Shown one piece after another: positions 1-64,000 of a stretch of DNA of 64,000 bases. Numbering within the stretch: the first letter of the stretch is position 1; each line of letters opens with the position of its first letter. The position numbers were made by a program, and so were the translations under genes. The notes beneath the pieces were generated by a model. That model was not told the origin of the DNA and ran no database searches. It saw nothing but the letters and a program-made list of their open reading frames with translations. The stretch is from Actinomycetota bacterium (GTDB taxonomy: Bacteria > Actinomycetota > JAHEXW01): the NCBI GenBank assembly GCA_025355855.1, contig JANXYU010000035.1:20604-84603 (forward strand). Reading direction: 5' to 3'.

Positions 1-185
1 CGGGTACGTGGTTTAATGTGGCCTACGTCACGCACTCCAATGGCGCGGTACTGCTGGTTGTCATCACTTTGGTGACACATTTCTATAATATATACTGGTC
101 AACAGGGCATTTGTCGGACTGTATGATCATCTTTACCGGACAGATGACAGTCCGGCGAGCAAAACTTGACTAAAAGGTTATTCAT

Positions 186-215
186 TTGACAGGACCGGCC
201 GGCGTTATGTAATAT
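186..215 (+). promoter_or_regulatory. Candidate sigma70-type promoter: TTGACA (186-191), 18-nt spacer, TAATAT (210-215); predicted TSS ~222, upstream of RBS GAGGTGG (250-256)
   Basis: Hexamers read directly in the AT-richer 5' region preceding the first cytochrome gene. Confidence 0.3.
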
Positions 216-259
216 TGGTCGGTAGTTCCGACCAGGATTCAACAGGACTGAGGTGGCAG

Positions 260-1093
260 ATGGCAGATCAAGAACGGCGATCCGTGTGGCGCATATTTCT
301 CAACCGGGACAATCTAAAAAGACCCGTTTTCTGGCTTTCCGCGTTAGGTTTCGTTTTTATTATCGCTCTGATTTTGGGCATTCCCGCCTATATTTCGACT
401 CAGAACTCTTATTGCGCCAGCTGTCATGCCATGGAGCATTATTACAAGACCTGGCAGAATTCCACCCACGGCAACTACGCCTGCGTCGATTGCCACGTCG
501 AGCCTGGCGTCTCCAATCTAATGAAGCATTATGTGCGTTCAACGCGCGAGATATTTACCAACCTGGTCGGACAGTCCGGCCATAGCAACAACTTTGTCCG
601 GCCGACCAACGCTTTGTGTTTCACTTGCCACACCGAATACCGCAGCGTTTCGGCCAGCGGCGATCTCTTGATCCCGCATCAGCAACATGTCAAGATGCGC
701 AATCTGGAATGCGTCGACTGTCACCGCTACCTGGTTCACTATACGAATCCGGAAGGCACGTATACCCCGTCAATGACCATTTGTTACAAGTGTCATGACG
801 GCAAGAAGGCGACCAAGGAATGCAAAGCTTGTCATACCAAAAAGGCCTTCCCGGATAGCCACAAAGCGGCCGACTGGGATCAAGTTCATGGCGCTCAAGC
901 CAAGGTTAGCGGCAAGGAATGCGCCAAGTGTCACGCTTGGACCCCGCGCTACTGCGAGGACTGCCATTCGAAGAGACCGGCGTCACACGGCGGCGTTACC
1001 TGGCGAACGATGCATAAAGACCAGGCCATTGAGCGAGCCGACGGTTGCTATGTCTGCCACGGCAAGGCTTACTGTAAGAACTGTCACGACTGA
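260..1093 (+). CDS. Membrane-anchored NapC/NirT-family decaheme c-type cytochrome (putative quinol dehydrogenase); ORF-track start 215 is TTG, ATG at 260 has RBS GAGGTGG
   Basis: N-terminal TM helix followed immediately by CASCH; 10 CXXCH motifs in total (CASCH, CVDCH, CFTCH, CVDCH, CYKCH, CKACH, CAKCH, CEDCH, CYVCH, CKNCH); repeating W..H..CXXCH units in the C-terminal half. Confidence 0.85.
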   Translation: MADQERRSVWRIFLNRDNLKRPVFWLSALGFVFIIALILGIPAYISTQNSYCASCHAMEHYYKTWQNSTHGNYACVDCHVEPGVSNLMKHYVRSTREIFTNLVGQSGHSNNFVRPTNALCFTCHTEYRSVSASGDLLIPHQQHVKMRNLECVDCHRYLVHYTNPEGTYTPSMTICYKCHDGKKATKECKACHTKKAFPDSHKAADWDQVHGAQAKVSGKECAKCHAWTPRYCEDCHSKRPASHGGVTWRTMHKDQAIERADGCYVCHGKAYCKNCHD

Positions 1094-1114
1094 TAATTAG
1101 GAGAGGAACAATAG

Positions 1115-1963
1115 ATGGCTAGATTCGAGCGCCTGAGAAGTTGGTGGAAGCGCACATTCAACAAGGAAAACGCGCGCAAACCGATGTTCTGGGTTATCTG
1201 CGCCGGCATTCTTGGGGCCGTTATCATAGTGGTCGGCTCCGTTCTGTGGGTGACTGAGCAACCGTTTTTCTGCAATTCCTGTCACATCATGAACGCGCCT
1301 TATAAAACTTGGTCTAAATCGACGCATGCCAATGTGCGCTGTACCCAGTGCCATGTTAAGCCCGGCTTCATAGCGATGATTGAACACAAGCCGCAGGGCC
1401 TAAAGGAACTGTGGTCGGTAATTACCAAGAATCCTTCCAAGCCGAGTGAGGTACACCCGCCGGACAACGTGAACTGTGAGCTCTGTCATAAATCGAAACG
1501 CAAAGTCTCGTCAACCGGTGATTTGCTCATCCCGCACGAACAGCACACGAAACTGCGCGGCCTAAAATGTGTCGATTGCCACCGCTGGCTGGTTCATAAG
1601 CAAGGCACAGCGGGCAGCCGCAACCGTCCGCCAATGATCGTCTGTTATAAATGTCATGACGGCAAAAAGGCGCCGAACCGTTGTACCACTTGTCACACCG
1701 AAAAAAATGTGCCTGAGAACCACCTGACGGCCGAGTGGCCGGCGACCCACGCTGAGGTCCAGAAACAGGATCCGGCCTATTGCGAGAAGTGCCATGGCTG
1801 GGTTAAGGACTATTGCACAGAGTGTCATCAGCGCCGTCCGAAGAGTCATGACACCAAGTGGCGTAGTAATCATCGAACCATCGTCGCGGAACGAGGCAAA
1901 GCGGGCTGCATGTTCTGCCACAAAGATGAGTTCTGCGTCCGATGCCACGGTTTGATACCTTAG
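1115..1963 (+). CDS. Paralogous NapC/NirT-family decaheme membrane cytochrome c
   Basis: RBS GGAGAGG upstream; single TM helix; 10 CXXCH; colinear with the 260-1093 protein (e.g. LLIPH.QH.K.R.L.CVDCHR.LVH, CYKCHDGKKA). Confidence 0.85.
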   Translation: MARFERLRSWWKRTFNKENARKPMFWVICAGILGAVIIVVGSVLWVTEQPFFCNSCHIMNAPYKTWSKSTHANVRCTQCHVKPGFIAMIEHKPQGLKELWSVITKNPSKPSEVHPPDNVNCELCHKSKRKVSSTGDLLIPHEQHTKLRGLKCVDCHRWLVHKQGTAGSRNRPPMIVCYKCHDGKKAPNRCTTCHTEKNVPENHLTAEWPATHAEVQKQDPAYCEKCHGWVKDYCTECHQRRPKSHDTKWRSNHRTIVAERGKAGCMFCHKDEFCVRCHGLIP

Positions 1964-2003
1964 ATAATGTCGGGACAAGCGCCCGCGAACAACTGATTGA
2001 CGG

Positions 2004-2040
2004 ACAAGCAACCGCGCAAGTAGGGGTTGCTTGTTTGTCT
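2004..2040 (+). terminator. Rho-independent terminator: perfect 10-bp stem ACAAGCAACC/GGTTGCTTGT, 11-nt loop, T-rich tail (TTTGTCTT)
   Basis: Inverted repeat read directly, 40 nt after the stop of the second cytochrome gene. Confidence 0.5.
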
Positions 2041-2051
2041 TAAGAGGTTAA

Positions 2052-2573
2052 ATGCGTCATCACTCGGAAAAACCCGGAAAACCAGCGTTGTTGCGCCGCG
2101 GCTGTCTTGTCTTGCTCGGTCTGCTTCTACTGATGCCGTTGGCGTCGGGCTGCCAGCAACTGGCGACGCTGACGAAGACGGTTTCCAAAAGTACCTCGTC
2201 GTCGAGCCCATCAGGTCAAACTACCGACACCACCGGCCCTCTCAAAATGGATAAGCGCGACGCTCCAGGCACCGACGTCGGGGATCTAGCCCGCTATCCC
2301 GGCAGTGTGCGGCAATCGGATACGGTCGTGGCCGGACCGGGTGGCAAACAGAGCGGCACGTTAATCTACCAAACACCTGACCAGGTTTCTGAAGTCCTTA
2401 ACTTCTTTGAGAAAGAAGCGGACCGGCAAGACTGGACTATCGACGTCGTGTTGGATACTAAGGACGGCAAGATAATGCAGCTGGTCAAGGGTAATCGCAA
2501 GGCCGCGTTGAATATCGCGCGCCGCGAAGGCATCGACTTTACCGATATCATAATCCAATACAGGGAATTCTAA
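2052..2573 (+). CDS. Hypothetical lipoprotein (lipobox LASGC; Ser/Thr-rich linker)
   Basis: RBS AAGAGG 5 nt before the ATG; signal peptide with lipobox cysteine. Confidence 0.6.
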   Translation: MRHHSEKPGKPALLRRGCLVLLGLLLLMPLASGCQQLATLTKTVSKSTSSSSPSGQTTDTTGPLKMDKRDAPGTDVGDLARYPGSVRQSDTVVAGPGGKQSGTLIYQTPDQVSEVLNFFEKEADRQDWTIDVVLDTKDGKIMQLVKGNRKAALNIARREGIDFTDIIIQYREF

Positions 2574-2579
2574 TGTCCC

Positions 2580-4091
2580 GTGACTTGCGCTAAGCGTATC
2601 GTTTTAGCCGCCCTCGCGGGCGGCCTCCTAATTCTCAGTTTCCCTTGGGCCCGCCAAGGGTGGCTGGTCTATCTCGCGTTGCTTCCTCTTTTGGTAATAA
2701 TCTATAACACTCGCCCTTGGCAAGCCTGGCTTTACGGCTGGCTAACCGGCGCCGTCTTCTTTGGCGGGTTGTGTTATTGGGTCAGCTTTTATGGCCTTCT
2801 GCCGTGGTTGATAATGGCCGTCGGTATTGGGATATTCTTTGGCGCGGCGGCCGCCGGCGCGAGCTGGCTGGCGGCTCGCCTTGGGTCCGCGGCACGATTG
2901 TTGGCGCTGCCGGCCCTTTGGGCGGGGCTCGAGATATTGCGGTCGGAGACAGGCGTCTACAGTTTTCCCTTCGGCGTGCTCGGTTATTCCCAAGCCGGCT
3001 GGCAACCGGCGCTCGGGCTCGCGTCCTTCATCGGGGTCTATGGTATTTCCTTTGTCATTGTCATTGTAAACGTCGCTTTGTTTGAGGCGGCGCGCGTTTG
3101 GCGCAAGGAGAAAAGCCCGCGCTTCAGTGCCGCCGCGGCGGCCTTGTCTGTCGCGATCCTGGCGTTGGCCTTGGGCGCGTGGTCGGCGGCGACGGTTCCG
3201 GCAGGCGCGGGACCGGTCATCAAGGTAGCCTTAGTCCAGGCTAGTGTGCCCCAAGACGAGAAATGGCTGGCGACAAAACGAGATCAGATTATGACCGAGT
3301 ATAAGTCGCTGGTGCGCCGCGCCGCGCGCGGCCATCCCGACGTGATTGTCTTGCCGGAGGCAGCTTTGCCGGCTTATGTAGAAAAGGACAGTCCGCTATA
3401 CGAGGAGCTGGTTGGATGGGCTAAAGATGTCGAGACGCCGATTTTAGCCGGAGTTCCTCTTCTTAAAGGTAACGAAGCCATGAATACGGCGGTTCTGTTT
3501 GACGGCCGGGGCCGTTTCCTAGCTGACTACGCGAAGATGATCCCGACCCTATTTGGAGAGCAAGTGCCCTGGCGGCCGGTGACCGAGTTTATCTACCCGA
3601 TGTTCCGTTCGATCGGCGACATCACAGCCGGGCGGACCCAAACGATATTCCGCCTCCCCATACACCGCGAGGCGTTGACCTTTGGGGTATTGATCTGCTC
3701 GGAGTCGTTTTACCAGAGTCTAGCGCGGCAAGCGGTTGGCCGGGGCGGCGAGACCCTTTTCGTAATTACCAATGACGCCTGGTTTCGTTCATCGTCGGAA
3801 GCGCGTCTCCACTTCGACATGACCGCGTTCCGGGCGGCTGAAAATGGGCGGGAGGTAACGCAGACCGGCAACACCGGCATATCGGGTCACTTTGACGCCT
3901 CCGGTCACCCGGTCGAGACACTTGGGTTGGGGAACACGGGCGTTGTATTCGCAAAAGTGCAGGCTCGGACTGGGCGCACACTATATGGCCGGGGCGGCTG
4001 GTTTTTTCCCTACGCTTTGCTGATGGTCACGGCGTTGCTGCTAGGTCTATACCTAGCTGGTGAACGTTTGCACAAAGCCACAAAAGGCTAG
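2580..4091 (+). CDS. lnt: Apolipoprotein N-acyltransferase (Lnt): polytopic N-terminal membrane domain plus C-terminal CN-hydrolase (nitrilase-like) domain
   Basis: Multiple N-terminal TM helices; CN-hydrolase catalytic-triad context (VLPEAALPAY Glu, Lys, ICSESFY Cys); GTG start. Confidence 0.75.
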   Translation: MTCAKRIVLAALAGGLLILSFPWARQGWLVYLALLPLLVIIYNTRPWQAWLYGWLTGAVFFGGLCYWVSFYGLLPWLIMAVGIGIFFGAAAAGASWLAARLGSAARLLALPALWAGLEILRSETGVYSFPFGVLGYSQAGWQPALGLASFIGVYGISFVIVIVNVALFEAARVWRKEKSPRFSAAAAALSVAILALALGAWSAATVPAGAGPVIKVALVQASVPQDEKWLATKRDQIMTEYKSLVRRAARGHPDVIVLPEAALPAYVEKDSPLYEELVGWAKDVETPILAGVPLLKGNEAMNTAVLFDGRGRFLADYAKMIPTLFGEQVPWRPVTEFIYPMFRSIGDITAGRTQTIFRLPIHREALTFGVLICSESFYQSLARQAVGRGGETLFVITNDAWFRSSSEARLHFDMTAFRAAENGREVTQTGNTGISGHFDASGHPVETLGLGNTGVVFAKVQARTGRTLYGRGGWFFPYALLMVTALLLGLYLAGERLHKATKG

Positions 4092-4143
4092 TATAATTTA
4101 GTGGATATGCCCTATCGCGTAGCATAAACCATTTAGCATAAAC
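4067..4143 (+). promoter_or_regulatory. Candidate promoter (TTGCAC 4067-4072, 18-nt spacer, TATAAT 4092-4097) followed by a 9-bp direct repeat AGCATAAAC (4121-4129 and 4135-4143, 5-nt spacer) in the leader of the dodecaheme cytochrome gene
   Basis: Read directly. A second TATAAT (4152-4157) overlaps the ATG and is therefore not taken as the promoter. Confidence 0.25.
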
Positions 4144-4155
4144 AAAGTTGGTATA

Positions 4156-5235
4156 ATGGCAGACGAGACGCCACAAGATAAGAAAGCGCAACCGCCGAAG
4201 AAATCTTCCGTGCCGGTAGAAGCGGCCGGCAAGGCTCAGCCGCAGCGGCGGCCGGTTCCGCGCAAGAGACCGGTGCGGCGTCGCGCTCTAGATCGCCGGG
4301 GTCATCCGGTATTGCGCCGGGTCATTAATATTGCCGCCGCCGTCGGTGTCCTGCTCCTCCTACTGGTTTTCCTTGGTTTGCCCAATCTTGTGACCTATCA
4401 GCCGAGTTTCTGCGGCGCTTGCCATCCTGAAGTCTACAGAGAATGGTCTACTTCCACACACGCCAAGACAGGGTGTATGACCTGCCACGTCAAAAGCGGC
4501 TTCGGCAACCTCATGCTCAGCCGCGTAGGCCTGCTGCAGCGCATCTATCTGAGGATTAATCCTGGCGAAGTGACCAGAATGAAAGCGAGCAAAGAGAAAC
4601 CGATCGGTTTCGTGGCACCGCCTCCGAACGAGGTTTGTCTGCCGTGTCATGAGGCTCGCAAAAGGATTTCCCAGGGCGGCGACATTATTATCCCGCATCA
4701 GTCCCACATCAAGATCAGACAGCTGTCCTGTACCGATTGTCATGAGAGTTTTGTTTGCGCCCGCATCGGGAAAACAAAAGCGATTGTTACGATGGAAGGC
4801 TGTTACCGTTGTCACAATGGTCGCCGGGCGACCAACGAGTGTACCGCTTGCCACACAGAAAAAGGCGCTCCGCCGTCGCACCGGGGCAAGTGGGTCCTAA
4901 GTCACGGGGCGGAAGCGCAAGCAGATAAAAACGCTTGCATGGAATGCCATTCGAAGCCGAAGGACTTTTGCAAGAACTGTCACGGCAACAAGCCCCCTAG
5001 CCATGTCGCGGACTTTGCCGTGACGCACAGTGTGGTCGCTGCGCAGAACAAGGCGGCTTGCCTGGAGTGTCACGACGAGAAGGTGACTTGCGCCAAATGC
5101 CATGGTGAAAGCGGCCAGGCGCATGACTCCAACTGGCGCAGCGTTCATCCGACTATCGCCCGTAACGGCATTCGGGATTGTTTTACCTGTCATAGTAAAT
5201 ACCACTGCAACGCGTGCCATCGTAATCCGTCCTAA
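4156..5235 (+). CDS. NapC/NirT-family dodecaheme membrane cytochrome c with a Lys/Pro/Arg-rich cytoplasmic N-terminal tail
   Basis: ~55-aa basic low-complexity tail, then a TM helix; 12 CXXCH (CGACH ... CNACH); paralogous to the 260 and 1115 proteins. Confidence 0.85.
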   Translation: MADETPQDKKAQPPKKSSVPVEAAGKAQPQRRPVPRKRPVRRRALDRRGHPVLRRVINIAAAVGVLLLLLVFLGLPNLVTYQPSFCGACHPEVYREWSTSTHAKTGCMTCHVKSGFGNLMLSRVGLLQRIYLRINPGEVTRMKASKEKPIGFVAPPPNEVCLPCHEARKRISQGGDIIIPHQSHIKIRQLSCTDCHESFVCARIGKTKAIVTMEGCYRCHNGRRATNECTACHTEKGAPPSHRGKWVLSHGAEAQADKNACMECHSKPKDFCKNCHGNKPPSHVADFAVTHSVVAAQNKAACLECHDEKVTCAKCHGESGQAHDSNWRSVHPTIARNGIRDCFTCHSKYHCNACHRNPS

Positions 5236-5259
5236 CGCACTAAGGAGGCGTATCGCTTC

Positions 5260-5892
5260 ATGCGTCCGGAAATCATCCCCGAGCCAACGTTAGTCAGACT
5301 CACCATCTACGGACGGTGTTTGAACGACCTGATGGAAGAAGGGGCCACCCTCGTCGCCTCGGATGAATTAGCGCATCGAGCCGGGGTAAACGCGGCCCAA
5401 GTGCGTAAAGACCTTTCCTATCTAGGCAGTTTCGGCCGACGGGGTGTCGGTTATGACGTCAGGCATCTTTCTGATCGGATTGCCACCGCCATGGGATTAA
5501 CCAAAGAGCGAGGTTTCATAATCGTCGGGGCTGGCCGCTTAGGCAGCGCGCTCATGGGTTACGACGGTTTTAACAAGAAGGGTTTTCGGGCTGCCGCAGC
5601 CTTTGACGCGGATATAAACAAGGTCGGGCAAGCGATCGGGTCGATAACGATTCGCGACATAAATGAACTGCCGTCGTTCGTCCACTCAAACGGCACTGAG
5701 ATCGGGATTATTACGGTGCCCGCCTCCCATGCCCAAGCGGTGGCCGACAACTTGGTGAAATCCGGTATCAAAGCCATCCTTAATTTCGCACCGATCGTTA
5801 TCAAGGTGCCAGCCGGGATTCGTTACCGGCAGGTTGAGTTGTCGAGCGAGATGGAAGTCCTAGCCCACTACCTCAACTCTCAGGGGGATTAA
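5260..5892 (+). CDS. rex: Redox-sensing transcriptional repressor Rex (NADH/NAD+ sensor)
   Basis: RBS AAGGAGG; N-terminal wHTH (PEPTLVRLTIYGRCLNDL..ASDELAHRAGVNAAQVRKDLSYLGSFGRRGVGYDV) plus a Rossmann GAGRLG motif, which is the Rex family hallmark. Confidence 0.9.
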   Translation: MRPEIIPEPTLVRLTIYGRCLNDLMEEGATLVASDELAHRAGVNAAQVRKDLSYLGSFGRRGVGYDVRHLSDRIATAMGLTKERGFIIVGAGRLGSALMGYDGFNKKGFRAAAAFDADINKVGQAIGSITIRDINELPSFVHSNGTEIGIITVPASHAQAVADNLVKSGIKAILNFAPIVIKVPAGIRYRQVELSSEMEVLAHYLNSQGD

Positions 5893-5904
5893 TGTCGCGA
5901 CGGT

Positions 5905-6615
5905 ATGGATCCAGCTGAGAAGCGCCGCGTAATGGTCGCCGGTGCCGCTTCTCTCACGGTCGTGTTCGTGCTGGCCTATATCATGTTACGCTTATCCGCC
6001 GGCCTAGCCCCCCAGGCCGATGCCTACCGTCGGGCCGACAACCGACAAACATTGGGCACGCATAGCCGTTTCATAGTTTACGATTTCTCCCGCGGCTCCA
6101 GTGTAGCCGTCGATATGGTTTGCGTGAAAGTGAGTCGCCATGCCGCCGTGTATGCTGAGCCCGCCTTAACATTGGCGCCCGGTTTGGTTGATCGGATCGG
6201 CACGGAATTTGACGATAACATCTTCCCGCTCAATAAAGCCGGCCTGGCGCCCCCGGCTTTAATGGGTTTGAACGGGACGAAGATGACAAAGATATTACTT
6301 CTGGAAGAGAGGCGCGGGCGGTCGGCCAATGGGAAGAAGATGCTGGCCGGCTATTACACGCAACAGAACGAACAGTTGCGCGCCTATCAGTCTGCCAGCA
6401 ACCAAGCCAAAATCGTGCATGTGTTTGTCGGTAATTTCGATGTCGACCAGGACGATATTATGGATACGGTCGCGCACGAAACACGTCATCTTACCAATTG
6501 GGCGGAAACACGCAACAACGTTGGCATGGCAATTAGCGGTCTCTTCGCCCTGGCCACTGTCATAACCCTTTATCTAGGTTTATCTCATATGTATTTGAGG
6601 AGCTTCGCGGCGTGA
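5905..6615 (+). CDS. Membrane protein with an HExxH motif (HETRH); putative Zn-metallopeptidase-like
   Basis: N- and C-terminal TM helices; a single HExxH; no further family assignment possible by eye. Confidence 0.45.
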   Translation: MDPAEKRRVMVAGAASLTVVFVLAYIMLRLSAGLAPQADAYRRADNRQTLGTHSRFIVYDFSRGSSVAVDMVCVKVSRHAAVYAEPALTLAPGLVDRIGTEFDDNIFPLNKAGLAPPALMGLNGTKMTKILLLEERRGRSANGKKMLAGYYTQQNEQLRAYQSASNQAKIVHVFVGNFDVDQDDIMDTVAHETRHLTNWAETRNNVGMAISGLFALATVITLYLGLSHMYLRSFAA

Positions 6616-8027
6616 ACCACGACATCTTTGATCGCGTTATCATGGCCTTGATATTCATTTTCTATGTTGTCTTATTCGAGGCATGGTTGATTATCTCGCC
6701 CGATCCCAGCTGGGGCGGAGTTGAGTTGATCTTCATGACCATCCCGATTCTGACGATGGTCATCCTCTACAATCTGGGAGTGGGAGCCGCCGTTGGCATA
6801 TTTTTGCTCGCGCTTTACGTTCCGGCAATTTCACCGGCTATGGCGGCCGGTACTGTTTCCGGGCCCGAATTATTGATGAAATTCATCCTGATCGGCGCTT
6901 TGGCATTCGGAGCGGCAATCTACAAAAGATTTGAGGAGAAGAAAAGGGAACGCATACGCCGTTTGGCGACCCGTCTGCAGCGCAAGGTTGATCAACAGAC
7001 CGACATCATTCAAGCGCAACAAGCTCTCGGCGCCAATCTGGACTTATCCGGCCAGCTGGACGCTTTTCTGCACTGGTCGATCCGGCTGGTCAACGCGCGG
7101 GCTGGCTACATCGCGGTCTATGACAAAGAGAGACGTCGGATAGTCGGGGCGCACTCGGACCGGCGGGGTGCGACCCCAGGCGCAACCGTTTTGCCGCCGC
7201 CTTTCACAAAGCTTAAACAGCAGGGTTCGACCGCCCCCGACAGCAGCGTTATAGACACGTTTATAAGCGAAATGGAACAACTGGACGACAGCATCTGCGT
7301 GCCTCTGCGGGTGCGTAAAGAGACCGTGGGAGCGCTCTGCCTGACGCCGCATCCAGAGCGATATTTTTCCGACGAGGACGCGGAGTTGATCGCGATGCTT
7401 GGGGTCAAGGCGGCCATCGCGATCGAGAACGCCAAACTTCACGAACTTAATATCCAGTTGTTCGTTGACAGCATCCGGGCCCTGGCTAAGATAATCAATC
7501 TGCGCGACCCTTTGACAAAGGACCACTCGGATAGAGTTGCGCATATGGCCGGACGTCTGGCCCGGCATATAGGGTTGCGCGGACAACCGCTGTCGAATGT
7601 TGTCCTAGCGGCTGACCTGCACGACATAGGCCGCATTGTGATCCCGGACAAGATTTTGAATAAACCGGGCCGACTGACCAAACAAGAATATGAGGTAGTT
7701 AAGCAACACCCGGCAGCGGGCTTTGATCTACTGCAAGGTGTGCGCGCGCTAAAGGACGTGTTGCCCGGCATCCGCTACCACCACGAACGATTTGACGGCG
7801 ACGGCTATCCGGATGGCTTAAGCGGCGAAGCGATACCTTTGATTGCCCGGATCATCGCTGTCGCCGATGTTTTCGAGGCGCTGACTTCAACCCGGTCCCA
7901 TCGCGGAGCGGTCACTCCGGAGGAAGCTGGGAAGGTCCTAAATGAGGTCGCTGGCAGCCAGCTCGACCCCGAGCTCGTGAAAGCTTTCCTAAATACCTAC
8001 AAGCTGGCGGAAGGCGTCGCCAAATGA
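6612..8027 (+). CDS. Membrane-anchored GAF plus HD-GYP domain protein (c-di-GMP phosphodiesterase)
   Basis: N-terminal TM helices, coiled-coil, GAF-like middle region; HD motif (LHDIGRIVIPDKILNKPGRLT) and GYP-like motif (HHERFDGDGYPDGL). Confidence 0.8.
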   Translation: MNHDIFDRVIMALIFIFYVVLFEAWLIISPDPSWGGVELIFMTIPILTMVILYNLGVGAAVGIFLLALYVPAISPAMAAGTVSGPELLMKFILIGALAFGAAIYKRFEEKKRERIRRLATRLQRKVDQQTDIIQAQQALGANLDLSGQLDAFLHWSIRLVNARAGYIAVYDKERRRIVGAHSDRRGATPGATVLPPPFTKLKQQGSTAPDSSVIDTFISEMEQLDDSICVPLRVRKETVGALCLTPHPERYFSDEDAELIAMLGVKAAIAIENAKLHELNIQLFVDSIRALAKIINLRDPLTKDHSDRVAHMAGRLARHIGLRGQPLSNVVLAADLHDIGRIVIPDKILNKPGRLTKQEYEVVKQHPAAGFDLLQGVRALKDVLPGIRYHHERFDGDGYPDGLSGEAIPLIARIIAVADVFEALTSTRSHRGAVTPEEAGKVLNEVAGSQLDPELVKAFLNTYKLAEGVAK

Positions 8028-8084
8028 AGCCTTGTGAGCAGGCGTTATGCTGAACACTAGTTGTCACGAGGCGGCGCCGCAAGC

Positions 8085-8113
8085 TTGCCAAGACCAGGTG
8101 GACTTGTTACAAT
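8085..8113 (+). promoter_or_regulatory. Candidate promoter: TTGCCA (8085-8090), 17-nt spacer, TACAAT (8108-8113), upstream of the 15-heme cytochrome gene
   Basis: Read directly in the 214-bp intergenic region. Confidence 0.3.
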
Positions 8114-8241
8114 TGAAGGGCTCCAATTTCGCACTTGAAACGCTATATTTGCTCCCTATTCGGCTGTTTGGAAGGCATCAAACTGTCGATACACTAGGTA
8201 GGGAGTATTGTCGTGCGCTCCGTGGCGAACATTAAGGATAA

Positions 8242-9762
8242 TTGATGGCAGACGACAACATCAACGACAAACAAAAAAAGGGACAGGAACCGGACGACAG
8301 CAATAAGCCGTCCGACCCGAAGGAGCCGGTAAGGTCCAAGAAACCGGCGCCTCGAAAAGCGGTTCCGCCCAAACCTGGTTCGTCCCAGGCGGGCGTCGTC
8401 CGGCCAGCCGCCGGCAAGAAACCGGTAAATCGGCCGTTGCCGGCTGGGGCGGCCGCGATGACCATCAACGGGGACAAGGACGAAGAAGAGGAGCGCCGCC
8501 GGCGGCTCATTCTAGCTCTGTGGTTGTTCATGTTTACCATCCTGATTGTCATCTTTGTTTTTGTCTTCTACAACCTTTTTTCCCCTTATCGCGGCAAGGA
8601 TGTTACCCAGAAGAAATGCCTGTCCTGCCACGCCAAAGAGATGGCTCGCCAACTTGGCTCGCAATACTTGCACGAACCGTTCGCTAAGGAATCTTGCACC
8701 AACTGTCATATCGAGCCGGACACGCCGGACAAGGCGTGCGACCCGACCAAGAAGATATACGCGGTCGTCGCCAATAAACTGGACAAGGTCTGCCTGAAAT
8801 GCCACACCCAAGCGAAAGGCGAAATGGGCAAGGTGGCGACGCACAAACCGTTCAAGAACGCGCAGTGCACCGACTGTCACGATCCCCACGGATCTCAGTT
8901 TGAACGGTTGTTGGTATCGCCGCCGACCGAGTTATGCGTATCCTGCCACTATGGCAAGGGATTCACGCAAGCGCATCAACACCAGCCAGCGCAGGCGAGA
9001 AACTGCGTTGACTGTCATGAACCGCACGCCAGTGACACTAAGAACGATCTCGTTCTACCGGTCGGTCAGCTGTGCTATTCCTGCCACTTCAAGGTAGCCC
9101 AGCAGAACCTGCGGCCTTTCAAGCACCAGCCATTCTTAACCGGTGACTGCACGAGCTGTCATCAGCCGCACAGTACAGCGGAGCCAAGGCTGATGGCGAA
9201 GGAATATAACACGCTTTGCATTTCCTGTCACCCGGCCATCGGCTCCGACTTTAATCGGCTGAGTCATCACCCTCTAGGACGGGAGCCGATGAAGAATTGC
9301 GGGGTTTGTCACCTGTACCATGCCGCGGACAATAAGAAGTTGTTGCCGCATCAAAATACAGTCAACTGTTATCAAGCCAACTGTCATCCCGGACTTCAGG
9401 CATATTTTGATACCTCGGAACACAACAGTACGGTCATGGGCATGTTGGCCAAGAAAGATCTGGAGGTTACCTGCAGCGCTTGCCATTCGCCGCACGGCGC
9501 CGACTTTGGCAAGCTCCTGACCGTTGATCGCTATGTCGTTTGCCTGGTCTGCCATGCCAAAGAAACTGGAGACCCAGCCCACCAGGTTTTCGCGCACGCT
9601 TTCGGACCACCGTTCGCCGACAGCTGGCATGGCGGGTACATCTGGTGCGGCAGCTGTCACAACTTCCACGGCTCACCGAATCCGGCCATGCGGCTGGCGT
9701 TAGGTGATGATCTTTGCTTGAAGTGTCATAACGCTGATACGCTTACTAGTACGTTCCGATAA
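8242..9762 (+). CDS. Multiheme cytochrome c of the 'paired/doubled CXXCH' type, ~15 hemes, membrane-anchored with a ~100-aa Lys/Pro-rich N-terminal tail
   Basis: 14 CXXCH plus 1 CX4CH (CYQANCH), arranged as 7 repeats of C..CH-x(12-20)-H..PF-x-C..CH.PH; TM helix after the basic tail. Confidence 0.85.
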   Translation: MMADDNINDKQKKGQEPDDSNKPSDPKEPVRSKKPAPRKAVPPKPGSSQAGVVRPAAGKKPVNRPLPAGAAAMTINGDKDEEEERRRRLILALWLFMFTILIVIFVFVFYNLFSPYRGKDVTQKKCLSCHAKEMARQLGSQYLHEPFAKESCTNCHIEPDTPDKACDPTKKIYAVVANKLDKVCLKCHTQAKGEMGKVATHKPFKNAQCTDCHDPHGSQFERLLVSPPTELCVSCHYGKGFTQAHQHQPAQARNCVDCHEPHASDTKNDLVLPVGQLCYSCHFKVAQQNLRPFKHQPFLTGDCTSCHQPHSTAEPRLMAKEYNTLCISCHPAIGSDFNRLSHHPLGREPMKNCGVCHLYHAADNKKLLPHQNTVNCYQANCHPGLQAYFDTSEHNSTVMGMLAKKDLEVTCSACHSPHGADFGKLLTVDRYVVCLVCHAKETGDPAHQVFAHAFGPPFADSWHGGYIWCGSCHNFHGSPNPAMRLALGDDLCLKCHNADTLTSTFR

Positions 9763-9800
9763 ATGAACATGCTTAAACAATTGAAAAGAGGTACCCTAAA

Positions 9801-10565
9801 GTGGTTCTAGACAATCTTTCTGACGCTTCGCTGAACAAGGCGATAAAATATGTTGCGATCGCCGTAGCGGCGGTCATTGTTATCGGAATCGGCCTGGTGA
9901 TATATCAAGCGATTCCTTCCAACCAATTGTCCCCGGCGGTGCGGGACGAGATTGCGAAGACTAAGGCGGCGATCACTAAGGATCCGACAGACGCGGACGC
10001 CCACGTCAAATTGGCCAGCATCTATATCACGGAAGAGATGTATTCCGACGCCCAAACCGAACTGGACAAGGCACTGAAACTAAACAGCAACAACATGGCG
10101 GCCCTGCAGTTGATGGGCGCGTTATTTGAAAGGAACGGCAACCCCGCTAAAGCGGTCACCTACTACAACAAGGTCATCACACTGGGTGACAAGACGGAAT
10201 TCAAGTCGCTCAACCCATACCTGTACGAAGCCATTTACCGCCTAGGCAAGATCTATGTCGACGAGAAGAAGAACAAACAGGCGATCACCGTTCTGGAGAA
10301 AGGTGTTGCGATAAACTCGATAGACTCCGACCTAAGGTACGTCCTCGGCCTTGGCTACCTACACGACAACCAGCCGGACAAAGCGATATCTGAATTCGAG
10401 ACCGCTTTGAAGTATGTACCTGATTTCGCCGAAGCCTATTTCGGGCTCGGTCAAGCTTACGCCAAGAAAGGCGACAAGGCGCAAGCCAAAGCCGCGTACC
10501 AAAAAGCGGTAGCGAACAAAGCAAACTATACGGAAGCTGAGGAGGCTTTGAAAAAACTAAAATGA
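9801..10565 (+). CDS. TPR-repeat protein with an N-terminal TM anchor
   Basis: Tandem 34-aa repeats with the A..Y/L..G signature (e.g. AEAYFGLGQAYAKKGDKAQAKAAYQKAV). Confidence 0.75.
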   Translation: MVLDNLSDASLNKAIKYVAIAVAAVIVIGIGLVIYQAIPSNQLSPAVRDEIAKTKAAITKDPTDADAHVKLASIYITEEMYSDAQTELDKALKLNSNNMAALQLMGALFERNGNPAKAVTYYNKVITLGDKTEFKSLNPYLYEAIYRLGKIYVDEKKNKQAITVLEKGVAINSIDSDLRYVLGLGYLHDNQPDKAISEFETALKYVPDFAEAYFGLGQAYAKKGDKAQAKAAYQKAVANKANYTEAEEALKKLK

Positions 10566-11563
10566 GCGTAGATAACATAATTCAACAATCTCAGAGCAAA
10601 CGTAACAAAAAGTTGCTTCTGCTCGGCGGTCTTATTCTCATCCTGATTCTGATTATCATCGCGGTGCTCTATTATTTCCTGCACAAGCAATCGATTACCA
10701 GCGCCTTGCCGGGCCGGGCCACGGCGCCGATTTACCGCAGCTCTTTGGAGGGCGGTCTGGATTGGCCGCTCGGGGTTACGGTCAGCCCGGACGGTAATAC
10801 CATTTACGTGGTCGATTCCAATAACAAGATGGTCAAGATGTTCGACCCCAATGGCACGCAAACCGGCAACTTTGGACAAAGACCGGCCGACAAAACCGCG
10901 GACACGGCTTTCTCCAACCCGCTGTACGCCGCGGCGGCGTCGAATGGAAAAGTTTACGTGACCGACAGAAGCTCGGCGATGGTCGTGGTCTACGACCCCG
11001 CCACAAAGCAGACGACCAGATTCAGTCCGCAGGTCGATAAGACTTTTACCTGGAGCCCTCTCGGCATCTGCGTCGACAAGAAAGACAATATCTATGTTAC
11101 CGACGCGACCAAAGGCACCCATCGGGTCCTGGTTTTCAATCCGAACGGCAAGTTGATTCTTCAATTCGGCAAGGAAGGCCAGAACCAAGGCGAGTTCTCC
11201 TTCCCGAACGGGATCACCGTCGGAGGGGACGGCTCTATATATGTGGCCGACAGCAATAACAGCCGCGTCCAGGTCTTTAGTAAAACCGGCAAATACAAGT
11301 TCAGCATAGGGAACGCCGGCGGCAAGGCCGCGCTGGGTCATCCTGTGGGGATTTGTTTCGATGTCAGCGGAAACCTGAACGTGACCGACACGTTCGGCCA
11401 TGCCGTGCAGGTGTACGATAAAAACGGTAAATATCTCTATAAATATGGCGAATACGGAACGAAAAATGGGCAGTTCCAATTTCCTATGGGTATTGCGTCG
11501 CTAAATAATTCGGTGTATGTTGTCGATAGAGAAGGTAAGAGGGTTCAAATCTGGCAGCATTGA
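10562..11563 (+). CDS. NHL-repeat six-bladed beta-propeller protein, N-terminally membrane-anchored
   Basis: Six repeats of the NHL signature (G...YV.D..N.R..VF...G; FS.P.GI). Confidence 0.8.
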   Translation: MSVDNIIQQSQSKRNKKLLLLGGLILILILIIIAVLYYFLHKQSITSALPGRATAPIYRSSLEGGLDWPLGVTVSPDGNTIYVVDSNNKMVKMFDPNGTQTGNFGQRPADKTADTAFSNPLYAAAASNGKVYVTDRSSAMVVVYDPATKQTTRFSPQVDKTFTWSPLGICVDKKDNIYVTDATKGTHRVLVFNPNGKLILQFGKEGQNQGEFSFPNGITVGGDGSIYVADSNNSRVQVFSKTGKYKFSIGNAGGKAALGHPVGICFDVSGNLNVTDTFGHAVQVYDKNGKYLYKYGEYGTKNGQFQFPMGIASLNNSVYVVDREGKRVQIWQH

Positions 11564-11723
11564 TGACTCGAAAAGGTTGTTTTTTGCTTACCGAAGTGTT
11601 ACATTGGAAAGGTGCTAGAGGTAAACGTATCTACTGGTCATAATGCACCTCAGCTCTGATAGTGAGTAGCAGTTCCGGCGAACAAGCATAAGGAATGAGC
11701 TTACTAGCAAGGCAAGGGGCATC

Positions 11724-12827
11724 GTGGCGAACACAGGGTTCTTGAGGAATAAACGCGAATTTTCAACAAAGCCCGGCCATTGGGCTTTGTTTGCGCTTTA
11801 CAAAACTCTATTCCTATCAGCCGCGACACTCCTTTTTGTACTACCCCAAACAGCCGCAGCGGTCGGACCGCATGGTGGCTATTCAAACAAGACAGACCTC
11901 TGTAGCACTTGCCATATGGTCCATACCGCCAAGACGAAAACGCTACTGTCGCAAAGTACGGCTACCGGAACCTGTCTTTCGTGTCACTCGAACGGTATCG
12001 GTTCGGATACCGCCGTTAACGCCGGCGCGCTGATGCATCCGGTCAATCCGGGTGATCCGATTCCGACCACCTGGCCAAAGCTTTTGGGCGGCGGTTTCGT
12101 GACGGTAGGTAACGCGAGTCCGGTTACTCTGGGAAAACACACGCTTGGGTATTCTAACCATCCAGCCGGTAACAACAACGCCGGTGAGGTCTATCAGATG
12201 GAATGCACATCCTGTCATACACCGCATTTTGGCCCGAACTACCGGCTCCTGCGCCAGCGGCCGGGAGACGCGGCTAGTGACATCTCCGTCCCTTGGAACG
12301 GCCCGGAGACAACAACCGCAACCGACGCGAATGGCGTCTCGACAACGACTACCGACAACAAATATACAGAAGTCGACTATTCCGGCGGCAACCCGGCCGC
12401 TTCGAAAGAGATGACCCGCAACTACAAAGCGAACATTGCCACCTGGTGTACCGCGTGTCATGAGCGTTATATGACACGGGTAGACGAGACGGCCTTCAAC
12501 ACCGGCGACATGATCGGCAACGTCGCCCGGTATCGGCACGCCGTGGACGTGACGATAAATAAAGATACTCCGGATGTGATTAATTCCCGCGTCTATAAAC
12601 TAACGACCGACCTGCCTCTGCAGGATTTGACGGGCAACGGCCGGACGCCGGATGACACGATGACATGTCTTTCGTGCCACCGGGCACACGGTACGGACGC
12701 GACCGTCGGCGGCGAAGCTGTTCTGCCGGCGGCCGAACGCGGACCTTTGCCGGCAGGCGAAGACGCGATGCTTCTGCGTTTGAACGACAGGCTAGTGTGC
12801 AAGTCCTGTCATAAGGTAAGTGCCTAA
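11724..12827 (+). CDS. Secreted hexaheme c-type cytochrome, OmcS-like (nanowire cytochrome family) paralog 1
   Basis: Signal peptide; 6 CXXCH; motif pattern matches OmcS as recalled (HGGYS..CSTCH.VH, CLSCHSNG.GSDT, LLGGGF, CTSCHTPH...NYRLLR, TWCTACH.RYMTR, RYRH, CLSCHRAHGTD, C-terminal C..CH). Confidence 0.8.
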   Translation: MANTGFLRNKREFSTKPGHWALFALYKTLFLSAATLLFVLPQTAAAVGPHGGYSNKTDLCSTCHMVHTAKTKTLLSQSTATGTCLSCHSNGIGSDTAVNAGALMHPVNPGDPIPTTWPKLLGGGFVTVGNASPVTLGKHTLGYSNHPAGNNNAGEVYQMECTSCHTPHFGPNYRLLRQRPGDAASDISVPWNGPETTTATDANGVSTTTTDNKYTEVDYSGGNPAASKEMTRNYKANIATWCTACHERYMTRVDETAFNTGDMIGNVARYRHAVDVTINKDTPDVINSRVYKLTTDLPLQDLTGNGRTPDDTMTCLSCHRAHGTDATVGGEAVLPAAERGPLPAGEDAMLLRLNDRLVCKSCHKVSA

Positions 12828-12828
12828 G

Positions 12829-13950
12829 ATGAGGGTGAAGAAGATGCGCGGTCGTAATCTTACGACAATTAAAGAGAGCATCATCCGCCGGGCGGCGGTA
12901 GTGTTCGCCGCCGCCGCCACGGTGTTGATTTTGGCCGCTCCCTCCGCCTTCGGGCTTGATTTCTCGGGCGGATCGCACGTCGGCTTCACGTCCGGTTCGG
13001 GCTCGTGCGCTCTGTGCCACCGCTCTCACACCGGCGCGGCTAAGAACCTCTTAAAATCTAACTCGATGTGCGTCACCTGCCACGGGCACTTAATGGGTGC
13101 CGACACAGACACGGTCGACGGCGTTTACGCGGATTCGAAGAACCCGGCCCATTCCTGGGCCACCGACGGCGGTACGCTGCTCGGCGGCGGTTTCAAGTAC
13201 CTCGGCGGGACGGCCGGCAAACCGGTTACCTCCGCGCACCATATCGGGGACATCGACGGCGTCGCGCTCGATCCTATCACGCCGTACGGTTCGACGACCG
13301 GGGCCAGCATCGCGCTGGGCTGTACGGATTGTCACAGCATGCACTCCGATTTCGAGAATCCGGCCAGCGTTGGCCAATACCGATTATTGAGTCTGGATCC
13401 AGGCAAGAGCGGGCAAAGTCTGGCCGTTGCTTGGAATGGACCTTGGACGGACGGCACTCAGACGGCCAAGACGGCCGCGATCACGGCTACGACCAACATG
13501 GGATATACCGAGCATGACTTCTCCGGAGACCCCGCTCCGGCCTCAGGTTTGGTAGAATATACAAGGAACTATAGAAGCGGTATGTCCGCTTGGTGTGAAG
13601 GTTGCCATTCCGTTTACGGAACGCCGGAAGGCGCTGGCGGCAGTCCCGATAACGTCCCGTATCACCGGCACAAGATGGACGTGCCCTTGGTTTGGACGGC
13701 TCGTCTTTCTGGCGCGCCCGCGACCGATCTCCCCCTGAACGACCTGGGTGCTTTGGGTCGGTCGAGCGAGGACTTGATGAACTGCGCCACTTGCCATCGG
13801 GCGCATGGTACCGACAAACAGATGTCAGGGACGTTCCTAACGGCCGGCCGGATAGGCCTGCCAGCGATGAATACGAGTATGTTGCTTCGGTTGGATAACC
13901 GGGGCGTTTGCATAAACTGTCACGCTTATTTGAATTCGGACACTTACTAA
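12829..13950 (+). CDS. Secreted hexaheme OmcS-like cytochrome paralog 2 (ORF track starts at GTG 12820; ATG 12829 preferred, AAGGTAAG 8 nt upstream)
   Basis: Signal peptide; 6 CXXCH (CALCHRSHTGAAKN, CVTCH, CTDCH, WCEGCH, CATCHRAHGTD, CINCH); colinear with 11724-12827. Confidence 0.8.
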   Translation: MRVKKMRGRNLTTIKESIIRRAAVVFAAAATVLILAAPSAFGLDFSGGSHVGFTSGSGSCALCHRSHTGAAKNLLKSNSMCVTCHGHLMGADTDTVDGVYADSKNPAHSWATDGGTLLGGGFKYLGGTAGKPVTSAHHIGDIDGVALDPITPYGSTTGASIALGCTDCHSMHSDFENPASVGQYRLLSLDPGKSGQSLAVAWNGPWTDGTQTAKTAAITATTNMGYTEHDFSGDPAPASGLVEYTRNYRSGMSAWCEGCHSVYGTPEGAGGSPDNVPYHRHKMDVPLVWTARLSGAPATDLPLNDLGALGRSSEDLMNCATCHRAHGTDKQMSGTFLTAGRIGLPAMNTSMLLRLDNRGVCINCHAYLNSDTY

Positions 13951-13982
13951 CATGATGCTTCACATGAGGAAAGGATAAGGCC

Positions 13983-16900
13983 TTGGTTAAACTAGCTAAG
14001 AGCCACCCGCTTAAGTTCATAGGACTTGTTCTCGGTCTTGTCGTCATCTATGTGTGTCTGGGGACAAATGTCCTTATCCGAACCGCGCAAGGCGAAGGCG
14101 CCATCGGCGCCGCCTGGGCCATCCACGTTGATACGCCCGTTACGGTTAAACTTAACCAGACTTTTACCGTTAAGGTCGGTTTAGTCGACCAAATGGGCAA
14201 ACCGCTGACCGGGCGGACCTACGGTACCGGTTACGGCCAGTTCTACCTCCCCGGTGACGCCATTAAGAACGCCGACGGACAAGTGGCCGAATACTGGGCC
14301 GACACCAAGAACGTGCGTGAGGTCAAAGACAAGTCAGATAACGGCACCGGCGTTTACGCGATACCGGTAATCGTCAAAGCCTGGCCCGCTCCCGTCAGCT
14401 CTAATATATATACACTGGAAGCATCCTACATCGGCCAGGGTGCCGGTTCGGCCGATCAGGCGACTGATCCGACGTTTGCCTTGGTTGACAGGACGACGTT
14501 CACCGCCGACGGCGCCGACGGTACGGAAGGCGTGATCAGGTACGCGCCGGTACTCACTAATAAGCTGACTGTTAAAGTCCCGGTGACGCAACCCGATAAA
14601 CCTACACCTGAACCACTCCAAAACATAGTCACCGTTCGTGTGAAGCCGATTGCCCAGATAAGAGACTCTGTGCATCACAACCGGAAACTGAGCGGCTTGG
14701 CTGATCCCCTGGATACGAGCAACTGGCTGGCACCGACCGCCGTTGATAATACCGGCCACAATGTCGCTGTCACCTTCGGAACGATTAAAGAAGAGACCGT
14801 CATCAAGCACGGAGCCAAAGGCAACACAACCGTGGGGATAGGCGTTTATGATGTTCAGCTGATTATTACGAGCCCGGTCACACTGGCCGGCAAGCGGGCC
14901 GCGATCACGTTCGGCTTGGACGCGACCGGCGTGCAGATGAAGATGAGTACGACCGTCAACTTCTCGACGGCGGTGGAAGAATCCGCGAATTATAACTCTC
15001 TGTACGGTGTCCCATATCTCGTAGAGGTGCCGCACACTCCGGTTATCTACGATGATCCGGATATGGATTTCTTCTGGGTCGGAGTCACGCCGCTAAATGC
15101 CGAAGAGCGCTTTGCCGATTACGACGTCTATCCGGTGACCGACACCGGCGAGGTCACGAACTCCTTCTACATGATTAACGAAGAGGGGTTACGGGTCAGG
15201 ATCAAGTGTCTTCGCCTGTATGCCACAATCGAAGATCCCGATATGATCGAAGTTGGCACTCCGCCGGAACAGGTCTCGCTTAACGTCAAGGGCGCCGAGA
15301 TGTTCGTGCGCGAGAAAACCGGCAATCCGGCGCAAGACGTTCCGCCGGCTGGCGCGGGCGGCGGCGCCGGAGTTGGCGCCAACGGTACCGGATTTGCGAT
15401 GCGGGCGGTCGACGGAGCCTTTAACAGTCCTTACGAGCAAGTCAAATATGATATGTATCCGACCGGCTCCGACCCGACTTCACTCTACGCCAGTACGCTG
15501 GCCGAGAAACAATATCTGTTCTGGGTCCATGGTAAGAATCAGCTGGATGTTTGGGGTTACTACGGTATAGACGCAACGTCTATCCCGGTTCCCAAGATAC
15601 TAAGCATCGACCGGACGGCGCCGACGGTATCGATTACCGACCCGCCTTTCGAGAACCCGGCCCGACAAGTAGCCGGCAATCACTTAAGCGTAGCCGGAAC
15701 GGTCAACGCCGACAACGGCGGCACTTTCAGGTCTTCGCTCAACAGCGTCGAGATCTATGACGGCTGGGACGCCGCCTGGACCGACGCCGGCATCAACCTA
15801 GACAAATATACGAATACCTGGTCCACCATGTACGACACGCTTTTCGAACCCGGCAACGCGTACACGCTGCAAGCCAGAGCGATCGACGGGGCCGGCAACA
15901 TGACACCTGCCGGCAGCTACGGTACGCGCAACGTCATCATCGATAACACCAAGCCGCTTGCCAGTGTTTCTTCGCCCGGCGACGGCATGGGCTATCCGAC
16001 CGGGACGACTAATATCACCGTTACCGGCGCTGTCTATGATCCGGACACGGCCACGATCGGCGACTTGAGTTTTGACCATTACACTGTGGAGTGGGCTCCG
16101 GGTATCAAATTGAGCGGCGACGCCGACACCGGCTGGACAATGATCAATAGCGGCACCGCGGCCGTGGGCGGGGCGTCGACGACGGGTACCTTGGCCAACT
16201 GGAACGTTGGACCGACCGGGGCCAACCTTACGGAAGGTCCGTATTCGCTGCGCGTCCGTTGCTGGGACAAGGCAGGCAACCGCAGCGATGAGAACCCGAC
16301 CGGGTATAACAACCTGATGTACGTGTTTATCGACAGCAGTAACCCGTTTTCCGCGCTGACCGTTCCTTATGTTGACGGGTCGGCGAACAATTGGACAGCC
16401 TCGACGATTCGCGGGACCGGGCGCGATTTCATGGCGGTTGGCGGAGCGCAGCGCTACGAGGAAGACGCCGCCGGCATCAGCTACTTCACTAGCTCCGGTT
16501 CGGCGGGCGGCTGGGCACTGGCAACCTCGACCGATAATTCCTTTAGCAATAACGGGGCTCGCTACGCGGCCACAGCCAATTATTACGCTCAATTCACCTT
16601 CACCGGCACCTATGTAACCTGGGTTTCTACCCGAGGCCCGAACCGAGGTTCCGCTCAAGTGTGGATCGATGGCGCTTTCGTCAAAACCGTCAATCTGAAT
16701 GCCCCTGGAGTAACCTATTATTATCAGCAAGAGGTCTTTTCCAAGACATTTACCACGGGCGGATCACATACCCTAAAAATCGTCGTTGTCAGCGGTCAGG
16801 TCGACGTCGACGCAATGGATCTTTACGCCGGGTCCGGTGTCAACCTTATCGACACTCGGATCAGACGAGTTGCGGATGGCTACTACTGGCATGACAGCAC

Positions 16901-19900
16901 CGACGCCACCCCGAGCTACCGGAACACTTTCCAGCCGGCTTCAGCAGGCACGCCTTGGCTGGCCGCTACCGTTAATTCCGGGCGGCATACCGCCTACGTG
17001 ACCAACTGGCAATACAGCGTCGCGGCGATTCCCAGTCATACCCAGGTCGATATCTCTACGAGGGCTACGGATGACACGGGGAACGTGGAAGCGTCACCGA
17101 CTTCAACACGGATCCTGGTGCAAACCGAAGCACCCGTCACTACCTATCAACCGCCGGCCAACGGTCTGAATAACTGGTACGTTCTTGTTATGCCGGACAA
17201 CATAGTGCCGCCGTTGCTGCTTACCGGTACGGAGCCGTCCTCGCCCAACGCTGGCGCCAAAAACATCTACTATCAGTGGACTTCAACGGCCGTCGGGACA
17301 GCACCGACTTCAGGCTACATAAATTATTCCGCCGCTTCTCCGGCGACCTCGATCTCGCATATCTTAGATTTGGATTCACCAAGCCACGGGTTGACACAGG
17401 ATGGAACTCGGCGCCTTTGGTATTATTCCAGCGACATTGTGGGTAACTCGGAAACGCCCCACTATACTGACTTCAGCCGCGATATCGTCGCGCCCGTCGC
17501 GCCGGCATTCACGGCGCCCCAGCTGCCCGATTATCAATACCAGCGGGCCACGGTTTCCTTGACGGGCAATACCAGTGACGCGACTTCCGGCGTCAACAAA
17601 GTGGAGATGACAGCTCAGAACAATGCTGGTCTGTACTGGGGCGGACCCGGTACGACTACTTGGACTTCGACACCGGTCTGGTTCCAAATCTCCGGAACAA
17701 CGGCTTGGACCTACGGCTTCAACTCAGTCGCCGCGGCCGGCGGTGACGGCAACTATACCTTTAGAGCTAGGTCGACAGACAACGCGGGCAACGTGTCCGG
17801 TGTCGGGGCGCTGACGTGCGTTATTGACAATACGGCCCCGACGACGTATCACACGTTTAGCATCCCGTCACCCGACGGCGACAACGGCTGGTACAAGACT
17901 GATATCTCGGTCAGCTTGGTTCCTAGGGATCCGGCGCCCGGTTCCGGAATCAATTTGACCTATGGCGGCTGGAACTTCAATAACAGTAATGTGAATATAA
18001 CGGGTCAATGGGGCGGCCTTAGCACCAATCCCGACTTGAACGGCACGTATTATTTCGGTTACTATTCAACCGATAATTCCGGAAATAGCCAGACCCCTGT
18101 GTTTGTCAACTTCAAGAAAGACTCCGAACGTCCATTCTCGACGATCACGACTCCGACTTTAGACGGCCAGTATCTCAGACGGTCCATCGCTTTCGCCGGT
18201 ACGGCCTGGGATCCCACGAACCCCGGTTCCCCCGGGTCCGGATTGCAGCGGGAAGAAGTCACCATTCGGGAGAACTTCGCCCCATTCTATTATTGGAATG
18301 GTGTTGCCGGAGCGGGGGCCGCTTGGACCGCTACACCCGTTTGGGTACCGGCGACCGGCTCGACCAGTTGGACCTATAGCTGGGATACGCTCAATACGAA
18401 TGTTCCGCAGGATAACGCGGATTACAAATTAGTAGCGCGGGCCGTAGACAATGCGGGCGGCGCCCAAGTTACCCCGGTGGAGCGGGTTGTTCACGTCGAT
18501 AACACGCCTCCGGTCGTTACCTTAGTCGACCCGCCGGACAACGAAGGTTTGGTCCCGACGGACTATCCAATCCGCGCTACGTTTAGCGAGAAAATGGCGC
18601 CGGGAACAATAAATAGCCCGGCGGCCAACTTTATTATCAAGAATTCCGTAGGTGCGGCGATGCCCGGAACGATTCTGTATAGCGAGCAAGGCGCCAGCTA
18701 TTTCGCGGTCTTCAGTGTAACCGGTACGTTCTCGCGCGGCGCCGTTTTGACCGGTGTCGTCAACCGGGGCGCGACCGACTTGGCCGGTAACCCCGTCATC
18801 GTGAATCACTCGGCCTCCGGCACTTCGATTGTCGGCCAGGAGCCTTGGAGCGCCATAACGTATTCCGGCGCCGGCTGGAGTACGGTAAGCGACGCGGGCG
18901 CCAGCGGCGGCGCCTACAAACACTCCAACGTAGACACCAACTACGCCGAGGTCACATTCACCGGAACCGACTTCAAATGGCTCTCCGGCAAAGGTCCGAA
19001 TTACGGTATCGCGCACGTTTGGTTGGATGACACCGTCGATCAGGGCACATTTGATTTATATAATGCCAGCCAGCAATACAAACAGGCAATCGTCAACTTA
19101 ACCGGGCTGACGGACACCACTCATAAGCTGAAAATCATTGTCACCAACGCGAAGAACGCCGCCTCCTCCGACTATTTCATCGACATTGACGCGTTCGAGG
19201 GGGCAGTTAACACGACTTGGAAATTCACGACCGCCGGCGTTGACGCTCAGATCTGGCAGCCGGTAACGGGTTCGCGCGTCTATGGTCAAGTGCCGATCAT
19301 GGGTCAGGCCAACGGCGAAGCGTTCCAGCAGTACAAGCTGCAGTATAAAAAGAACGACGGAACGGATACATTCCACGACTTCGGCGTGGTTCATACGACG
19401 CCACAGGTTTCGCAGGTCTGGCCTTTCCAGACTGACTGGTCCGACGGCGCGACCGGCGGACCTAGCCCGCAAGAGGTCATTGACCCGGCGAATCCGGAAC
19501 ATCCGGCGGGACGTTATCACACGGCCACTAATATCACGGCCAACGGCGCGGACGCCGCCTCATCGTTGCAGCTGTCATCGGCCGGCACAGTCTGGCCTTA
19601 TCGCAAAGCAATCACAATAACTAATACGGGCGCCCAGATGACGGATTATCAGATTCGTGTACCTGTAACTTTCGTCACCAGCCACATGAAGGCAAATTTT
19701 GACGATATCCGGTTCACCGACAGTAACGGCCAAGACATCCTAGCCCACTGGAAGGAATCCTTTACGGCGTCGTCGGCGGCCGTCTTCTGGACAAAGATCC
19801 CCGTAGTACCCGCGGGCACACCGGCGAACCCAACGGTTAAAACTATCTACATGAACTACGGCAACTTTAATGCCCAGAGCGGATCATCTAATGGCGCCAA

Positions 19901-22900
19901 TGTCTTTGACCGTTTCGATGACTTTAACGACGCCTCGCTCAATAGCAGCGTGTGGACCAACCTGGGCGGAGCGTCCGAAGGCAGTGGCACGCTGAACTTC
20001 AATGTCGACGCCTACAACTACAACGATTGGACGGCCGGCGGCCGCAGCGCGCCGGCGGTGAAATTGGCGACGCCGCCGACTGGCGACTTTACCGCGCGAA
20101 TCAAGATTTCCGCGTTCTCGGCGCAAGCCTATACTCAGGCCGGTATCTCCGCTTATAACTCTGATATCTCGGCTTATCTGATGGGGTTGGAGAATAACGC
20201 AACCGTAACGCGATACCAGCTCGACAAGATCGGCGGAACGGCTATCCCGGCGACTTACTACGCCAATAACCAGGCGACGAAGTTCCTGTATATCACCAGG
20301 TTAGGCGCAAGCTATATCTTCCAGATCTCAGACATAGACGGTACCAACCTGCAGCAGATCGGCACGACACCATACAACGACATTCCGTTGAGTAACGTCG
20401 TCCTATTCGCACGCGAATGGTACAACCCGGCGACCGGTACTTCCGGCTATCCGAGCGTAAACATGGACGACTTTTTTGTCCAGAAATATTCCGGTACGGC
20501 CACCGCGTCTACTTTCGTCAACAATGTCACAGTGGGTAATCCCGGAGCGGAAAATATGGACGGGCCGTTGGCGACCGCTTACGCGGCCAGCGGTTCGCTG
20601 GTTTCATCCGTCTTTAACTCCACATCCCCCAACGATTGGGGCTTGGTTAAGTGGACGGAGAGCGTCCCGACGGGTACGAGAATTACGATTCAGGTACGAC
20701 ACAACACGACTGCCGCCGACAACAATCCCGAAGACGGGGGTTGGAGCGCTTGGTCGGCTCCGATAACCGTATCGGCCGGTGAACAGATTCCCGGATTTAA
20801 CGCGCAGTACATTCAGTACAAGGTGAACATGTTCGCCAACTCTAACGCGACTAAGACGCCGGTTTTGAACGACATCACTTTCTATAACGGAGTCCTGGAG
20901 ACTTGGGACACAACGTCGTTACCTCTAGGAGACGGCTCATACACAATCCGCCTGCTAGTGTCCGATCAGCTGACCGATCCGCCTGATCCGTGGAAAACTG
21001 ACGCTCCCGGCAAGCACTCGATTTCCGCTCAGGTCGTCGTGAATGTTGAAAACACCAGCAAGCCGACATCAACCATAACAGCCCCGGCAATTGCGCCACC
21101 GAAAAACACCACGGCCGTACAGATCAAAGGCACGACCGATGTCACGGGTACCGGTTACGACGAGTTCCCGGGCGTGGGTAAAATCGAGATCAGAGTGAAG
21201 AGAAGTTCCGACGGTCTCTACTGGAGCGGCAGCGGCAACAATTGGTCGTCCAATGCCAACCAATGGATTTTGACGACCGATATCGAGGGGGCGGCGGCGT
21301 ACCGGTATTGGAAATACTCACTCAATACAACGTTGCAGGATTCCGGAAACTCGGTCTTTACCGACGGTTTATATACGATTGAATCTAAAGCGACGGACAA
21401 AGCGGGGGCCCAAGCGCTGTTAAGTCCGGATCCCTATCCTTTGATTACCATTAGAATAGACAATACCCCGCCGACCGGATCGATAACGTTCCCGGCGTCC
21501 AATGGCTATGTCAGCGGCGGGTTTGTCTCTGTTGACGGCGGCGTCAACGATCCGCCGGACGACGCCAACCTTCTTGACTTCAAACTAGAATATCGCAAAA
21601 CCGGGGCGTCGACCTGGAACGTGATCGCCAACGATAGCTATGAACATCCGCGGCTGCCGTTAGGTACCCGCTACTGGAAGCAAACGTCCGGCGCGGACTT
21701 CAACGCCGGTTCGAACGCGCTGGCCAACGGTAACGGAACGACCTTGATGGCCACAACCGTTTTGGCTCAAGGCACGACGACAACCGCCCTGGCGGATACG
21801 CTGTATCTGGGCGGCGCCTGGACCTTCGACGCCAACAGCGGACTATATACGCTGGTTTTCGCCAATCGTACGCTGCTTGCCGACGTCGATTTCCTGACGC
21901 TGCAAGGGGAAGTCAGGTTGGCGCCCGGCTCGTGGCTGCCGTATCGGACTATCCTTTTGGTCGGCACGACTACGACCAGCTTCGACGATACCACCAATAT
22001 CGGCGGTGTCTGGTCGAATGCCAACGGACTATATACTTTAATCACGGCCAACCGCTTGGTGTCGACCGGAGTCACCTTGCAAGGCAAGTTGAATATGGGC
22101 GGGCGGGTCGAGATGGATAGGTTCTTGTTGACGGACGGCTTTAACGGGTCATCTATCAACGGTACGAACTGGCTGAGTGTCGACACGGGCGGTAACATGT
22201 CAGTAGCTAATGCCGTCTCGGTCAACGGCCCAAACGATTCACAGCAGATGACATACACGCCGGCTTTGGCTACGGTACGCAATTTTGACCGGTCGACCAC
22301 GCAAAACATCGAGGCGGACTTCACTTTCAGCAGCTTTACGGCGACTTCCTTGGGCAATGCCGGCACTTATTTCGGCTGGAAGAACACGACATCGCTCTAT
22401 GACCTCGGGCAGTATGTCCACGCGTTTTGGATTTTCAACGGCCAGGTTAATGTTTATAACAATGGCGCCTCGGCCAGTACAGGCTACTCTCTGACAGCCG
22501 GTGTCAAGTACCGTTTACGGGTCGATCTGAAAACCGCCGGCGGAGCGACCTACTATTTCAGTAACGACGGAGGTATGACCTGGACTACGGCCTACGACAC
22601 CGCCGCCGGCACGGCTACGCCCCTTAAGGCGGGATTCACGAATAACAAGTATCCCTACCTCGGTTATCCCGTCAACACTTTCACGTTCGACACTGTGACT
22701 ATTCAAAAATATCTGACCGGTCCGAGCACCTACACGTCGGCCGTTTACGACGCCGGCGCATCCATCAACTGGAACACCACCGGCCAGATCAAATGGAGCG
22801 AAGCCAACGTCAACGGAACCACGAGCGATGTTACACTGCAGACGCGAACCGGTTCCTCGGCGACCGCCGGAGATCAAAACTGGACCGGCTGGAGCACGTC

Positions 22901-25900
22901 GTATACCAACCCGGCCGGCGAAGCCATCACGTCGGTGCCCAATCGCTATATCCAATACCGTGTGTCCGAGACGTATACAGGCACCTATGCCCCGAACTCG
23001 CCACTGCCTGCCGTGGGCGATGTAACGTTAAGCTACACCGGCGGTACGGGCGCCAGTCAACTGGAATACTGGAATACATCCGGGTTGCAAGAAGGCACCT
23101 ATACGCTGCGCCTGACAATTACAGACAAAGCCGGCAACACCAATACGACGCCGATTGAGAGCAAACCGGTAACGCTGGACAAGACGGCGCCGCACGCTTC
23201 TTTGAACAATATTGGCACCGTTTTCGGCGCCAAGCGCTATATCCGGGCTAACATCGGCTTAACCGGCACGGCTGACGACGGCATGTGGACCAATAGAATG
23301 CCGATAGCGATCACTAACCCGACCGGCAGCGCGCAGACCGATTACCAAGTCAAGGTCCCCGTTACGTTTGCCGCGGGCATGCGGTCGGATTTCAATGACC
23401 TGAGGTTCACGGATGGCTCGGGCAACAAGTTGCCGTACTGGATCGAGACATTTACCGCCAGCTCGGCCGCGACGGTCTGGGTTCTGTTGCCGGCACTGCC
23501 GTCGCCGGGCGGCACGACCATCTATATGACGTATGGCAACAGCGCCGCCGACGTCACTAACCAATCTTTCAACAAAGTTATGCGCGACGCGAACGATATG
23601 GCCAATGCCTACCGGCAGGATCTGCCGGTCACCGGCGCTGTCGGTCTCTGGCATTTAGAGACGCCGACAACCAGCGGTCTCAACTACCTCTGGACCGATT
23701 CCACGGCCAACGCGAATAACGCGGTACTAGACAACGGCGCTTGGTCGTACACCCAGTATGGGCATATGCAAGGGGCAGCCGGCGCTTACTTCGACGGCAT
23801 TGATGACGTCGCTACCGTTGCCAACAGCGCTTCACTGCAAGCCTTGACCGGCAACGCGACCTTTGAGTTCTGGATCTACCCGCAGAACATCAGCGCCGGC
23901 CGGTCCAATCCGATCGACAAATCATATGGCGGTCAGTTCTCCTTTACGCTGGAGACAAATGGCAGCTTGACCTACTATCATGGTACAGCCAAGACCAACG
24001 GCAGTTATACCACCTTCATGGCGGTGCCGCCGGGTTCGTTAGAGAATAATAACTGGTACCATGTCGCGGTCGTGCGGGATAATACGGCCAAGACTTTAAA
24101 GGGCTATCTGAACGGTGTTCTTGTCAGCTCGACAACCTACACGATTCTACCGGGCGCCGCGACGGATAACATGACGTTTGGAATCGGCTACGCCGGCACG
24201 CCGTTCAAGGGCTTGTTGGACGAGGTGCGAATCAGCAACGCCGCCTTGACGTCAGACGCGATCATGAAGGACGTCGGCATCCGGAAATGGTCCGCCAGCG
24301 AGCCGGTCGCGGGCGCTCCGGGCGCGAACGCGGCCAACATATATGAGTGGGGTAATTTCGGGCATTACGAATTAACCTTTGCCGGGCCGGAAGGCGGAAC
24401 AATCCCGCCGGCATTCGCGGGCGGCACGACGCCTGTTACGGGGGGCGCGCTGGGCACTTGGAACACCCGCGCCGTTCAGGATGGCGATAACTATTCGGTT
24501 AAGCTCTATGACATCGATTTGGCTAATAACACCGCGACGACCAGCCTTACCGGTATGACGATCGACAATACCCCGCCACGCGTTTCGTCAATGGTTCCGG
24601 CGAAGAACGAGACTTTTGTCGATGACCGAATCTCGCAAAAGGCGTATTTCACCGAATCTGTTCGGGCGGCTACGCTGGATACGCCAGCCGTCTCATTTAC
24701 CAAGAAGCTAATGAATTTGCCGAACACGCTTGTGGCCGGAACGGTCAAATATACCGAGCTCGGCGCCATGTACTATGCGACCTTTACCCAGACGACACCG
24801 CCGCTTACCTATGACGCCTGGTATACGGATACCATTTCCCCGGCCGTCAAGGACCAGGCGGGCAATCCGCTGGCCGTAGCGTTTGAGGAAACCGACGCGC
24901 TTGTCTCGTATACCGGCACCGGCTGGACCGACGCGACGAGCGCCAGCGCCAGCGGCGGCGCTTATAAGTGGTCAAACACCGCCGCCGATGATGTCACTAT
25001 CGGCTTCGATACAGACACGGCCGCGGGGACGGGAACGGCCGTGGCTTGGGTCGGCCAGAAAGGGCCGAACCGCGGTATCGCTCGCGTTTATCTGGACGGT
25101 GTAGATGTCGGCACAATCGATCAGTACTCGGCCACAACGGTTTGGCAACAGCCGCTCTATAAGACCGGCGATTTCACCAACGGACATCACACGTTGCGCA
25201 TTGTCGCCACCGGCACGAAGAATGGCGCGTCGTCCGATACCAGGGTCGATGTTGACGCTTTTTGGCTGGACTTCAACACGGTCTGGAACTTCCAGGTGGC
25301 GGGGATCGAAGTCGGCATAAGCTCGCCGACCCCGAATCAACGACTGCGCGGTACGGCGCCGATCACCGGCACGGCGGACGGCAGCGTTGCCAGCTTCCAG
25401 AATTGGATCCTGGAATACGCGCCTCATGGGACGAACAGCTGGACAAACATAACGACCAGCACCACTCGAGTCGTCAACGGTTTGCTGGCCAATTGGGCGA
25501 CACCGGCCAGCGGCCAGTATGACGTGCGGCTGACGGTCAACGATACCACCAGCCCGACCCCGAGATTTAAACAGAAGACGGTAGTGGTGACGGTTGACAA
25601 CACCAACCCGACGGTAAGCGTCGATAGGCTGACCTACTTCCGTGACTCGTTTGACGCCCGCGACGCGACCAATTGGAGCTATAACAACGCGCTGACAACC
25701 GTTCCTGTCTCACTAAATGGTCAGAACGTAATTCGTAACGTCGGAGCCGGCGGTCAGACGTGGGCCAGTAATTTCTACCGGCCGAACTATACCATCAAGG
25801 ATCGCGACCAGGTGTCATTTGACTTCAGGATGGCCAGCGGGGCTACCTCTTTCTACAACTTCCTGGAAGGCAATGATAACCAGGGCGAATACATGCGCTG

Positions 25901-28900
25901 GGGTATCGTCGCCACGGCGCCGTCAAGCATCGTCGCGGAAAGCAAGGATAAGTCCGGCTACGCGAGTACCGCACTTGCTCTGGGAGACATGACTAATAAA
26001 TGGTTCCACGCGACGCTGTCAGTGGACGATGCCGCAGCCGGGACTTTCTCGACATTTGTTTATGAAATAAATAACCCGGGCAACAGCGCGACCTTTACCA
26101 AGGCGATGCCGCGCGGCATTTCGTGGCGCTTCCATAGCTCTATGGACGTGGGAACGGGATATATCGATAACTATGAGGAAGTGCGGCCCGCAGCCGCGAC
26201 GGTCATTCAAGGTCAATCATTTACGCTCGCCGGTACGGCAAATGACGCCCTGACGGGCATCGACGACGTGCAAATCAATATTGACGGGCGAGCCTGGTGG
26301 GAACCGATGGGCCCGTCGACGATAGTTGACACGTGCGATGCGATTGCGGGTTGGGCCAGCTCGTCGGGCACCTTATTGCTTAACGCACCCGACATTGTCA
26401 GCAGTTTTAGTTCTAACGGAACATTCGTCATGCCCAGCGGGCCGAGCACGGTTAAAGCGCTTGTGGTTGGCGGCGGCGGCGGCGGGGCCAATACCGGGTC
26501 CGGCGGCGGCGCCGGAGGCTATATATACCAATCCGCTTTGTCGCTAACCCCGGGTAGCTATCCTATAGTGGTTGGCGGCGGCGGCGCGGGCGGCGCGACC
26601 ACCGCAGCTGCCGGAACAAAAGGCAATAATTCGACCTTCGCCGGTATGACAGCCGAGGGCGGAGGTAATGGGGTATCGCACGGCAGCGGCAACGGCGGTA
26701 ACGGCGGCAGTGGCGGCGGCGGCGCGATTTCGACAACAACTCTGTTTGCGGGCGGTACAGGGTCGCAAGGCAACGCCGGCGGTGCCGGTTTCCTTGAAAC
26801 CAACTGGCTCGGTAATAGCGGCGGCGGCGGCGGCGCGGGAACCGCGGGCGTAACCGGAGGAAACTACCCCGGCGCCGGTAACGGCGGCACCGGTCTTAGT
26901 AACTTTATTTCAGGATCGGCTGTGACATATGCGGGCGGCGGCGGCGCTGGCGAGGTCAACGGAAGCTACGTTGGCGTTGGCGTCGACGGCGGCGGCAATG
27001 CGAACGTGAACGCGGCCGGTTCCAACGGGGTCAACGGCCGGGGCGGCGGCGGCGGCGGCGGTTCCTATAATTCTGGAACCTATACCAACGGCGGCAGCGG
27101 CGGATCCGGAGTGGTGATTGTCAGCTACGCCGATTCCAGCGGCACGTCCCAGATCGAAGGCAATTCCGCGTTGCGGCTGCAAAAGACGTCAACAGCTTCG
27201 ACACAGAACGCCTTTAGTAAAACAATCAGTGCGACTGATATGAGCGGCAAGCGGATCAATGTCTGGCTGTATGTTCGTGACGCTACGGCTCGCAATAAGA
27301 TTTCCCAAGTCCAAATGTACGTCGGCGGATCGACCTGGCTGCTGCAGAAAGCAGTCGACCGGAGCAGTTTGGCAATAGGTTGGAACACAATCTCCATCGA
27401 TATGATGAGCCCGGACGGGGTTTGGTTCAGCGGGGGTACTCCCGATTTGCGCTCCGTAACCACGATTAGGCTTGACGTGAATACTAACAACGCGTCTGAC
27501 TTATACGGTAGCGGTGAATTCATCATGGACCGCTGGACCTTATCGCCGTCGACCCGGGTCGATCAATCTGTGGGGACGACTTCCACCGGGCTGGTCGGGG
27601 ACTGGCATCTCGACGAGAATGCCGCGACGACGGCAATCGATTCTACCGGCAACAATAACGGCACAGTATCGGGTACCGGCTACTGGACCACCGGGCGCTA
27701 CGGCGCGTCCGCGATGTTGGGCAGCGGCGACGATATGGTCAACGTGCCTGAGACCAACACGGCGCTCAGATTAGGCGCTCAGCAGAGTACGGAAGCGTGG
27801 GTAAAATTCAACGGTACCGCGGCGGATTCGGTTCGCCTGGTCGGCAAAGGCAACGGTAATAACCGCAATTACGGCCTCTGGTTAATGACCGACGGATCGA
27901 TTCTTAATCAATTCCAGAATACCTCGTGGGCAGTTTATAGTTGTCAATCAACCACAAAGGTTAATGACGGGGCCTGGCATCACGTGGTCGGCACGTATAA
28001 CGGCAGTGTCATGAAAGTCTACATCGATGGCGTGGAAGCTGCCTCCTACAGTCCTGGAGCGATAACGCCGGTTACCTCGGTCGATCCGCTGACGATTGGC
28101 TACGGCAACGCCGGCGCCGCCTTGAACGGCGTCATCGACGAGGTCAAAGTATATAATGTAGCGCTCACGGCCGATCAGGTATCCAGCCGCTACGTAGAAG
28201 GGCCGGTAACCAGCGGTTCGCCTTATCTGACTTACCAAGGCAACTGGCGCCACCTGCTTAACCCGGTCGGTACCTACATGAGCGGCGGCAGCGTTAAGAC
28301 CAGCAATCACGCGACTGATACGGCGACAGTTACGTTCACCGGAACGTCCGTTACCTGGATCGGTACGCGCGGTCCGGACCGAGGAATTGCTCAACTGTTT
28401 GTCGACGGCTTCCGCGTGACGGACGGCGATACTCTGCTTACTGGAGATACAGGTACGGGGTCGAACGGTTTGCCAAACATGAGCGGTTTTGACCTCTACA
28501 GTGTAGCCGGTTCGTACCGGCAACTCCTGTACACCAAGAGCGGTTTGTCGAATGCTCAGCATACGTTGACAATAACTGTTACCGGCGCGAAAAATGGTGC
28601 CGCGACCGACGGTTATGTCGATGTTGACGCCGTCGACCTCGGCAACGCATATCCCTGGACCTATACCTTTAGCACGGCCGGTTGGGCCGCGGGCGCCCAT
28701 ACGCTAACGGCCCGAACTTTTGATAAGGCCGGCAATACGGCGACCGCGCCGACTGCGTATACGATTAATATTGACGACGCCGATCCTGTCGTTGCCCTAA
28801 CCAGCCCGGCGGATGGCATTTGGTCCAACGCGTCCGCCTTTGACATCAAAGGCCGGGCGACCGACGCCGACTTCAATTACTATATGCTGGAATACGGCTT

Positions 28901-31900
28901 GACCGCCTCGCCGTCTTACTGGTTCCCGGTCAACTCGAATCCGCGCTACAATCAGGTGACGGGCACCCCGCCCAACGATTATCTCGGTAAATTCAAGCCG
29001 CCATATGCCACACTCGACCCAGGCAACCAATTCCTGGCTGGGTGGGACCGTGCCAGCGCGGAAGGCTGGACGGCCGCCGGTTTTACGGCCGGACTTTCGA
29101 ATGGCGCTATCGGCGGTACGACCAATTCGACCGACGCCAGCTTGACGAGTCCGGGGATTGCCCTTGACAGTAACGTGTCTAAGGTCTTGCACGTGCGGAT
29201 GAAGAACGCCAATACAGCGGGCGATTCCGCCCAGTTCTACTGGTTGTACAGCTACCCCTATTCGGGATATTATGTGACCGGCAATGAATTTCTGCAACTC
29301 GGCGAGCTGCAGCCGACAACCCAGAATGAAAACGGCACATTCTCGGCGAGCCGAGGCATCTCGTGGCCGCTTGGACCGGCCAGTTACGCCGGTAAGTGGG
29401 TCGACTATCGCCTGAACATGAAGACCGGACAGGTTAGCGGTACGGCCAGAACGGAAGGCCCGACCACGACCACCGGTACCTGGACGACGGAGACCAATCC
29501 CGACGCCAGTGACGGTACCTCGCTGTACGCGACCGCCGCCGGCTCGGCGTCATATACGTTTAGCAACAACAATATCTCGGTCTTTACGACCAAGGGACCC
29601 AATCGCGGCAAGGCGCGTGTGTATTTTGACAACGCGTTAATAGTGGACGGGGACAATAAACTGACGACCGACAACCCGAACGATATCAACAAGTCCGGGC
29701 TTGATCTATACGCTCCGGTCACCCTGGGCCAACAGCTGGTCTACAGCAAGACGGCGATTCCGGATGTCTATACTTTATCGTCACCACGCACGCTGTCCAG
29801 CGGGTCGTCACTCCAGAGCCAGATGAACCTGACCGCCGGATCCGTCTTATCGATTGGCTCGACGCTAAAGATCGGCACCATCGCTCAAAATGCCGGCGAC
29901 GTCGCCAATATCGGCGGCTTTTGGACCGGAACCGGCCCTTGGACCCTCATCGGCACGCGCGCGATCATCAACAGCAACGTGGGTCTTCAAGGACCGTTAA
30001 CGGTAGTCCAAGGAGCGATCTTGCTCGCAAACTCCGCTATCAATACGAACTCGACAACCAACTCCTTGGTCGATACGCTTAATGTCGGCGGCAACTGGGT
30101 ATTCAGCAATACTCATACGATAAAGATCGAGTACACGGGTGAGAAAAACACCCTCTCCACCGGGACCCGAATCGATGTTGACGCCTACGAGGATACGTCT
30201 CTGCTGCAGGACTACCCCACCGGCTGGCCGGCGGTAGGCTTCTGGGCCGGCACCATCACCCAGATCAGACTTGATCCTAATTCAACCAGCGGCAACATAT
30301 TCGGTGTTGACTACATATCCCGGGAGGCGTCGGACGGCGTCTATAAGATCCGCTTGAGCGCATACGATAGGGCCGGACGGACCGCATCCACGCAAAGAAC
30401 CATAAACGTCGATACCACGCCGCCGAAGTGCATTCTAACGACGCCGACCAATATGCAATTCCTGTCCAGCGGCACCAACGTCAGCGTTACGGGCAACGCC
30501 GGCGACTACAACACCAACGGTGTCCAGAGCGGGGTCAACAAGGTTGAAGTCAGGGTTATCGCGGGTGTCAACGGCTTGACCGCGAATCCGGGTCCGTGGC
30601 AATTGGCAACGGGCACGACCAGCTGGAGCAAGACGATAAGTATCGCCGATGGCTGGTACGGGGTGCAGGCGCGCGCTACGGATAACGCCGGCAACATCCG
30701 GGAATCGAACATCGTCTATGTCACCGTCGACAACACACCGCCGCCGGTGCCGCGCTTGCGAGCGGTTACGTCCAAAACCGCGGGCGGAATACTCTTATCC
30801 TGGACGCCGGTCAAGGATGAGGGGTCAGGCGTCGACTACTATGTCGTCTATCGGAACAATGTTCCGATCACCGATAAGCTGTACTATCCGGACATGCGGA
30901 CAATCGACACCGTGGAAACCGGTACTACGCCAAAGAACTTCGGCGGTTCCAGCGACGAGATCTTCCGCAAATATTATGGCTGTAACGCGATCGATAAAGA
31001 CGGGTTTGGCTTTAACGCGAACGCGAACGTCAGATACGCGGTTCGCGCCGTAGACGCCGCCGGAAACTATTCGGCTAAGTACAGTCTGGCCGTGTACTAT
31101 GACACCAGACCGCCGGACGCGCCGGGTAACCCTGCCGCGTCGGTCGCCGGTGTCACCAATACAGGTCTGCTTTCATGGAGTCCTTCGGCCGACAACCAGG
31201 GCGTCGCCGAATACCGGATATATCGCGGTACTTCGCCGGGCTTCGTCGCTCCTGACGAAACGAAACAGGTCGGTTCCTGCGACGTGTCCGATCCGGGTAG
31301 CGGCGCCACAACGGTCACCAAGTTCTACGACCCGAATCTAGCCTGGAACCAGGACTACTACTATAAGGTAGTGGCCTTCGACGATATGATGAACTACTCA
31401 TCTCCGAGCGCCGAGGTCCATATCAAGACGCCGGCGTCCAAGACCGACTTTAACAGCGCCCTGCCTCACCTGGCTTATTCCAGCAATCCGACCGAGTGCG
31501 CCTTGTGTCACCGGGCGCATACGGCCAAAGGCGAGAAGCTAATCAACGAGACATATGAAGCCAAGTTATGCTTTACCTGTCACGACGGCTCCGGTTCGAA
31601 CTCCCCGACCAAGGCCGAGTTCGACTACTCGCCATCCGGCGCGCATCGTGTCCGAGACGAGCTGTATCCGGCGGGCAAGTTGTCTTGTATCGATTGTCAT
31701 AACCCGCACTTGAATACGGAAGCGGCCTCGGTCGACAACTTTGACGATGACCTTAGGCTTAACACCGATCCGGTTACAGGTAAGCCGATATCCATAATTC
31801 CCACCGTCCCCAGTGATTGGACCTGCACAGGCGGGAATTGGGCGATGTCTACCAGCCTGATCGGCAGCCCGGCCTATCCTGATCCGACCCACGCGGAGCT

Positions 31901-34900
31901 GCGCCAATCAGACACCGGCGCGAGTGCCGCGTTCGCCAAAAAGGATACCGGCTTGGTCGGAATTGCCAGCAAGGGCGGCTACTTCTCAACAGAGGTGAAA
32001 CTCAATAGTGACGGCCGGGCTTATCTAAGCATCGCGGGAGACGGATCGGCCTCCAGCGGGCTGATTGGCTCGATTACGCGGACGGGATCATCGGCTGTCT
32101 TCTCACTGACGGATGGTATCACGACCAAAACCGCCAGTTTCGCGTACGATTCCGCGATTCAGTATCGCATTAACTTAAAGATCAACCCGGAGCGCTGGGT
32201 GCAAGGAACCGTTACTACGGTTACCAAGGCCGATCTGCCGGACGGTCACGATACGATAACCGACGCGGCGGTTGCGCGCGGCGACTTCATCGCTAGCGCC
32301 ACTTCGTTTGTGGGCTCCTGGGTCGGTCTCGGCACCAGCGGCGCGTCGGCCGATTTTGACATGGTCAAGATCAATAATCCGGGCATGCTCCAGACTCGCT
32401 ATCGCGAGTTCACTCAGACGTCAGGTTCCAGCTATAGCATTCCCGATGACCGTGTTCTTACCGAAGCGTTCTGTCTGTCCTGCCACGGCACGTCGAATGA
32501 CAACCCGGGCGGCAGCCAGATGCAGTACTATACCTCCATCCATAACCCGGAAATGGGCGGCATGCAGGGTCAGATCAGCGACCAAGACTTAACCAACTAT
32601 GTCCGGAACAACCCGGGCCAGGTCACGCCTCGTTGGCAGGTTATCCGGGATGAATGGAAGGATCTTAAGACCAATCCTGCCTACGTCCTGTTGGGCACGG
32701 GACAAACCATCGGGTCATCGCTGAAGAATACCTCGAACGGTTGTTTCTACTGCCATGGCTACCACGGCCTGCAGTTCTACTATAGAACGCAGAAGGGCGA
32801 GGAAGAGCTGTGTTACAACTGCCATGGTCGGACGGCCAACAAATCCAGGGACGGCTGGAATGTCTACCAGCAATACAACGGCTTTGTCCAGCAGAACTCG
32901 CCCTTCCTGACCTACGCGGGCACCTGGCTGACCGAGGAAAGCGCCAACTATGGCGACAACGCCGTCAAATACGCCGTCGGCGGCGTCGTTGTCCCGCCCT
33001 GGTACAACGCCTCGTGGGTAAGCCGGAAACTGATCACGATCAATAATCCAAACGTCGGCGTGGACAACTATCAAGTCAAACTGACTATCGCCAAAGAGCC
33101 CGGCATGAAGGCGGATTATTCCGATCTTAGGTTTGCCACCTCAGACGGCACGACGATGCGGACTTTCTGGATGGAGAAATACGATTCCGCCTCGGCTATC
33201 GTCTGGGTCAACCTGCCGCGTTTGGACAGCGGCAACAGCTCCAACAACAATAAACTCTATCTATACTATGGCAACCCCGGCGCGGCGTCGGCCTCCAATA
33301 TTGTCGGAACGTTCCTATACGCCGATGACTTTACCGCAACAACGATCGACTCATCCTGGTCACCGGTCGGTTCGGTGACAATGGACGGAACCGCTGCCGG
33401 TTGGGTTACGCTGAATTCCGTCGGCGCCACCGGCCCGGCGACCATTACTCATAGCTATCCGGTCCAGACCGGCGACTATGTGGTTGAGGCTAAGGCGAAG
33501 TTCCCGTCCGTCTACCGTCAGCGCCCGCGTCTGTTGAAATCGGACAACACCGATCCGACGGGCATCACCGACTACGGTTTCGGCGACAACCAGGTAACTG
33601 TCACCGCCTACGGCGGCGGCACTACCTTGACCGATTACATGACCAGCTGGTGGAATGGTGATCCGTCAGCGACAACAGCAGTACCCCCGTGGGACAACAA
33701 TGCCGGGAACGACTATGTTACCGGCTTGACACCGCAGGAACTCTTGATGCAATATAAACTGCAAGCCTCACCACAGCAATTCACCTGGCAATATTACGAC
33801 TACGCCGGTTATAACAGCGGCGGCGCCCCCCTGCGGACGCACAGCACGACCGGCGGAACCACCAATACCTATGCTAAGGTTCAATTCTCGGGTTCGCAGA
33901 GCGACAACTCCGACTGGCTGATCGATTGGGTCCGCGTTCGCAAGTACTTGCCGACAGACCCGACGGTCGTCTATAGTCCCCCTGACGGCACAACGGCCAA
34001 TTCGGTTTCCTTCACGTTCACCGGAACGGAATTCTCCTGGGCCTCGACCAAGGGACCGGATCGCGGCGTCGCCACCGTCTTTATCGACAATGTCTCGCAA
34101 GGCGACGTAAACTTGCAGCTGCCGCCCGAGCAAGGTTATCTCTACAACACGACCGTATTCAACAAGCAATACCTGTCACTGACGCCGCACACCGTAGTCA
34201 TCACGGCGAAAGCCGGCCGAGTCGACATCGACGCGGTTCAGGGCGGCACCAACGGTTCACGCCATGGTTTGACGATTCGCGACGCCCAGATAAAATGTAC
34301 CAGCTGTCACGGCCAGCGGGCGATGACCGACCGGCATGTCTACGAGGGCTTTGCGACGTCGATTATCGCCAACCCGGCTAATATCAAGCAGTACTGGTCT
34401 GACATGCGCAACGTCAACAAGACAATCAATGACTACTGCAACACGTGTCACAAGGAAGCGGATACGAGAGGCCGCGTCTTGCGCGAGACCCATACGTCCA
34501 GCAAGATCATTCCTTATACCATCAAGTATCCGCCGCTGATCACTACGACCTCGGCTAACGGTTTCGACCGGACCGGTTATACCCTGGGCGATATCTACCC
34601 GATCCAGGAGAACTTCACTGGCGTGGTGAAATATCCGCTGGCCGCTTGGACGACCGATTCGCCGGGTACGGACGATTATGAAGGCGGCGAGGATATCTAT
34701 AGTTCGCCGACCAGCCCCGATATCACCGCTTACGTAGAGTACACGTTCACCGGTACCTACTGCGCCTACGTGGCGCGCTATGGACCGGACAGCGGAATCG
34801 CTCAGGTGCTCATCGACGGGCAACGCTACACAGACGGCAACGTCTCGTTGCCTGGGGATAACCCCAACGAATACTCGGGTGTCGACCTCTATAGCTCTGT

Positions 34901-35516
34901 GCCTGCCTATCGAATCGTCGCGGCCACCCGCAGCAGTCTCCCGATGGGTTCGCACACGATAAGAGTAAAGGTTACGAGCAATAAGAATGCCTTGTCCAGC
35001 GGTTATAGAATTGATGTCGACGCGTTCAAATATGCGGTACCGCGCGTCGGCCACTATCTGTTCGCGCCGCAAGGCCCGGCCACGACGATAATATCGATAG
35101 CCGATCCGACTCACTTCACAGTGGCGAACGCCGGGATGGCTCAGTTGGCGGTCGGCAACACCATCACCATCGACTTCGGCGAAGTGCCGCATCCGGCGCA
35201 ATCGATGACAATCGTCAGTTTGGCGGGCAATGCCGTCGAGGTATCGAGCGGGCTTAACGCCAGTCACACGGTTGACTGCACGGTATCCAACACGACCAAG
35301 GCCAACTGCGCCGGTGTTTGTCACGACCCGTTGCCTGACTATATCAAGAACTCTCAGGAAGCCAAGACCAAGATCACCTGCGTCACCTGTCACCATCCGC
35401 ACGCGACGCCGTATCAAAGGGTTGTCAGGTGGCCGGAAGACACCAAAGTAGGTAATATCGTGACCGAGGGAGCCTGCCTCCACTGTCACAACGGCTCGGT
35501 TAAGTATAATTATTGA
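13983..35516 (+). CDS. Giant (7177 aa) mosaic cell-surface protein: N-terminal TM/signal anchor, tandem Ig-like modules, 8x ~110-aa 'TFTGT..GPNRG' beta-modules, 3x DUF2341, 2x LamG, Gly-rich (PF12810-like) domain, 2x FN3, and a C-terminal OmcS-like multiheme module (10 CXXCH + 1 CX3CH) split by lectin-like insertions
   Basis: 21.5 kb without an in-frame stop; TTG start with RBS GAGGAAAGG; domain signatures read from the translation (see findings); ends in TGA at 35514-35516. Confidence 0.85.
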   Translation: MVKLAKSHPLKFIGLVLGLVVIYVCLGTNVLIRTAQGEGAIGAAWAIHVDTPVTVKLNQTFTVKVGLVDQMGKPLTGRTYGTGYGQFYLPGDAIKNADGQVAEYWADTKNVREVKDKSDNGTGVYAIPVIVKAWPAPVSSNIYTLEASYIGQGAGSADQATDPTFALVDRTTFTADGADGTEGVIRYAPVLTNKLTVKVPVTQPDKPTPEPLQNIVTVRVKPIAQIRDSVHHNRKLSGLADPLDTSNWLAPTAVDNTGHNVAVTFGTIKEETVIKHGAKGNTTVGIGVYDVQLIITSPVTLAGKRAAITFGLDATGVQMKMSTTVNFSTAVEESANYNSLYGVPYLVEVPHTPVIYDDPDMDFFWVGVTPLNAEERFADYDVYPVTDTGEVTNSFYMINEEGLRVRIKCLRLYATIEDPDMIEVGTPPEQVSLNVKGAEMFVREKTGNPAQDVPPAGAGGGAGVGANGTGFAMRAVDGAFNSPYEQVKYDMYPTGSDPTSLYASTLAEKQYLFWVHGKNQLDVWGYYGIDATSIPVPKILSIDRTAPTVSITDPPFENPARQVAGNHLSVAGTVNADNGGTFRSSLNSVEIYDGWDAAWTDAGINLDKYTNTWSTMYDTLFEPGNAYTLQARAIDGAGNMTPAGSYGTRNVIIDNTKPLASVSSPGDGMGYPTGTTNITVTGAVYDPDTATIGDLSFDHYTVEWAPGIKLSGDADTGWTMINSGTAAVGGASTTGTLANWNVGPTGANLTEGPYSLRVRCWDKAGNRSDENPTGYNNLMYVFIDSSNPFSALTVPYVDGSANNWTASTIRGTGRDFMAVGGAQRYEEDAAGISYFTSSGSAGGWALATSTDNSFSNNGARYAATANYYAQFTFTGTYVTWVSTRGPNRGSAQVWIDGAFVKTVNLNAPGVTYYYQQEVFSKTFTTGGSHTLKIVVVSGQVDVDAMDLYAGSGVNLIDTRIRRVADGYYWHDSTDATPSYRNTFQPASAGTPWLAATVNSGRHTAYVTNWQYSVAAIPSHTQVDISTRATDDTGNVEASPTSTRILVQTEAPVTTYQPPANGLNNWYVLVMPDNIVPPLLLTGTEPSSPNAGAKNIYYQWTSTAVGTAPTSGYINYSAASPATSISHILDLDSPSHGLTQDGTRRLWYYSSDIVGNSETPHYTDFSRDIVAPVAPAFTAPQLPDYQYQRATVSLTGNTSDATSGVNKVEMTAQNNAGLYWGGPGTTTWTSTPVWFQISGTTAWTYGFNSVAAAGGDGNYTFRARSTDNAGNVSGVGALTCVIDNTAPTTYHTFSIPSPDGDNGWYKTDISVSLVPRDPAPGSGINLTYGGWNFNNSNVNITGQWGGLSTNPDLNGTYYFGYYSTDNSGNSQTPVFVNFKKDSERPFSTITTPTLDGQYLRRSIAFAGTAWDPTNPGSPGSGLQREEVTIRENFAPFYYWNGVAGAGAAWTATPVWVPATGSTSWTYSWDTLNTNVPQDNADYKLVARAVDNAGGAQVTPVERVVHVDNTPPVVTLVDPPDNEGLVPTDYPIRATFSEKMAPGTINSPAANFIIKNSVGAAMPGTILYSEQGASYFAVFSVTGTFSRGAVLTGVVNRGATDLAGNPVIVNHSASGTSIVGQEPWSAITYSGAGWSTVSDAGASGGAYKHSNVDTNYAEVTFTGTDFKWLSGKGPNYGIAHVWLDDTVDQGTFDLYNASQQYKQAIVNLTGLTDTTHKLKIIVTNAKNAASSDYFIDIDAFEGAVNTTWKFTTAGVDAQIWQPVTGSRVYGQVPIMGQANGEAFQQYKLQYKKNDGTDTFHDFGVVHTTPQVSQVWPFQTDWSDGATGGPSPQEVIDPANPEHPAGRYHTATNITANGADAASSLQLSSAGTVWPYRKAITITNTGAQMTDYQIRVPVTFVTSHMKANFDDIRFTDSNGQDILAHWKESFTASSAAVFWTKIPVVPAGTPANPTVKTIYMNYGNFNAQSGSSNGANVFDRFDDFNDASLNSSVWTNLGGASEGSGTLNFNVDAYNYNDWTAGGRSAPAVKLATPPTGDFTARIKISAFSAQAYTQAGISAYNSDISAYLMGLENNATVTRYQLDKIGGTAIPATYYANNQATKFLYITRLGASYIFQISDIDGTNLQQIGTTPYNDIPLSNVVLFAREWYNPATGTSGYPSVNMDDFFVQKYSGTATASTFVNNVTVGNPGAENMDGPLATAYAASGSLVSSVFNSTSPNDWGLVKWTESVPTGTRITIQVRHNTTAADNNPEDGGWSAWSAPITVSAGEQIPGFNAQYIQYKVNMFANSNATKTPVLNDITFYNGVLETWDTTSLPLGDGSYTIRLLVSDQLTDPPDPWKTDAPGKHSISAQVVVNVENTSKPTSTITAPAIAPPKNTTAVQIKGTTDVTGTGYDEFPGVGKIEIRVKRSSDGLYWSGSGNNWSSNANQWILTTDIEGAAAYRYWKYSLNTTLQDSGNSVFTDGLYTIESKATDKAGAQALLSPDPYPLITIRIDNTPPTGSITFPASNGYVSGGFVSVDGGVNDPPDDANLLDFKLEYRKTGASTWNVIANDSYEHPRLPLGTRYWKQTSGADFNAGSNALANGNGTTLMATTVLAQGTTTTALADTLYLGGAWTFDANSGLYTLVFANRTLLADVDFLTLQGEVRLAPGSWLPYRTILLVGTTTTSFDDTTNIGGVWSNANGLYTLITANRLVSTGVTLQGKLNMGGRVEMDRFLLTDGFNGSSINGTNWLSVDTGGNMSVANAVSVNGPNDSQQMTYTPALATVRNFDRSTTQNIEADFTFSSFTATSLGNAGTYFGWKNTTSLYDLGQYVHAFWIFNGQVNVYNNGASASTGYSLTAGVKYRLRVDLKTAGGATYYFSNDGGMTWTTAYDTAAGTATPLKAGFTNNKYPYLGYPVNTFTFDTVTIQKYLTGPSTYTSAVYDAGASINWNTTGQIKWSEANVNGTTSDVTLQTRTGSSATAGDQNWTGWSTSYTNPAGEAITSVPNRYIQYRVSETYTGTYAPNSPLPAVGDVTLSYTGGTGASQLEYWNTSGLQEGTYTLRLTITDKAGNTNTTPIESKPVTLDKTAPHASLNNIGTVFGAKRYIRANIGLTGTADDGMWTNRMPIAITNPTGSAQTDYQVKVPVTFAAGMRSDFNDLRFTDGSGNKLPYWIETFTASSAATVWVLLPALPSPGGTTIYMTYGNSAADVTNQSFNKVMRDANDMANAYRQDLPVTGAVGLWHLETPTTSGLNYLWTDSTANANNAVLDNGAWSYTQYGHMQGAAGAYFDGIDDVATVANSASLQALTGNATFEFWIYPQNISAGRSNPIDKSYGGQFSFTLETNGSLTYYHGTAKTNGSYTTFMAVPPGSLENNNWYHVAVVRDNTAKTLKGYLNGVLVSSTTYTILPGAATDNMTFGIGYAGTPFKGLLDEVRISNAALTSDAIMKDVGIRKWSASEPVAGAPGANAANIYEWGNFGHYELTFAGPEGGTIPPAFAGGTTPVTGGALGTWNTRAVQDGDNYSVKLYDIDLANNTATTSLTGMTIDNTPPRVSSMVPAKNETFVDDRISQKAYFTESVRAATLDTPAVSFTKKLMNLPNTLVAGTVKYTELGAMYYATFTQTTPPLTYDAWYTDTISPAVKDQAGNPLAVAFEETDALVSYTGTGWTDATSASASGGAYKWSNTAADDVTIGFDTDTAAGTGTAVAWVGQKGPNRGIARVYLDGVDVGTIDQYSATTVWQQPLYKTGDFTNGHHTLRIVATGTKNGASSDTRVDVDAFWLDFNTVWNFQVAGIEVGISSPTPNQRLRGTAPITGTADGSVASFQNWILEYAPHGTNSWTNITTSTTRVVNGLLANWATPASGQYDVRLTVNDTTSPTPRFKQKTVVVTVDNTNPTVSVDRLTYFRDSFDARDATNWSYNNALTTVPVSLNGQNVIRNVGAGGQTWASNFYRPNYTIKDRDQVSFDFRMASGATSFYNFLEGNDNQGEYMRWGIVATAPSSIVAESKDKSGYASTALALGDMTNKWFHATLSVDDAAAGTFSTFVYEINNPGNSATFTKAMPRGISWRFHSSMDVGTGYIDNYEEVRPAAATVIQGQSFTLAGTANDALTGIDDVQINIDGRAWWEPMGPSTIVDTCDAIAGWASSSGTLLLNAPDIVSSFSSNGTFVMPSGPSTVKALVVGGGGGGANTGSGGGAGGYIYQSALSLTPGSYPIVVGGGGAGGATTAAAGTKGNNSTFAGMTAEGGGNGVSHGSGNGGNGGSGGGGAISTTTLFAGGTGSQGNAGGAGFLETNWLGNSGGGGGAGTAGVTGGNYPGAGNGGTGLSNFISGSAVTYAGGGGAGEVNGSYVGVGVDGGGNANVNAAGSNGVNGRGGGGGGGSYNSGTYTNGGSGGSGVVIVSYADSSGTSQIEGNSALRLQKTSTASTQNAFSKTISATDMSGKRINVWLYVRDATARNKISQVQMYVGGSTWLLQKAVDRSSLAIGWNTISIDMMSPDGVWFSGGTPDLRSVTTIRLDVNTNNASDLYGSGEFIMDRWTLSPSTRVDQSVGTTSTGLVGDWHLDENAATTAIDSTGNNNGTVSGTGYWTTGRYGASAMLGSGDDMVNVPETNTALRLGAQQSTEAWVKFNGTAADSVRLVGKGNGNNRNYGLWLMTDGSILNQFQNTSWAVYSCQSTTKVNDGAWHHVVGTYNGSVMKVYIDGVEAASYSPGAITPVTSVDPLTIGYGNAGAALNGVIDEVKVYNVALTADQVSSRYVEGPVTSGSPYLTYQGNWRHLLNPVGTYMSGGSVKTSNHATDTATVTFTGTSVTWIGTRGPDRGIAQLFVDGFRVTDGDTLLTGDTGTGSNGLPNMSGFDLYSVAGSYRQLLYTKSGLSNAQHTLTITVTGAKNGAATDGYVDVDAVDLGNAYPWTYTFSTAGWAAGAHTLTARTFDKAGNTATAPTAYTINIDDADPVVALTSPADGIWSNASAFDIKGRATDADFNYYMLEYGLTASPSYWFPVNSNPRYNQVTGTPPNDYLGKFKPPYATLDPGNQFLAGWDRASAEGWTAAGFTAGLSNGAIGGTTNSTDASLTSPGIALDSNVSKVLHVRMKNANTAGDSAQFYWLYSYPYSGYYVTGNEFLQLGELQPTTQNENGTFSASRGISWPLGPASYAGKWVDYRLNMKTGQVSGTARTEGPTTTTGTWTTETNPDASDGTSLYATAAGSASYTFSNNNISVFTTKGPNRGKARVYFDNALIVDGDNKLTTDNPNDINKSGLDLYAPVTLGQQLVYSKTAIPDVYTLSSPRTLSSGSSLQSQMNLTAGSVLSIGSTLKIGTIAQNAGDVANIGGFWTGTGPWTLIGTRAIINSNVGLQGPLTVVQGAILLANSAINTNSTTNSLVDTLNVGGNWVFSNTHTIKIEYTGEKNTLSTGTRIDVDAYEDTSLLQDYPTGWPAVGFWAGTITQIRLDPNSTSGNIFGVDYISREASDGVYKIRLSAYDRAGRTASTQRTINVDTTPPKCILTTPTNMQFLSSGTNVSVTGNAGDYNTNGVQSGVNKVEVRVIAGVNGLTANPGPWQLATGTTSWSKTISIADGWYGVQARATDNAGNIRESNIVYVTVDNTPPPVPRLRAVTSKTAGGILLSWTPVKDEGSGVDYYVVYRNNVPITDKLYYPDMRTIDTVETGTTPKNFGGSSDEIFRKYYGCNAIDKDGFGFNANANVRYAVRAVDAAGNYSAKYSLAVYYDTRPPDAPGNPAASVAGVTNTGLLSWSPSADNQGVAEYRIYRGTSPGFVAPDETKQVGSCDVSDPGSGATTVTKFYDPNLAWNQDYYYKVVAFDDMMNYSSPSAEVHIKTPASKTDFNSALPHLAYSSNPTECALCHRAHTAKGEKLINETYEAKLCFTCHDGSGSNSPTKAEFDYSPSGAHRVRDELYPAGKLSCIDCHNPHLNTEAASVDNFDDDLRLNTDPVTGKPISIIPTVPSDWTCTGGNWAMSTSLIGSPAYPDPTHAELRQSDTGASAAFAKKDTGLVGIASKGGYFSTEVKLNSDGRAYLSIAGDGSASSGLIGSITRTGSSAVFSLTDGITTKTASFAYDSAIQYRINLKINPERWVQGTVTTVTKADLPDGHDTITDAAVARGDFIASATSFVGSWVGLGTSGASADFDMVKINNPGMLQTRYREFTQTSGSSYSIPDDRVLTEAFCLSCHGTSNDNPGGSQMQYYTSIHNPEMGGMQGQISDQDLTNYVRNNPGQVTPRWQVIRDEWKDLKTNPAYVLLGTGQTIGSSLKNTSNGCFYCHGYHGLQFYYRTQKGEEELCYNCHGRTANKSRDGWNVYQQYNGFVQQNSPFLTYAGTWLTEESANYGDNAVKYAVGGVVVPPWYNASWVSRKLITINNPNVGVDNYQVKLTIAKEPGMKADYSDLRFATSDGTTMRTFWMEKYDSASAIVWVNLPRLDSGNSSNNNKLYLYYGNPGAASASNIVGTFLYADDFTATTIDSSWSPVGSVTMDGTAAGWVTLNSVGATGPATITHSYPVQTGDYVVEAKAKFPSVYRQRPRLLKSDNTDPTGITDYGFGDNQVTVTAYGGGTTLTDYMTSWWNGDPSATTAVPPWDNNAGNDYVTGLTPQELLMQYKLQASPQQFTWQYYDYAGYNSGGAPLRTHSTTGGTTNTYAKVQFSGSQSDNSDWLIDWVRVRKYLPTDPTVVYSPPDGTTANSVSFTFTGTEFSWASTKGPDRGVATVFIDNVSQGDVNLQLPPEQGYLYNTTVFNKQYLSLTPHTVVITAKAGRVDIDAVQGGTNGSRHGLTIRDAQIKCTSCHGQRAMTDRHVYEGFATSIIANPANIKQYWSDMRNVNKTINDYCNTCHKEADTRGRVLRETHTSSKIIPYTIKYPPLITTTSANGFDRTGYTLGDIYPIQENFTGVVKYPLAAWTTDSPGTDDYEGGEDIYSSPTSPDITAYVEYTFTGTYCAYVARYGPDSGIAQVLIDGQRYTDGNVSLPGDNPNEYSGVDLYSSVPAYRIVAATRSSLPMGSHTIRVKVTSNKNALSSGYRIDVDAFKYAVPRVGHYLFAPQGPATTIISIADPTHFTVANAGMAQLAVGNTITIDFGEVPHPAQSMTIVSLAGNAVEVSSGLNASHTVDCTVSNTTKANCAGVCHDPLPDYIKNSQEAKTKITCVTCHHPHATPYQRVVRWPEDTKVGNIVTEGACLHCHNGSVKYNY

Positions 35517-35518
35517 TG

Positions 35519-35527
35519 TGGTATAAT
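35519..35527 (+). promoter_or_regulatory. Extended -10 element TGgTATAAT at the very 3' end of the giant gene, positioned to drive the downstream cytochrome gene
   Basis: TG at 35519-35520, TATAAT at 35522-35527; no obvious -35. Confidence 0.3.
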
Positions 35528-35563
35528 CGAAAAACACCAGTCAACAGCGATAATGAGGGAGAA

Positions 35564-37978
35564 ATGATGAACCGATTGCACCGGTTCCAGCCGGTAGGTA
35601 GGGGCGGATTTACCCCGTGGTTGATTGCGGCGGTCGGCGTTTTGGCAACGCTGTTTCTGACCTATTTCTCCGCTTCCGGGCTGACCTACAAAAATATTGA
35701 AACGGATTATCAGAAGACTTATTCCCATTACGCTCCGGCGGGCAAGCACAGCGATACCGAAACCTATGCCTGGGATCCGTCCCTTGGCTCGACCGACGTC
35801 GAACGGCTGACGGCCAATCTCAGCAAGCGGCACGCTAATTGCGACGACTGCCATGATCCGCATTCGGCCACGCGAGCCTCGTCACCTCTCGGTAGCTATT
35901 TCGGCGCCGGGACGCAAGCCAATGTCAGCGGCGTCCGCCCGGTTTACGGATTGACGGCAGGCACGGTACCGCAGTTCGCTTTCGAAGCCTCAGTCGTCAA
36001 AGAGTACGAGCTCTGTTTCAAGTGCCATTCCAGCTATGCTTTCAACTACGATTTGTATCAGGCGACCTATGGACACCCAATGGCGTTCAACTGGACAAAG
36101 CGGCGTTACTGGCAGCCCGGCGATCCGGGGACTGACGATATTATCAACGAGACGGATACCGCCAAAGAATTCAACCCGAACAACGTTTCTTACCACCCCG
36201 TGCTAAAGCAAGGACCAATCCCGGGAAACAAGACTCTAACCTGGGCCAACGGAATATATTTCGACGAGACGTTCGTGCCGGGGATGGGCGCGGGCAGCTA
36301 CATAAAATGCAGCGACTGCCATACCAGCGACACCAATAACGCCAAAGGCCCGCACGGGTCCAACCAGCGTTATATCCTAGCGGCGCGCGCGCCGACGCAG
36401 GAACCGACGATTACCCGGTCCATCACACTTGGCGCCATCCGGCCGACCAACGGGGGCGGCCGATCTGCGGCGGCCATGGTCTGGTACATCCGGACAACTG
36501 AACTCCTCTGTTATAAATGCCATAGCGTCGACTATTATGGTCCAGGCAAAGGGCATCCGTCGCACGGTAAGCATTCGACCAACTGTACCTGGCACCGGCC
36601 TATCGCCTTAGATGAAGTAGGCTGCGCGACGTGCAAGGCGACGCCGATTCACGGCTCAGTGGCGACACCTTATTTGATGATTTTTAATAACGGCAGCTGG
36701 TGCTACAACTGCCACCCGTTTAGGGCTGGCGCGCGCGGTTCCGACTATATGGGCGGCGAACCGTCCTGCCCCCGCTTCTATTCCGTTGCCTCCGACGGGA
36801 CGACAGTCGAAGAGACCCGCGTCCACTTCCAGTCCTCTCGCCTGAAGGCGGGCGCTGAGTACGATGTGCCCCTGCCGACGCCGGACATGCCTAACCTGAA
36901 GGGCCTGGGCAACATCCCGGCCTACAGATACTACAATCGCGACGACGACTACGTCCTGTTCAAAAAAGGCACACCGGTCATCGATGCGAAAGCCAACACA
37001 TACTCGGTCACCTTCAACCAACCCTCCTCGGGCGACAGGCCCGACGGCCAACCGGTGGGCGAGGTCGGCTACGAGGACCAGATATCATTGTGGACGGTAG
37101 ACCACGCCAAAGACAGTCAGGTCTATGTCTCCGTCGAGGGGAACGTGACCGCAGTCAAACCTACCGACGTAGTCACGCCGAAGACGGCCACCGACAACCT
37201 GGGCAACGACGTAACCGACGTCATCGCTCGCCGGACGCTCTCGACCGAGGACCGCTCCGGCTGGTTTACCGGCACCGTCGGCTACGGCAACACCATCGAC
37301 GAGATCTACAAATCAGGCAACTCCTTCGTCATGGACTTCGGGGACTTGAGTTCCGCCAAGACGGTCAAGCTCCTCTGGGGCGTCAACGAGGAGAAAGGCG
37401 GCAAACTGCCGATATACGTCCAGACGAAGAACGCCAAAGGACAATGGGTCACCCGAGGGAGTGCCCGACACTCCGAGGACCGTTTCGGCTACCTCGACTT
37501 GACCGGACTCTTCCCCAAGGGGACCCGTCACTTCCAGGTGAAGATCATCCCAACCTTGAACTCCATTGACTACATGGCGATCGCCACGAAAGACTCGCCC
37601 GTCAAGGTAAATAAGCTACCTATCAAGCAAGCGACCTATACCAAGTATCAGGGAGAGACGACCGACGTCACGGCCTTACTAAACGCGCGCGACAACCAAT
37701 ACGTCACATATGATTATCGCGATACGAGCAATCTCTTATTCACCATACCCGCCAAGGACAAGACCTTGACGCGACGCGACTTCCTGTTCGCGCCCGTCGG
37801 CTACTACGAGACTGGCGGCGACATCAACCCGAAAGCAACGCTGGACCCAATGACGGCGGAGAAGGCGCAAGACTTCGCCACGGTCACTCCGGCCGGCGGT
37901 TACGCCAATCATTACAACATCGGCTTGATCGACCCGGGCGCTTGGAACGAGACTTGGGATAGCAGGCTGGTGAAGTGA
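35564..37978 (+). CDS. Membrane-anchored pentaheme c-type cytochrome (N-terminal ~400 aa) fused to a C-terminal ~400-aa beta-rich domain of unknown function (ORF-track start 35513; ATG 35564 with RBS GAGGGAG preferred)
   Basis: TM helix; CDDCHDPH, CFKCH, CSDCHTSDTNNAKGPHGS, CYKCH, CYNCH; no heme motifs in the C-terminal half. Confidence 0.8.
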   Translation: MMNRLHRFQPVGRGGFTPWLIAAVGVLATLFLTYFSASGLTYKNIETDYQKTYSHYAPAGKHSDTETYAWDPSLGSTDVERLTANLSKRHANCDDCHDPHSATRASSPLGSYFGAGTQANVSGVRPVYGLTAGTVPQFAFEASVVKEYELCFKCHSSYAFNYDLYQATYGHPMAFNWTKRRYWQPGDPGTDDIINETDTAKEFNPNNVSYHPVLKQGPIPGNKTLTWANGIYFDETFVPGMGAGSYIKCSDCHTSDTNNAKGPHGSNQRYILAARAPTQEPTITRSITLGAIRPTNGGGRSAAAMVWYIRTTELLCYKCHSVDYYGPGKGHPSHGKHSTNCTWHRPIALDEVGCATCKATPIHGSVATPYLMIFNNGSWCYNCHPFRAGARGSDYMGGEPSCPRFYSVASDGTTVEETRVHFQSSRLKAGAEYDVPLPTPDMPNLKGLGNIPAYRYYNRDDDYVLFKKGTPVIDAKANTYSVTFNQPSSGDRPDGQPVGEVGYEDQISLWTVDHAKDSQVYVSVEGNVTAVKPTDVVTPKTATDNLGNDVTDVIARRTLSTEDRSGWFTGTVGYGNTIDEIYKSGNSFVMDFGDLSSAKTVKLLWGVNEEKGGKLPIYVQTKNAKGQWVTRGSARHSEDRFGYLDLTGLFPKGTRHFQVKIIPTLNSIDYMAIATKDSPVKVNKLPIKQATYTKYQGETTDVTALLNARDNQYVTYDYRDTSNLLFTIPAKDKTLTRRDFLFAPVGYYETGGDINPKATLDPMTAEKAQDFATVTPAGGYANHYNIGLIDPGAWNETWDSRLVK

Positions 37979-39087
37979 GCCGGCGCGCCATTATGGCCAC
38001 CATTGGCGTTGTCATAGCGGCGATCGTGCTAATTGGCGGAGGATACCTGCTCTACCGGTATCTGAGGCCGAGTTACAAGTTGCAAGCGGTATATGTAACG
38101 ACAGAACCAAAGTTGGACGGCCAAGGGAATGACGCGGTCTGGAAAAACGCGCCGGAGCTGACGATTCCGATAGATCAGGCCGAGCCGATTACGATTAAGG
38201 CGGTCTATACGAAGACCAAGATTTTCTTTCTGGCGCGTTATGCCGATTCGAGCCAAGACGCGGTCTTCTCGCCCTGGGTGTACGACGGCAAGACTTGGGC
38301 ACACGGACGCCGCGGGGACGCTCTGGAGCTGTTTTTTGACATCGGAAACTCGGTGGTTGGTTTCCCGGACAAGGGTTTCAAGATAATGACCTACGGGTTT
38401 AAGCCGGGTTTAGAGATTTATAATTTTGGCCAGATAAACAAAGGGAAAAGCAAGAAGGTCTGGCCGGGCAGCCGGGGACGCGCCGATGTATGGCTGATGG
38501 GCGCGGGTAACGGGGCCGCTTTCGGAATCGGAGACGATATGATCTACCAGGCTAATCAGGACTATCTATTCAGTCCGGAGACAAGTCAGGCGCAAGTTTG
38601 GCCGCAATGGGATCAATTCACGAATCTTCGGGCCATCAACTTGAATAGTGACACGTGGCGCGAGGCCATCGCGGCCAGTGAAGGCGGCGAAGCGAAAAGC
38701 GTTAAGCAGGAGCAGCCGTATCTAATGTACACAGAGGGATTGAATCTCAACAATACGCCATATCCCTTCGACGATCAGCTGACGCCGATGACCGCCAGCG
38801 CGACCGCTCGAGCGGGCGACAAACTGCCTTTTGTCTACTACGCTCGCGATACCAAGGGAAATTGGGGTGGCAGCCGGGGAGACGTTAAGGGCACCATGAA
38901 ATGGTTGGCCGGAAACTGGACCGTCGAGATGGGCCGAAGTCTGAACACCAAGAACCCGGACGACATCGTATTTCGGACCAGAGAAGTAAATAACGTTCAT
39001 TTCGGGGCTTTGGTGCGGCGCGACGGGCAGACGACCCGGTTTAGCCCGCCGGCCACACTTGAGCTAGTGCCCCAGGGAGGCGAATAG
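37975..39087 (+). CDS. DOMON/CBM9/EB_dh-like secreted protein, family member 1 (TM-anchored, no heme-c motif)
   Basis: Family motifs: KLDGQGNDAVWKNAPELTI, GDDMIY, NNTPYPFD, WGGSRGDV, LNTKNPDDIVF; GTG start overlapping the upstream stop. Confidence 0.65.
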   Translation: MSRRAIMATIGVVIAAIVLIGGGYLLYRYLRPSYKLQAVYVTTEPKLDGQGNDAVWKNAPELTIPIDQAEPITIKAVYTKTKIFFLARYADSSQDAVFSPWVYDGKTWAHGRRGDALELFFDIGNSVVGFPDKGFKIMTYGFKPGLEIYNFGQINKGKSKKVWPGSRGRADVWLMGAGNGAAFGIGDDMIYQANQDYLFSPETSQAQVWPQWDQFTNLRAINLNSDTWREAIAASEGGEAKSVKQEQPYLMYTEGLNLNNTPYPFDDQLTPMTASATARAGDKLPFVYYARDTKGNWGGSRGDVKGTMKWLAGNWTVEMGRSLNTKNPDDIVFRTREVNNVHFGALVRRDGQTTRFSPPATLELVPQGGE

Positions 39088-39088
39088 C

Positions 39089-40138
39089 ATGATAAAAAGA
39101 CATGGCTTAGTTAGTCTGGCGTTATTTGTCCTCCTCGCGGCGGCTTCCGGCTGCGCGACCGCTAGCAAAGCGGCGACATTCAAGGCTCCGGCCAACACCT
39201 TAAGCGCAGTCAAGGTAACCGGCGCGTTTACGATTGACGGCAATTCCAGTGAACCGGCCTGGAGTAAAGCCACAGCGGTAATGATTCCGCTCAAGGCTGA
39301 AGCAGGCGTCGAGGCCAAAAAGGTCACACTGCGCGCCGTCTACGACGACAAAAACATATATGTGGCGGCGGCTTACGCCGACGCGACACCGCTTAAATTA
39401 GGCGAGGCGTGGACATTTGACGGCGCGGCCTGGAAGAAGGGCAGCTTTGACGACACGCTGGCTTTCGTTTGGAACATTAATGACTCCATTCCCGGCTTCA
39501 ATCAGCGGGGCATGGGTGTCATGACGAAACCGCTGACGAAGGGTATGGACGTTTTCGACTTCCAGCTGGCTGCCTCCGACAATAAGACAGCGGCCGCCAA
39601 AGCTGATTTTTGGGGCTGGTGCGGGATGCCGGAATTCTATGGCCGGGGCGACGACATGATATTTGCGCTTGATGAGCAAACCAAACTGGGCGGGCTAACA
39701 AAGACGCTAACGGTGCGGCATGACGCGCATACGAACAGCACGCCTTGGATTCGCAACGAAGCCACGGTCAACGGCTCGGCCGTTCCTAAGTATAAATATA
39801 AAGCGGGTTTCGACATCAACAACACGCCCCGGCCTTACGAGGATCAAGTGGAAGCTATCACCGACTACTCGACGTTCAAAGCCGGAGACCGAGCTCCATA
39901 TGTAGTAGGTATTAGGGGCGCCACCTGGGGCGGCAGTAAGGACGACATTAGAACAAAAGGCAGGCGTTCCGCGGGTGATTGGCAGGTTGAGTACGCGCGA
40001 GCGCTGGACACAGGACACGCCGACGATATCAAACTCGTACCCGGCGAGACGGTGACGTTCATCGTTGTTTTGCGCGATGACGCTAAGGGCTACGCGATCA
40101 GCGCTCCCGTTACGCTAAGACTCGGAGAAGGTGGGTAG
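39089..40138 (+). CDS. DOMON/CBM9/EB_dh-like lipoprotein, family member 2
   Basis: RBS GGGAGG; lipobox AASGC; motifs IDGNSSEPAWSKATAVMIPL, WNINDSIPGFNQRG, FWGWCGMPEFYGRGDDMIF, NNTPRPYED, WGGSKDD, LDTGHADDI. Confidence 0.7.
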   Translation: MIKRHGLVSLALFVLLAAASGCATASKAATFKAPANTLSAVKVTGAFTIDGNSSEPAWSKATAVMIPLKAEAGVEAKKVTLRAVYDDKNIYVAAAYADATPLKLGEAWTFDGAAWKKGSFDDTLAFVWNINDSIPGFNQRGMGVMTKPLTKGMDVFDFQLAASDNKTAAAKADFWGWCGMPEFYGRGDDMIFALDEQTKLGGLTKTLTVRHDAHTNSTPWIRNEATVNGSAVPKYKYKAGFDINNTPRPYEDQVEAITDYSTFKAGDRAPYVVGIRGATWGGSKDDIRTKGRRSAGDWQVEYARALDTGHADDIKLVPGETVTFIVVLRDDAKGYAISAPVTLRLGEGG

Positions 40139-40141
40139 GTC

Positions 40142-41206
40142 ATGAACAGACAATACAGGGCTTTTGCCAAAATTTCCGTAACGATTGTCCCCTTGATTCT
40201 TCTCCTGGGGGCCGTTACCGGCTGCGCTACATCAGGCAAGGCGGCGACCGTTAACAAATCTGCCGCACCTGTGCTACCGGCAGTCAAAACAATCGGCCGG
40301 ATTATCATTGACGGGAAGACGAACGAGGCAGCTTGGAACGATGCGCAAGCGCTGACTATTCCACTAAAAGCCGAGGCGGGCGTGGAGGCCAAAAAAGTTA
40401 CTCTGCGCGCTGTTTATGACAAAGAGAACATATATTTGGCGGCGGAATATGCCGACGCAACGCCTGTCAAGATGAATGAGGCCTGGGTTTATGACGGTAC
40501 GGCCTGGAAGAAAGGAAGCTACGACGACACCCTGGCGTTCGTCTGGAACATGGATAACTCAATCCCCGGTTTCAACGAACGCGGCCTAGGCGTGATGACC
40601 ACTCCGCTAGTCAACGGCAAGGATGTTTTTGATTTCCAGTTGGCCGCCGCCACCGACGCGACGGCCGATTCCAAGGCTGATTTCTGGGGTTGGTGAAGCA
40701 TCCCCGAACTCTACGGTCGTGGAGACGATATGATCTTTAAGCTCAATGAGGAAACCAAACTGGGAGGTCTGACCAAGACCCTCACGGTTCAGCACGACGC
40801 GCACATCAATGACCGGCCCTGGATCGCCAATACGACCAAGAGCAACAACGGGGACGGCCAGCCCATTTACCGCTTCAAGGACGGGTTGTCGTTTGCTAAT
40901 ACGCCTAACCCTTACCGGGGCGATGTTGTAGAGATAACGCCCGCCGATACGTTCAAAGCAGGCGACCGAGCCCCCTTTGCCATCGGTGTCCCGGGCGCCG
41001 TCTGGGGCGGCAGCAAGGACGACATCTTAACCAAAGGCATCAGCGCTAATGGTACGTGGACCGTCGAGTTCGCGCGGCGCTTAAATACCGGCAATCCCGA
41101 CGACATCAAACTTGTCCCCGGACAGGCAGCCACATTTGTCGTTGTCGTCCGCGATGACGCCAAGGGCTACGCTCTCAGCGCTCCGGTTACGCTTAATCTT
41201 GAATAA
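40142..41206 (+). pseudogene. DOMON-like lipoprotein family member 3, one reading frame interrupted by an in-frame TGA (40694-40696) where the adjacent paralog has Cys (TGC); pseudogene, sequencing error or selenocysteine
   Basis: ORFs 40142-40696 and 40730-41206 are in the same frame and colinear with 39089-40138 (FWGW*SIPELYGRGDDMIF versus FWGWCGMPEFYGRGDDMIF). Confidence 0.6.
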
Positions 41207-41238
41207 GGAAGGTAACGCGAACGGCGCGTAATTCACAT

Positions 41239-42294
41239 ATGCGGCAAATAATCACCACCAGCCGGCCGATTGCGGTCGCGCTCACGTCTATGATCCTCTT
41301 GCTCGGCCTAAGCGGCTGCAAAACCGGCGCGTCACCTGACTCAACGGCGGCAACAGCGCCTACGGTCAAAGCTGTCTTTACCAAGATCGCCCCGAGCGTT
41401 GACGGCAAGAGTGACGCTATCTGGAAAACCGCCCCGGAGACAAAGGTTAAGCTGCTGGAGACCAACGAAACAATCAACCTTAGGTTTCTGTACACGAATA
41501 CATCCATCTACGTCAAGGCGACATATCCGGACAGTACGCACGACTATATCGATCGGCCTTGGCGATTTGACGGCCAGAAATGGAAGCAAATAGGCCAGCA
41601 AGACTCCCTTTGTTTTATCTGGAATGTCAATGATTCGATTCGCGATTTCAACGCACGCGGCTTTGCTATCCTGACCCGCGGTTTGGAAGAGAACCGGCAT
41701 CCCTGGGATATCGAGATTGAAGGAGGCAAGCAGGCCGCCGTGCCTCCCTGGTTCAAAGCGCAAAAAGGGGACTTCTGGTCGACGGGGCTGCAATTGCCGT
41801 ACGGCAAGGCGGAAGACTGGGTCCTGAAGACGGGCAAAGCTCGCTGGTCGAACGGTGACTGGCATATCAAGCTGGTGAATCAGCACGACGCTTTTACCAA
41901 CCCCGCTCCATGGGTGCTGAACAAAGCAGCCGATTGGACACAGCCTATCTGGATACTCAAGCCGGGCCTAACGCTGCAATCCGACCCTTACCCGGTAAGC
42001 GCCGACATGGTCGAGATCGGCGACCACGTGCCGGTGGCCGGTGAGATGCAGCCGTTCATCGTCTATCGAACTCGACAAGCCCGTTGGGGCGGCAGCAAGG
42101 ACGACATTGACGGAGCGGAGGCCTGGCGCTCCGGCGTCTGGACGGTCGAGATGGGGCGGTTGTTGAATACGGGGCATAGCGACGATATTTATTTTCAACC
42201 TAAAAGCGGCCGGACGTACACTTTCGGCCTTCTGGTTCGGCGGACGGGCAGCCGCTACCAGCCGACGGATCCGGTGAAGCTTGTTTTTAACTAA
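41239..42294 (+). CDS. DOMON/CBM9/EB_dh-like lipoprotein, family member 4
   Basis: Lipobox LSGC; motifs SVDGKSDAIWKTAPE, WNVNDSIRDFNARG, WGGSKDDI, LNTGHSDDIYF. Confidence 0.7.
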   Translation: MRQIITTSRPIAVALTSMILLLGLSGCKTGASPDSTAATAPTVKAVFTKIAPSVDGKSDAIWKTAPETKVKLLETNETINLRFLYTNTSIYVKATYPDSTHDYIDRPWRFDGQKWKQIGQQDSLCFIWNVNDSIRDFNARGFAILTRGLEENRHPWDIEIEGGKQAAVPPWFKAQKGDFWSTGLQLPYGKAEDWVLKTGKARWSNGDWHIKLVNQHDAFTNPAPWVLNKAADWTQPIWILKPGLTLQSDPYPVSADMVEIGDHVPVAGEMQPFIVYRTRQARWGGSKDDIDGAEAWRSGVWTVEMGRLLNTGHSDDIYFQPKSGRTYTFGLLVRRTGSRYQPTDPVKLVFN

Positions 42295-44722
42295 AGCGCA
42301 ATCAGACGGGAATCAGCAAAATATTAACCCAGGCCCGACCTCGGCCAGGCCTAACGCGGATAGAAGAGTAGGCTACGTAGGGCTATTCTTTCTTTCTCTA
42401 GCTCTATTGATGATTGAGATCGTTTACTCGCGTACCGCACGCGTGTCTTTTGGCTATGAGTATCAGCTGTTGGTGATTTCTCTGGCCATCTCCGGCCTAG
42501 GTCTCGGCGGAATCCCCGTTTACTATCTTTTCAAACGTGTCAATCAGAGCTTTAACCGCTGGTTGAGCCCGCTGGCTTTGGTTTTTACCGCGTCTCTGCC
42601 TCTGCCATTTCTTACTGTAAATAGTCTAGGCGTTGAATACGCGGCCAAAAACGTGGGTAACGAGCTTACCTATTTCGGTGTTTCGACGGCCACAATGACG
42701 CAATTCTCATTGGCGGTTTTCGCTGTGTATTTTGTGGCCGGCGTGCTGATTGCAGCTTTCCTTAGCCACTATAGTGAGCGCGTGTCGTCGGTCTACGCCG
42801 TGAACTTGGTCGGTTCGGCTGTCGGCGCGTTGGCGGTGATACCGTTGATGAACCTGTTCGGTATGGAAACGACGATTGTAATAATCTATGCCGTGGCTGC
42901 CGCCGCCGCTTTATTGTTTGTCTCGCGGGCCGGTTTGAAGCCGGTGCTCATGGCGGCTTTAATCATAGTTGTTCTGCTTAGCATAGGTTTGCTGGCTCGC
43001 ACTGCGCCGGCCTTGCGCGCCGGCGGCAGGGACAGCAAGGCTGTTATATCGGCTTCTAATTCTTTCTCGCAGATCGATGTGTTTCGGGTCGACCCGACCA
43101 GCCTGGCGAAGGGTCTAAGCGCCTCGTTTGGTGAGGCTATTAAACCGAGCGTGCACGCCTACAGCTTGGTGTACGACCGGAAACTTAAAACTAACGCCAT
43201 CGTCTACACAAATCTGGCCGATGTTAAGTATCTAACCTATGATCTTTTCTATTTCCCGTACTATTTGAAGCCTCGTTCCGACGTTTTGATCATCGGTGCG
43301 GGCGGCGGTGTTGATGTGGCGCGGGCCAGCCTGGCGGACAGCCGAACGATTGACGCCGTGGAGGTCAATCCGCTGATGATTGATATCGCTCGCAACCGGC
43401 TGAGGACCAAGGCGTTCGACGCCCCCAACGTCCGCTTGCATGTGGGCGAGGCCAGAAATTTTGTCACCGGCTCGAAAAGACCATATGATCTCATCTTCTT
43501 ATCCAACACCGGCGGATTCGGCGGCCGCAGTGTCAACTCGAATTACTACCCTGACAATTACCTTCATACCAAGGAAGCCTACGTTACTTATCTGAAACAT
43601 CTTAGACAGAACGGTATCCTAGCTGTCAGTAACAAAGATATGGTTGTGCGCGAGTTTGTCGGAGTCGGTATAGCCGCATTGGGTCAGCAGGGGATCGCGG
43701 CCGCGCATCACGTCGCGCTGCTGGCGGGTCACGGCTATTCTGTCGTCCTTTTCAAGCCGGCAGGTTTTTCGCGCCAAGAGGAACGTCTGATCGCCAAAAA
43801 GGCGGCGCGTCTAAACTTCAGCGCTGAATTTCCCGCGTCTTTGCCCGCTGACGCTATCATGGGAGCAAGCCTAACTGACGATAAGCCTTTCTTGTCTGAT
43901 AGGACTTCGCTTCTCCAGATACTATCTTCTCCCCCCACTAAGTCAGAAGCGATGGCGCCTGCGACACTCCCGGGAGCGGTAGCTTTGCCGACGACGAACG
44001 CGGGAGGGACGGGTGAGGCGGATGGATATCTGGCAATTCGTTTTCTGGCGTGGCTGGGCGGCCTCGGTTTAGCCGTTGTGCTTTTATTGCTGGCGGCGCC
44101 GCCTCTGTCTTCCGGGATTCGGGGAACGCGGCAGTCGCTTAACGTTTTGCTCTCACTTGGGTACTTTGTCGCCTTGGGTCTCGGCTTTATCGTCTTCCAG
44201 ATGGTCATGTTGCAGCGAGCTTTCCTGTTTATCGGTAATCCATCGTACTCCATGGTTCTTGTCCTCGCTTCATTCTTGTTATTTGGAGGTTTGGGAAGCC
44301 TAGCCACGGCCAAGATTAAGCCCGAACGATTCCGGTTCGCGATTGGCATCGCCGGCGGAGCATCCGCAGCCTGCCTGCTGGTTTACTCATATTCGCTGAA
44401 TCGGCTGTTCGTCGATCTGATCTATCTCAGCCCGGCCGTTCGCGCTCCTTTGCTTGTCTTGCTGCTCGCCGTCCCTTGTTGGCTGGCCGGTCTCATGTTT
44501 CCAATCGGCCTAAAGCTAACAAACTCCCTAACCGAGCAGCTAATACCGTTGATGTGGAGCATTAACGGGGTCGCAATCGTTTTGGGCGGCGCCACCGCGG
44601 CTTTGCTCGCATTCTTCTACGGATTTAGGATTACCCTGGGCGCAGGCGCAGGCTTCTATCTCGCCGCGGTTTTCCTGTTTATCGGCGTCAAAACTAAGAG
44701 CTTGCGGTCATTTACAGAATGA
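42281..44722 (+). CDS. Polytopic membrane protein with an embedded spermidine-synthase-like (aminopropyl/methyltransferase-fold) domain; start uncertain (track start is a TTG inside the previous gene)
   Basis: ~7 N-terminal TM helices; Rossmann motif VLIIGAGGGVDVARASLADSRTIDAVEVNP and YDLIFLSN resembling spermidine synthase; more TM helices at the C-terminus. Confidence 0.65.
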   Translation: MFLTKAQSDGNQQNINPGPTSARPNADRRVGYVGLFFLSLALLMIEIVYSRTARVSFGYEYQLLVISLAISGLGLGGIPVYYLFKRVNQSFNRWLSPLALVFTASLPLPFLTVNSLGVEYAAKNVGNELTYFGVSTATMTQFSLAVFAVYFVAGVLIAAFLSHYSERVSSVYAVNLVGSAVGALAVIPLMNLFGMETTIVIIYAVAAAAALLFVSRAGLKPVLMAALIIVVLLSIGLLARTAPALRAGGRDSKAVISASNSFSQIDVFRVDPTSLAKGLSASFGEAIKPSVHAYSLVYDRKLKTNAIVYTNLADVKYLTYDLFYFPYYLKPRSDVLIIGAGGGVDVARASLADSRTIDAVEVNPLMIDIARNRLRTKAFDAPNVRLHVGEARNFVTGSKRPYDLIFLSNTGGFGGRSVNSNYYPDNYLHTKEAYVTYLKHLRQNGILAVSNKDMVVREFVGVGIAALGQQGIAAAHHVALLAGHGYSVVLFKPAGFSRQEERLIAKKAARLNFSAEFPASLPADAIMGASLTDDKPFLSDRTSLLQILSSPPTKSEAMAPATLPGAVALPTTNAGGTGEADGYLAIRFLAWLGGLGLAVVLLLLAAPPLSSGIRGTRQSLNVLLSLGYFVALGLGFIVFQMVMLQRAFLFIGNPSYSMVLVLASFLLFGGLGSLATAKIKPERFRFAIGIAGGASAACLLVYSYSLNRLFVDLIYLSPAVRAPLLVLLLAVPCWLAGLMFPIGLKLTNSLTEQLIPLMWSINGVAIVLGGATAALLAFFYGFRITLGAGAGFYLAAVFLFIGVKTKSLRSFTE

Positions 44723-44895
44723 CCCGGGTTTGATAGAATATGTCCAGAATTACGGCAAGTGTTGACTTGCTTGACCTGCAACAACAGCTCTCAAGTACTA
44801 AGTGTACACAACGGTTCTGCCGATACTAGTAATAGGTCTTCTACCCGCGCTAAGACTGGGGTCCGGCGACTAGGCTAAAGGACGCGCAGCTTGGA

Positions 44896-45963
44896 ATGGG
44901 GCAGAAGATGGCAGGAGAGAGGCTTTTGACGCAAACTGAATGCATCAAATCCGTCGGCGACGGCCTGGGACGGACGATTTTCGCTTATACGGCATTTGTC
45001 TTGACCATGACATTAGTCATGGTCATGCTGTTGTCTTCTCCTGTTTTCGCGGCCGATGACAGCCCTCACGGCCACTTTACCTCCAATACCGATAAATGCA
45101 AATCCTGTCACCGGGTGCACAGCGGCAGCACGGCCAGCTTGCTTCCTGAACAATCCATAACGCAGACTTGCGTTTCTTGCCATTCCAACGGTTCGGGCGC
45201 CGACACCGGTGTTATGCAAGGCGCCTATTTCGACGCCGGGCATCCGGGGCACTCCTGGGGAGTCAACGGCGGCACTTTGGTCGGAGGCGGTTTTGCTCTG
45301 GTAGGCAATAGCGCCGCTGTGACCGGCAGTCATCAATTGGACGCGGCCGGGAAGCCGTACGGCACGACAACTGGTGTTTCTTATGTACTGACATGTGTTA
45401 GTTGCCATACCCCGCACGAGGGCCCTAACTATCGTTTGCTCCGGCGTAATGTCGCCGATTCCCCGACTGACATCCGCGTTACCAGCAACGAACTCGACAA
45501 AAACTACTGTGTGACCGATTACGGCGCGGCGCCGGGTATTCAGGAATACACTCGGAATTATAAAAGCGGGATTGCGGCGTGGTGCACGGCCTGCCACGCC
45601 AAGTACATGACGCGCGGCGGCGTTTTTGGGGCCGATGTTTATAACGCCGGCGACATGTACGGTTCAGTCACGCGATACCGCCATGCCATCGACGTGCCGA
45701 TAACCGGACGCGCTGATGCCGCCAACGGTATCGCCTACAATCTGACGACAAATCTGCCGCTGCAGGATCTGACCGGCGACGGACGGACAGCCGACGACAC
45801 GATAACCTGTTTGACGTGCCATCAAGCGCACGGCGGCGCAGCGATAATGCACGGAGCGGCGATTCTGACATCCGGCCAGCGCGGCGCCTTACCGAGTAGC
45901 GGCGATAGTACGTTACTAAGGCAGGACGATCGGAATGTCTGCCGCGACTGCCATAATCTGTGA
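44896..45963 (+). CDS. Secreted hexaheme OmcS-like cytochrome paralog 3
   Basis: Signal peptide; 6 CXXCH (CKSCHRVHSG, CVSCHSNGSGADTG, CVSCHTPHEGPNYRLLRR, WCTACHAKYMTRGG, RYRH, CLTCHQAHGG, CRDCH). Confidence 0.8.
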   Translation: MGQKMAGERLLTQTECIKSVGDGLGRTIFAYTAFVLTMTLVMVMLLSSPVFAADDSPHGHFTSNTDKCKSCHRVHSGSTASLLPEQSITQTCVSCHSNGSGADTGVMQGAYFDAGHPGHSWGVNGGTLVGGGFALVGNSAAVTGSHQLDAAGKPYGTTTGVSYVLTCVSCHTPHEGPNYRLLRRNVADSPTDIRVTSNELDKNYCVTDYGAAPGIQEYTRNYKSGIAAWCTACHAKYMTRGGVFGADVYNAGDMYGSVTRYRHAIDVPITGRADAANGIAYNLTTNLPLQDLTGDGRTADDTITCLTCHQAHGGAAIMHGAAILTSGQRGALPSSGDSTLLRQDDRNVCRDCHNL

Positions 45964-45986
45964 TTGAGAAGTGAGAGGAGAGGGAA

Positions 45987-47099
45987 ATGAACGTGCTTAG
46001 AAGATTATCACGATTTACACATTTTTCTGGAAAGGTGGTGAAACCAATGAAAACCAAATTGCTAGGAACGACTGTCATTACGTTGGTCGTGTTCCTGTGC
46101 TTGAGCGGCTCAGCTTGGGCGGCATATCCGCACGGCTTGTTCGGCGCGACGCCGGACGCTTGCGCGGCTTGCCATCGCATGCACACGGCGACCAGCAACA
46201 ACTTGATCGCCGACCCGAACGGTTCATCGATGTGCGATTCTTGCCATCGGGGCGGTACGGGAGCCGATACGGACGTCGGGACAGGCACCTACGTAACCAA
46301 CGGAGAGCCCGGCCATGCCTGGGGCGCGAATGGCGGTACACTGCTCGGCGGTGGTTTTGTGACTGTTAACGGGGCAACGGCGACATCGATGCACGTCATG
46401 AATACAGCTTTGACGCCGCCCGGGTCGACGACTGGCGCGACGATTAAGTTGCGCTGTATTGACTGTCACAGCCCGCACCCGGACAAGAGCTATCCGAACC
46501 AGTACCGGTTGCTGAGGCTGAATCCGAACAACGTAGCTGCGGCTCGACCGGTCGCGTGGAACGGTCCTTGGACCGACGCCACTCAGACGGCCTATCAGTC
46601 AGACGGCTATCGCGGTTATACGGAAACGGACTTTGTCTCCGGAACAGCCGGAACACAGTATTATACCCACAACTATAAAACGGGTATCGAGAATTGGTGC
46701 ATCGCGTGCCACAGCAAATACATGACGCGCGGCGGCCAATTCGGTACTGACGTGTACAACACGGGAGACAAGTACGATAGCGACCCCGCGGCTGTTAACG
46801 GACGTTTCCGCCACGGCGTCGGCGTGCCTCTGAAGAGCGGGAATCCGGATCAAGCGAACCAGATCACCTATGACCTGACAACCGATCTGCCCTTGGAGGA
46901 CGTAAACGGCAGCATGACGCGTGACTATACGACCGATCTGTTGACATGTACGTCGTGTCACCGGTCGCATGGCACGAACGCGACGATGTCCGGCGAAGCG
47001 GTACTTGAAAATCGCGGCACCGTTTTACCGGCCGGAGTGGACAGCATGCTCTTGCGTCAGAACGACCGTGTCATGTGCGTTAACTGTCACAACATGTAA
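45987..47099 (+). CDS. Secreted hexaheme OmcS-like cytochrome paralog 4 (strong RBS GAGGAGAGGG; alternative ATG at 46047)
   Basis: 6 CXXCH (CAACHRMHTA, CDSCH, CIDCHSPHPDKSYPNQYRLLR, WCIACHSKYMTRGG, RFRH, CTSCHRSHGTN, CVNCH). Confidence 0.8.
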   Translation: MNVLRRLSRFTHFSGKVVKPMKTKLLGTTVITLVVFLCLSGSAWAAYPHGLFGATPDACAACHRMHTATSNNLIADPNGSSMCDSCHRGGTGADTDVGTGTYVTNGEPGHAWGANGGTLLGGGFVTVNGATATSMHVMNTALTPPGSTTGATIKLRCIDCHSPHPDKSYPNQYRLLRLNPNNVAAARPVAWNGPWTDATQTAYQSDGYRGYTETDFVSGTAGTQYYTHNYKTGIENWCIACHSKYMTRGGQFGTDVYNTGDKYDSDPAAVNGRFRHGVGVPLKSGNPDQANQITYDLTTDLPLEDVNGSMTRDYTTDLLTCTSCHRSHGTNATMSGEAVLENRGTVLPAGVDSMLLRQNDRVMCVNCHNM

Positions 47100-47174
47100 A
47101 AAGTACCTAATTGAAGGAGAAGAACCGCTTTCTTGACGGATAGCCTAGAGATCCAAGAGCAAAGCGAGAGAATC

Positions 47175-48227
47175 ATGAAGAACAGAGTGTGGGTATCAGG
47201 GATGATCTTAATAGCGATGTACCTGGCCTTGGGCGGCAACGCCCTGGCCGGGTATCCGCACGCGTCATTTAGCGGTCACCCTGATGCCTGCGCTTCTTGT
47301 CACCGCGTTCACACGGCCACGGCCGGTAACTTGATCAAGGATCCAGCCGGTACGTCCTTATGCTACTCCTGTCATTGGGGCGGATTGGGTGCGGATACGG
47401 ATGTAAAGAACGGTCAGTATGTCAGCACAGGAGAGACGGATCACAGCTGGGGCGATCCTAATATGCCTCTGCTGGGCGGCGGTTTCGCTCAAGTCAAAAG
47501 CACATCGACCACAACCAGCCATCACATCATGGATACAGCCATAACCCCGCCGGGCGTCAATGATTATCAAGACCCGGGTGCGGTAATCACCTTGAAATGT
47601 ATGTCTTGTCACAGCGCGCATCCCGACAAGGGCTACCCAAATCAATACCGCTTGTTGCGCGTTTGGCCGAATGGTGTTGCCAAAAACGACCCGCGCGAGG
47701 TTAAGTGGAACGGGCCGTGGGATGACGCGACGCAAACGACCAAGAATAACCCGGCTCGTGAATATCGGGCTTACTCCGATAAGGACTGGAATCCCGACCT
47801 GCCGGGCACGCAAATCTACACAATGAACTACGGCGAAGGCATGAGTCAGTGGTGCGTAAGCTGCCACACGAAGTATTTGACCCCCAAGGATAGCTCGCCT
47901 TACGACGCCGGCGACGCCTACGGCGCTTTGGTACGCTACCGGCATCACGCGGACACCAAGATTACCAATCTGACCGATACGAACAGCGGTCTGGCCTATA
48001 ACCTCCACACCGATCTGCCTTTGGCGCACGTCGATGACCCCGGGATCCCGGCGGCCGACCGGAGCAAAATGAACTGCGTTACTTGTCACCGCTCGCACGG
48101 AACCGACGCGGTCATGGTGGGCGAGGCGATTCTGAGCCCGACCACGCGGGTCAGCCTGCCGACCGACAGCACCTTGCTGAGGCGGGACAACCGCGGGGTC
48201 TGCGGCAACTGCCACACCAACATCTAG
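47175..48227 (+). CDS. Secreted hexaheme OmcS-like cytochrome paralog 5 (track start TTG 47133; ATG 47175 gives a clean signal peptide)
   Basis: 6 CXXCH; motifs MSQWCVSCHTKY, NCVTCHRSHGTDA and C-terminal CGNCH match OmcS (MSEWCANCH; NCLSCHRAHASG) as recalled. Confidence 0.8.
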   Translation: MKNRVWVSGMILIAMYLALGGNALAGYPHASFSGHPDACASCHRVHTATAGNLIKDPAGTSLCYSCHWGGLGADTDVKNGQYVSTGETDHSWGDPNMPLLGGGFAQVKSTSTTTSHHIMDTAITPPGVNDYQDPGAVITLKCMSCHSAHPDKGYPNQYRLLRVWPNGVAKNDPREVKWNGPWDDATQTTKNNPAREYRAYSDKDWNPDLPGTQIYTMNYGEGMSQWCVSCHTKYLTPKDSSPYDAGDAYGALVRYRHHADTKITNLTDTNSGLAYNLHTDLPLAHVDDPGIPAADRSKMNCVTCHRSHGTDAVMVGEAILSPTTRVSLPTDSTLLRRDNRGVCGNCHTNI

Positions 48228-48509
48228 TCCGTGCCTCAACGCCTTTTGGCCGCTGACCTTAGCCTGGGTTATAATTAACCTAGACAAGCGTGCGAGAAAG
48301 GTTATCCGATAATAGCTATAAACAACACCAGTAAGATTGTAGTCATTGCGACCTTATTACTATTCCTTAGCGGCTGCGGCTATGCCAACCGACCGGCCAA
48401 TAACCCTTCGTCGCCGACAGCCCGTGTCCTTGAAGCCGAGTTCGGGCCTGCTCCGGTCGTCGATGGTCGGGCCGGTGACCCGGTCTGGTCTTCCGCCCGG
48501 TCTCTCACC

Positions 48510-49385
48510 GTGACCACCGCAGGCGGACCGGCGGTAACGCTTAAATCAGCAATTTCGGGAGAATACATATACATGTTGCTCACATGGGCCGATTCGACGA
48601 ACGATAACGTGGATGAAGTGTGGCGATATGACGGCGCGACCTGGACGCAGGGCCCGATTGACGACGCCGTTGCCGTGTTCTGGAATATCGACGAGTCAAT
48701 CAACGGTTTCGACAGGAGCGGCTGCCGGGTCCTATGTCACGCGGTTAACGGCCAACCAGCGATGAGCCTGGTGGGGCCGGTAACGCCCACGGGGAAATGG
48801 AGCGGCGTCAAACAGCGAGGCGATATCTGGGATATGTCGTTGGGCATCAGCAATGTCAGAGGGGTAGGGAACGACTATTTCTTCGGCATCGACGAGGCCT
48901 ACGTTAAGAATCCGACGACCATCACGCCGGTGATCCGGCGCCGGCACGACGCCTATACCGCCCGGGCTCCCTTCGAGCTCAACAAGCGCGTCGATCCGGC
49001 CACCGGTAAAAACGTGCCGCGCTATCGTTTGCGCGCCGGCTTGACGACGACCACGACCCCTTACCCCCAGATCGACCAGGTTGAATTAATCACAGGTGAC
49101 ATGTCTTTCGCCGCCGGGGATACTATACCGTATGTCGTTTTCTATCCGCTTGACACACCGTGGGGCGGCAGTCGCGATGACTTGGTAGCTAAGGGCGTCT
49201 GGCTGGACGGACAGTGGACGGTTGAGTTCAAGCGTAAACTAGACACGGGTCACCCAGCGGACGATATAAAGTTCGTTAAAAAGGCGGGACAGACAAGCTA
49301 TTATGTATTTGACGTCGCGCTGTTTAACAGGACGATCAGCCAACATACCTATTCGGGACCAATTAGTCTGGAGATCAAACAATGA
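48510..49385 (+). CDS. DOMON-like family member 5 carrying a CX3CH heme-c-type motif (GCRVLCH); true start probably upstream (~48309-48336) at a non-ATG codon, giving a lipoprotein signal ...LLLFLSGC
   Basis: Family motifs VVDGRAGDPVWSSA, WNIDESINGFDRSGCRVLCHAVNG, WGGSRDDL, LDTGHPADDIKF; the in-frame upstream extension encodes KIVVIATLLLFLSGCGYAN. Confidence 0.65.
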   Translation: MTTAGGPAVTLKSAISGEYIYMLLTWADSTNDNVDEVWRYDGATWTQGPIDDAVAVFWNIDESINGFDRSGCRVLCHAVNGQPAMSLVGPVTPTGKWSGVKQRGDIWDMSLGISNVRGVGNDYFFGIDEAYVKNPTTITPVIRRRHDAYTARAPFELNKRVDPATGKNVPRYRLRAGLTTTTTPYPQIDQVELITGDMSFAAGDTIPYVVFYPLDTPWGGSRDDLVAKGVWLDGQWTVEFKRKLDTGHPADDIKFVKKAGQTSYYVFDVALFNRTISQHTYSGPISLEIKQ

Positions 49386-49401
49386 AGGCCGAATACCAAT
49401 A

Positions 49402-50556
49402 GTGAGACCCAAATACCTAAGTAGCATCGCGCTCAGTTTAATGTTAATCGCAGCGCTCGCCTCGACGGGTTGCGCGACGAAAACAGGCGCCGTTAAGGCG
49501 CCTACCAAGCTAACGGTAAAAGCGGTCAAGGTTGATACATCGCCCAAGCTGGACGGTCAGGGCAGTGATGCCGTATGGCGCCAAGCCAAGCCGGCCACTA
49601 TCCACACGAAGAATGGCGCGGATCTAGTCCTAAGAACCGTTTACACGGCGGACAGCATCTACTTTCTGGCGACATGGAAAGACTGGACTCCGCAAAAAGG
49701 CTTGCTGTATTGGGAGTATGACGGGCAAAAGTGGCATTCGAATCTAAACGAAGACGACAAAATCTCATTTATCTGGAATATCGACCGTTCCATCGACGGT
49801 TTCGACAAGACCGGCTGCGCGGCCATCTGCCACAAGGGACCGGAAGGTCGCGACGAGATGGCTGTCTTTGGACCGCCCAAACAAAGCGGGAAAGTCTGGC
49901 CCGGATATAAAGAAAAAGCAGACGCCTGGAAATGGGCGCCCGGTGTGATGAGTGAGAAGCACGTTGTTGACGATGGGCTGTTTAGTGCGGGCCGCGAAGC
50001 CTTAGCGCGCCCGGAGATGCAAACAAGATTTAAGTTGTCCCTTTTATTTGACGGGGGCGACCAGGGAACAAAACAATGGTGGACACGCAACCCGAACGCA
50101 GCCGGCGGGATGCACGGTGATGAGGAAGAAGAGAACGAGACGCCGGGCAGTTTTAAACCGACGTATATGCCCAAGCCGGGCTATGATCTAAGCAAGCACC
50201 CTTTCCCGAACGCTCGCGATATGGTGCCGATCACGGACTACTCGATCTTCAAAGCGGGCGACAAGGTGCCGTTGGTAATGTACTTCGATCTGACAACCGC
50301 GAAGAATAAGATAGACTTTCCCGCTGGGCGGCCCTCCGGCAGCCGGGTCGATCTATCCGGGCAAGCGGTTTATAAGGACGGGCATTATACTCTCGAGTTC
50401 GGGCGTAAGCTTGATACCAAGCACAACGACGACGTCCAGTTCCGGCCGCAGAGCGGTCGGGCGGTGGCTGAGAATGTCTTTGGGGTGGCGCTCTTTAACG
50501 ACACCCGCTACGGTCATACCACCAGCGATCCCGTGACCTTAACCCTAGAACCGTAG
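49402..50556 (+). CDS. DOMON-like lipoprotein family member 6 with a CX3CH motif (GCAAICH); the ORF-track start 49303 overlaps the previous gene and is unlikely
   Basis: GTG 49402 yields MRPKYLSSIALSLMLIAALASTGC (lipobox); motifs KLDGQGSDAVWRQAKPATI, WNIDRSIDGFDKTGCAAICHKGPEG, LDTKHNDDVQF. Confidence 0.65.
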   Translation: MRPKYLSSIALSLMLIAALASTGCATKTGAVKAPTKLTVKAVKVDTSPKLDGQGSDAVWRQAKPATIHTKNGADLVLRTVYTADSIYFLATWKDWTPQKGLLYWEYDGQKWHSNLNEDDKISFIWNIDRSIDGFDKTGCAAICHKGPEGRDEMAVFGPPKQSGKVWPGYKEKADAWKWAPGVMSEKHVVDDGLFSAGREALARPEMQTRFKLSLLFDGGDQGTKQWWTRNPNAAGGMHGDEEEENETPGSFKPTYMPKPGYDLSKHPFPNARDMVPITDYSIFKAGDKVPLVMYFDLTTAKNKIDFPAGRPSGSRVDLSGQAVYKDGHYTLEFGRKLDTKHNDDVQFRPQSGRAVAENVFGVALFNDTRYGHTTSDPVTLTLEP

Positions 50557-50557
50557 C

Positions 50558-51880
50558 ATGAAGAATACCATTTTGCTCTATTCGCCTCCGCCGGTTCTGG
50601 AGAAGCCCTCGACCCGGGCGCCTCTGGCCTTGCTGGCCATCGCCGGTCCGCTGACCGTCGCCGGCTATCGCGTGATAATTTTGCCTCGCGATCCGGCCGC
50701 CCATTCCGCCGTTTTCCAGGCCTTAGCCGGGGACATTCTATGTTATGGCCTGTCGGTCATGACGGGGCCGCAGATCAATATAGCGTTGGCCTCGACGCGA
50801 GCGTTTAAGGAGTGCTGCAGCGCGCCGGTCGTCTGGGGCGGTTGGCATCCGACAATATTCCCCGAACAAGTCGCCCGGCAGGCGGAGATTGATTTTGCCG
50901 TCGCCGGACGGGGTGAGGACGCATTCCTCGCGCTGGCAAAATGCTTGTCAGGAAAGATGTCTTACCGGGGCATTGAGGGTCTGGTTTTCGCGGCAGACGG
51001 TCGCCTGATTAATAACGGTATAGCGCGCGGTAAGGACATCAATGGGTATCCGCCGCTTGACTATGGTCTTCTGGAAATGGACAACTATATATTTGCCGAC
51101 GATATTGCGGCGCGCACCATCAATTATGTATCAAGCCGGGGCTGTCCGAAGAACTGCCCATCCTGCGCCCAGAGCCTGGTTAGCGGCGGAACTTGGCGAG
51201 CCTATACGCCGGCGCGCCTGGTGAATGAGGCTATCCGCCTGCGCGACAACTTTGGCATAGGTGGGATACTTTTTGACGACGCCAATTTCTTTGTCGACGG
51301 CGACCGGGCGCGCGATTTCGCTGCGGGATTGATTAACCGGCAGGCCGCTTTACATTGGGGGATGCCGACAGCGCGCCTGGAGGACGCTGTTGGCTTCAGC
51401 GATTTGTTTTGGGACCTGCTGCGTAATAGTGGTCTGCAAAGCGTTTTTGTCGGCCTCGAGCCGCGTTGCGGCGCTATCAGCCGAAGCCAGACAGACGTTT
51501 ATGGTGAGTTTCGTCCCGCGGTCGATGGTCTAGCCGGCACCTTAAACCGCCACGGCATCGCTCTAAAGCTGTCCATTCTGGTTGGATTTCCTCCGAGCGG
51601 CGTTTATAAGTGGACCTTTGAGGACGAACTGACTGCGGCTACACAGTTAATTGACTCCGCTATAACCGCCGGCGCCTCGGTCAGTCCATCGATATCCCTT
51701 TACCTGCCTTTTCCTCACGCGCCCTTGTACGATCTGGCCCTGAAGAGCGGCCTCAGGCCGCCGACTACCCTGGACGGATGGGGCAGTTGGGATCCCGGTT
51801 CCCAAGATATGCCCTGGGTTCCAACGGGAGCCAAAGAGAAGATAGGCAACCTCAATAACGTCTACTCGAGGACCTCCTGA
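50558..51880 (+). CDS. B12-binding-domain radical SAM enzyme (class B)
   Basis: N-terminal B12-binding-like Rossmann region; radical SAM cluster motif CPKNCPSC (CX3CX2C). Confidence 0.75.
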   Translation: MKNTILLYSPPPVLEKPSTRAPLALLAIAGPLTVAGYRVIILPRDPAAHSAVFQALAGDILCYGLSVMTGPQINIALASTRAFKECCSAPVVWGGWHPTIFPEQVARQAEIDFAVAGRGEDAFLALAKCLSGKMSYRGIEGLVFAADGRLINNGIARGKDINGYPPLDYGLLEMDNYIFADDIAARTINYVSSRGCPKNCPSCAQSLVSGGTWRAYTPARLVNEAIRLRDNFGIGGILFDDANFFVDGDRARDFAAGLINRQAALHWGMPTARLEDAVGFSDLFWDLLRNSGLQSVFVGLEPRCGAISRSQTDVYGEFRPAVDGLAGTLNRHGIALKLSILVGFPPSGVYKWTFEDELTAATQLIDSAITAGASVSPSISLYLPFPHAPLYDLALKSGLRPPTTLDGWGSWDPGSQDMPWVPTGAKEKIGNLNNVYSRTS

Positions 51881-53340
51881 TGACCGTGGACACCCGGACG
51901 GCGCGTCTACTTGATCCGCTGACTCGATTCATGCGTTGGCTTGAGGACCTGCCGATCTCTCTGCCTGGGGTACTTGCTTTCTATATTGTGATTGCGTTTA
52001 TCAGATCATATTTCGAAACGACGCTTTTACATCCCGGAATCTTCCTGGTAATTTGGTTCTTTTGGAACGCGTATTTCTGTTTCTGTTTCATCAGCGCCTC
52101 GTATATCGCCAGCATCGCCGCTCAGCGCCCGTCCCTCAAGACATTGCGGGCCTCGATGGCAATCGTCTGGCTCGTCATCATACCGCCGCTTTTTGACTAC
52201 TACCTTGTCGGCCGGCGTTTGCCCTATGACTACCTCTTTAGCCAGCAAATATTTAAGGCAGTCGTCGAATTCTTCACTGCGGGAACTGTCAGTGTCGGGA
52301 TGCGTCTGGAAGTCAGTTTGTATGTATTAGCCGTCACCGTCTACGTCGGTCTAATGGCGCGCTCATGGACGAGGGCGATAATATCGGGAATCATCTTCTT
52401 TTTTGTCGGCATAGTCTTGGTCGCTCAATATCCGGGACTGTGGGTGCCGCTCGCCAACTACGCCGCGCCGATGCTCCCCGACCGGCCTTATCAGCCGAGC
52501 TTTCTGTTGCTTTTATACCTGGTCTTAGCTATCGCGTTTTTAGCGATCGTTATGAGACGGCAGGATAAGGATTGGGCCGCCCGTATTGTCCGCGCAGTGA
52601 CGGCTCCCCCGTTGGGAATGGTTCTGCTAGCTTGTCTGACTGGTTTGGTCTTCGCTCGACAGACAATCATCCTGGCGCTCACTGGTCCCGTATATGCGGC
52701 TCTTAGCCTGATTACCGTCACTTTTTGTCTGGCCGCTGTGCGGTGGGCCGGGGTCGGTGACGGGCGCGGCAAGCCGTTGGTGCTTTGGGATTGGGCGGCG
52801 CTGGCCGCTGTCTTGGCTTTAGCGTTAGGTTATCTGATCAGCGGCATTTATGGCGTCATAGTTGTCGCCGTTTGGTTGTTCGTGGCTGCTGCGGCGAAGA
52901 TTCTAACTAGCGGTAAGCCGGCCGGCATTTACGGGCAAGCCGCGCTGACGTCGATATGGGTCTTATTGGCCTTTCTGTTCGGCGCCGTCGCGACTCGATA
53001 TCAACTTTTGCCGGAGCACTTATTTGAAATCGGGCGAGCGGCGGCTGTCGTCGCGATCGTCGCTGTCGGAGTTTGTCTCGGGCCGGCGCTAGTGGATGCC
53101 GGAAAAACAAAAAGACGGAGGCAAGAGGCCGGCCTGCTGGTCTGGTTTACGTTTCTCAGCCCGTTGTTCTTCAGCCAAGCGAAGCCGGTCCTATTCTTTA
53201 CCATCGGCGGCGCCAGTCTGGCCGCGCTTACGATTTGGCACGGGCGTTGGCCGCGGCTCGTTCAACCGCTCGGGTTAATGGTGGCGTTGGTGGCTTTTAT
53301 ATTCGGCTCCGGCCTGTTGGCGACCCCTATTGTGCTTTAG
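51880..53340 (+). CDS. Polytopic integral membrane protein (>=12 TM helices), function unknown
   Basis: Uniformly hydrophobic helices; 1-nt overlap with the upstream gene. Confidence 0.55.
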   Translation: MTVDTRTARLLDPLTRFMRWLEDLPISLPGVLAFYIVIAFIRSYFETTLLHPGIFLVIWFFWNAYFCFCFISASYIASIAAQRPSLKTLRASMAIVWLVIIPPLFDYYLVGRRLPYDYLFSQQIFKAVVEFFTAGTVSVGMRLEVSLYVLAVTVYVGLMARSWTRAIISGIIFFFVGIVLVAQYPGLWVPLANYAAPMLPDRPYQPSFLLLLYLVLAIAFLAIVMRRQDKDWAARIVRAVTAPPLGMVLLACLTGLVFARQTIILALTGPVYAALSLITVTFCLAAVRWAGVGDGRGKPLVLWDWAALAAVLALALGYLISGIYGVIVVAVWLFVAAAAKILTSGKPAGIYGQAALTSIWVLLAFLFGAVATRYQLLPEHLFEIGRAAAVVAIVAVGVCLGPALVDAGKTKRRRQEAGLLVWFTFLSPLFFSQAKPVLFFTIGGASLAALTIWHGRWPRLVQPLGLMVALVAFIFGSGLLATPIVL

Positions 53341-53414
53341 CGTCGATCTGTTTACGGCCCTGACGTGTGATAAAATAATATATATAGTTTTCCAAGGAGA
53401 TAACCGAACAAAAC

Positions 53415-54269
53415 ATGACATCTTCAACACAAGAACGGCGCTATGCTGTCGCCCTCGTCCGGTCCGTCCGGTGGCCGGAAACCATTCATTTCTTGATCAT
53501 GGGCGGCGCGGGCCTTCTGCTGGCGGGCCGCGTTATCGGTCAAGGTTGGGCTGTTATCCCTATTTCGTTGATCACGTTCTTTATCGTGGCTTGCCTATAT
53601 ATGTTCGCTTCGTTGGTGAATGATGCCAATGACGTCCCGGTAGACATTGTCTCTAATCCGGACCGTCCGATTGTCGTCGGTTTAATGACGCCGGCCGACG
53701 CGATGCGGGCCGCCTGGTTTTTCGCCGCCGCGGCTCTGATATTGGGGTTCTTTATCGCGTCCGAGGTGCGCTGGCTAGTCGCTCTGGGCTTGGTGTTGGC
53801 CTGGGTGTACTCGGCCCCGCCGATCCGGCTTCGACGGTATGTTTTGAGCTCACTCGTAATTGGCGGAGGATCCATGTTGGCTTTCCTAATCGGATATATG
53901 ACGATGGATTTCAGCCACAGCTGGGGTCTGCCGGTGTCAATCAAACTAGTCGCGTTGGTGATTCTCGTAGCCTTCTCCGCCGGCCAGATGATTCGCGACC
54001 TGAAGGACTACGCGGGCGACAAGGCAGCGCGTATCACGACTTTGTTCACAATCTTTGGAAGGGAGCGCGGCAAACAGATAATGACAGGTTTGTTGGTGTT
54101 TTGCTTTCTGGTTCCATTAGTAATCCTGCACGGCTGGCCCGACGCGCTTGTTTACCTGACAGTCGGGGCCGCTTCGGTTTACTTCTTCCAGTTCAAGGAG
54201 GCTGTTGACCGCGTCATTCTGTTGTCTTCCGTGGTCTCCCTTTACACAGTAGTAAGGCTGTTGACCTGA
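53415..54269 (+). CDS. UbiA-family aromatic/isoprenoid prenyltransferase
   Basis: NDANDVPVDIVSNPDRP (UbiA NDxxDxxxD motif); ~8 TM helices; second Asp-rich region around DLKDYAGD. Confidence 0.8.
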   Translation: MTSSTQERRYAVALVRSVRWPETIHFLIMGGAGLLLAGRVIGQGWAVIPISLITFFIVACLYMFASLVNDANDVPVDIVSNPDRPIVVGLMTPADAMRAAWFFAAAALILGFFIASEVRWLVALGLVLAWVYSAPPIRLRRYVLSSLVIGGGSMLAFLIGYMTMDFSHSWGLPVSIKLVALVILVAFSAGQMIRDLKDYAGDKAARITTLFTIFGRERGKQIMTGLLVFCFLVPLVILHGWPDALVYLTVGAASVYFFQFKEAVDRVILLSSVVSLYTVVRLLT

Positions 54270-54270
54270 C

Positions 54271-55662
54271 ATGAAATTAGTGATCATTGTTCCGGCACCC
54301 AAAGATGTTCCTTCCCCCTGGTTCGGCCTACCGCTGCGGGCGCCGGGAGGCGGGCCGATGTCTGCTTGGCCGCCGCTGAACGCGATGTTGCTAGCGGCTT
54401 TATGCCCGCCGGATGTCGACGTTTCGATCATCGATGAATACGTGGACCGAGCTGACAATAATTTACAAGCTGATCTGGTGGCGATCTCCGTCTTAACGGC
54501 GGCTGCGCCGCGTGCCTACGAGTTGGCTGACCTTTTTCGGGCGAGAGCCATACCTGTAGTCTTGGGCGGGCCTCATGTTACCGGCGCTCCCGAAGATGCC
54601 GCGGCCCATGCCGACGCGATCGTGGTCGGGGAGGGCGAATCTGTTTGGCCAAACATAATCGCTGACGCCAGCGCCGGGTCACTCAAACCTGTTTATGTCG
54701 GGGAGCCGTTAACTGATCTTAGCGGCCTGCCGTTGCCTCGCTGGGATCTAGTGAAGCGCGAACGATATATCGTGCCCGACATCATCGGCATTTCCCGAGG
54801 ATGCACTAATTCTTGCGACTTCTGCTATTTGAACACTCAGTATAAGGCGCCGTACAGGTTGCGGCCGATCCCCGAGGTCATTGCAGAGATAAAAGCTATG
54901 CCGCCGGGGCGGTTCATGTTTCTGACCGACGACAATTTGGCCGCGGACCTGGCCTATGCCAAAGAGCTTCTTCGGGCGATGATCCCATTGAAGCGGCGCT
55001 GGCTGGGTCAAGCCACGAACGAGGTCACGGAGGACGACGAGTTGATGGAACTGCTGGCGCGCAGCGGTTGTCACACTCTGCTGTGGAACGCGAGATCATT
55101 CGCTACGGCCAAGGCTAAGAGCGATTTGAGCCAAACCGAAGAGGTCGCGTTCTATCGTCGGGCGGTTACACGGTTTCATCATTATGGAATCGCGACGGCG
55201 GCGACGATTATAGTGGGTGCTGAGGATTCAAAGAGAGATGTCGATGACGTGGTCTGGCCTTTCATTAAAGGCTGCGGTTTTGTCATGCCCTATGCATTTA
55301 TGATGACTCCCTTGCCCGGGACGCCGCTGGAACGCCGTTTACGCCGAGACGGTCGGCAAATGGACACCGACTGGGGCAAATACGATTTTTTCCACAGCGC
55401 TTTCGCGCCCCTAACCCAAACAAATGCCGAGGTCGAGACCATTTACGCCGACCTAATCAGGAAGATTCACGCGCCTGGTCAAATGGTGCGGCGGGGCATC
55501 CTTGGCACCTCGGTAATACTTCGCAGTCTGCGCTGGCAGCCCCGCGGTCCCGTCGCCCTCTGGGGCGATTTTCGCGTGTCGCTTCGATTTTTCCGTCTAT
55601 ATGTTAGACATGGCCGTGAACTTGTTCGCCGCCTCGGCCACCGCGGGGAGGGCAACGGCTAA
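54271..55662 (+). CDS. B12-binding-domain radical SAM enzyme (class B), paralog
   Basis: CTNSCDFC (CX3CX2C) after a B12-binding-like N-terminal region. Confidence 0.75.
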   Translation: MKLVIIVPAPKDVPSPWFGLPLRAPGGGPMSAWPPLNAMLLAALCPPDVDVSIIDEYVDRADNNLQADLVAISVLTAAAPRAYELADLFRARAIPVVLGGPHVTGAPEDAAAHADAIVVGEGESVWPNIIADASAGSLKPVYVGEPLTDLSGLPLPRWDLVKRERYIVPDIIGISRGCTNSCDFCYLNTQYKAPYRLRPIPEVIAEIKAMPPGRFMFLTDDNLAADLAYAKELLRAMIPLKRRWLGQATNEVTEDDELMELLARSGCHTLLWNARSFATAKAKSDLSQTEEVAFYRRAVTRFHHYGIATAATIIVGAEDSKRDVDDVVWPFIKGCGFVMPYAFMMTPLPGTPLERRLRRDGRQMDTDWGKYDFFHSAFAPLTQTNAEVETIYADLIRKIHAPGQMVRRGILGTSVILRSLRWQPRGPVALWGDFRVSLRFFRLYVRHGRELVRRLGHRGEGNG

Positions 55663-56837
55663 TGCGTTTATCCATCCCTACGAGCTGGGATAACAAACTT
55701 ATCACGGGCGTGACCGGCTTGCCGGTGACGGATGTCTACGGGAAGTTGGCCCGCGATGTTGTCGGCGGGGCGCGCTATCCGTATTGGCTGCCGCACGTAT
55801 CCGGAGCCGGAGCGGAGGCCCACATCAAGCTGGCCAGGGACGCCGGTATCGCTTTCAATTACGTTATCAACGCGACCTGCTTGGGTGGCGAAGAGAAGAA
55901 CCCGGAATACCGCCGCTCGGTTATCGAACTGCTGGATTGGATCAACGATCAAGGGGTTGAGATCATCACGGTCTCGTCCGTCTGGCTGCTCCGTCTGGCT
56001 AAGGAACTTTACCCGCGTCTTCGGGTCGCGACGTCGGCTTTCCAGCAGGTCCGATCGCTGGAGAAAGCCAAACAATTCGAGGCTCTGGGGGCGGACATAA
56101 TCACCATCCAGGACGCCAACCGCGACTTCCGACTACTTGAATCGTTGCGGCAGGGGCTGAACTGCGATATTCAGATGGTTGTCAACAATTCCTGTATCTT
56201 TAACTGTCCTTTCGAGTACGCGCACGGCAACACCATGAGCCACAGCTCCCAGACAGGCCATCGGAACAATGGCTATGTTGTCGACACGGCGGTGTTTGCC
56301 TGCGCCAACACGAAGTTCGCCGACCCGGTTGAGTTGATCCGGTCGCGGTGGATCCGCCCCGAGGATCTGAAGACGTATGAAGATATCGGCTTGGATCACT
56401 TCAAGCTGGTGGATCGCAACATGCCGACGGATCGTCTGATCGAGATCACCAAAGCCTATGCCGCGCGCCGTTGGGACGGCGACCTCCTGGACCTGCTGGT
56501 ATTTCCGCCGCGAGATTTTCCGCTTAAGTTCGGTACACCGCACCGGTTTAGGTATTTCCTAAGGAACTGGCGGCAGGCCAATCCACTGAAACTTCTGAGC
56601 CGCGTGACGTCCAAGGTGTCGGAATCGGTCGACCCGATCAGCATCGATAATAACCAGCTGGACGGGTTCCTGGAGCATTTTCGTAACATCGACTGCGCGG
56701 CTATCGATTGCGACACCTGCGGCTACTGCCGGCGCGTCGCCGACCAAGTGATGACGATCGACGAGACTGTAGTCCGCGACCAGCTGAAGGCGTACGACGA
56801 GATCCGCCATAACCTGACGGACGGCAAGATATTCTAG
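55662..56837 (+). CDS. Putative U32-family (UbiU/UbiV-like) Fe-S protein, TIM-barrel-type
   Basis: Alternating beta/alpha N-terminal region with Y.INATC..EE (U32-like Y-x-G-E-x-x-C context); Cys cluster CIFNCPF ... DCAAIDCDTCGYC. Confidence 0.4.
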   Translation: MRLSIPTSWDNKLITGVTGLPVTDVYGKLARDVVGGARYPYWLPHVSGAGAEAHIKLARDAGIAFNYVINATCLGGEEKNPEYRRSVIELLDWINDQGVEIITVSSVWLLRLAKELYPRLRVATSAFQQVRSLEKAKQFEALGADIITIQDANRDFRLLESLRQGLNCDIQMVVNNSCIFNCPFEYAHGNTMSHSSQTGHRNNGYVVDTAVFACANTKFADPVELIRSRWIRPEDLKTYEDIGLDHFKLVDRNMPTDRLIEITKAYAARRWDGDLLDLLVFPPRDFPLKFGTPHRFRYFLRNWRQANPLKLLSRVTSKVSESVDPISIDNNQLDGFLEHFRNIDCAAIDCDTCGYCRRVADQVMTIDETVVRDQLKAYDEIRHNLTDGKIF

Positions 56838-56839
56838 GG

Positions 56840-57814
56840 GTGACCATCAAGCGTTTATTTGTCGAAACCAATTGGGACGATGCGCTGCTGCCGGAGGTGG
56901 CCGGTACTTCCTGCCGCGGCATGTTCGGCCGTCCGGCCGGCGGTGTTCTGACGGAGGCGGCAGCCGGGCACATCCGGACCGTTAAGCGCGGCGGTCTTGC
57001 GTTCAGCTATGCCTTGGATGAGCTTTGTCTCGACAATCGTGAGCTCACGCGGGAGGGCAATCGGCGGCTGCGGCAACTGCTGGATAAGCTGGCGGCTCTG
57101 GAGGTGGACGAGGTGATCGTGTCTTCGTTCTTCTTGCTAGAGCTGATCAAGGACAAGTATCCGTCCCTGGCGGTCGTCATGTCCGATACTGTCGCCTTCG
57201 ACAGCGTCCAGCGGGTGCGTGAGTTTATGCAGCTGGGGGCACGCTACGTCTGGTTGCGCGACATGAATCGTGATTTTAAACAGCTCAAGACGCTCGCCGG
57301 CACGTCGCCCGGAGTCTGCCGTCTGGTCGCGAATCGCGCCTGCGGCTTCGATTGCGCGTTGGCCATTACCCACTCCAACGAGCGTTCCCATACCAGGGAC
57401 GATCACACGGGGACGGACCTTTTGGTAGCGGATTTATGCGTTCAAAGAATGCTGCGCGAACCGGCCGCTCTTATGAAAGCGCGTTGGATCAGGCCCGAGG
57501 ATCTGGAATTCTACGCGACCCGCGGTTTCTCTGATTTTGTGATTTATGCGCCGACCCCGGAGACGGTCCGGATAGTTGATGCCGTGCGAGCCTACGACTC
57601 GGCTGAATCTCCTGCCAACCTGTTGGACATCCTCAGCCTGCCAGACGACGTAAGATTTGACCAGGTACGACAGGCCGTGCAGCTGGATACCGCGCAGCTG
57701 GAAGATTTTGTCCAGGGATTCGGCGACAAGGATTGCCGACGGGCGGACTGCGACGTCTGCGGCTACTGCTCCGCTGCCGCGGCTGCCGCGGTGCGGCCGC
57801 GCTCGGCCAAATGA
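56840..57814 (+). CDS. Putative U32-family (UbiU/UbiV-like) protein, paralog of 55662-56837
   Basis: Colinear with the upstream gene (FSYALDELCLDNRE, CGFDCALAITHSNE, DCRRADCDVCGYC). Confidence 0.4.
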   Translation: MTIKRLFVETNWDDALLPEVAGTSCRGMFGRPAGGVLTEAAAGHIRTVKRGGLAFSYALDELCLDNRELTREGNRRLRQLLDKLAALEVDEVIVSSFFLLELIKDKYPSLAVVMSDTVAFDSVQRVREFMQLGARYVWLRDMNRDFKQLKTLAGTSPGVCRLVANRACGFDCALAITHSNERSHTRDDHTGTDLLVADLCVQRMLREPAALMKARWIRPEDLEFYATRGFSDFVIYAPTPETVRIVDAVRAYDSAESPANLLDILSLPDDVRFDQVRQAVQLDTAQLEDFVQGFGDKDCRRADCDVCGYCSAAAAAAVRPRSAK

Positions 57815-58419
57815 ACCAGCGCGATCTCGGTTCCTGCAAACAGCGGACGCATGGACTCGGCGGTCTCCAAACCGGCGCGGCGTACCAATCCGTCTAGGCC
57901 GACCTCCAGAAAGACAAAGAAGCTGGGCTCTTCTACGCGCCCAATCGTTTGTTTGAGCGCCCAGGTGCCTATTCTTGTGCGGGGCACGGCGAAGTCGGCC
58001 GCTACGATCGCCCGGCGCGTGACGCGCGCCATCTCTTTTAAGAAAGCCTCCGCGTCCGACAACGGCACCTCGTGCAACGCTAACGAAATAAAGCTGACAT
58101 CAAAACTGTTGTCAGGAAAGGGTAGGTCGGTCGCGTCCGCCTGGCGCAGATCCGCTCCGGTGCCGCGCAGACGGCGGGCTGCTCGTTCCAGCATCGCCGG
58201 AGACAAGTCGACCAACGTTACCGCCGCGTCATGCCGGGTCAAGCGTACCGCCAGGCTGCCCGTGCCACCTGCTACGTCCAACACGCGATCGCCTGGTTGC
58301 AGCCGGGCGATAGTCGCCATGCGGTTCCACGTTCGCCACATAAATGGCGTAACCAGACCGTAAACCTTGGCCAAATGGTCGAATCTGTCAATAATCTCGG
58401 TCTTGTCTCCAGCCGGCAT
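57763..58419 (-). CDS. Class I SAM-dependent methyltransferase (UbiE/MenG-like)
   Basis: Motif I VLDVAGGTGSLA; convergent with the upstream + genes; fills the only + strand coding gap of this region. Confidence 0.7.
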   Translation of the reverse strand: MPAGDKTEIIDRFDHLAKVYGLVTPFMWRTWNRMATIARLQPGDRVLDVAGGTGSLAVRLTRHDAAVTLVDLSPAMLERAARRLRGTGADLRQADATDLPFPDNSFDVSFISLALHEVPLSDAEAFLKEMARVTRRAIVAADFAVPRTRIGTWALKQTIGRVEEPSFFVFLEVGLDGLVRRAGLETAESMRPLFAGTEIALVHLAERGRTAAAAAAEQ

Positions 58420-58543
58420 GCGTGCGACTCCTTTAGACCCTTGCGTGTTGCGCCACCATTGGCAACATTATACGTCACGGGCGCTTTCGGTCTACGTTCA
58501 GTGTGCTTGGCGATGAACCGTTTGACCTGATAGAATTAAATCT

Positions 58544-59608
58544 ATGAGACAATCATCAAGACCGGCGTCGAGGCTTCGATCCCGTGGCATAATCATTTCC
58601 AATCTGCTGATCCCGCTTGTGTTGGCTGGTTTCGTCGTCGCCGCGACCGGCTGTGACCGTGCCGCATCTCCGCAGACCAGACTGGTAGTGCCAGCGAACT
58701 ATACCCAAGAAAAGATCAAGGCGGACGGCCAAATAACAGAAAAGGCCTGGACGACCGGAAAGTTTACTAAGATTCCGACGACGGGAGGCCCGGACGTCTA
58801 TATGAAGAGCGCCTACGGCGCTAAAGACATCCATTTCTTGCTAAAGTGGCGCGACTCGACTCAAAATAACATCTCTAAGGTCTGGGAATACGACGGCAAG
58901 ACTTGGAAGAACGGTCTAGAGCAGGACAAGTTGGCCATTCTCTGGAACAAAGACGACAGCGTCGCGTATTTCTCGCTCAAGGGTTGCGGCGCCGTCTGCC
59001 ATACCGAGAATAAGGACAAGAATCTTTGGTATATGGCGACCAATAGTCGCAAAGAGAAAACGGATGAATGGTTTTGGCTCGCCGGCATCACCAATGTGTA
59101 TGGTTTTGTTGAAGACCGTTATCTGGATGACGCGGTCGATCCAACCTTTATGAAAGCGGCTCTGAAGCGCGACCAGGGTGACCCGGGCTTTCTCAAGAAC
59201 GGCTACAAGACCGCGATTGAGCGCATCGCCCCGACCCGCCCGACGAAGAAACTGATCGGAGACTTGACAGTCGCGGACACGCCGTATCCCACCAGCGAGC
59301 AAATGGAGGACATAACTTCCTTTAAAACATTCAAGGCGGGGGACAAAGAACCTTTTATTTACTTTACGGGGACCCCGACGGGCAGCGCTGCCGACGTTCT
59401 TGGTCACGGCGTCTGGAAAGACGGCTGGTGGTATCTAGAGGTGTCCCGGAAGCTGGATACAGGCCGCCGGGACGATATGCCTTTCAAGCCCGGCCGCGGG
59501 CCGGTTTATTACATGTTCGGCTTGGCGGTTTTTGACCACACTGAACCGCCGCCGATTAAACATGGGACCAGTGCCCCGGTTTCGCTGGAACTCCTGCCAA
59601 AACCCTAA
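58544..59608 (+). CDS. DOMON-like lipoprotein family member 7 with a CX3CH motif (GCGAVCH)
   Basis: Lipobox ATGC; motifs KADGQITEKAWTTGKFTKIPT, WNKDDSVAYFSLKGCGAVCHTENKD, LDTGRRDDMPF. Confidence 0.7.
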   Translation: MRQSSRPASRLRSRGIIISNLLIPLVLAGFVVAATGCDRAASPQTRLVVPANYTQEKIKADGQITEKAWTTGKFTKIPTTGGPDVYMKSAYGAKDIHFLLKWRDSTQNNISKVWEYDGKTWKNGLEQDKLAILWNKDDSVAYFSLKGCGAVCHTENKDKNLWYMATNSRKEKTDEWFWLAGITNVYGFVEDRYLDDAVDPTFMKAALKRDQGDPGFLKNGYKTAIERIAPTRPTKKLIGDLTVADTPYPTSEQMEDITSFKTFKAGDKEPFIYFTGTPTGSAADVLGHGVWKDGWWYLEVSRKLDTGRRDDMPFKPGRGPVYYMFGLAVFDHTEPPPIKHGTSAPVSLELLPKP

Positions 59609-60187
59609 TTGATGTCCTATAATAATCTGATATACCTGACTACTGGAGCGTTCGAGACCTTGACTAATTTAGACTGTAATGTTGAATCTGTCCGTGCGGC
59701 GGTCGCCGTCCACATTGCCTCGCTGTCTGAAGCGCCGGCCGATGATTTACTGCTTTTCGAGAGGGGCCGCTGCCAACGGGCGATCCTACTTTATCGCACC
59801 GCGGACGGAGCCAGCGCTCCCGCCGAGTCGCTTCTGGCTACCGCGACCGCGCTGGAGTTGCTCGAGCTTGGTCTGACAAAACATTTTAAACAGGCGGAAC
59901 CGCCCGTCTATGGTCTGACGCCGGCCAATCTGGCGTTGATAACGGCCGACCGCTATTACGCGAAAGCCTTGGCGTTGGTGGTCGATCTAAGGGACGACCG
60001 TCTCGTCCGGATTCTTTGCGACGCGTTGGCTGAGGCCAGCGAAAGCTACAGTCAAGGCCAGCTAAATGGCAGTTCCGGCCGACCAGGCGCTCTCGCTCAG
60101 GCCGCGTCACACTTGGGCTGCCTGCTGGGCGGGCAGCGCGATTATCAGGAAGCATCGATAAACGACATTGATCGAGGAGGTCAATAG
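59609..60187 (+). CDS. Hypothetical protein; weak resemblance to the first helices of trans-polyprenyl synthases but lacking a DDxxD motif (possible non-catalytic small subunit)
   Basis: AAVAVHIASLSEAPADD region; ATG overlaps the upstream stop. Confidence 0.4.
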   Translation: MMSYNNLIYLTTGAFETLTNLDCNVESVRAAVAVHIASLSEAPADDLLLFERGRCQRAILLYRTADGASAPAESLLATATALELLELGLTKHFKQAEPPVYGLTPANLALITADRYYAKALALVVDLRDDRLVRILCDALAEASESYSQGQLNGSSGRPGALAQAASHLGCLLGGQRDYQEASINDIDRGGQ

Positions 60188-61923
60188 TGCTCTTTTCCCC
60201 AACCCATCCTGACTTGATATTTCTCCACGCGCCGAGCGTGTATGATTTTCGAGAGAAGTCTATTGTCTATGGACCGGTTAGTGATCTTGTCCCCTCGACG
60301 CCGATTTTCGAGATGTATCCGGTCGGTTTTTCGAGCATCTCTCACTACCTGCGCAAACATGGTTTGCATGTTCGGATAATCAACATCGCGCTCCAGATGC
60401 TTAAAAGTCGCGACTTCGACGCCGAGAAGTACATCGCGGGTCTGAAAAGCCCGGCGATTTTCGGTATCGACCTGCATTGGATGCCTCACTGCCACGGGTC
60501 GGTTGAGCTGGCCAAGATCGTCAAGAAATACCATCCGGACACGCCGATTGTTTTCGGCGGTTTTTCTTCGTCTTATTTCTACGACGAGCTGATCGAGTTG
60601 CCGGAAATCGATTTCGTCATGCGCGGCGACACCACTGAAGAGCCGATGAGGCAGCTCGTGGAGGCGGTCAAAACGGGCGGCGACCTGTCAGCCGTTCCGA
60701 ACCTCGTCTGGAAGAAGGACGGCCAACCCGTTGTTAATCCGTTCACCTACGTACCCGCGGACATCGACGAATACAGTATCGGCTACAACGAAATGGTACG
60801 GTCCGTTTTTAAGTATCGCGATTTCACCGGCGTTATCCCGTTCATGGACTGGACCAGGTATAACATCATGGCCGCTTTCGTCGGTCGCGGTTGTACGATG
60901 AACTGCGTGTTTTGCGGCGGATCGCGCTATACGTTTGATAATACATACAACCGCAAGAAGATGGCCTTTCGCAGCCCCGAGGCTTTTCTAAAAGACGTTC
61001 GGACGATCAGCCACCTGTCGCGCGGCCCCATTTTCATTCTGGGTGACTTACTTATGAACGACTGGGCGCACGGCGAGACGATTCTGCGCGGCATCGCCGA
61101 AATGAAGATCAAGAACAAGATTATTCTGGAGTTCTATGTATTGCCCCCGGTCGAGGTTTTCGACCTGGTCGACAAGTATCTAGATGACTATAGTTACGAA
61201 ATGTCGGTCGAGAGCCACGACGAAGACGTGCGAAAGCTGGTCGGCAAGGGCTACTCTGACGAGGATTTTGAGGCCTGCCTGGCGGCGGCGCTCTCGCATG
61301 AGGATTGCGAGCGATTCGATCTCTATTTCATGGTAGGCATGCCGGGCCAGACATATGAAAAGACCATGTCGACCATCGATTATTGCCGCAAACTATACAC
61401 TCAATTGGGCAACGACAAGCGTCTTTTGCCGTTCATTTCTCCGCTGGCGCCGTTCCTGGATCCGGGCAGCCGCGCTTTTGTCGAACCCGAGAAGCACGGA
61501 TACATATTGCTGGCCAAAACATTGGAAGAACATCGCCAGGCCCTGCTCCAACCCAGCTGGAAATACATCATGAACTATGAGACGAAATGGATGAACCGGG
61601 ATCAGATCGTTGACGCGACGTACGACTCGGCCTTTGAGCTAAATAGACTGAAACTCGAGGTAGGAGCCATTACCGAGAAGACCGCTCGGGACACCGAGAC
61701 TCGTATTGTGCGAGCCCGAGATATCATGCAGCGGGTTGATGAAATCATGGTTTTGCCGGACAAAGCCGAGGTCGAACAGAAGCTGAAAGAGCTGAAAGCG
61801 GAGGTCGACCGCTCCAGTATCTCAACTGTCGCAGATAAACAGGAGTTGGAATGGTCGGTGCGTCAGCTGACCAAGTTTCGTATTCCGCATATCATAAGAC
61901 TGATGTTCGGCGCCGGAGACTGA
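60187..61923 (+). CDS. B12-binding-domain radical SAM enzyme (class B), third paralog
   Basis: CTMNCVFC (CX3CX2C); N-terminal B12-binding-like region. Confidence 0.75.
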   Translation: MLFSPTHPDLIFLHAPSVYDFREKSIVYGPVSDLVPSTPIFEMYPVGFSSISHYLRKHGLHVRIINIALQMLKSRDFDAEKYIAGLKSPAIFGIDLHWMPHCHGSVELAKIVKKYHPDTPIVFGGFSSSYFYDELIELPEIDFVMRGDTTEEPMRQLVEAVKTGGDLSAVPNLVWKKDGQPVVNPFTYVPADIDEYSIGYNEMVRSVFKYRDFTGVIPFMDWTRYNIMAAFVGRGCTMNCVFCGGSRYTFDNTYNRKKMAFRSPEAFLKDVRTISHLSRGPIFILGDLLMNDWAHGETILRGIAEMKIKNKIILEFYVLPPVEVFDLVDKYLDDYSYEMSVESHDEDVRKLVGKGYSDEDFEACLAAALSHEDCERFDLYFMVGMPGQTYEKTMSTIDYCRKLYTQLGNDKRLLPFISPLAPFLDPGSRAFVEPEKHGYILLAKTLEEHRQALLQPSWKYIMNYETKWMNRDQIVDATYDSAFELNRLKLEVGAITEKTARDTETRIVRARDIMQRVDEIMVLPDKAEVEQKLKELKAEVDRSSISTVADKQELEWSVRQLTKFRIPHIIRLMFGAGD

Positions 61924-61926
61924 CGC

Positions 61927-62892
61927 GTGAATACCTATCCTGTTCCGGCCAGAATACGTCGAGATCTCAAAAAAGTTGAGAACGGACTGGGAACAGTATT
62001 AGCCGCCTATCCGGGTGTTTTGCGCGAACCGACCCAACACATCATAAAGGCCGGAGGCAAGCGTTTGCGTCCGGCTCTGGTACTGATCTCCGGCCAAGCG
62101 GGCGAGTATGATTATGACAGGCTGGAACCTCTGGCTCTCTGCGCTGAGCTGCTACACACGGCGACTTTAGTCCATGATGATGTTCTGGACGGAGCAGGGG
62201 AACGTCGGGGACGCGCAACCGTGAACGGACGGTGGGACGACAGGATTGCCCTAGCGACAGGGAATGTATTACTGGCGGCTAGTTTCGCGGCGTTATGCGA
62301 CAGAGCCGCGCCCCGTGTCATGGCCGGCATGGCCGTCGCCGCTGAACTGCTCAGTGCCGGCGAGACTATGCAGCAGCGAGCCTGGCGCGACACGTCTCTG
62401 TCTATTGAAGACTATACGCGCCGAGTTTGCTATAAGACGGCTTCTTTATTCGCGGCTTGCTGCGAACTGGGCGGCGTGGCCGGGGGCGCGCCGGAAGCGG
62501 ATATTCGGGCGCTTAAACAATTCGGCGAGTGCCTTGGCCTAGCGTTTCAAGTCTTTGACGACGTTTTAGATATCGTGGCAGACGAGGCCAAACTAGGCAA
62601 ATCGGTGGGTGCTGACGTTCGAGATGGGACCGTGACTTTGCCGGCGATATACGCGCTGGCGGGGGACGAGAGCGGGGAACTGAAAGCGATTCTTGAGGAT
62701 CCGACGTTGCCGGAGGACGCTGTTCAACGCGCTTTGCGCCTTATCGTCGCCAGCGGCGGCGTTGAAGAGGCAAAGAATGACGCGCGTGATTATGTCTCGC
62801 GAGCGCTTGAAGCCATTGAACACGTTAGTCGTAAGGCGTTAAAGACTGAATTGAAGGCAATCGGCGAATTCGTCGTTGACAGGTATAATTAG
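61927..62892 (+). CDS. trans-Polyprenyl diphosphate synthase (IspB/HepT/GGPPS family)
   Basis: FARM LVHDDVLD and SARM VFDDVLD Asp-rich motifs with conserved R/K context. Confidence 0.85.
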   Translation: MNTYPVPARIRRDLKKVENGLGTVLAAYPGVLREPTQHIIKAGGKRLRPALVLISGQAGEYDYDRLEPLALCAELLHTATLVHDDVLDGAGERRGRATVNGRWDDRIALATGNVLLAASFAALCDRAAPRVMAGMAVAAELLSAGETMQQRAWRDTSLSIEDYTRRVCYKTASLFAACCELGGVAGGAPEADIRALKQFGECLGLAFQVFDDVLDIVADEAKLGKSVGADVRDGTVTLPAIYALAGDESGELKAILEDPTLPEDAVQRALRLIVASGGVEEAKNDARDYVSRALEAIEHVSRKALKTELKAIGEFVVDRYN

Positions 62893-63004
62893 AAGTAGGA
62901 ACCGTAGGCAAGAGGAATGAGGCATGAGTGGCAACAAGGTCTGTTTTGGAAGCCAAACTCGCGCCTCGCGCCTCGTGCCTCACGCCTAGCAGGGAGAGAC
63001 TAAG

Positions 63005-63577
63005 ATGATCATGTTAGACAAAAAGAAAGCCGGGGTCTGGATAAAGATCGGCGCCGTAGTGGTCGCGCTGTCCTTTATACTCACCCTGATGCCTGCTTTA
63101 CGCTCCGGCGACCTTGGTGCTTTCTTCAAATCGATATTCCAAGGCAGTACGGGATCATCGGCGGATACCCAGGCGCAGGCGCAGATAATACAGCTGAAGG
63201 CGAAGTTGGCTAAGTCGCCCAAGGACACCCCTAGCTGGATCGCGTTGGGTAACGCCTATTTCGATACGGGCAAGTATCAGAACGCGATCGCCTCATACCA
63301 GAAGGTTCTCGCTCTGGAGCCGACAAACTATGACGTCATGACCGATATGGGGGTTGCCTACAACGCCTTGAATCAAAACGAGAAAGCGCTGGAAATATTC
63401 AAAAAGGTGACCGGCGCCAAACCGGACCATGCCATGGCCTGGTTCAACCTGGGCGTAATCTATAAGAGCAAGAACGACATTCCAAACATGAAGTTCGCCT
63501 GGCAGCGATTTTTGACTCTGCAACCGACCGGGGCCCAGGCCGACAATGTGCGGCAGGAGCTGGCCGCAGCGAAGTAA
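63005..63577 (+). CDS. TPR-repeat protein with an N-terminal TM anchor
   Basis: RBS AGGGAGAG; 3-4 TPR units (WIALGNAYFDTGKYQNAIASYQKVLALEP...). Confidence 0.7.
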   Translation: MIMLDKKKAGVWIKIGAVVVALSFILTLMPALRSGDLGAFFKSIFQGSTGSSADTQAQAQIIQLKAKLAKSPKDTPSWIALGNAYFDTGKYQNAIASYQKVLALEPTNYDVMTDMGVAYNALNQNEKALEIFKKVTGAKPDHAMAWFNLGVIYKSKNDIPNMKFAWQRFLTLQPTGAQADNVRQELAAAK

Positions 63578-63696
63578 AGTTTGCCGCGAAAAGTATGTAA
63601 CATATTTGACAATCTTTTAAGCCGGCATTAGAGTATTTCGTATCGAATGATACTTGAAGAGAAGGGACGACAGTTGTCCCGGGAGGTGTGTAAGTA

Positions 63697-63906
63697 GTGT
63701 TTGGTCTGGGTATTCCCGAACTAGTAATCATCTTGGTCATTGTGTTGATCATATTCGGTCCCTCCAAGCTGCCGCAGCTCGCGAAGTCTATCGGGCAGGG
63801 CGTGAAGGCTTTAAGAAAAGCCTCCAGCGAAGAGGAAACCGACGCCAAGAAAGAAGCCGACAAAGCGGACGACAAGACTAAAGAAAAGTCTAAAGACGAC
63901 GCCTAA
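63697..63906 (+). CDS. tatA: Twin-arginine translocase subunit TatA/E
   Basis: MFGLGIPELVIILVIVLIIFGPSKLPQL..., the canonical TatA TM helix plus amphipathic helix; acidic/Lys-rich tail. Confidence 0.85.
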   Translation: MFGLGIPELVIILVIVLIIFGPSKLPQLAKSIGQGVKALRKASSEEETDAKKEADKADDKTKEKSKDDA

Positions 63907-63910
63907 GAAC

Positions 63911-64000
63911 ATGGTCGATCGCCGCATGGCGTTTCTGGCTCATCTTGCTGAGCTTCGGAAACGCATCATAATATCAGCCTCCGTTCTCGCAGTCACGTTT
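63911..64000 (+). CDS. tatC: Twin-arginine translocase subunit TatC (5' fragment, runs off the window)
   Basis: MVDRRMAFLAHLAELRKRII matches the conserved TatC N-terminus (HL.ELR.R). Confidence 0.6.
   Translation, partial: MVDRRMAFLAHLAELRKRIIISASVLAVTF

Follow-up and report, generated by a model that had tools for sequence, protein, structure and literature searches.

The last 1,358 aa of the giant surface protein encoded in the window (the whole 64,000-nt stretch of DNA analyzed here) carry ten CXXCH sites that, judged by alignment, are hemes 1–10 of an uncurated 15-heme module of four tandem triheme-type units. The initial annotation had read the same tail as an OmcS-like heme module split by insertions; the tail is not an OmcS-type hexaheme with added sites, and the rest of its module is found on the next gene. 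This layout, a ten-heme tail with inserted domains and the last five sites on the following gene, is previously undescribed for an extracellular electron-transfer protein. The anatomy of the segment, its homology, its insertions, the gene split and the conservation of these features are documented here. In the reading we favor, and which we consider fairly probable, a giant secreted surface protein ends in an electron-transfer module, represented by this segment: a remodeled and split 15-heme wire that a partner protein completes. This wire would conduct electrons outside the cell, with its inserts as tethers.

The ten-heme tail and its module family

The giant gene (13983..35516, + strand) is a 7,177-aa ORF. 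Its product starts with a hydrophobic signal/anchor, continues for ~5,800 aa with Big_5, Big_13 and Big_3 (Ig-like), DUF2341, Laminin_G_3, Gly_rich_2 and "GPDRG" modules, and ends, after this passenger region, in the heme module. The ORF is considered real because a near-full-length ortholog exists (P0080, 7,157 aa, with a core 94% identical to the giant), together with further giants of 5,958–7,590 aa (P0081–84). No heme motif was found by translation scan in aa 1–5838. Heme motifs account for 22 of the 25 Cys in the C-terminal 1,358 aa, and the first 5,819 aa hold 9 Cys; with Cys concentrated in this way, the motif set is far from chance.

The scan returned exactly the ten CXXCH and one CX3CH that the initial annotation had listed. 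Hemes 1–3 start at nt 31497 (CALCH), 31569 (CFTCH) and 31686 (CIDCH), hemes 4–6 at 32472 (CLSCH), 32742 (CFYCH) and 32811 (CYNCH), and hemes 7–10 at 34296 (CTSCH), 34437 (CNTCH), 35379 (CVTCH) and 35475 (CLHCH). They are distributed over four segments (all + strand). Segment A (31440..31736) is repeat unit 1 with hemes 1–3; its Cys columns were 48/48 in the module alignment, and LPH, RAH, GAH and NPH supply conserved candidates for distal ligands. Segment B (32403..32882) holds hemes 4–6, of which hemes 5–6 open repeat unit 2. Segment C (34248..34598) holds hemes 7–8 and is the best conserved stretch of the whole module. Segment D (35277..35513) has the CX3CH site followed by hemes 9–10, and the giant terminates 9 residues past heme 10. 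The CX3CH site (CAGVCH, nt 35307–35324) was kept as NCAG[VTS]CH in the window's giant and in 8 of 9 clade relatives, and was deleted in P0082. No counterpart was found in the alignment of 42 contiguous modules or in OmcS, and from these comparisons the site appears as a clade-specific addition before heme 9.

The ten CXXCH of the giant aligned 47–48/48 with hemes 1–10 of the 42 contiguous 15-heme modules, with the sites, the distal His and the non-expanded spacings all in register. Contiguous members differ from the giant in having 15 sites on one polypeptide and ~40–60 aa in each of loops 3>4, 6>7 and 8>9. Exactly 15 CXXCH were present in most of the best 150 matches. Repeat units 1–4 matched one another at 96–99% (pairwise hhalign) and follow the pattern CxxCHxxH ... 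CxxCH ... H ... CxxCHxPH, to which a fourth heme is added. The nearest unsplit relatives (P0087–89) have all 15 sites on one chain. Members of the family are surface proteins of Chloroflexota, Bacillota and Actinomycetota MAGs, labeled "cytochrome c3 family protein" at NCBI (for example, P0148, 910 aa; P0113, 1,898 aa; P0136, 5,472 aa), and the module is usually C-terminal in secreted proteins rich in Ig-like domains. No Pfam or NCBIfam model covers the family beyond the generic paired_CXXCH_1, no close solved structure was found by profile search against the PDB, and nothing specific was found in the literature on a 15-heme family or on giant Chloroflexi cytochromes.

The five small hexaheme paralogs mentioned in the initial annotation are present and are relatives of OmcS, which was the best PDB match of their family profile (6ef8, E 4.7e-14). 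All five have the OmcS-type layout (six CXXCH in a free-standing secreted protein of ~350–430 aa), which the giant does not have. The claim that the hemes of the giant occur in the order and context of these paralogs held for hemes 1–3, at which segment A matched the OmcS-like proteins at 99.3–99.6% (hhalign), and did not hold for the whole OmcS hexaheme subunit. Comparisons were made per segment and with a spliced core; in the latter, hemes 1–3 and hemes 5–7 both matched OmcS-like hemes 1–3 (99.6% and 99.1%, respectively). When the two families were compared, they matched at 99.7% (E 9e-26) and could be aligned colinearly over six hemes, and the profile of the 15-heme family found OmcS in the PDB at E 1.5e-8. 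OmcS was absent from single-sequence PDB searches with the segment (phmmer) and with a small paralog, which gave generic multiheme matches only. Because profiles match and single sequences do not, we see the homology to OmcS as one between repeat units and not between whole subunits. OmcS of Geobacter sulfurreducens (PDB 6EF8) thus shares with the giant the triheme building block, which is the N-terminal half of the hexahemes. OmcS is a free, polymerizing subunit of ~400 aa, whereas the giant system has the unit as four covalent repeats joined to a passenger region of 5,800 aa. A mapping of segment C to OmcS heme 4 and of segment D to OmcS hemes 5–6 was dropped as non-unique given the internal repeats, and a global hhalign that forced the OmcS-like family onto the segment with its insertions left in (1,358 aa) was uninterpretable across them.

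The initial annotation had also proposed checking the histidine that OmcS donates to a neighboring subunit. This residue is OmcS His16, three positions past the heme-1 motif, and it serves heme 5 of the neighbor. Its equivalent, in CALCHRAH, was kept in all giants examined, was invariant in the OmcS-like family, and was at least 90% conserved in non-split 15-heme modules. Since it is also conserved in the latter, it is not diagnostic of filament formation.

Domains inserted between the hemes

The insertions had been proposed to be more than ordinary inter-heme loops, and the 42 homologs that hold the same ten sites contiguously identify them as true domain insertions. The spacings between hemes 1–10 of the giant (24, 39, 262, 90, 23, 495, 47, 314 and 32 aa), compared with the family medians (24, 42, 38, 48, 23, 41, 46, 60 and 30 aa), place the expansions in loops 3>4 (262 vs. 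38 aa), 6>7 (495 vs. 41 aa) and 8>9 (314 vs. 60 aa), with loop 4>5 modestly expanded (90 vs. 48 aa). The inserted beta-domains total ~930 aa over the three loops. Single inserts occupy the same loops in other members of the family (6>7 in P0127 and P0145, 8>9 in P0203).

Insertion I1 (31737..32402, + strand; loop 3>4) is a 222-aa beta-sandwich by AF2 and Foldseek. It agrees with the beta insertion of ~250 aa noted initially (aa 5919–6140, predicted all-beta, pLDDT 70–92 in the AF2 model). I1 had no Pfam match, and its profile gave nothing significant against the PDB. Foldseek matched the AF2 model to legume lectins, CBM66 and BoNT Hc (E 1e-5, prob 1.0, 190–250 aligned columns), with a TM (target) of 0.45–0.64 for the first two. 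The search output gives no query ranges, and we assign the matches to I1 because it is the sole confident domain of ~200 aa. I1 is thus probably, on the predicted structure, a ConA-like lectin or CBM66-type jelly roll. In the AF2 model of native aa 5919–6755, the heme segment had pLDDT <50.

Insertion I2 (32883..34247, + strand; loop 6>7; 455 aa) consists of a DUF2341 domain, a middle region and the first "GPDRG" module (nt 33933–34247). The DUF2341 reported at ~33020–33290 was present and lies ~90 nt further downstream, at nt 33114–33359; it matched PF10102 over the full profile length (E ~1e-17 to 2e-17; 63.8–64.6 bits vs. a gathering cut-off of 23.4). The "LamG-like region" said to follow it received no Pfam match even at E up to 5, and its likeness to the Laminin_G_3 copies of the giant itself was <1% (hhalign); none of I1, I2 or I3 resembled those copies by hhalign. 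This middle region (~185 aa) is beta-rich and has ConA-like start and end motifs (FADDF...W and DWVRVRKY). AF2 gave pLDDT 73–80 for DUF2341, 60–83 for the GPDRG module and <50 for the middle region. I2 was missing from the homolog P0002, in which the DUF2341 block is gone outright, and from all contiguous modules.

Loop 8>9 holds insertion I3 (34599–35045, + strand), which is the second "GPDRG" module, and insertion I4 (35046–35276, + strand), a small beta-domain that opens with the unit-3 leader motif VGHY and was missing in orthologs P0081, P0091 and P0107. The two "TFTGT..GPDRG" modules are, as initially described, paralogous repeats. Their profile had CE2_N/CBM35-like matches, all sub-threshold, and nothing significant against the PDB; an additional word-indexed homolog search to deepen the insert alignments added 3 proteins only. 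Both DUF2341 (two more copies by Pfam) and GPDRG (5–6 more copies) have paralogs in the N-terminal part of the giant, and these upstream copies have no hemes nearby.

In the decahemes MtrC, OmcA, MtrF and UndA of Shewanella, a surface multiheme chain is interleaved with non-heme beta-domains thought to bind substrates or flavins. These proteins are the nearest conceptual precedent for the giant; matches to Pfam Mtrc-MtrF_II-IV_dom were weak and there is no specific homology. Their beta-barrels alternate ancestrally with pentaheme domains, whereas the lectin, DUF2341 and CBM-like domains of the giant appear as recent insertions into loops of an otherwise contiguous module. Weak profile matches were also found to OcwA of Thermincola potens (6I5B, E 3e-8) and OmhA of Carboxydothermus ferrireducens (6QVM, E 6e-8). 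OcwA, OmhA and the S-layer/multiheme fusions of ANME (PMC7829351, PMC9012536) represent monoderm bacteria and archaea, in which multihemes joined to envelope-binding domains by fusion or association pass electrons across a thick wall or S-layer. They differ from the giant in heme counts and folds, have no domains between the hemes of one module, and lack a two-gene split.

The partner gene and the conserved locus

The partner gene (35564..37978, + strand) probably starts at ATG 35564, within an ORF open from TTG 35513. Its product has a signal peptide followed by sites 11–14 (CDDCH at 35840, CFKCH at 36014, CSDCH at 36308 and CYKCH at 36509), a CATCK at site 15 (36623), an additional CYNCH at 36701, and a beta-rich C-terminal region of ~400 aa. 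The partner aligned with module sites 11–15 and matched the region directly after heme 10 of P0105, P0113, P0148 and P0100 (blastp, E 2e-29 to 1e-15). The gene cut thus lies between hemes 10 and 11, within repeat unit 3, and because it lies inside a unit the two proteins probably assemble. Compared with the contiguous family, the giant and its partner show a 10 + 5 split, the loop inserts, the added CX3CH and a CXXCK at site 15, which is CXXCH in every contiguous module examined. In six loci the giant is followed by this same partner gene, and CA[ST]CK..P[IV]HG was present each time.

The clade of giants with expanded loops comprises at least 6 loci. All heme Cys and His were kept among giants at 51–94% identity. 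Giants from independent assemblies (ENA, JGI, NCBI and Logan) agreed on the three insertion sites, the stop after heme 10 and the partner gene. One Chloroflexia MAG (L003, 41% identity) was left out of these comparisons because of frameshift fragmentation.

Two OmcS-like hexaheme genes (11724–12827 and 12820–13950, + strand) lie directly upstream of the giant, a position kept in four other loci (L013, L014, L015 and L016). Three more (44896–45963, 45987–47099 and 47133–48227, + strand) are preceded by an ORF with a Spermine_synth domain (42281–44722). A TPR protein (9801–10565, + strand) and an NHL-repeat beta-propeller protein (10562–11563, + strand) are conserved companions of the cluster. 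The order TPR, NHL, two to three OmcS-like genes, giant, partner and EB_dh recurred in five to six lineages, with identities of 51–94%. Proteins with 10 and 12 hemes encoded upstream have NapC/NrfH-like N-termini. In Geobacter, the NHL-repeat protein GSU2505 adjoins omcS (PMC9070056), and the NHL and spermidine-synthase-like neighbors of that locus resemble those in this window (PMC9070056, PMC10599522).

A proposed tethered wire and its alternatives

Three changes would have remodeled the module in this clade: beta-sandwich domains inserted in loops 3>4, 6>7 and 8>9, a CX3CH site gained ahead of heme 9, and a cut of the gene after heme 10 that left sites 11–15 and one extra CXXCH on a signal-peptide-bearing partner. 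The two polypeptides would rejoin outside the cytoplasm and complete unit 3, giving a continuous wire of ~16–17 hemes in which His of the partner probably ligate hemes held by the giant. The wire may be a link in an extracellular chain that starts at NapC/NrfH-like multiheme quinol dehydrogenases and passes via the wire to the co-encoded OmcS-like hexahemes. The lectin and CBM-like inserts would face away from the hemes and anchor or place the wire on envelope polysaccharide or on an external surface, and they would not themselves carry electrons.

The initial annotation had offered a different model, in which the tail is one OmcS-type nanowire stack whose lectin-like insertions may load or gate the passage of electrons at a surface. 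Ligand binding would then alter heme spacing or potential. We regard this model as unlikely. The homology unit is the repeated triheme unit and not the OmcS subunit, the module spans 15 sites over two genes, no polymerization feature is specific to it, and there is no sign of contact between the inserts and the heme chain. Domains of these types also occur upstream, with no hemes nearby, so adhesion or tethering fits the inserts better than gating. A related proposal, slightly less doubtful in our judgment, is that the OmcS-homologous units of the giant dock or nucleate filaments of the five OmcS-like hexahemes, with the split wire as a covalent "root" that feeds them electrons. At all loci examined, OmcS-like genes adjoin the giant, both have the CHxxH histidine (OmcS His16) and the repeat unit in common, the split shows that one unit can be completed by two polypeptides, and the NHL and spermidine-synthase-like neighbors recur at the Geobacter omcS locus; nevertheless, nothing indicates that the small paralogs polymerize, the His16 equivalent is kept in free-standing 15-heme modules too, and adjacency may merely mean a shared pathway. 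Equally speculative is the extension of this proposal to a self-assembling junction, at which the 10-heme and 5-site pieces would complete one shared repeat unit by heme ligation between the two proteins. By the same principle, the OmcS-like hexahemes would polymerize onto the root, which the lectin and CBM-like inserts would fix in the envelope, and OmcS nanowires would descend from, or be related to, a wire of tandem heme repeats whose units have come unlinked.

Site 15 raises the prospect of an extracellular enzyme, a surface-tethered reductase or oxidase formed by giant and partner that acts on a soluble substrate. In it, as in NrfA, CXXCK would bind a catalytic heme with a Lys ligand, and the other hemes would supply electrons. 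CA[ST]CK..P[IV]HG was invariant in the partners of the window and of six related loci, contiguous modules have CXXCH at this site, and the partner has gained its C-terminal domain of ~400 aa. The strictly conserved CXXCK is shared with NrfA, but the likeness stops at the motif: there is no homology around it, matches to Cytochrom_C552 and NrfB were weak, and the CXXCK of the partner lies outside the cytoplasm, at the end of a wire module. In passing, no gene for a CXXCK-specific heme lyase came to notice in the window. The substitution may equally tune the potential or abolish heme binding, and we consider a catalytic role improbable. That the ORF, the insertions or the split arose by misassembly, frameshift or gene degeneration was suggested by one related contig (L001), in which both the giant and the partner gene are broken. 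Intact giants in independent assemblies have the same insertions, end point and partner, and these orthologs effectively refute such an origin, to which we give almost no weight.

Extracellular electron transfer is poorly understood in monoderm walled lineages (Chloroflexota, Actinomycetota and Bacillota), for which the giant, its partner and their neighbors supply a specific and broadly conserved list of components. The 15-heme tandem-repeat module defined here occurs in hundreds of proteins, with 514 homologs of the module in all, and the tie between its repeat unit and the OmcS nanowire family bears on the evolution of cytochrome nanowires. Large inserts in three particular loops are tolerated by the wire, and so is a clean cut of the gene within a repeat unit; for engineering, the loops show where insertion is permitted and the cut shows a natural point at which to divide a heme wire. 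Leads to what the wire connects to come from the conserved CXXCK site and from the lectin-like inserts.

Heme sites and insertions of the giant protein

The giant protein (7,177 aa; ORF 13983-35516, + strand), encoded by the single very long ORF of the window, contained ten CXXCH motifs and one CX3CH motif, all within its final 1,339 residues. A scan of the translation placed the CXXCH motifs at 31497 (CALCH), 31569 (CFTCH), 31686 (CIDCH), 32472 (CLSCH), 32742 (CFYCH), 32811 (CYNCH), 34296 (CTSCH), 34437 (CNTCH), 35379 (CVTCH, heme 9), and 35475 (CLHCH, heme 10), and the CX3CH site (CAGVCH) at 35307-35324, essentially where the initial annotation had put them. In the last 1,358 aa, 22 of 25 Cys were inside heme motifs; the preceding 5,819 aa contained 9 Cys. 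The earlier observation on this segment was correct and the feature is real and conserved; the giant is regarded as a surface multiheme electron-transfer protein.

Close homologs of the segment were scarce in a word-indexed database (P0001 and P0002). P0001 showed the same layout as the giant, CAGSCH included, and in P0002, which lacks the 455-aa DUF2341 block, the seventh heme motif directly followed the sixth. The core query (455 aa, three suspected inserts removed) was searched against 1.84 billion representative proteins and resulted in 514 matches. Five giants (P0080-84; 5,958-7,590 aa; 62-94% identity) were matched in four separate stretches and thus have the same interruptions as the giant of the window. 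Dozens of other proteins matched the whole core contiguously, and almost all of these had exactly 15 CXXCH; in P0113, for example, query residues 9-450 matched residues 1170-1567. When 42 contiguous modules were aligned with the giant, every one of its ten CXXCH motifs fell in Cys columns conserved at 47-48 of 48. The median inter-heme spacing of the family was 24, 42, 38, 48, 23, 41, 46, 60, and 30, versus 24, 39, 262, 90, 23, 495, 47, 314, and 32 in the giant. Thus, the stretches between hemes 3 and 4, 6 and 7, and 8 and 9 hold genuine insertions, as had been proposed, and not ordinary loops. Single inserts were found independently in the same loops of other family members (P0127 and P0145 between hemes 6 and 7; P0203 between hemes 8 and 9).

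The insert I1 (aa 5919-6140) was confidently predicted to be an all-beta domain (pLDDT 70-92), with no Pfam match and no PDB sequence match. A Foldseek search with the structure model returned legume lectins, CBM66, and the Hc domains of clostridial neurotoxins (E 1e-5 at prob 1.0, with alignments spanning 190-250 columns), matches that probably belong to I1, query ranges being absent from the Foldseek output. I2 (aa 6301-6755) comprised the annotated DUF2341 (Pfam match at nt 33114-33359), a region of ~185 aa, and a GPDRG module; the label "LamG-like" given to the ~185-aa region was supported neither by Pfam nor by hhalign against the giant's own Laminin_G_3. I3 was a second GPDRG module, and I4 was a small beta-domain missing in some orthologs. 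Paralogous copies of DUF2341 (two) and GPDRG (five to six) were present in the non-heme part of the giant, from whose own domain repertoire, judging by these copies, both kinds of insert come. The GPDRG module gave CE2_N/CBM35-like signals, sub-threshold throughout.

Partner gene and unusual candidate heme sites

The 15-heme module (window 31440-37978 and alignment A3) consisted of four tandem triheme-type units (hemes 1-4, 5-8, 9-12, and 13-15) that matched one another at 96-99% in hhalign. The ORF following the giant (35513-37978, likely start ATG 35564), termed the partner, matched contiguous modules from just past heme 10 (E 2e-29 to 1e-15 against the region starting directly after it) and aligned site by site to hemes 11-14; by this alignment, the five sites missing from the giant are assigned to the next gene. 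In six related loci, as in the window, the giant was followed by the partner gene, and the C-terminus of every giant lay a few residues past heme 10. In the closest unsplit relatives (P0087-89; 2,289-3,955 aa), all 15 sites were on one chain. Together, these results indicate a fission of the module gene that is specific to the giant-protein clade. The fission point (10|11) and I2 (6|7) occupied the equivalent loop of the repeat unit, the one that joins the second heme to the third, and unit 3 is therefore cut in two. Mainly for this reason, we infer that the giant C-terminus and the partner assemble, and partner histidines (YSH, KHSDTE) probably ligate hemes held by the giant. The partner signal peptide was cleavable-looking in some orthologs. 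In the related ENA contig L001, the giant gene (301-12350) and the partner gene (12386-15068) were each broken into two ORFs, probably by frameshifts or assembly errors of that contig; other loci were intact.

Besides the window's giant, eight of nine relatives in the clade kept the CX3CH motif (NCAG[VTS]CH); in P0082 it was deleted. The short segment that carries the motif, after the unit-3 leader (VGHY) and ahead of heme 9, is specific to the clade. No counterpart of the motif was found in any of the 42 contiguous modules, and it is a plausible candidate for an eleventh heme site. The unsplit P0089 (3,955 aa) had its own CX3CH (CAGGCH) as a 16th site past heme 15, at the C-terminus; therefore, such sites arose more than once in the family. 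Site 15, in the partner gene (36623-36637), read CATCK then PIHG and was followed by an extra CYNCH at nt 36701. The pattern CA[ST]CK..P[IV]HG was present without exception in the partner genes compared (window, L001, L002, L013, L014, L015, and L016), whereas site 15 was CXXCH in all contiguous 15-heme modules examined, closest unsplit relatives included. The CATCK site may be an NrfA-type Lys-ligated heme.

Gene neighborhood

The gene cluster is an extracellular electron-transfer island. Its full order was reproduced in L015: NapC/NrfH-like multiheme, Rex, x, HD-GYP/GAF, 15-heme 506-aa cytochrome, TPR, NHL, two OmcS-like genes, giant, and partner. The core of TPR, NHL, OmcS-like, giant, and partner, or parts of it, recurred in another four or five lineages. 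NrfH/NapC/TorC-like N-termini were seen in one 12-heme and two decaheme proteins (215-1963 and 4156-5235), which are candidates for the membrane quinol dehydrogenases that supply the pathway. The island also contains a Rex-type redox-sensing repressor (5260-5892) and a protein with GAF and HD-GYP domains (6612-8027); both have the same position in L015 and likely regulate the island. The 506-aa cytochrome (8242-9762), with 14 CXXCH and one CX4CH (CYQANCH, aa 376), preceded the TPR and NHL genes in L015 as well. Seven ORFs with EB_dh domains (ethylbenzene dehydrogenase gamma-like, heme b-binding) were located at 37975-42294 and 48510-50556, some apparently split (40142-40696 and 40730-41206); in L001 and L014, too, the giant was accompanied by EB_dh arrays. 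Two B12-binding radical SAM proteins are encoded in one run (50558-57814) with a UbiA prenyltransferase and a U32 peptidase-like protein, and these may be quinone biosynthesis or modification genes.

Among the neighbors of the small hexaheme genes were genes for TPR and NHL-repeat proteins and a spermidine-synthase-like ORF. This ORF (42281-44722; 813 aa), with a weak spermine/spermidine synthase domain, was directly upstream of three OmcS-like genes. Geobacter omcS (GSU2504) has the NHL-repeat gene GSU2505 at its flank, and the spermidine synthase gene GSU2502 is near omcS and adjoins omcT (PMC9070056, PMC10599522).

Kinship with OmcS and the proposed wire

The five hexaheme ORFs (355-376 aa; starts 11724, 12820, 44896, 45987, and 47133) shared 36-47% mutual identity. 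A profile from 60 members of their family (alignment A1) had OmcS as its top PDB match (E 4.7e-14, colinear across hemes 1-5; the OmcS sequence used was 100% identical to 6ef8_A), and these proteins are relatives of OmcS, as the initial annotation held. OmcS was absent from the matches when the giant's heme segment was searched directly against the PDB. In the giant's core, hemes 1-3 (99.6%) and hemes 5-7 (99.1%) each matched the triheme unit at the N-terminus of the OmcS-like family, and the OmcS-like and 15-heme families matched at 99.7% (E 9e-26). The 15-heme profile could be aligned colinearly with all six OmcS hemes (E 1.5e-8), with MtrA scoring above via repeated motif matches; because the module is repetitive, the mapping of hemes 4-6 was non-unique. 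Thus, "OmcS-like" fits the building block of the giant's heme segment but not the whole, which is a 15-heme tandem-repeat module over two genes. The initial interpretation was partly right, in the insertions and the OmcS kinship, and missed the tandem-repeat module and its division between two genes.

The giant and partner would form one wire of ~16-17 hemes that runs from quinol oxidation at the membrane to either the OmcS-like hexahemes or external acceptors, with the lectin/CBM-like inserts tethering or positioning it. Given the shared unit, the giant's heme module might instead be a root or adaptor for OmcS-like filaments, which we consider unlikely. That the inserts gate electron transfer, as first modeled, appears a little less likely again, and an enzymatic role for the CXXCK site, conserved as it is among partner genes, is highly improbable. 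By the profile comparisons, the N-terminal half of the OmcS family is the same triheme-type unit as in the 15-heme module, which suggests a building block common to OmcS-type polymers and this covalent wire.

Follow-up and report, generated by a model that had tools for sequence, protein, structure and literature searches.

EB_dh-like exported proteins with a CX3CH motif or a predicted Sec/Cys pair in a cytochrome-rich locus of Actinomycetota

What do seven related, apparently exported proteins contribute to a locus rich in multihaem cytochromes, and could some of them carry a covalently bound haem or another redox-active residue? The question arises from a stretch of 64,000 nucleotides (64 kb, hereafter the window) of an Actinomycetota contig, in which a first interpretation made from the letters alone (the sequence-only reading) had recognised a family of DOMON/CBM9/EB_dh-like secreted proteins or lipoproteins, proposing that it relays electrons between membrane quinol oxidases and surface cytochromes. 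The analyses presented here indicate that the seven genes fall into three conserved types, namely type A, with a CX3CH motif (48309, 49402 and 58544), type B, with a predicted selenocysteine/cysteine (Sec/Cys) pair (39089 and 40142), and type C, with neither (37975 and 41239).

The family, its gene layout and its fold

A six-frame search of the window with a profile of the seven sequences returned exactly seven loci and no others (37975–39087, 39089–40138, 40142–41206, 41239–42294, 48279–49385, 49402–50556 and 58544–59608), in full agreement with the seven members, four of them in tandem, originally described. The gaps between the four tandem genes are 1, 3 and 32 nt. Identity to the first member is 26–32% in pairwise comparisons, and an alignment of the seven contains 37 invariant columns, DG...W, the D-x-W strand, P-x-P, G-S-x-x-D and T-x-x-x-D-D being invariant in all. 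The motif strings quoted in the sequence-only reading are approximate consensus forms and do not match exactly, GDDMI being found in 3 members only and WGGS[KR]DD in 5. Lipoboxes, read directly from the sequences, point to lipoprotein signals in six members, the remaining one having a membrane anchor.

Specifically, paralog 1 (37975–39087, + strand like all the others; 370 aa; PF09459, 48 bits, and alignment) carries the N-terminal membrane anchor, contains no Cys and no CX3CH, and has a GTG start overlapping the stop of an 821-aa pentahaem gene upstream. It is followed by the lipoprotein paralogs 2 (39089–40138; 349 aa; AASGC; 63 bits), 3 (40142–41206; 354 codons; AVTGC) and 4 (41239–42294; 351 aa; LSGC), the last of which lacks both CX3CH and WGW-Cys, has Leu at the Met position of VMT, and has P0044 and P0045 as orthologs. 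Three further lipoproteins are encoded by paralogs 5 (48309–49385; LLFLSGC), 6 (49402–50556; 384 aa; ASTGC; 73 bits) and 7 (58544–59608; 354 aa; AATGC; 72 bits). The start of paralog 5, formerly placed at 48510, is internal to the gene, as homology and the lipobox reach upstream to ~48309; the signal peptide is not preceded by any ATG, GTG or TTG, which leaves the start codon uncertain, with ATA at 48309 or 48312, after the RBS-like GAGAAAGG, as candidates. Paralog 7 is flanked by quinone-biosynthesis-like genes on one side and by a B12 radical SAM gene on the other, and this EB_dh/B12 radical SAM neighbourhood recurs in contig L009. A giant protein considered as an eighth member was rejected, its single CX3CH lying outside any EB_dh context and the protein having no match to the family profile.

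When compared with Pfam, six of the seven members matched PF09459 (EB_dh) at 48–73 bits, above the gathering cut-off of 33.3 bits. The 41239 member scored 25 bits, below the cut-off; it aligns throughout (family profile E 2e-145) and is, by this sequence evidence, an unambiguous family paralog. CBM9_1 (PF06452) scored 22.5 bits at best and 14–18 bits otherwise, over the N-terminal 50–80 residues only and under its cut-off of 23.4 bits, so that a CBM9 assignment by this model did not hold; in the tandem members these weak matches cover the first ~60 residues (E 1e-4 to 0.03).

AlphaFold models of 49402 (pLDDT 87) and 39089 (pLDDT 85.7) both matched NxrC (7b04_C; Foldseek E 6.5e-11 and 1.3e-10) and EbdC (2ivf_C; E 5e-8 and 2e-8), and CBM9 (1i82) was also retrieved, ranking behind these two. 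A sequence search of the PDB with single members found no match, while a profile matched NxrC alone and at its two ends only, giving no residue-level haem-ligand alignment to EbdC. None of the solved structures of the EB_dh-type fold among the Foldseek matches carries a covalent haem. All together, the models and the PF09459 matches support the EB_dh/DOMON/CBM9-like beta-sandwich fold put forward at the outset for the seven proteins.

The CX3CH members

The three CX3CH strings are found within a few bases of where they had been reported, as GCRVLCH (48720–48740, paralog 5), GCAAICH (49813–49833, paralog 6) and GCGAVCH (58982–59002, paralog 7). The motif occupies a short helix and loop following a conserved F-x3-G, and conservation of its residues C139, C143 and H144 reaches 90% or more across 31 homologs with identities as low as 27%. 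Among the best 50%-identity cluster representatives (the best 150 of 2,992 relatives, chosen as top matches of a CX3CH-clade profile, a sample that leans towards CX3CH), GCxxxCH was present in 132 of 150 and CXXCH occupied the site in none, so a covalently bound haem appears likely. In addition, the G-C-x3-C-H context was identical in the representatives wherever checked, and multi-domain relatives contain one GCxxxCH per EB_dh repeat, some being fused to 6–8 CXXCH modules. As suggested by the sequence-only reading, CX3CH is therefore best regarded as a functional, probably haem-binding motif.

Two evolutionary details of that reading did not survive. Judging from the same comparisons, CX3CH in EB_dh proteins is not a local invention: most of the 150 best profile matches carry it, in a large and widespread family, so that covalent haem would not have been acquired by the fold in this locus. 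Likewise, instead of a local replacement of a GFNQRG loop, the sequences place the window members in distinct, conserved orthologous groups.

In the mechanism that we propose, type A proteins would be monohaem c-type cytochromes which undergo Sec-dependent export and lipidation, after which haem would be attached to both Cys of the motif. The motif His would act as the proximal ligand, and either a His of the C-terminal strand or a Met would act as the distal one. For paralog 6, a predicted monohaem c-type cytochrome, His372 and Met153 are candidates for the distal ligand; in 49402 numbering, they are conserved in 81% and 61%, respectively, of 97 single-domain CX3CH proteins. Our literature search found no published description of a CX3CH EB_dh cytochrome. 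If these members do bind haem covalently, the EB_dh/DOMON beta-sandwich would represent a widespread and so far uncharacterised c-type cytochrome scaffold; hundreds of 50%-identity clusters carry CX3CH, a motif that haem counts based on CXXCH would miss.

The in-frame TGA and its Cys counterpart

What makes the locus most unusual is a TGA codon. It lies in frame at 40694–40696 (+) within the third tandem gene, which the sequence-only reading had taken as an uninterrupted ORF by reading straight through it. Public gene calls split this gene into fragments of 184 and 158 aa, and in the six-frame search of the window it appeared as two abutting matches, covering profile positions 1–180 and 184–357. 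We predict that the TGA encodes selenocysteine (Sec185). It aligns with the Cys of paralog 2 and of 12 full-length homologs; this Cys is invariant in the clade, and the Cys form is also seen in 6 loci with DNA. In paralog 2 it is the single mature Cys, Cys178, located in a WGW-C-GMPEFYGRGDDM motif and placed by the AlphaFold model at the end of strand 172–178, inside the single domain. Type B proteins have no CX3CH; their conserved Cys directly follows the invariant D-x-W-x-W strand, and a Met (VMT) as well as a Lys and a Tyr (DDxKGY) are also conserved.

The same TGA occurs in five further distinct sequences on six other contigs (L001, L003, L008, L009 and L010/L011), giving six distinct TGA-bearing sequences on seven contigs with N-terminal identities of 48–79%; moreover, each of nine fragments in the databases terminates in FWGW. 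Purifying selection extends across the codon, the part before the TGA having a dN/dS of 0.09 and the part after it one of 0.057 (dS 0.9–1.4). Between the window and L001, 17 consecutive codons (51 nt) around the TGA are identical despite a dS of ~1, and in the 11-codon stretch from the TGA to the next ATG the changes among the Sec copies are mostly synonymous. A global reassignment of TGA was rejected, since TGA terminates 14 of the 34 genes of the window as an ordinary stop.

A SECIS-like hairpin, CUCUAC-GGUC-GUGGAG (40709–40724, +; 6 bp with a GGUC loop), starts 12 nt after the UGA. The form YUCUAC-GGUC-GUGGAG is conserved in all six distinct TGA copies, the sole variation being C/U at the closing pair, and it is found in only one or two of six Cys copies. 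RNAalifold detected no compensatory covariation in the hairpin, and an Rfam scan of 40500–40900 (E up to 10) matched no family. Because folding the UGA region as a single sequence gave no better result than folding shuffled versions (z = -0.08), the case for a SECIS rests on comparative conservation and not on folding energy, and this conservation could in part derive from the strongly conserved peptide EFYGRGDD.

In conclusion, the comparative sequence data indicate that 40142 very probably encodes a previously unrecognised selenocysteine-containing protein, readthrough of the UGA being presumably aided by the SelB-type hairpin, and that 40142 and 39089 most plausibly form a new selenoprotein/Cys-protein pair. 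Such a pair would mark the residue as redox-active or as a ligand. No description of an EB_dh selenoprotein was found in our literature search. If the assignment is correct, a candidate selenoprotein family is now annotated as two hypothetical proteins, the position of the Sec/Cys would pinpoint a functional residue in an otherwise featureless protein family, and a testable link would emerge between selenium use and extracellular respiration, as the candidate is a predicted extracytoplasmic, lipid-anchored protein whose gene lies in an electron-transfer island found in uncultivated Actinomycetota from groundwater. A bolder proposal, for which we see only a small chance, is that type B proteins are selenoenzymes of a new, surface-exposed class. 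The Sec/Cys after the D-x-W-x-W strand would then be located at the cofactor pocket of the EB_dh haem domain, where it would serve as an axial selenolate/thiolate ligand or else as a catalytic residue supplied by the haem. The reaction would be a redox conversion of an extracellular substrate, for which the multihaem chain of a Gram-positive-type envelope would provide the electrons.

Gene context, alternative explanations and known systems

NapC/NirT decahaem proteins and multihaem cytochromes are encoded nearby, Lnt is encoded in the window, and the synteny is conserved in four other contigs. The neighbouring hexahaem proteins, putative nanowire cytochromes in the sequence-only reading, matched only generic multihaem models in Pfam, and a phmmer search of the PDB with the hexahaem 45987 protein matched no cytochrome. 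The locus is best explained as a gene island for extracellular electron transfer in the metagenome-assembled genome of a monoderm member of the Actinomycetota. On this explanation, the family would perform a redox reaction or pass electrons on at the membrane's outer face, placed between NapC/NirT-type multihaem quinol dehydrogenases and large multihaem cytochromes of the wall or surface, and type C proteins may serve as structural or anchoring partners. We infer the relay from conserved synteny only. Taken as a whole, a membrane-tethered electron-transfer island that combines types A, B and C is an explanation that we hold to be reasonably probable.

Several other explanations have to be weighed against it. 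The CX3CH might be a disulfide or metal site, any haem being a haem b bound non-covalently, in the manner of EbdC and NxrC, a view that agrees with the solved relatives of the fold, which bind haem b or sugars and never haem c, with the uncommon CX3CH spacing and with the lack of cytochrome c maturation genes, including those of the ResB/CcsA type, in the 64-kb window. We consider it unlikely, given that a His right after the second Cys, as invariant as both Cys, is the defining signature of c-type haem, that the proteins are exported, encoded in cytochrome-c-rich loci and sometimes fused to CXXCH multihaem modules, and that CX3CH is accepted as a natural haem-c motif (PMC11492766). It also seems rather improbable that the proteins, in particular the four tandem members, which have no CX3CH, are CBM9-like carbohydrate- or cell-wall-binding modules which scaffold the cytochromes and hold no redox cofactor. 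Here the sub-threshold CBM9_1 matches and the CBM9 structures among the fold matches, together with the lack of obvious universally conserved haem ligands in types B and C, are outweighed by EB_dh scores above the gathering cut-off, by the better structural matches to NxrC and EbdC, by the conserved position of the Sec/Cys pair, indicative of redox chemistry and not of sugar binding, and by the Met, Lys and Tyr of type B, which recall the Met/Lys haem-b ligation of EbdC (PMC8840923).

As for 40142, the TGA could be a real stop, the gene being a pseudogene or truly split into two separately translated polypeptides. The two CDSs of the public gene calls, an ATG 33 nt downstream of the TGA and the fact that neither selA, selB, selC or selD nor any tRNA gene was seen in the 64-kb window would suit this explanation, but we judge it quite improbable: the interruption is always a TGA and always at the Cys-aligned codon in six distinct sequences, constraint persists past it, the supposed spacer preserves, in frame, the peptide that is most conserved in the family, and the C-terminal piece would be without a signal peptide, although both halves make up one beta-sandwich. 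Finally, the name of the Pfam family and the NxrC and EbdC matches recall the gamma subunits of type II DMSO-reductase-family molybdoenzymes (EbdABC, NxrABC, SerABC). Seven lipoprotein-anchored copies do not fit a soluble 1:1:1 complex, and no molybdopterin alpha or Fe-S beta genes were seen among the scanned or inspected ORFs of the window or on the syntenic contigs L001 and L008–L011; this role is highly improbable and was rejected.

The electron-transfer explanation, which we favour, may be set beside known systems. EbdC (2ivf_C) and NxrC (7b04_C) have in common with the window proteins the PF09459 family and the beta-sandwich fold; they too are exported, single-cofactor electron-transfer domains, as is predicted for the window proteins, and type B keeps a Met and a Lys at plausible ligand positions. 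The known gamma subunits bind a non-covalent haem b through Met/Lys (PMC8840923) and belong to Mo-enzyme operons without being lipoproteins, whereas the window proteins have lipid or transmembrane anchors and no Mo enzyme in sight, carry CX3CH in type A or Sec/Cys in type B, and are ~100–150 residues longer. The CBM9 (1i82)/DOMON superfamily shares the overall fold and a weak N-terminal sequence signal, but the sub-cut-off CBM9_1 scores, the conserved Cys, His and Sec and the cytochrome context favour redox function over sugar binding. A prior prediction of covalent haem c on such a beta-sandwich concerns putative monohaem cytochromes c of archaea, e.g. Igni_0759, for which the haem subunit of ethylbenzene dehydrogenase served as the modelling template (PMC4429474); unlike in the CX3CH members, the motif is a canonical CXXCH near the N-terminus, and both cases rest on modelling.

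With bacterial selenoproteins, 40142 shares a UGA at a conserved-Cys position and a stem-loop just downstream, whose GGUC loop occupies nt 22–25 counted from the U of UGA. In the fdhF SECIS of E. coli the GGUC loop is likewise located at nt 22–25. As in bacterial selenoproteins with Cys homologs, the Sec and Cys forms are interleaved in the tree. In bacteria, Actinobacteria among them, Sec decoding has been described, as have SECIS remnants in genes converted to the Cys form (PMC1794560). A remnant hairpin of this kind is found in the Cys form L002; the EB_dh fold is absent from the 25 selenoprotein families of the same survey. In contrast to the bacterial selenoproteins with an fdhF-type SECIS, the 40142 product is predicted to be an exported lipoprotein.

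The EB_dh protein family

Seven genes on the same strand, starting at positions 37975, 39089, 40142, 41239, about 48309, 49402 and 58544, emerged from the ORF listing and translation of the window. Their products can be aligned end to end, with 37 invariant columns and identities of 26-32% to the first member. A profile built on the seven sequences recovered exactly these loci, and nothing else, from the six reading frames of the window, the 40142 gene appearing as two abutting matches (profile positions 1-180 and 184-357). The first four genes lie in tandem, separated by gaps of 1-32 nt. This bears out the seven-member family, four members in tandem, proposed in the sequence-only reading of this DNA; the invariant residues behind its motif strings are real, while the strings themselves are only a loose consensus. 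The CX3CH reported there for three members is present at 48720-48740, 49813-49833 and 58982-59002.

In Pfam, PF09459 (EB_dh) lies above the gathering cut-off in six of the seven members and below it, at 25 bits, in the 41239 member; CBM9_1 gave a sub-threshold, N-terminal signal only. AlphaFold models of the 49402 protein (built with 31 homologs; pLDDT 87.3) and of the 39089 protein (pLDDT 85.7) were compared with the PDB by Foldseek. Both matched NxrC (7b04_C), the haem-b subunit of Kuenenia nitrite oxidoreductase, EbdC of ethylbenzene dehydrogenase (2ivf_C) and CBM9 modules, and 7b04_C was also matched at the sequence level by the family profiles. Membership of PF09459 and of this fold class is therefore established, and the DOMON/CBM9/EB_dh-like fold proposed earlier is correct. 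In public annotation these proteins are 'ethylbenzene dehydrogenase-related' or 'hypothetical', and the 40142 gene is split in two.

Six of the seven proteins carry a signal peptide with a lipobox Cys at its end; the first member (37975) lacks Cys entirely and has a hydrophobic anchor that is not cleaved off. In the fifth member (48279-48520, plus strand) the signal peptide and lipobox are conserved, and no ATG, GTG or TTG lies upstream of them. ATA ATA comes at 48309/48312, behind an RBS-like GAGAAAGG (48294-48301). The ortholog on L001, a related MAG contig (Actinomycetes bacterium nzgw113), is arranged in the same way, which suggests a non-canonical start codon.

The in-frame TGA of the 40142 gene

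In the 40142 gene a TGA at 40694-40696 interrupts the coding frame, which resumes beyond it in phase. Specifically, 39089 reads WGW-C-GMPEFYGRGDDM where 40142 reads WGW-TGA-SIPELYGRGDDM. The Cys aligned with the TGA (Cys178) is the sole Cys of the mature 39089 protein and is kept in 12 of 12 full-length homologs of the 39089 clade. L001 shares the TGA, with 80% nucleotide identity over the gene. Between these two copies (dS 0.9-1.4), dN/dS is 0.09 upstream of the TGA and 0.057 downstream, and therefore the downstream half is translated and constrained. Moreover, 17 consecutive codons (51 nt), starting at the Trp before the TGA, are identical in the two, and roughly half of the codons outside this block differ.

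Metagenome and database searches added four distinct TGA copies (contigs L003, L008, L009 and L010/L011), together with nine database 'proteins', 177-207 aa long and 48-79% identical, all with an FWGW C-terminus. The stop is TGA in every copy, and the following 11 codons read x-[LI]-P-E-[FL]-Y-G-R-G-D-D; most of the differences that separate the TGA copies here are synonymous.

A reassigned TGA was ruled out: TGA terminates 14 of the 34 genes of the window, and thus the genetic code is standard. As for termination at this codon, Cys178 closes strand 172-178 in the middle of the single domain of the 39089 model and is followed by at least 12 strands, so that a truncated 40142 product would, judging from this model, not fold. 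In a neighbour-joining tree the Sec and Cys forms are interleaved, indicating repeated Sec/Cys interconversion. All together, we consider it very likely that the TGA of 40142 is a selenocysteine codon. Every sequence-level property tested agrees with a predicted selenoprotein, and the 40142 type is a candidate new selenoprotein family. The conserved UGA/Sec site makes the locus of more interest than its earlier description.

A 6-bp hairpin, YUCUAC-GGUC-GUGGAG, lies 12 nt past the UGA. The four synonymous sites of its Y-G-R-G codons are fixed as TAC GGT CGT GGA in six of six TGA copies and are variable in the Cys copies, where the exact hairpin occurs only in L002 and a variant in L005. Against the selenocysteine reading, no compensatory covariation and no Rfam match were found for this hairpin, which is unremarkable by folding energy alone. 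The E. coli fdhF SECIS presumably also presents a GGUC loop, at nucleotides 22-25 from the U of the UGA. The L002 copy (metagenome contig Ga0265296_1024860, 979-1030) has Cys (TGC) and keeps the exact SECIS-like hairpin; it shares about 45 nt of identity with the Sec copy in L003, the genes being 67% identical overall. L002 is probably a recent Sec-to-Cys conversion.

The electron-transfer neighbourhood

The window as a whole is an electron-transfer island. Encoded in it are two decahaem proteins of the NapC/NirT type, both candidates for a quinol dehydrogenase, Lnt (apolipoprotein N-acyltransferase) and a Rex-type redox-sensing repressor (215-1963, 2580-4091, 5260-5892), a set that fits a lipoprotein-rich, redox-regulated island of this kind. 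The window also encodes 12-haem and 14/15-haem cytochromes, an NHL-repeat protein and five hexahaem paralogs of 355-376 aa (11724-13950 and 44896-48227), which have no sequence similarity to any solved structure, filament cytochromes included. The first EB_dh gene (37975) is coupled in translation to the gene of an 821-aa pentahaem protein. An ORF of 7,177 aa (13983-35516, plus strand) combines an N-terminal anchor with Ig-like, Laminin_G_3, DUF2341 and glycine-rich domains; its ten CXXCH and one CX3CH all fall in the last ~1,350 residues, and the product resembles a giant surface protein with a multihaem module at its tip.

Gene order is conserved in L001, L008, L009 and L010. The pentahaem gene comes first, followed in turn by the anchor-type, Cys-type, Sec-type and type C (as 41239) EB_dh genes and the gene of a large spermine-synthase-like membrane protein; after these come, in order, the two paired CX3CH EB_dh genes, one B12 radical SAM gene, a further EB_dh gene and a second B12 radical SAM gene. 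The membrane protein, of 800 aa and polytopic with a central spermine/spermidine-synthase-like methyltransferase domain (42281-44722, plus strand; L001 2889-5303, L009 5215-7563), is always encoded after the tandem EB_dh genes. Three B12-binding radical SAM proteins, a UbiA prenyltransferase, two U32-family proteins (UbiU/UbiV-like) and a polyprenyl synthetase (50558-62889), with a UbiE-like methyltransferase (57763-58419, minus strand), look like a set for oxygen-independent isoprenoid-quinone biosynthesis or modification, interleaved with the EB_dh gene 58544. The adjacency of B12 radical SAM and EB_dh genes is seen again in L009.

The CX3CH motif and the proposed role

C139, C143 and H144 of the 49402 protein each show at least 90% conservation across 31 homologs, which reach down to 27% identity and include Syntrophobacteraceae and Actinomycetota MAG proteins. 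When 1.84 billion cluster representatives were searched exhaustively with a profile, 2,992 relatives came up at E<=1e-3, of which 400 reached E<=1e-30. Among the best 150 of the 2,992, a sample skewed in favour of CX3CH by a query profile made from the CX3CH clade, 132 have C-x3-C-H in a constant G-C-x3-C-H context, and CXXCH replaces it in none; where a protein has two to four EB_dh repeats, each repeat bears one CX3CH, and a few relatives are fused to modules bearing up to eight CXXCH. CX3CH is thus the majority state among the nearest relatives of the CX3CH clade, within a widespread family, and no innovation of this locus. The sequence-only reading is partly supported: its fold stands, whereas the data do not support an acquisition of covalent haem at this locus.

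Covalent haem is most likely what CX3CH signifies in these members, given the invariant His straight after the second Cys, the export signals and the cytochrome-rich context; by sequence, they qualify as putative c-type cytochromes. His372 (49402 numbering, in the last strands) and Met153, nine residues past CX3CH, occur in 81% and 61% of 97 single-domain CX3CH proteins, and all three window members keep both equivalents, which makes these residues the best candidate distal haem ligands.

The 'Mo-enzyme gamma subunit' class, of EbdABC or Nxr type, was rejected, since no molybdoenzyme subunits were seen among the ORFs scanned. Most economically, we infer that the EB_dh members are lipid-anchored redox proteins on the outward side of the membrane of a monoderm cell. 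They would connect quinol-oxidising multihaem proteins with wall and surface cytochromes, the CX3CH members acting as monohaem c carriers, and 39089 and 40142 as bearers of a redox-active Cys or Sec, possibly beside a Met/Lys-type haem b.

A literature search found no paper on CX3CH EB_dh proteins, and covalent haem is absent from every solved member of the EB_dh/NxrC/CBM9-like fold. EbdC holds haem b by Met and Lys (PMC8840923). Archaeal proteins modelled on an EbdC-type haem subunit were predicted to be beta-sandwich cytochromes c (PMC4429474); these have an N-terminal CXXCH, whereas the window members have CX3CH. The fold is already known, while this putative mode of haem attachment is uncharacterised yet widespread.

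Follow-up and report, generated by a model that had tools for sequence, protein, structure and literature searches.

The second of two cytochrome arrays in a 64,000-nucleotide stretch of an Actinomycetota MAG (the window) consists of three colinear genes, P1-P3, each encoding a protein with exactly six CxxCH heme-binding motifs. They follow a membrane-protein gene and a promoter-like sequence:

42281-44722, + strand: polytopic membrane protein of 813 aa whose central domain is spermine/spermidine-synthase-like (SpS-like), directly 5′ of the trio
44711-44739, + strand: sigma-70-like promoter match, TTTACA-17-TAGAAT with TG, from a consensus scan of the 174-bp gap 5′ of P1
44896-45963, + strand: P1 (type 1), 355-aa ORF; hexaheme protein of the CwcA/OmcS superfamily, mature 303 aa
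45987-47099, + strand: P2 (type 2), 370-aa ORF; hexaheme protein, mature 325 aa
47133-48227, + strand: P3 (type 3), 364-aa ORF with a TTG start; hexaheme protein, mature 325 aa

The ORFs agree in position and heme count with the three colinear 355-370-aa hexaheme genes described by the initial annotation, and CxxxCH and CxxxxCH variants are absent from all three proteins. Each carries a predicted signal peptide, with cleavage at ..SSPVFA|ADDSPHG in P1, ..GSAWA|AYPHG in P2 and ..GNALA|GYPHA in P3; these signal peptides and the mature lengths are by-eye readings of AxA-type sites, made without a signal-peptide predictor. Inspection of the three sequences revealed no LPXTG motif or lipobox. Translation of P2 may begin instead at M21 (46047), as in homolog P0002, and Shine-Dalgarno-like sequences lie 5′ of both candidate starts; P3 has an alternative ATG at 47175. 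The promoter match, from a scan that found 4 sites against 2.3 expected from shuffled sequences, could possibly drive the trio. No terminator-like site was found 3′ of P3, the single match lying inside P2 and below shuffle expectation, and Rfam models scanned across the entire window gave no riboswitch or other RNA match 5′ of the genes.

A first array, of two hexaheme paralogs, lies upstream in the window, directly 5′ of a giant ORF:

11724-12827, + strand: hexaheme paralog, type-1-like
12820-13950, + strand: hexaheme paralog, of a separate clade
13983-35516, + strand: giant Big/DUF2341/Laminin_G surface protein, 7177 aa
31455-35516, + strand: C-terminal heme region of the giant protein (aa 5825-7177), with 10 CxxCH and 1 CxxxCH

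Five stand-alone hexaheme copies are thereby found within 36.5 kb, as had been claimed for a span of 37 kb. The "giant mosaic copy" counted alongside them proved fragmentary on comparison with the hexaheme profile. The parts of the giant ORF that match are colinear but scattered: aa 5825-5872 correspond to hemes 1-2 (E 4.5e-14) and aa 7093-7144 to heme 5 (E 2e-4), the match to heme 3 falls short of significance, and five additional heme motifs are interspersed. We read this region as a split or partial hexaheme module, and not as a clean sixth copy. The arrangement of a hexaheme pair followed by a giant ORF recurs at another locus (L005). Variable regions of different length had also been proposed for the second array; the length difference stands, the loop between hemes 3 and 4 of P1 being ~17 residues shorter and devoid of the WNGPW segment, but the peptide quoted as its example, TTATDANGVSTTTTDNKYTEVDY, comes from the first-array gene at 11724-12827.

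Trio members share 39-47% identity with each other and 36-45% with the two first-array paralogs; across all five proteins, pairwise identity spans 36-47%, with 67 invariant alignment columns, and the paralog types form separate old clades in a tree. A related MAG, nzgw113, carries orthologs of P1, P2 and P3 in the same order at a locus (L001) that is 78% identical to that of the window. The respective proteins are 85%, 79% and 89% identical, with dN/dS of 0.074, 0.104 and 0.052 and dS > 1. The conserved order and the low dN/dS (0.05-0.10), which marks purifying selection, show that the trio are real genes. The type 1-2-3 order also occurs at L008 and L009 and, approximately, at L010, where the triplet lies directly 3′ of a TPR-NHL gene pair; it is thus present in at least three, and probably four, other actinobacterial contigs, and this recurrence implies that the paralogs are old and non-redundant. 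Apparent losses of heme motifs in two homologs trace to a CxxxCH variant (L005_g1) and a truncated C-terminus (L010_g2).

These comparisons bear on whether the array is simply redundant, made up of recent duplicates, assembly artefacts or decaying copies, as similar-length genes in tandem on a metagenome-derived contig might suggest. Pairwise identities of 36-47% exclude recent duplication or assembly artefact; near-identical copies, the outcome that the initial annotation had set against its own view of diversified paralogs, were not found. Each copy moreover has its own ortholog in the second MAG, belongs to a separate old clade and retains every heme motif and distal histidine. The redundancy reading is refuted by the trio identities, the nzgw113 orthologs and the clade separation, and we assign it next to no probability; diversification without recent duplication is borne out.

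We then asked which characterized proteins the trio resembles. BLASTP against CwcA of Thermincola aligned P1, P2 and P3 with E values of 3e-24, 8e-23 and 2e-21, over ~340 of 353 residues at 25-28% identity, and an HMM of the trio family matched CwcA at E 2e-46 across profile positions 9-351. The CwcA sequence (Tfer_0075) was reached via ImdcA and then the Thermincola locus, and its identity was confirmed by locus position and by a published primer that encodes EEPYY as the mature N-terminus. CwcA of Thermincola ferriacetica/potens (Tfer_0075/TherJR_1122; Bacillota, as against the Actinomycetota of the window) likewise has six CxxCH motifs in a mature protein of ~330 aa, with the same six distal histidines and a histidine near the mature N-terminus. 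By sequence, therefore, the closest characterized relative of the trio is CwcA rather than OmcS, which places the three proteins in the CwcA branch of a CwcA/OmcS superfamily. They are additional members of a known, widespread family: at least 621 clusters (50% identity) score at E<=1e-30, and given this size, the trio extends known biology and overturns none.

The initial label, OmcS-like, holds in one respect and needs qualification in another: profile homology and a shared histidine pattern support it, but the relationship is remote and CwcA is nearer. A single-sequence phmmer search of the PDB with P2 returned no cytochrome, only spurious matches (E~0.4); a profile of the 89-sequence family returned OmcS of Geobacter sulfurreducens (GSU2504; 6ef8/6nef) as the top match at E 3.3e-8, with hemes 1-5 colinear in one stretch and heme 6 in a weak second stretch. 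Aligning the trio and OmcS families by hhalign gave 99.6% probability (E 6e-24); the 216 aligned columns extend as far as heme 4 and include the signal peptides, whereas against the single OmcS sequence only 32 columns aligned. We conclude that the OmcS relationship, as judged from these profiles, is real but remote. Weaker PDB matches of the family profile, to the putative multiheme filament 9YUQ (E 8e-4) and OmcE (7TFS; E 0.012), share with MtrA (6R2Q chain A) and the trio a doubled CxxCH...CxxCH unit (PF09699), for which P1 itself matches Pfam Paired_CXXCH_1 at E 1.6e-17; unlike OmcS, these proteins do not align colinearly over six hemes and differ in heme number and size, the MtrA match being confined to repeated short motifs.

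Structural comparison was less informative. The AF2 monomer model of P2 reached pLDDT 75 and pTM 0.74, with residues 41-80 (His49, heme motif 1 and His66) at a low pLDDT of 45-58, a hint of head-to-tail polymerization. Foldseek with the heme-free model found no OmcS-like fold, which is weak evidence for so coil-rich a structure; a control AF2 model of OmcS, itself poor (pLDDT 50), still matched 6ef8, so the negative outcome reflects more than tool failure.

The heme ligands offered a finer comparison. Exactly six non-motif histidines are conserved in 98-100% of the 89 family members, and those of P2 (H49, H66, H136, H164, H276 and H328) correspond to OmcS H2, H16, H110, H147, H257 and H335 in the same order and spacing, across six heme motifs that are colinear in both proteins; a histidine at +3 follows heme motifs 1, 3 and 5 in the trio family and in OmcS alike. 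This correspondence is one of residue conservation, bis-His ligation being predicted. It also speaks to whether the trio could be catalytic, as subunits of a nitrite, hydroxylamine, sulfite or metal reductase, instead of pure conduits. OcwA, a Thermincola surface cytochrome, has a reductase-like fold, and folds of this type in related surface cytochromes, together with weak Pfam and NCBIfam matches to NrfB, NrfH and Cytochrom_C552-type models, would favor an enzyme. Those matches, however, fall below curated cut-offs and cover the CxxCH motifs only, OmcS, the nearest relative among solved structures, is a wire protein without catalytic function, and the family displays no conserved CxxCK motif, Lys or Tyr ligand, open-site signature or extra catalytic domain that we could find. 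With a conserved distal histidine for every heme motif, we reject the catalytic reading as very improbable. The initial annotation also offered different acceptors, redox potentials or glycosylation states as possible roles. Glycosylation is unsupported: the trio proteins have 1-3 N-x-S/T sequons each and a T+S+N+G content of 32-37%, equal to that of OmcS and CwcA.

Genes upstream of the first array complete the setting:

215-1093 and 1115-1963, + strand: two 10-heme NapC/NirT-type proteins (Pfam Cytochrom_NNT)
2052-2573 and 2580-4091: non-cytochrome ORFs, the latter Lnt
4156-5235, + strand: 12-heme protein, homolog of Thermincola ImdcA and PdcA
8242-9762, + strand: 506-aa cytochrome with 14 CxxCH and 1 CxxxxCH in repeated paired-CXXCH units, homolog of Tfer_0072
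9801-10565, + strand: TPR protein (Pfam), preceding the first array
10562-11563, + strand: NHL-repeat beta-propeller protein (Pfam), preceding the first array

The two 10-heme proteins and the 12-heme protein, the membrane-proximal cytochromes of the window, matched ImdcA by BLASTP at E 7e-36, 2e-31 and 2e-17, respectively, and PdcA at E 1e-21 to 1e-24. The 506-aa cytochrome matched Pfam Paired_CXXCH_1 at E 7e-63 and Tfer_0072, a 17-heme protein, at E 3e-56; the NHL protein matched its Thermincola counterpart at E 1e-16 and a 315-aa Geobacter protein at E 4e-10. A TPR-NHL pair also precedes cwcA in Thermincola (L011) and recurs in this context at L006, L007 and L010; Geobacter has an NHL-like gene beside omcS. 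ImdcA-like, Tfer_0072-like, TPR, NHL and hexaheme genes are arranged as in Thermincola, up to and including the first array; the trio lies 31 kb further downstream, within the same gene island. The two systems differ in copy number, with one cwcA at the Thermincola locus and five paralogs in two arrays here, including the 1-2-3 triplet, and in the surroundings of the trio, with the SpS-like gene ahead of it and EB_dh-domain lipoproteins on its flanks, neither of which was seen within 10 kb in Thermincola.

The SpS-like neighbor has a match in Geobacter. Its 813-aa product matches Pfam Spermine_synth (E 5e-5) and a Geobacter locus protein (BLASTP E 7e-11, 24% identity over 339 aa), which suggests that it corresponds to the Spermine_synth protein of 1017 aa encoded between omcT and oscC. 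Among the loci compared, only L001 has this gene, 83% identical and with dN/dS of 0.074. The osc operon, with the OmcS paralogs OmcT and OscC (as described second-hand in PMC13194489), and the window each encode several paralogs, an NHL-type protein and a Spermine_synth-like polytopic membrane protein; the YNCE-type propeller of Geobacter had no convincing match in the window.

Taken together, these data make it likely that the trio proteins are Sec-exported, six-heme, bis-His cytochromes of the CwcA branch that serve as a wall-crossing or extracellular wire component of Gram-positive-type extracellular electron transfer, probably carrying respiratory electrons outward through the cell wall. 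Electrons would leave menaquinol through membrane multihemes of the ImdcA-like NapC/NirT type (215-1963), continue via the PdcA- and Tfer_0072-like multihemes (4156-5235 and 8242-9762), enter the CwcA-like hexahemes (11724-13950 and the trio), and end on the giant surface cytochrome or on an acceptor outside the cell, for instance Fe/Mn oxides, humics or partner cells. CwcA, a hexaheme OmcS homolog for which insertion into the cell wall has been proposed, has been modelled as a polymer in which heme 5 is ligated by a histidine of the next subunit (PMC7911101). By analogy with that model and with the solved OmcS filament, the trio proteins may polymerize by head-to-tail stacking, in which the invariant histidine three residues after heme motif 1 (P2 His66, the counterpart of OmcS His16) would complete the ligation of heme 5 in the adjacent subunit; types 1, 2 and 3 would have non-redundant roles, for example different positions in the conduit or different potentials. 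The CwcA host is monoderm, and the window organism is presumed to be so from the Actinomycetes/Actinomycetota labels of its relatives; no outer-membrane secretion step would therefore be expected, unlike for OmcS.

A rather unlikely alternative, though the most serious one, is that the trio proteins are CwcA/OmcS-related carriers that do not polymerize, acting as monomers or loose associates in the wall zone between the membrane multihemes and the giant surface cytochrome, each type tuned to its partners or potentials. Six conserved distal histidines are enough for six hemes in one monomer, the mature proteins lack some 80 residues relative to the length of OmcS, the Foldseek comparison returned no OmcS-like fold, and the window encodes many other multihemes that could make a discontinuous relay; polymerization of CwcA is itself only a homology model (PMC7911101). 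Against such carriers stands the exact retention of the OmcS histidine pattern, including the His16 equivalent and the histidine near the mature N-terminus, as well as the presence in the window of TPR and NHL genes and an omcS-type SpS-like gene. CwcA, for its part, could not be kept soluble on expression, which is consistent with self-association (PMC7911101). We therefore favor a wire component over monomeric carriers. More elaborate, and quite improbable, is a heteromeric envelope wire with types 1-2-3 not as alternatives but as obligate co-subunits, which would be nucleated or anchored on the C-terminal split CwcA-like module of the giant protein (5,000-7,000 aa) and assembled via the polytopic SpS-like protein; being common to Geobacter osc, that protein would predate the diderm/monoderm split of these lineages.

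To our knowledge, the cytochrome nanowires with solved structures come only from a small number of diderm bacteria and from archaea, and what is understood of electron passage through a thick Gram-positive wall derives mostly from Thermincola CwcA, which has not been purified. The window indicates that uncultured groundwater Actinomycetota share the Thermincola pathway layout, with its CwcA/OmcS-type component expanded to five old paralogs, three of which are kept as an ordered triplet and provide concrete candidates for testing heteromeric wires. It also bears on how universal the individual elements of OmcS assembly (NHL, TPR and SpS-like proteins) are, and on a possible contribution of Actinomycetota to the cycling of iron and manganese in the subsurface.

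An OmcS homolog has previously been reported, as a single gene and outside any analysis of paralog arrays or synteny, in the genome of the anode-enriched Coriobacteriales S27 (Arbour et al. 2020, PMC7399161). By description it resembles the trio, being an actinobacterial hexaheme protein with all six CxxCH motifs and 28% identity to OmcS, encoded in a multiheme-rich genome.

Three colinear hexaheme genes occupy precisely 44896-48227, as the initial annotation had placed them, and with the first-array pair (A1/A2) they make up the five stand-alone paralogs it counted:

44896-45963, + strand, P1 hexaheme ORF, 355 aa, six CxxCH
45987-47099, + strand, P2 hexaheme ORF, 370 aa, six CxxCH
47133-48227, + strand, P3 hexaheme ORF, 364 aa, six CxxCH
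11724-12827, first-array ORF, hexaheme by motif count
12820-13950, first-array ORF, hexaheme by motif count
13983-35516, giant surface protein, 7177 aa, 10 CxxCH and one CxxxCH, all in the last ~1350 residues
42281-44722, SpS-like polytopic membrane protein, 813 aa, with a spermine-synthase-like domain, directly upstream of the trio

P1, P2 and P3 carry exactly six CxxCH motifs each, with zero variant motifs. The MAG 'Actinomycetes bacterium nzgw113' (L001) matches the window in gene order (SpS-like, P1, P2, P3, two EB_dh genes), and its orthologs of P1, P2 and P3 are 85, 79 and 89% identical, with dS >1 for all three and dN/dS of 0.074, 0.104 and 0.052, respectively. Judged by these sequence features P1–P3 are real genes, and the reverse-strand ORFs overlapping them are shadows. 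Each protein has an N-terminal hydrophobic signal sequence with an AxA-type site, the mature N-terminus falling 3-5 residues ahead of a conserved His, and all three are firmly predicted to be exported. A promoter-like site lies within the 174-bp gap 5′ of P1; a terminator scan gave no convincing site 3′ of P3, and an Rfam scan of the whole window returned zero elements.

The paralogs had been described as diversified rather than recently duplicated, and our checks agreed: pairwise identity across the five is 36-47%, with 67 invariant alignment columns, which rules out recent duplication or an assembly artefact, and a neighbour-joining tree assigns the five copies to distinct old clades, all of which also include sequences of other genomes. 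Redundancy or artefact is thus excluded as an explanation of the array. Variable regions do differ in length, notably the heme 3–heme 4 loop, and P1 lacks the WNGPW-containing segment; the example peptide ascribed to paralog 1 of this array actually comes from the first-array gene 11724-12827. There is no evidence for P1–P3 glycosylation, with 1-3 sequons per protein and a T+S+N+G content (32-37%) equal to that of OmcS and CwcA.

Hexaheme genes on related contigs were assigned to types by comparison with the window's five copies. The type 1-type 2-type 3 order is also present in L001, L008 and L009, and approximately in L010, where the third gene scores near-equally as type 2 or type 3. In L008, L009 and L010 the triplet immediately precedes a giant Big-domain protein (in L010 also directly after TPR-NHL), and in L005 an A1/A2-type pair stands ahead of such a giant, like the window's first array. 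This recurrence points to a conserved unit, placed behind the SpS-like gene in the window lineage, and three diverged types kept in a conserved order, with strong purifying selection acting on them, speak for roles of P1–P3 that are not redundant.

Above threshold, Pfam and NCBIfam recognised P1–P3 only as a generic doubled-CXXCH domain. A database search found 114 homologs, of which nearly all are metagenomic proteins without a name; those with one come from MAGs of Actinomycetota and Chloroflexi. Across 89 aligned sequences the 12 heme Cys and six motif His show little or no variation, and exactly six further His (P2 H49, H66, H136, H164, H276 and H328) are 98-100% conserved, implying one distal ligand per heme; P1–P3 accordingly have six c-type heme sites each, all with a conserved distal His. 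Searched against a representative set of 1.84 billion proteins, the family profile matched 621 at E<=1e-30 and 2104 at E<=1e-10. An OmcS homolog was known earlier from an anode-enriched actinobacterial genome (PMC7399161), and the literature regards OmcS homologs as widespread. Given this, the trio are further members of a known family, to which the window adds an expansion to five paralogs, a triplet of conserved order, a partial module fused in the giant, and shared SpS-like/NHL/TPR companions.

By sequence comparison, the nearest characterised relative of the trio is CwcA (Tfer_0075), a hexaheme of Gram-positive Thermincola ferriacetica with proposed cell-wall insertion (PMC7911101). We reached its locus (L011) via the published ImdcA sequence; there ImdcA, a second NapC/NirT cytochrome, the 17-heme Tfer_0072, TPR and NHL genes precede a 353-aa hexaheme, identified as CwcA by a mature N-terminus, EEPYY, that agrees with the paper's cloning primer. 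P1, P2 and P3 align with it end to end (BLASTP E 3e-24, 8e-23 and 2e-21), as do the two first-array proteins (E 5e-18 and 2e-14), and the family HMM matches it over profile positions 9-351 (E 2e-46), with the same His pattern. The window reproduces the Thermincola layout (ImdcA/PdcA-like, Tfer_0072-like, TPR, NHL, first hexaheme pair): two 10-heme NapC/NirT proteins and one 12-heme protein are ImdcA/PdcA homologs (E 7e-36 to 2e-17), a Tfer_0072 homolog is present (E 3e-56), the NHL proteins match at E 1e-16, and a TPR gene is also there. P1–P3 lie within a Thermincola-like extracellular electron transfer (EET) gene island.

A single-sequence search of PDB with P2 gave no match. With the family profile, the Geobacter nanowire hexaheme OmcS (6ef8/6nef) was the top PDB match (E 3.3e-8), hemes 1-5 falling in one colinear alignment and heme 6 in a weak second stretch, followed by MtrA, 9yuq and OmcE through short motif matches only. 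Against an OmcS family alignment, built by searching with OmcS itself as query, hhalign gave 99.6% probability (E 6e-24, 216 columns). These comparisons establish homology of P1–P3 to CwcA and, remotely, to OmcS. The conserved His of the OmcS family (H2, H16, H110, H147, H257 and H335, mature numbering) follow the same layout as in the window family: one near the mature N-terminus, one at +3 after motifs 1, 3 and 5, and one in each of the intervals from motif 2 to 3 and from motif 4 to 5. P2 His66 is thus the positional equivalent of OmcS His16, which ligates heme 5 of the neighbouring filament subunit (restated in PMC7911101).

Electrons would pass from menaquinol through the ImdcA-/PdcA-like multihemes to the hexahemes, and onward to minerals or the giant surface cytochrome; the hexahemes would stack head to tail, His66 of each subunit completing heme 5 in its neighbour. 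CwcA, which shares 18% identity with OmcS and resisted attempts to keep it soluble, was modelled as an OmcS-like polymer spanning peptidoglycan, the next subunit's His possibly completing heme 5 (PMC7911101). The main rival to stacking is a non-polymerising relay protein. A catalytic role is unlikely, and the 89-sequence alignment held no sign of an open catalytic site signature.

The Geobacter omcS locus (L003) encodes, in order, a 315-aa protein, omcS, omcT, a 1017-aa Spermine_synth protein, a 437-aa OmcS-like protein (oscC; osc naming from PMC13194489) and a YNCE-type propeller; the NHL protein GSU2505 adjoins omcS (PMC9070056). The SpS-like protein matches the 1017-aa protein (L003 12833-15886) over 339 residues (BLASTP E 7e-11), and the window NHL protein matches the 315-aa protein (E 4e-10). 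Taken with the Thermincola matches, this makes three types of companion that reappear with hexahemes of the OmcS/CwcA type, the phyla being Desulfuromonadota, Bacillota and Actinomycetota. Of these links, the one to the SpS-like gene is the weakest: among the actinobacterial and related loci compared, the gene occurs only in the window and L001, and the literature examined gave no function for such a polytopic protein.

The giant had been read as a mosaic copy of the hexaheme, which stands for module fragments and fails for a complete module. The hexaheme profile matches it in colinear pieces only (hemes 1-2, E 4.5e-14; heme-5 region, E 2e-4); no other piece reaches significance, and five additional hemes lie scattered among them. 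It combines Big_13, Big_5, DUF2341, Laminin_G_3, Gly_rich_2 and fn3 domains with a C-terminal block of 11 heme motifs, and is at best a split module joined to a surface protein of the Big/DUF2341/Laminin_G/fn3 type. Giant counterparts of 5,000-6,500 aa directly follow hexaheme genes in L005, L008 and L009, and the next gene in the window, an 821-aa five-heme protein (35513-37978), is 56% identical to its L005 counterpart.

Eight EB_dh (PF09459) ORFs lie within 37975-42294, ~48300-50556 and 58544-59608, most with lipoprotein-type signals (..SGC/..TGC); five such genes likewise flank the L005 hexaheme pair. Three (48510-49385, 49303-50556 and 58544-59608) contain G-C-x-x-x-C-H where three others (37975-39087, 39089-40138 and 41239-42294) have G-[FM]-x-x-[ML]-T, which suggests two subclasses, one with covalent (c-type, CX3CH) heme and one with non-covalent heme. 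In one case the EB_dh domain is divided between two adjacent ORFs, for its N-terminal half (40142-40696, 184 aa) and its C-terminal half (40730-41206, 158 aa); the identical split in L001 (750-1304 and 1338-1814) rules out a single-assembly sequencing error. A promoter-like TTGGCC-18-TATAAT follows P3 at 48246-48275. The EB_dh gene after P3 has its own signal peptide without a canonical start codon (48300-48510): in-frame upstream sequence encodes the lipoprotein signal IIAINNTSKIVVIATLLLFLSGC, and only ATA/ATT codons are usable after a GAAAGG Shine-Dalgarno-like motif. The nzgw113 ortholog is in the same situation (L001 ~8880-8940), and a non-canonical ATA/ATT start is likely.

Further downstream, cluster 50558-62892 holds three B12-binding radical SAM genes (50558-51880, 54271-55662 and 60187-61923), a UbiA prenyltransferase (53415-54269), two peptidase-U32-like genes (55662-57814) and a polyprenyl synthetase (61927-62892), and resembles a cluster for making or modifying quinones or isoprenoid lipids, appended to the EET island. 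A polyprenyl synthetase also lies directly upstream of imdcA in Thermincola (L011 8826-9797). Interleaved with the multihemes are Lnt (apolipoprotein N-acyltransferase, 2580-4091), a Rex-like redox-sensing regulator (5260-5892) and GAF-HD(-GYP) (6612-8027); L010 (189-3523) keeps the order Lnt, 12-heme, Rex, 14-heme, TPR, NHL, hexahemes. Chloroflexi family members (L006, L007) are about 28-30% identical, some copies with seven CxxCH, and sit in a different but related cluster of Ni_hydr_CYTB with a NapC/NirT cytochrome, TPR, an NHL-like protein of 404-416 aa without Pfam call, hexa-/heptahemes, a small ORF of 114-120 aa and a large cytochrome fused to CBM or peptidase S8 domains.
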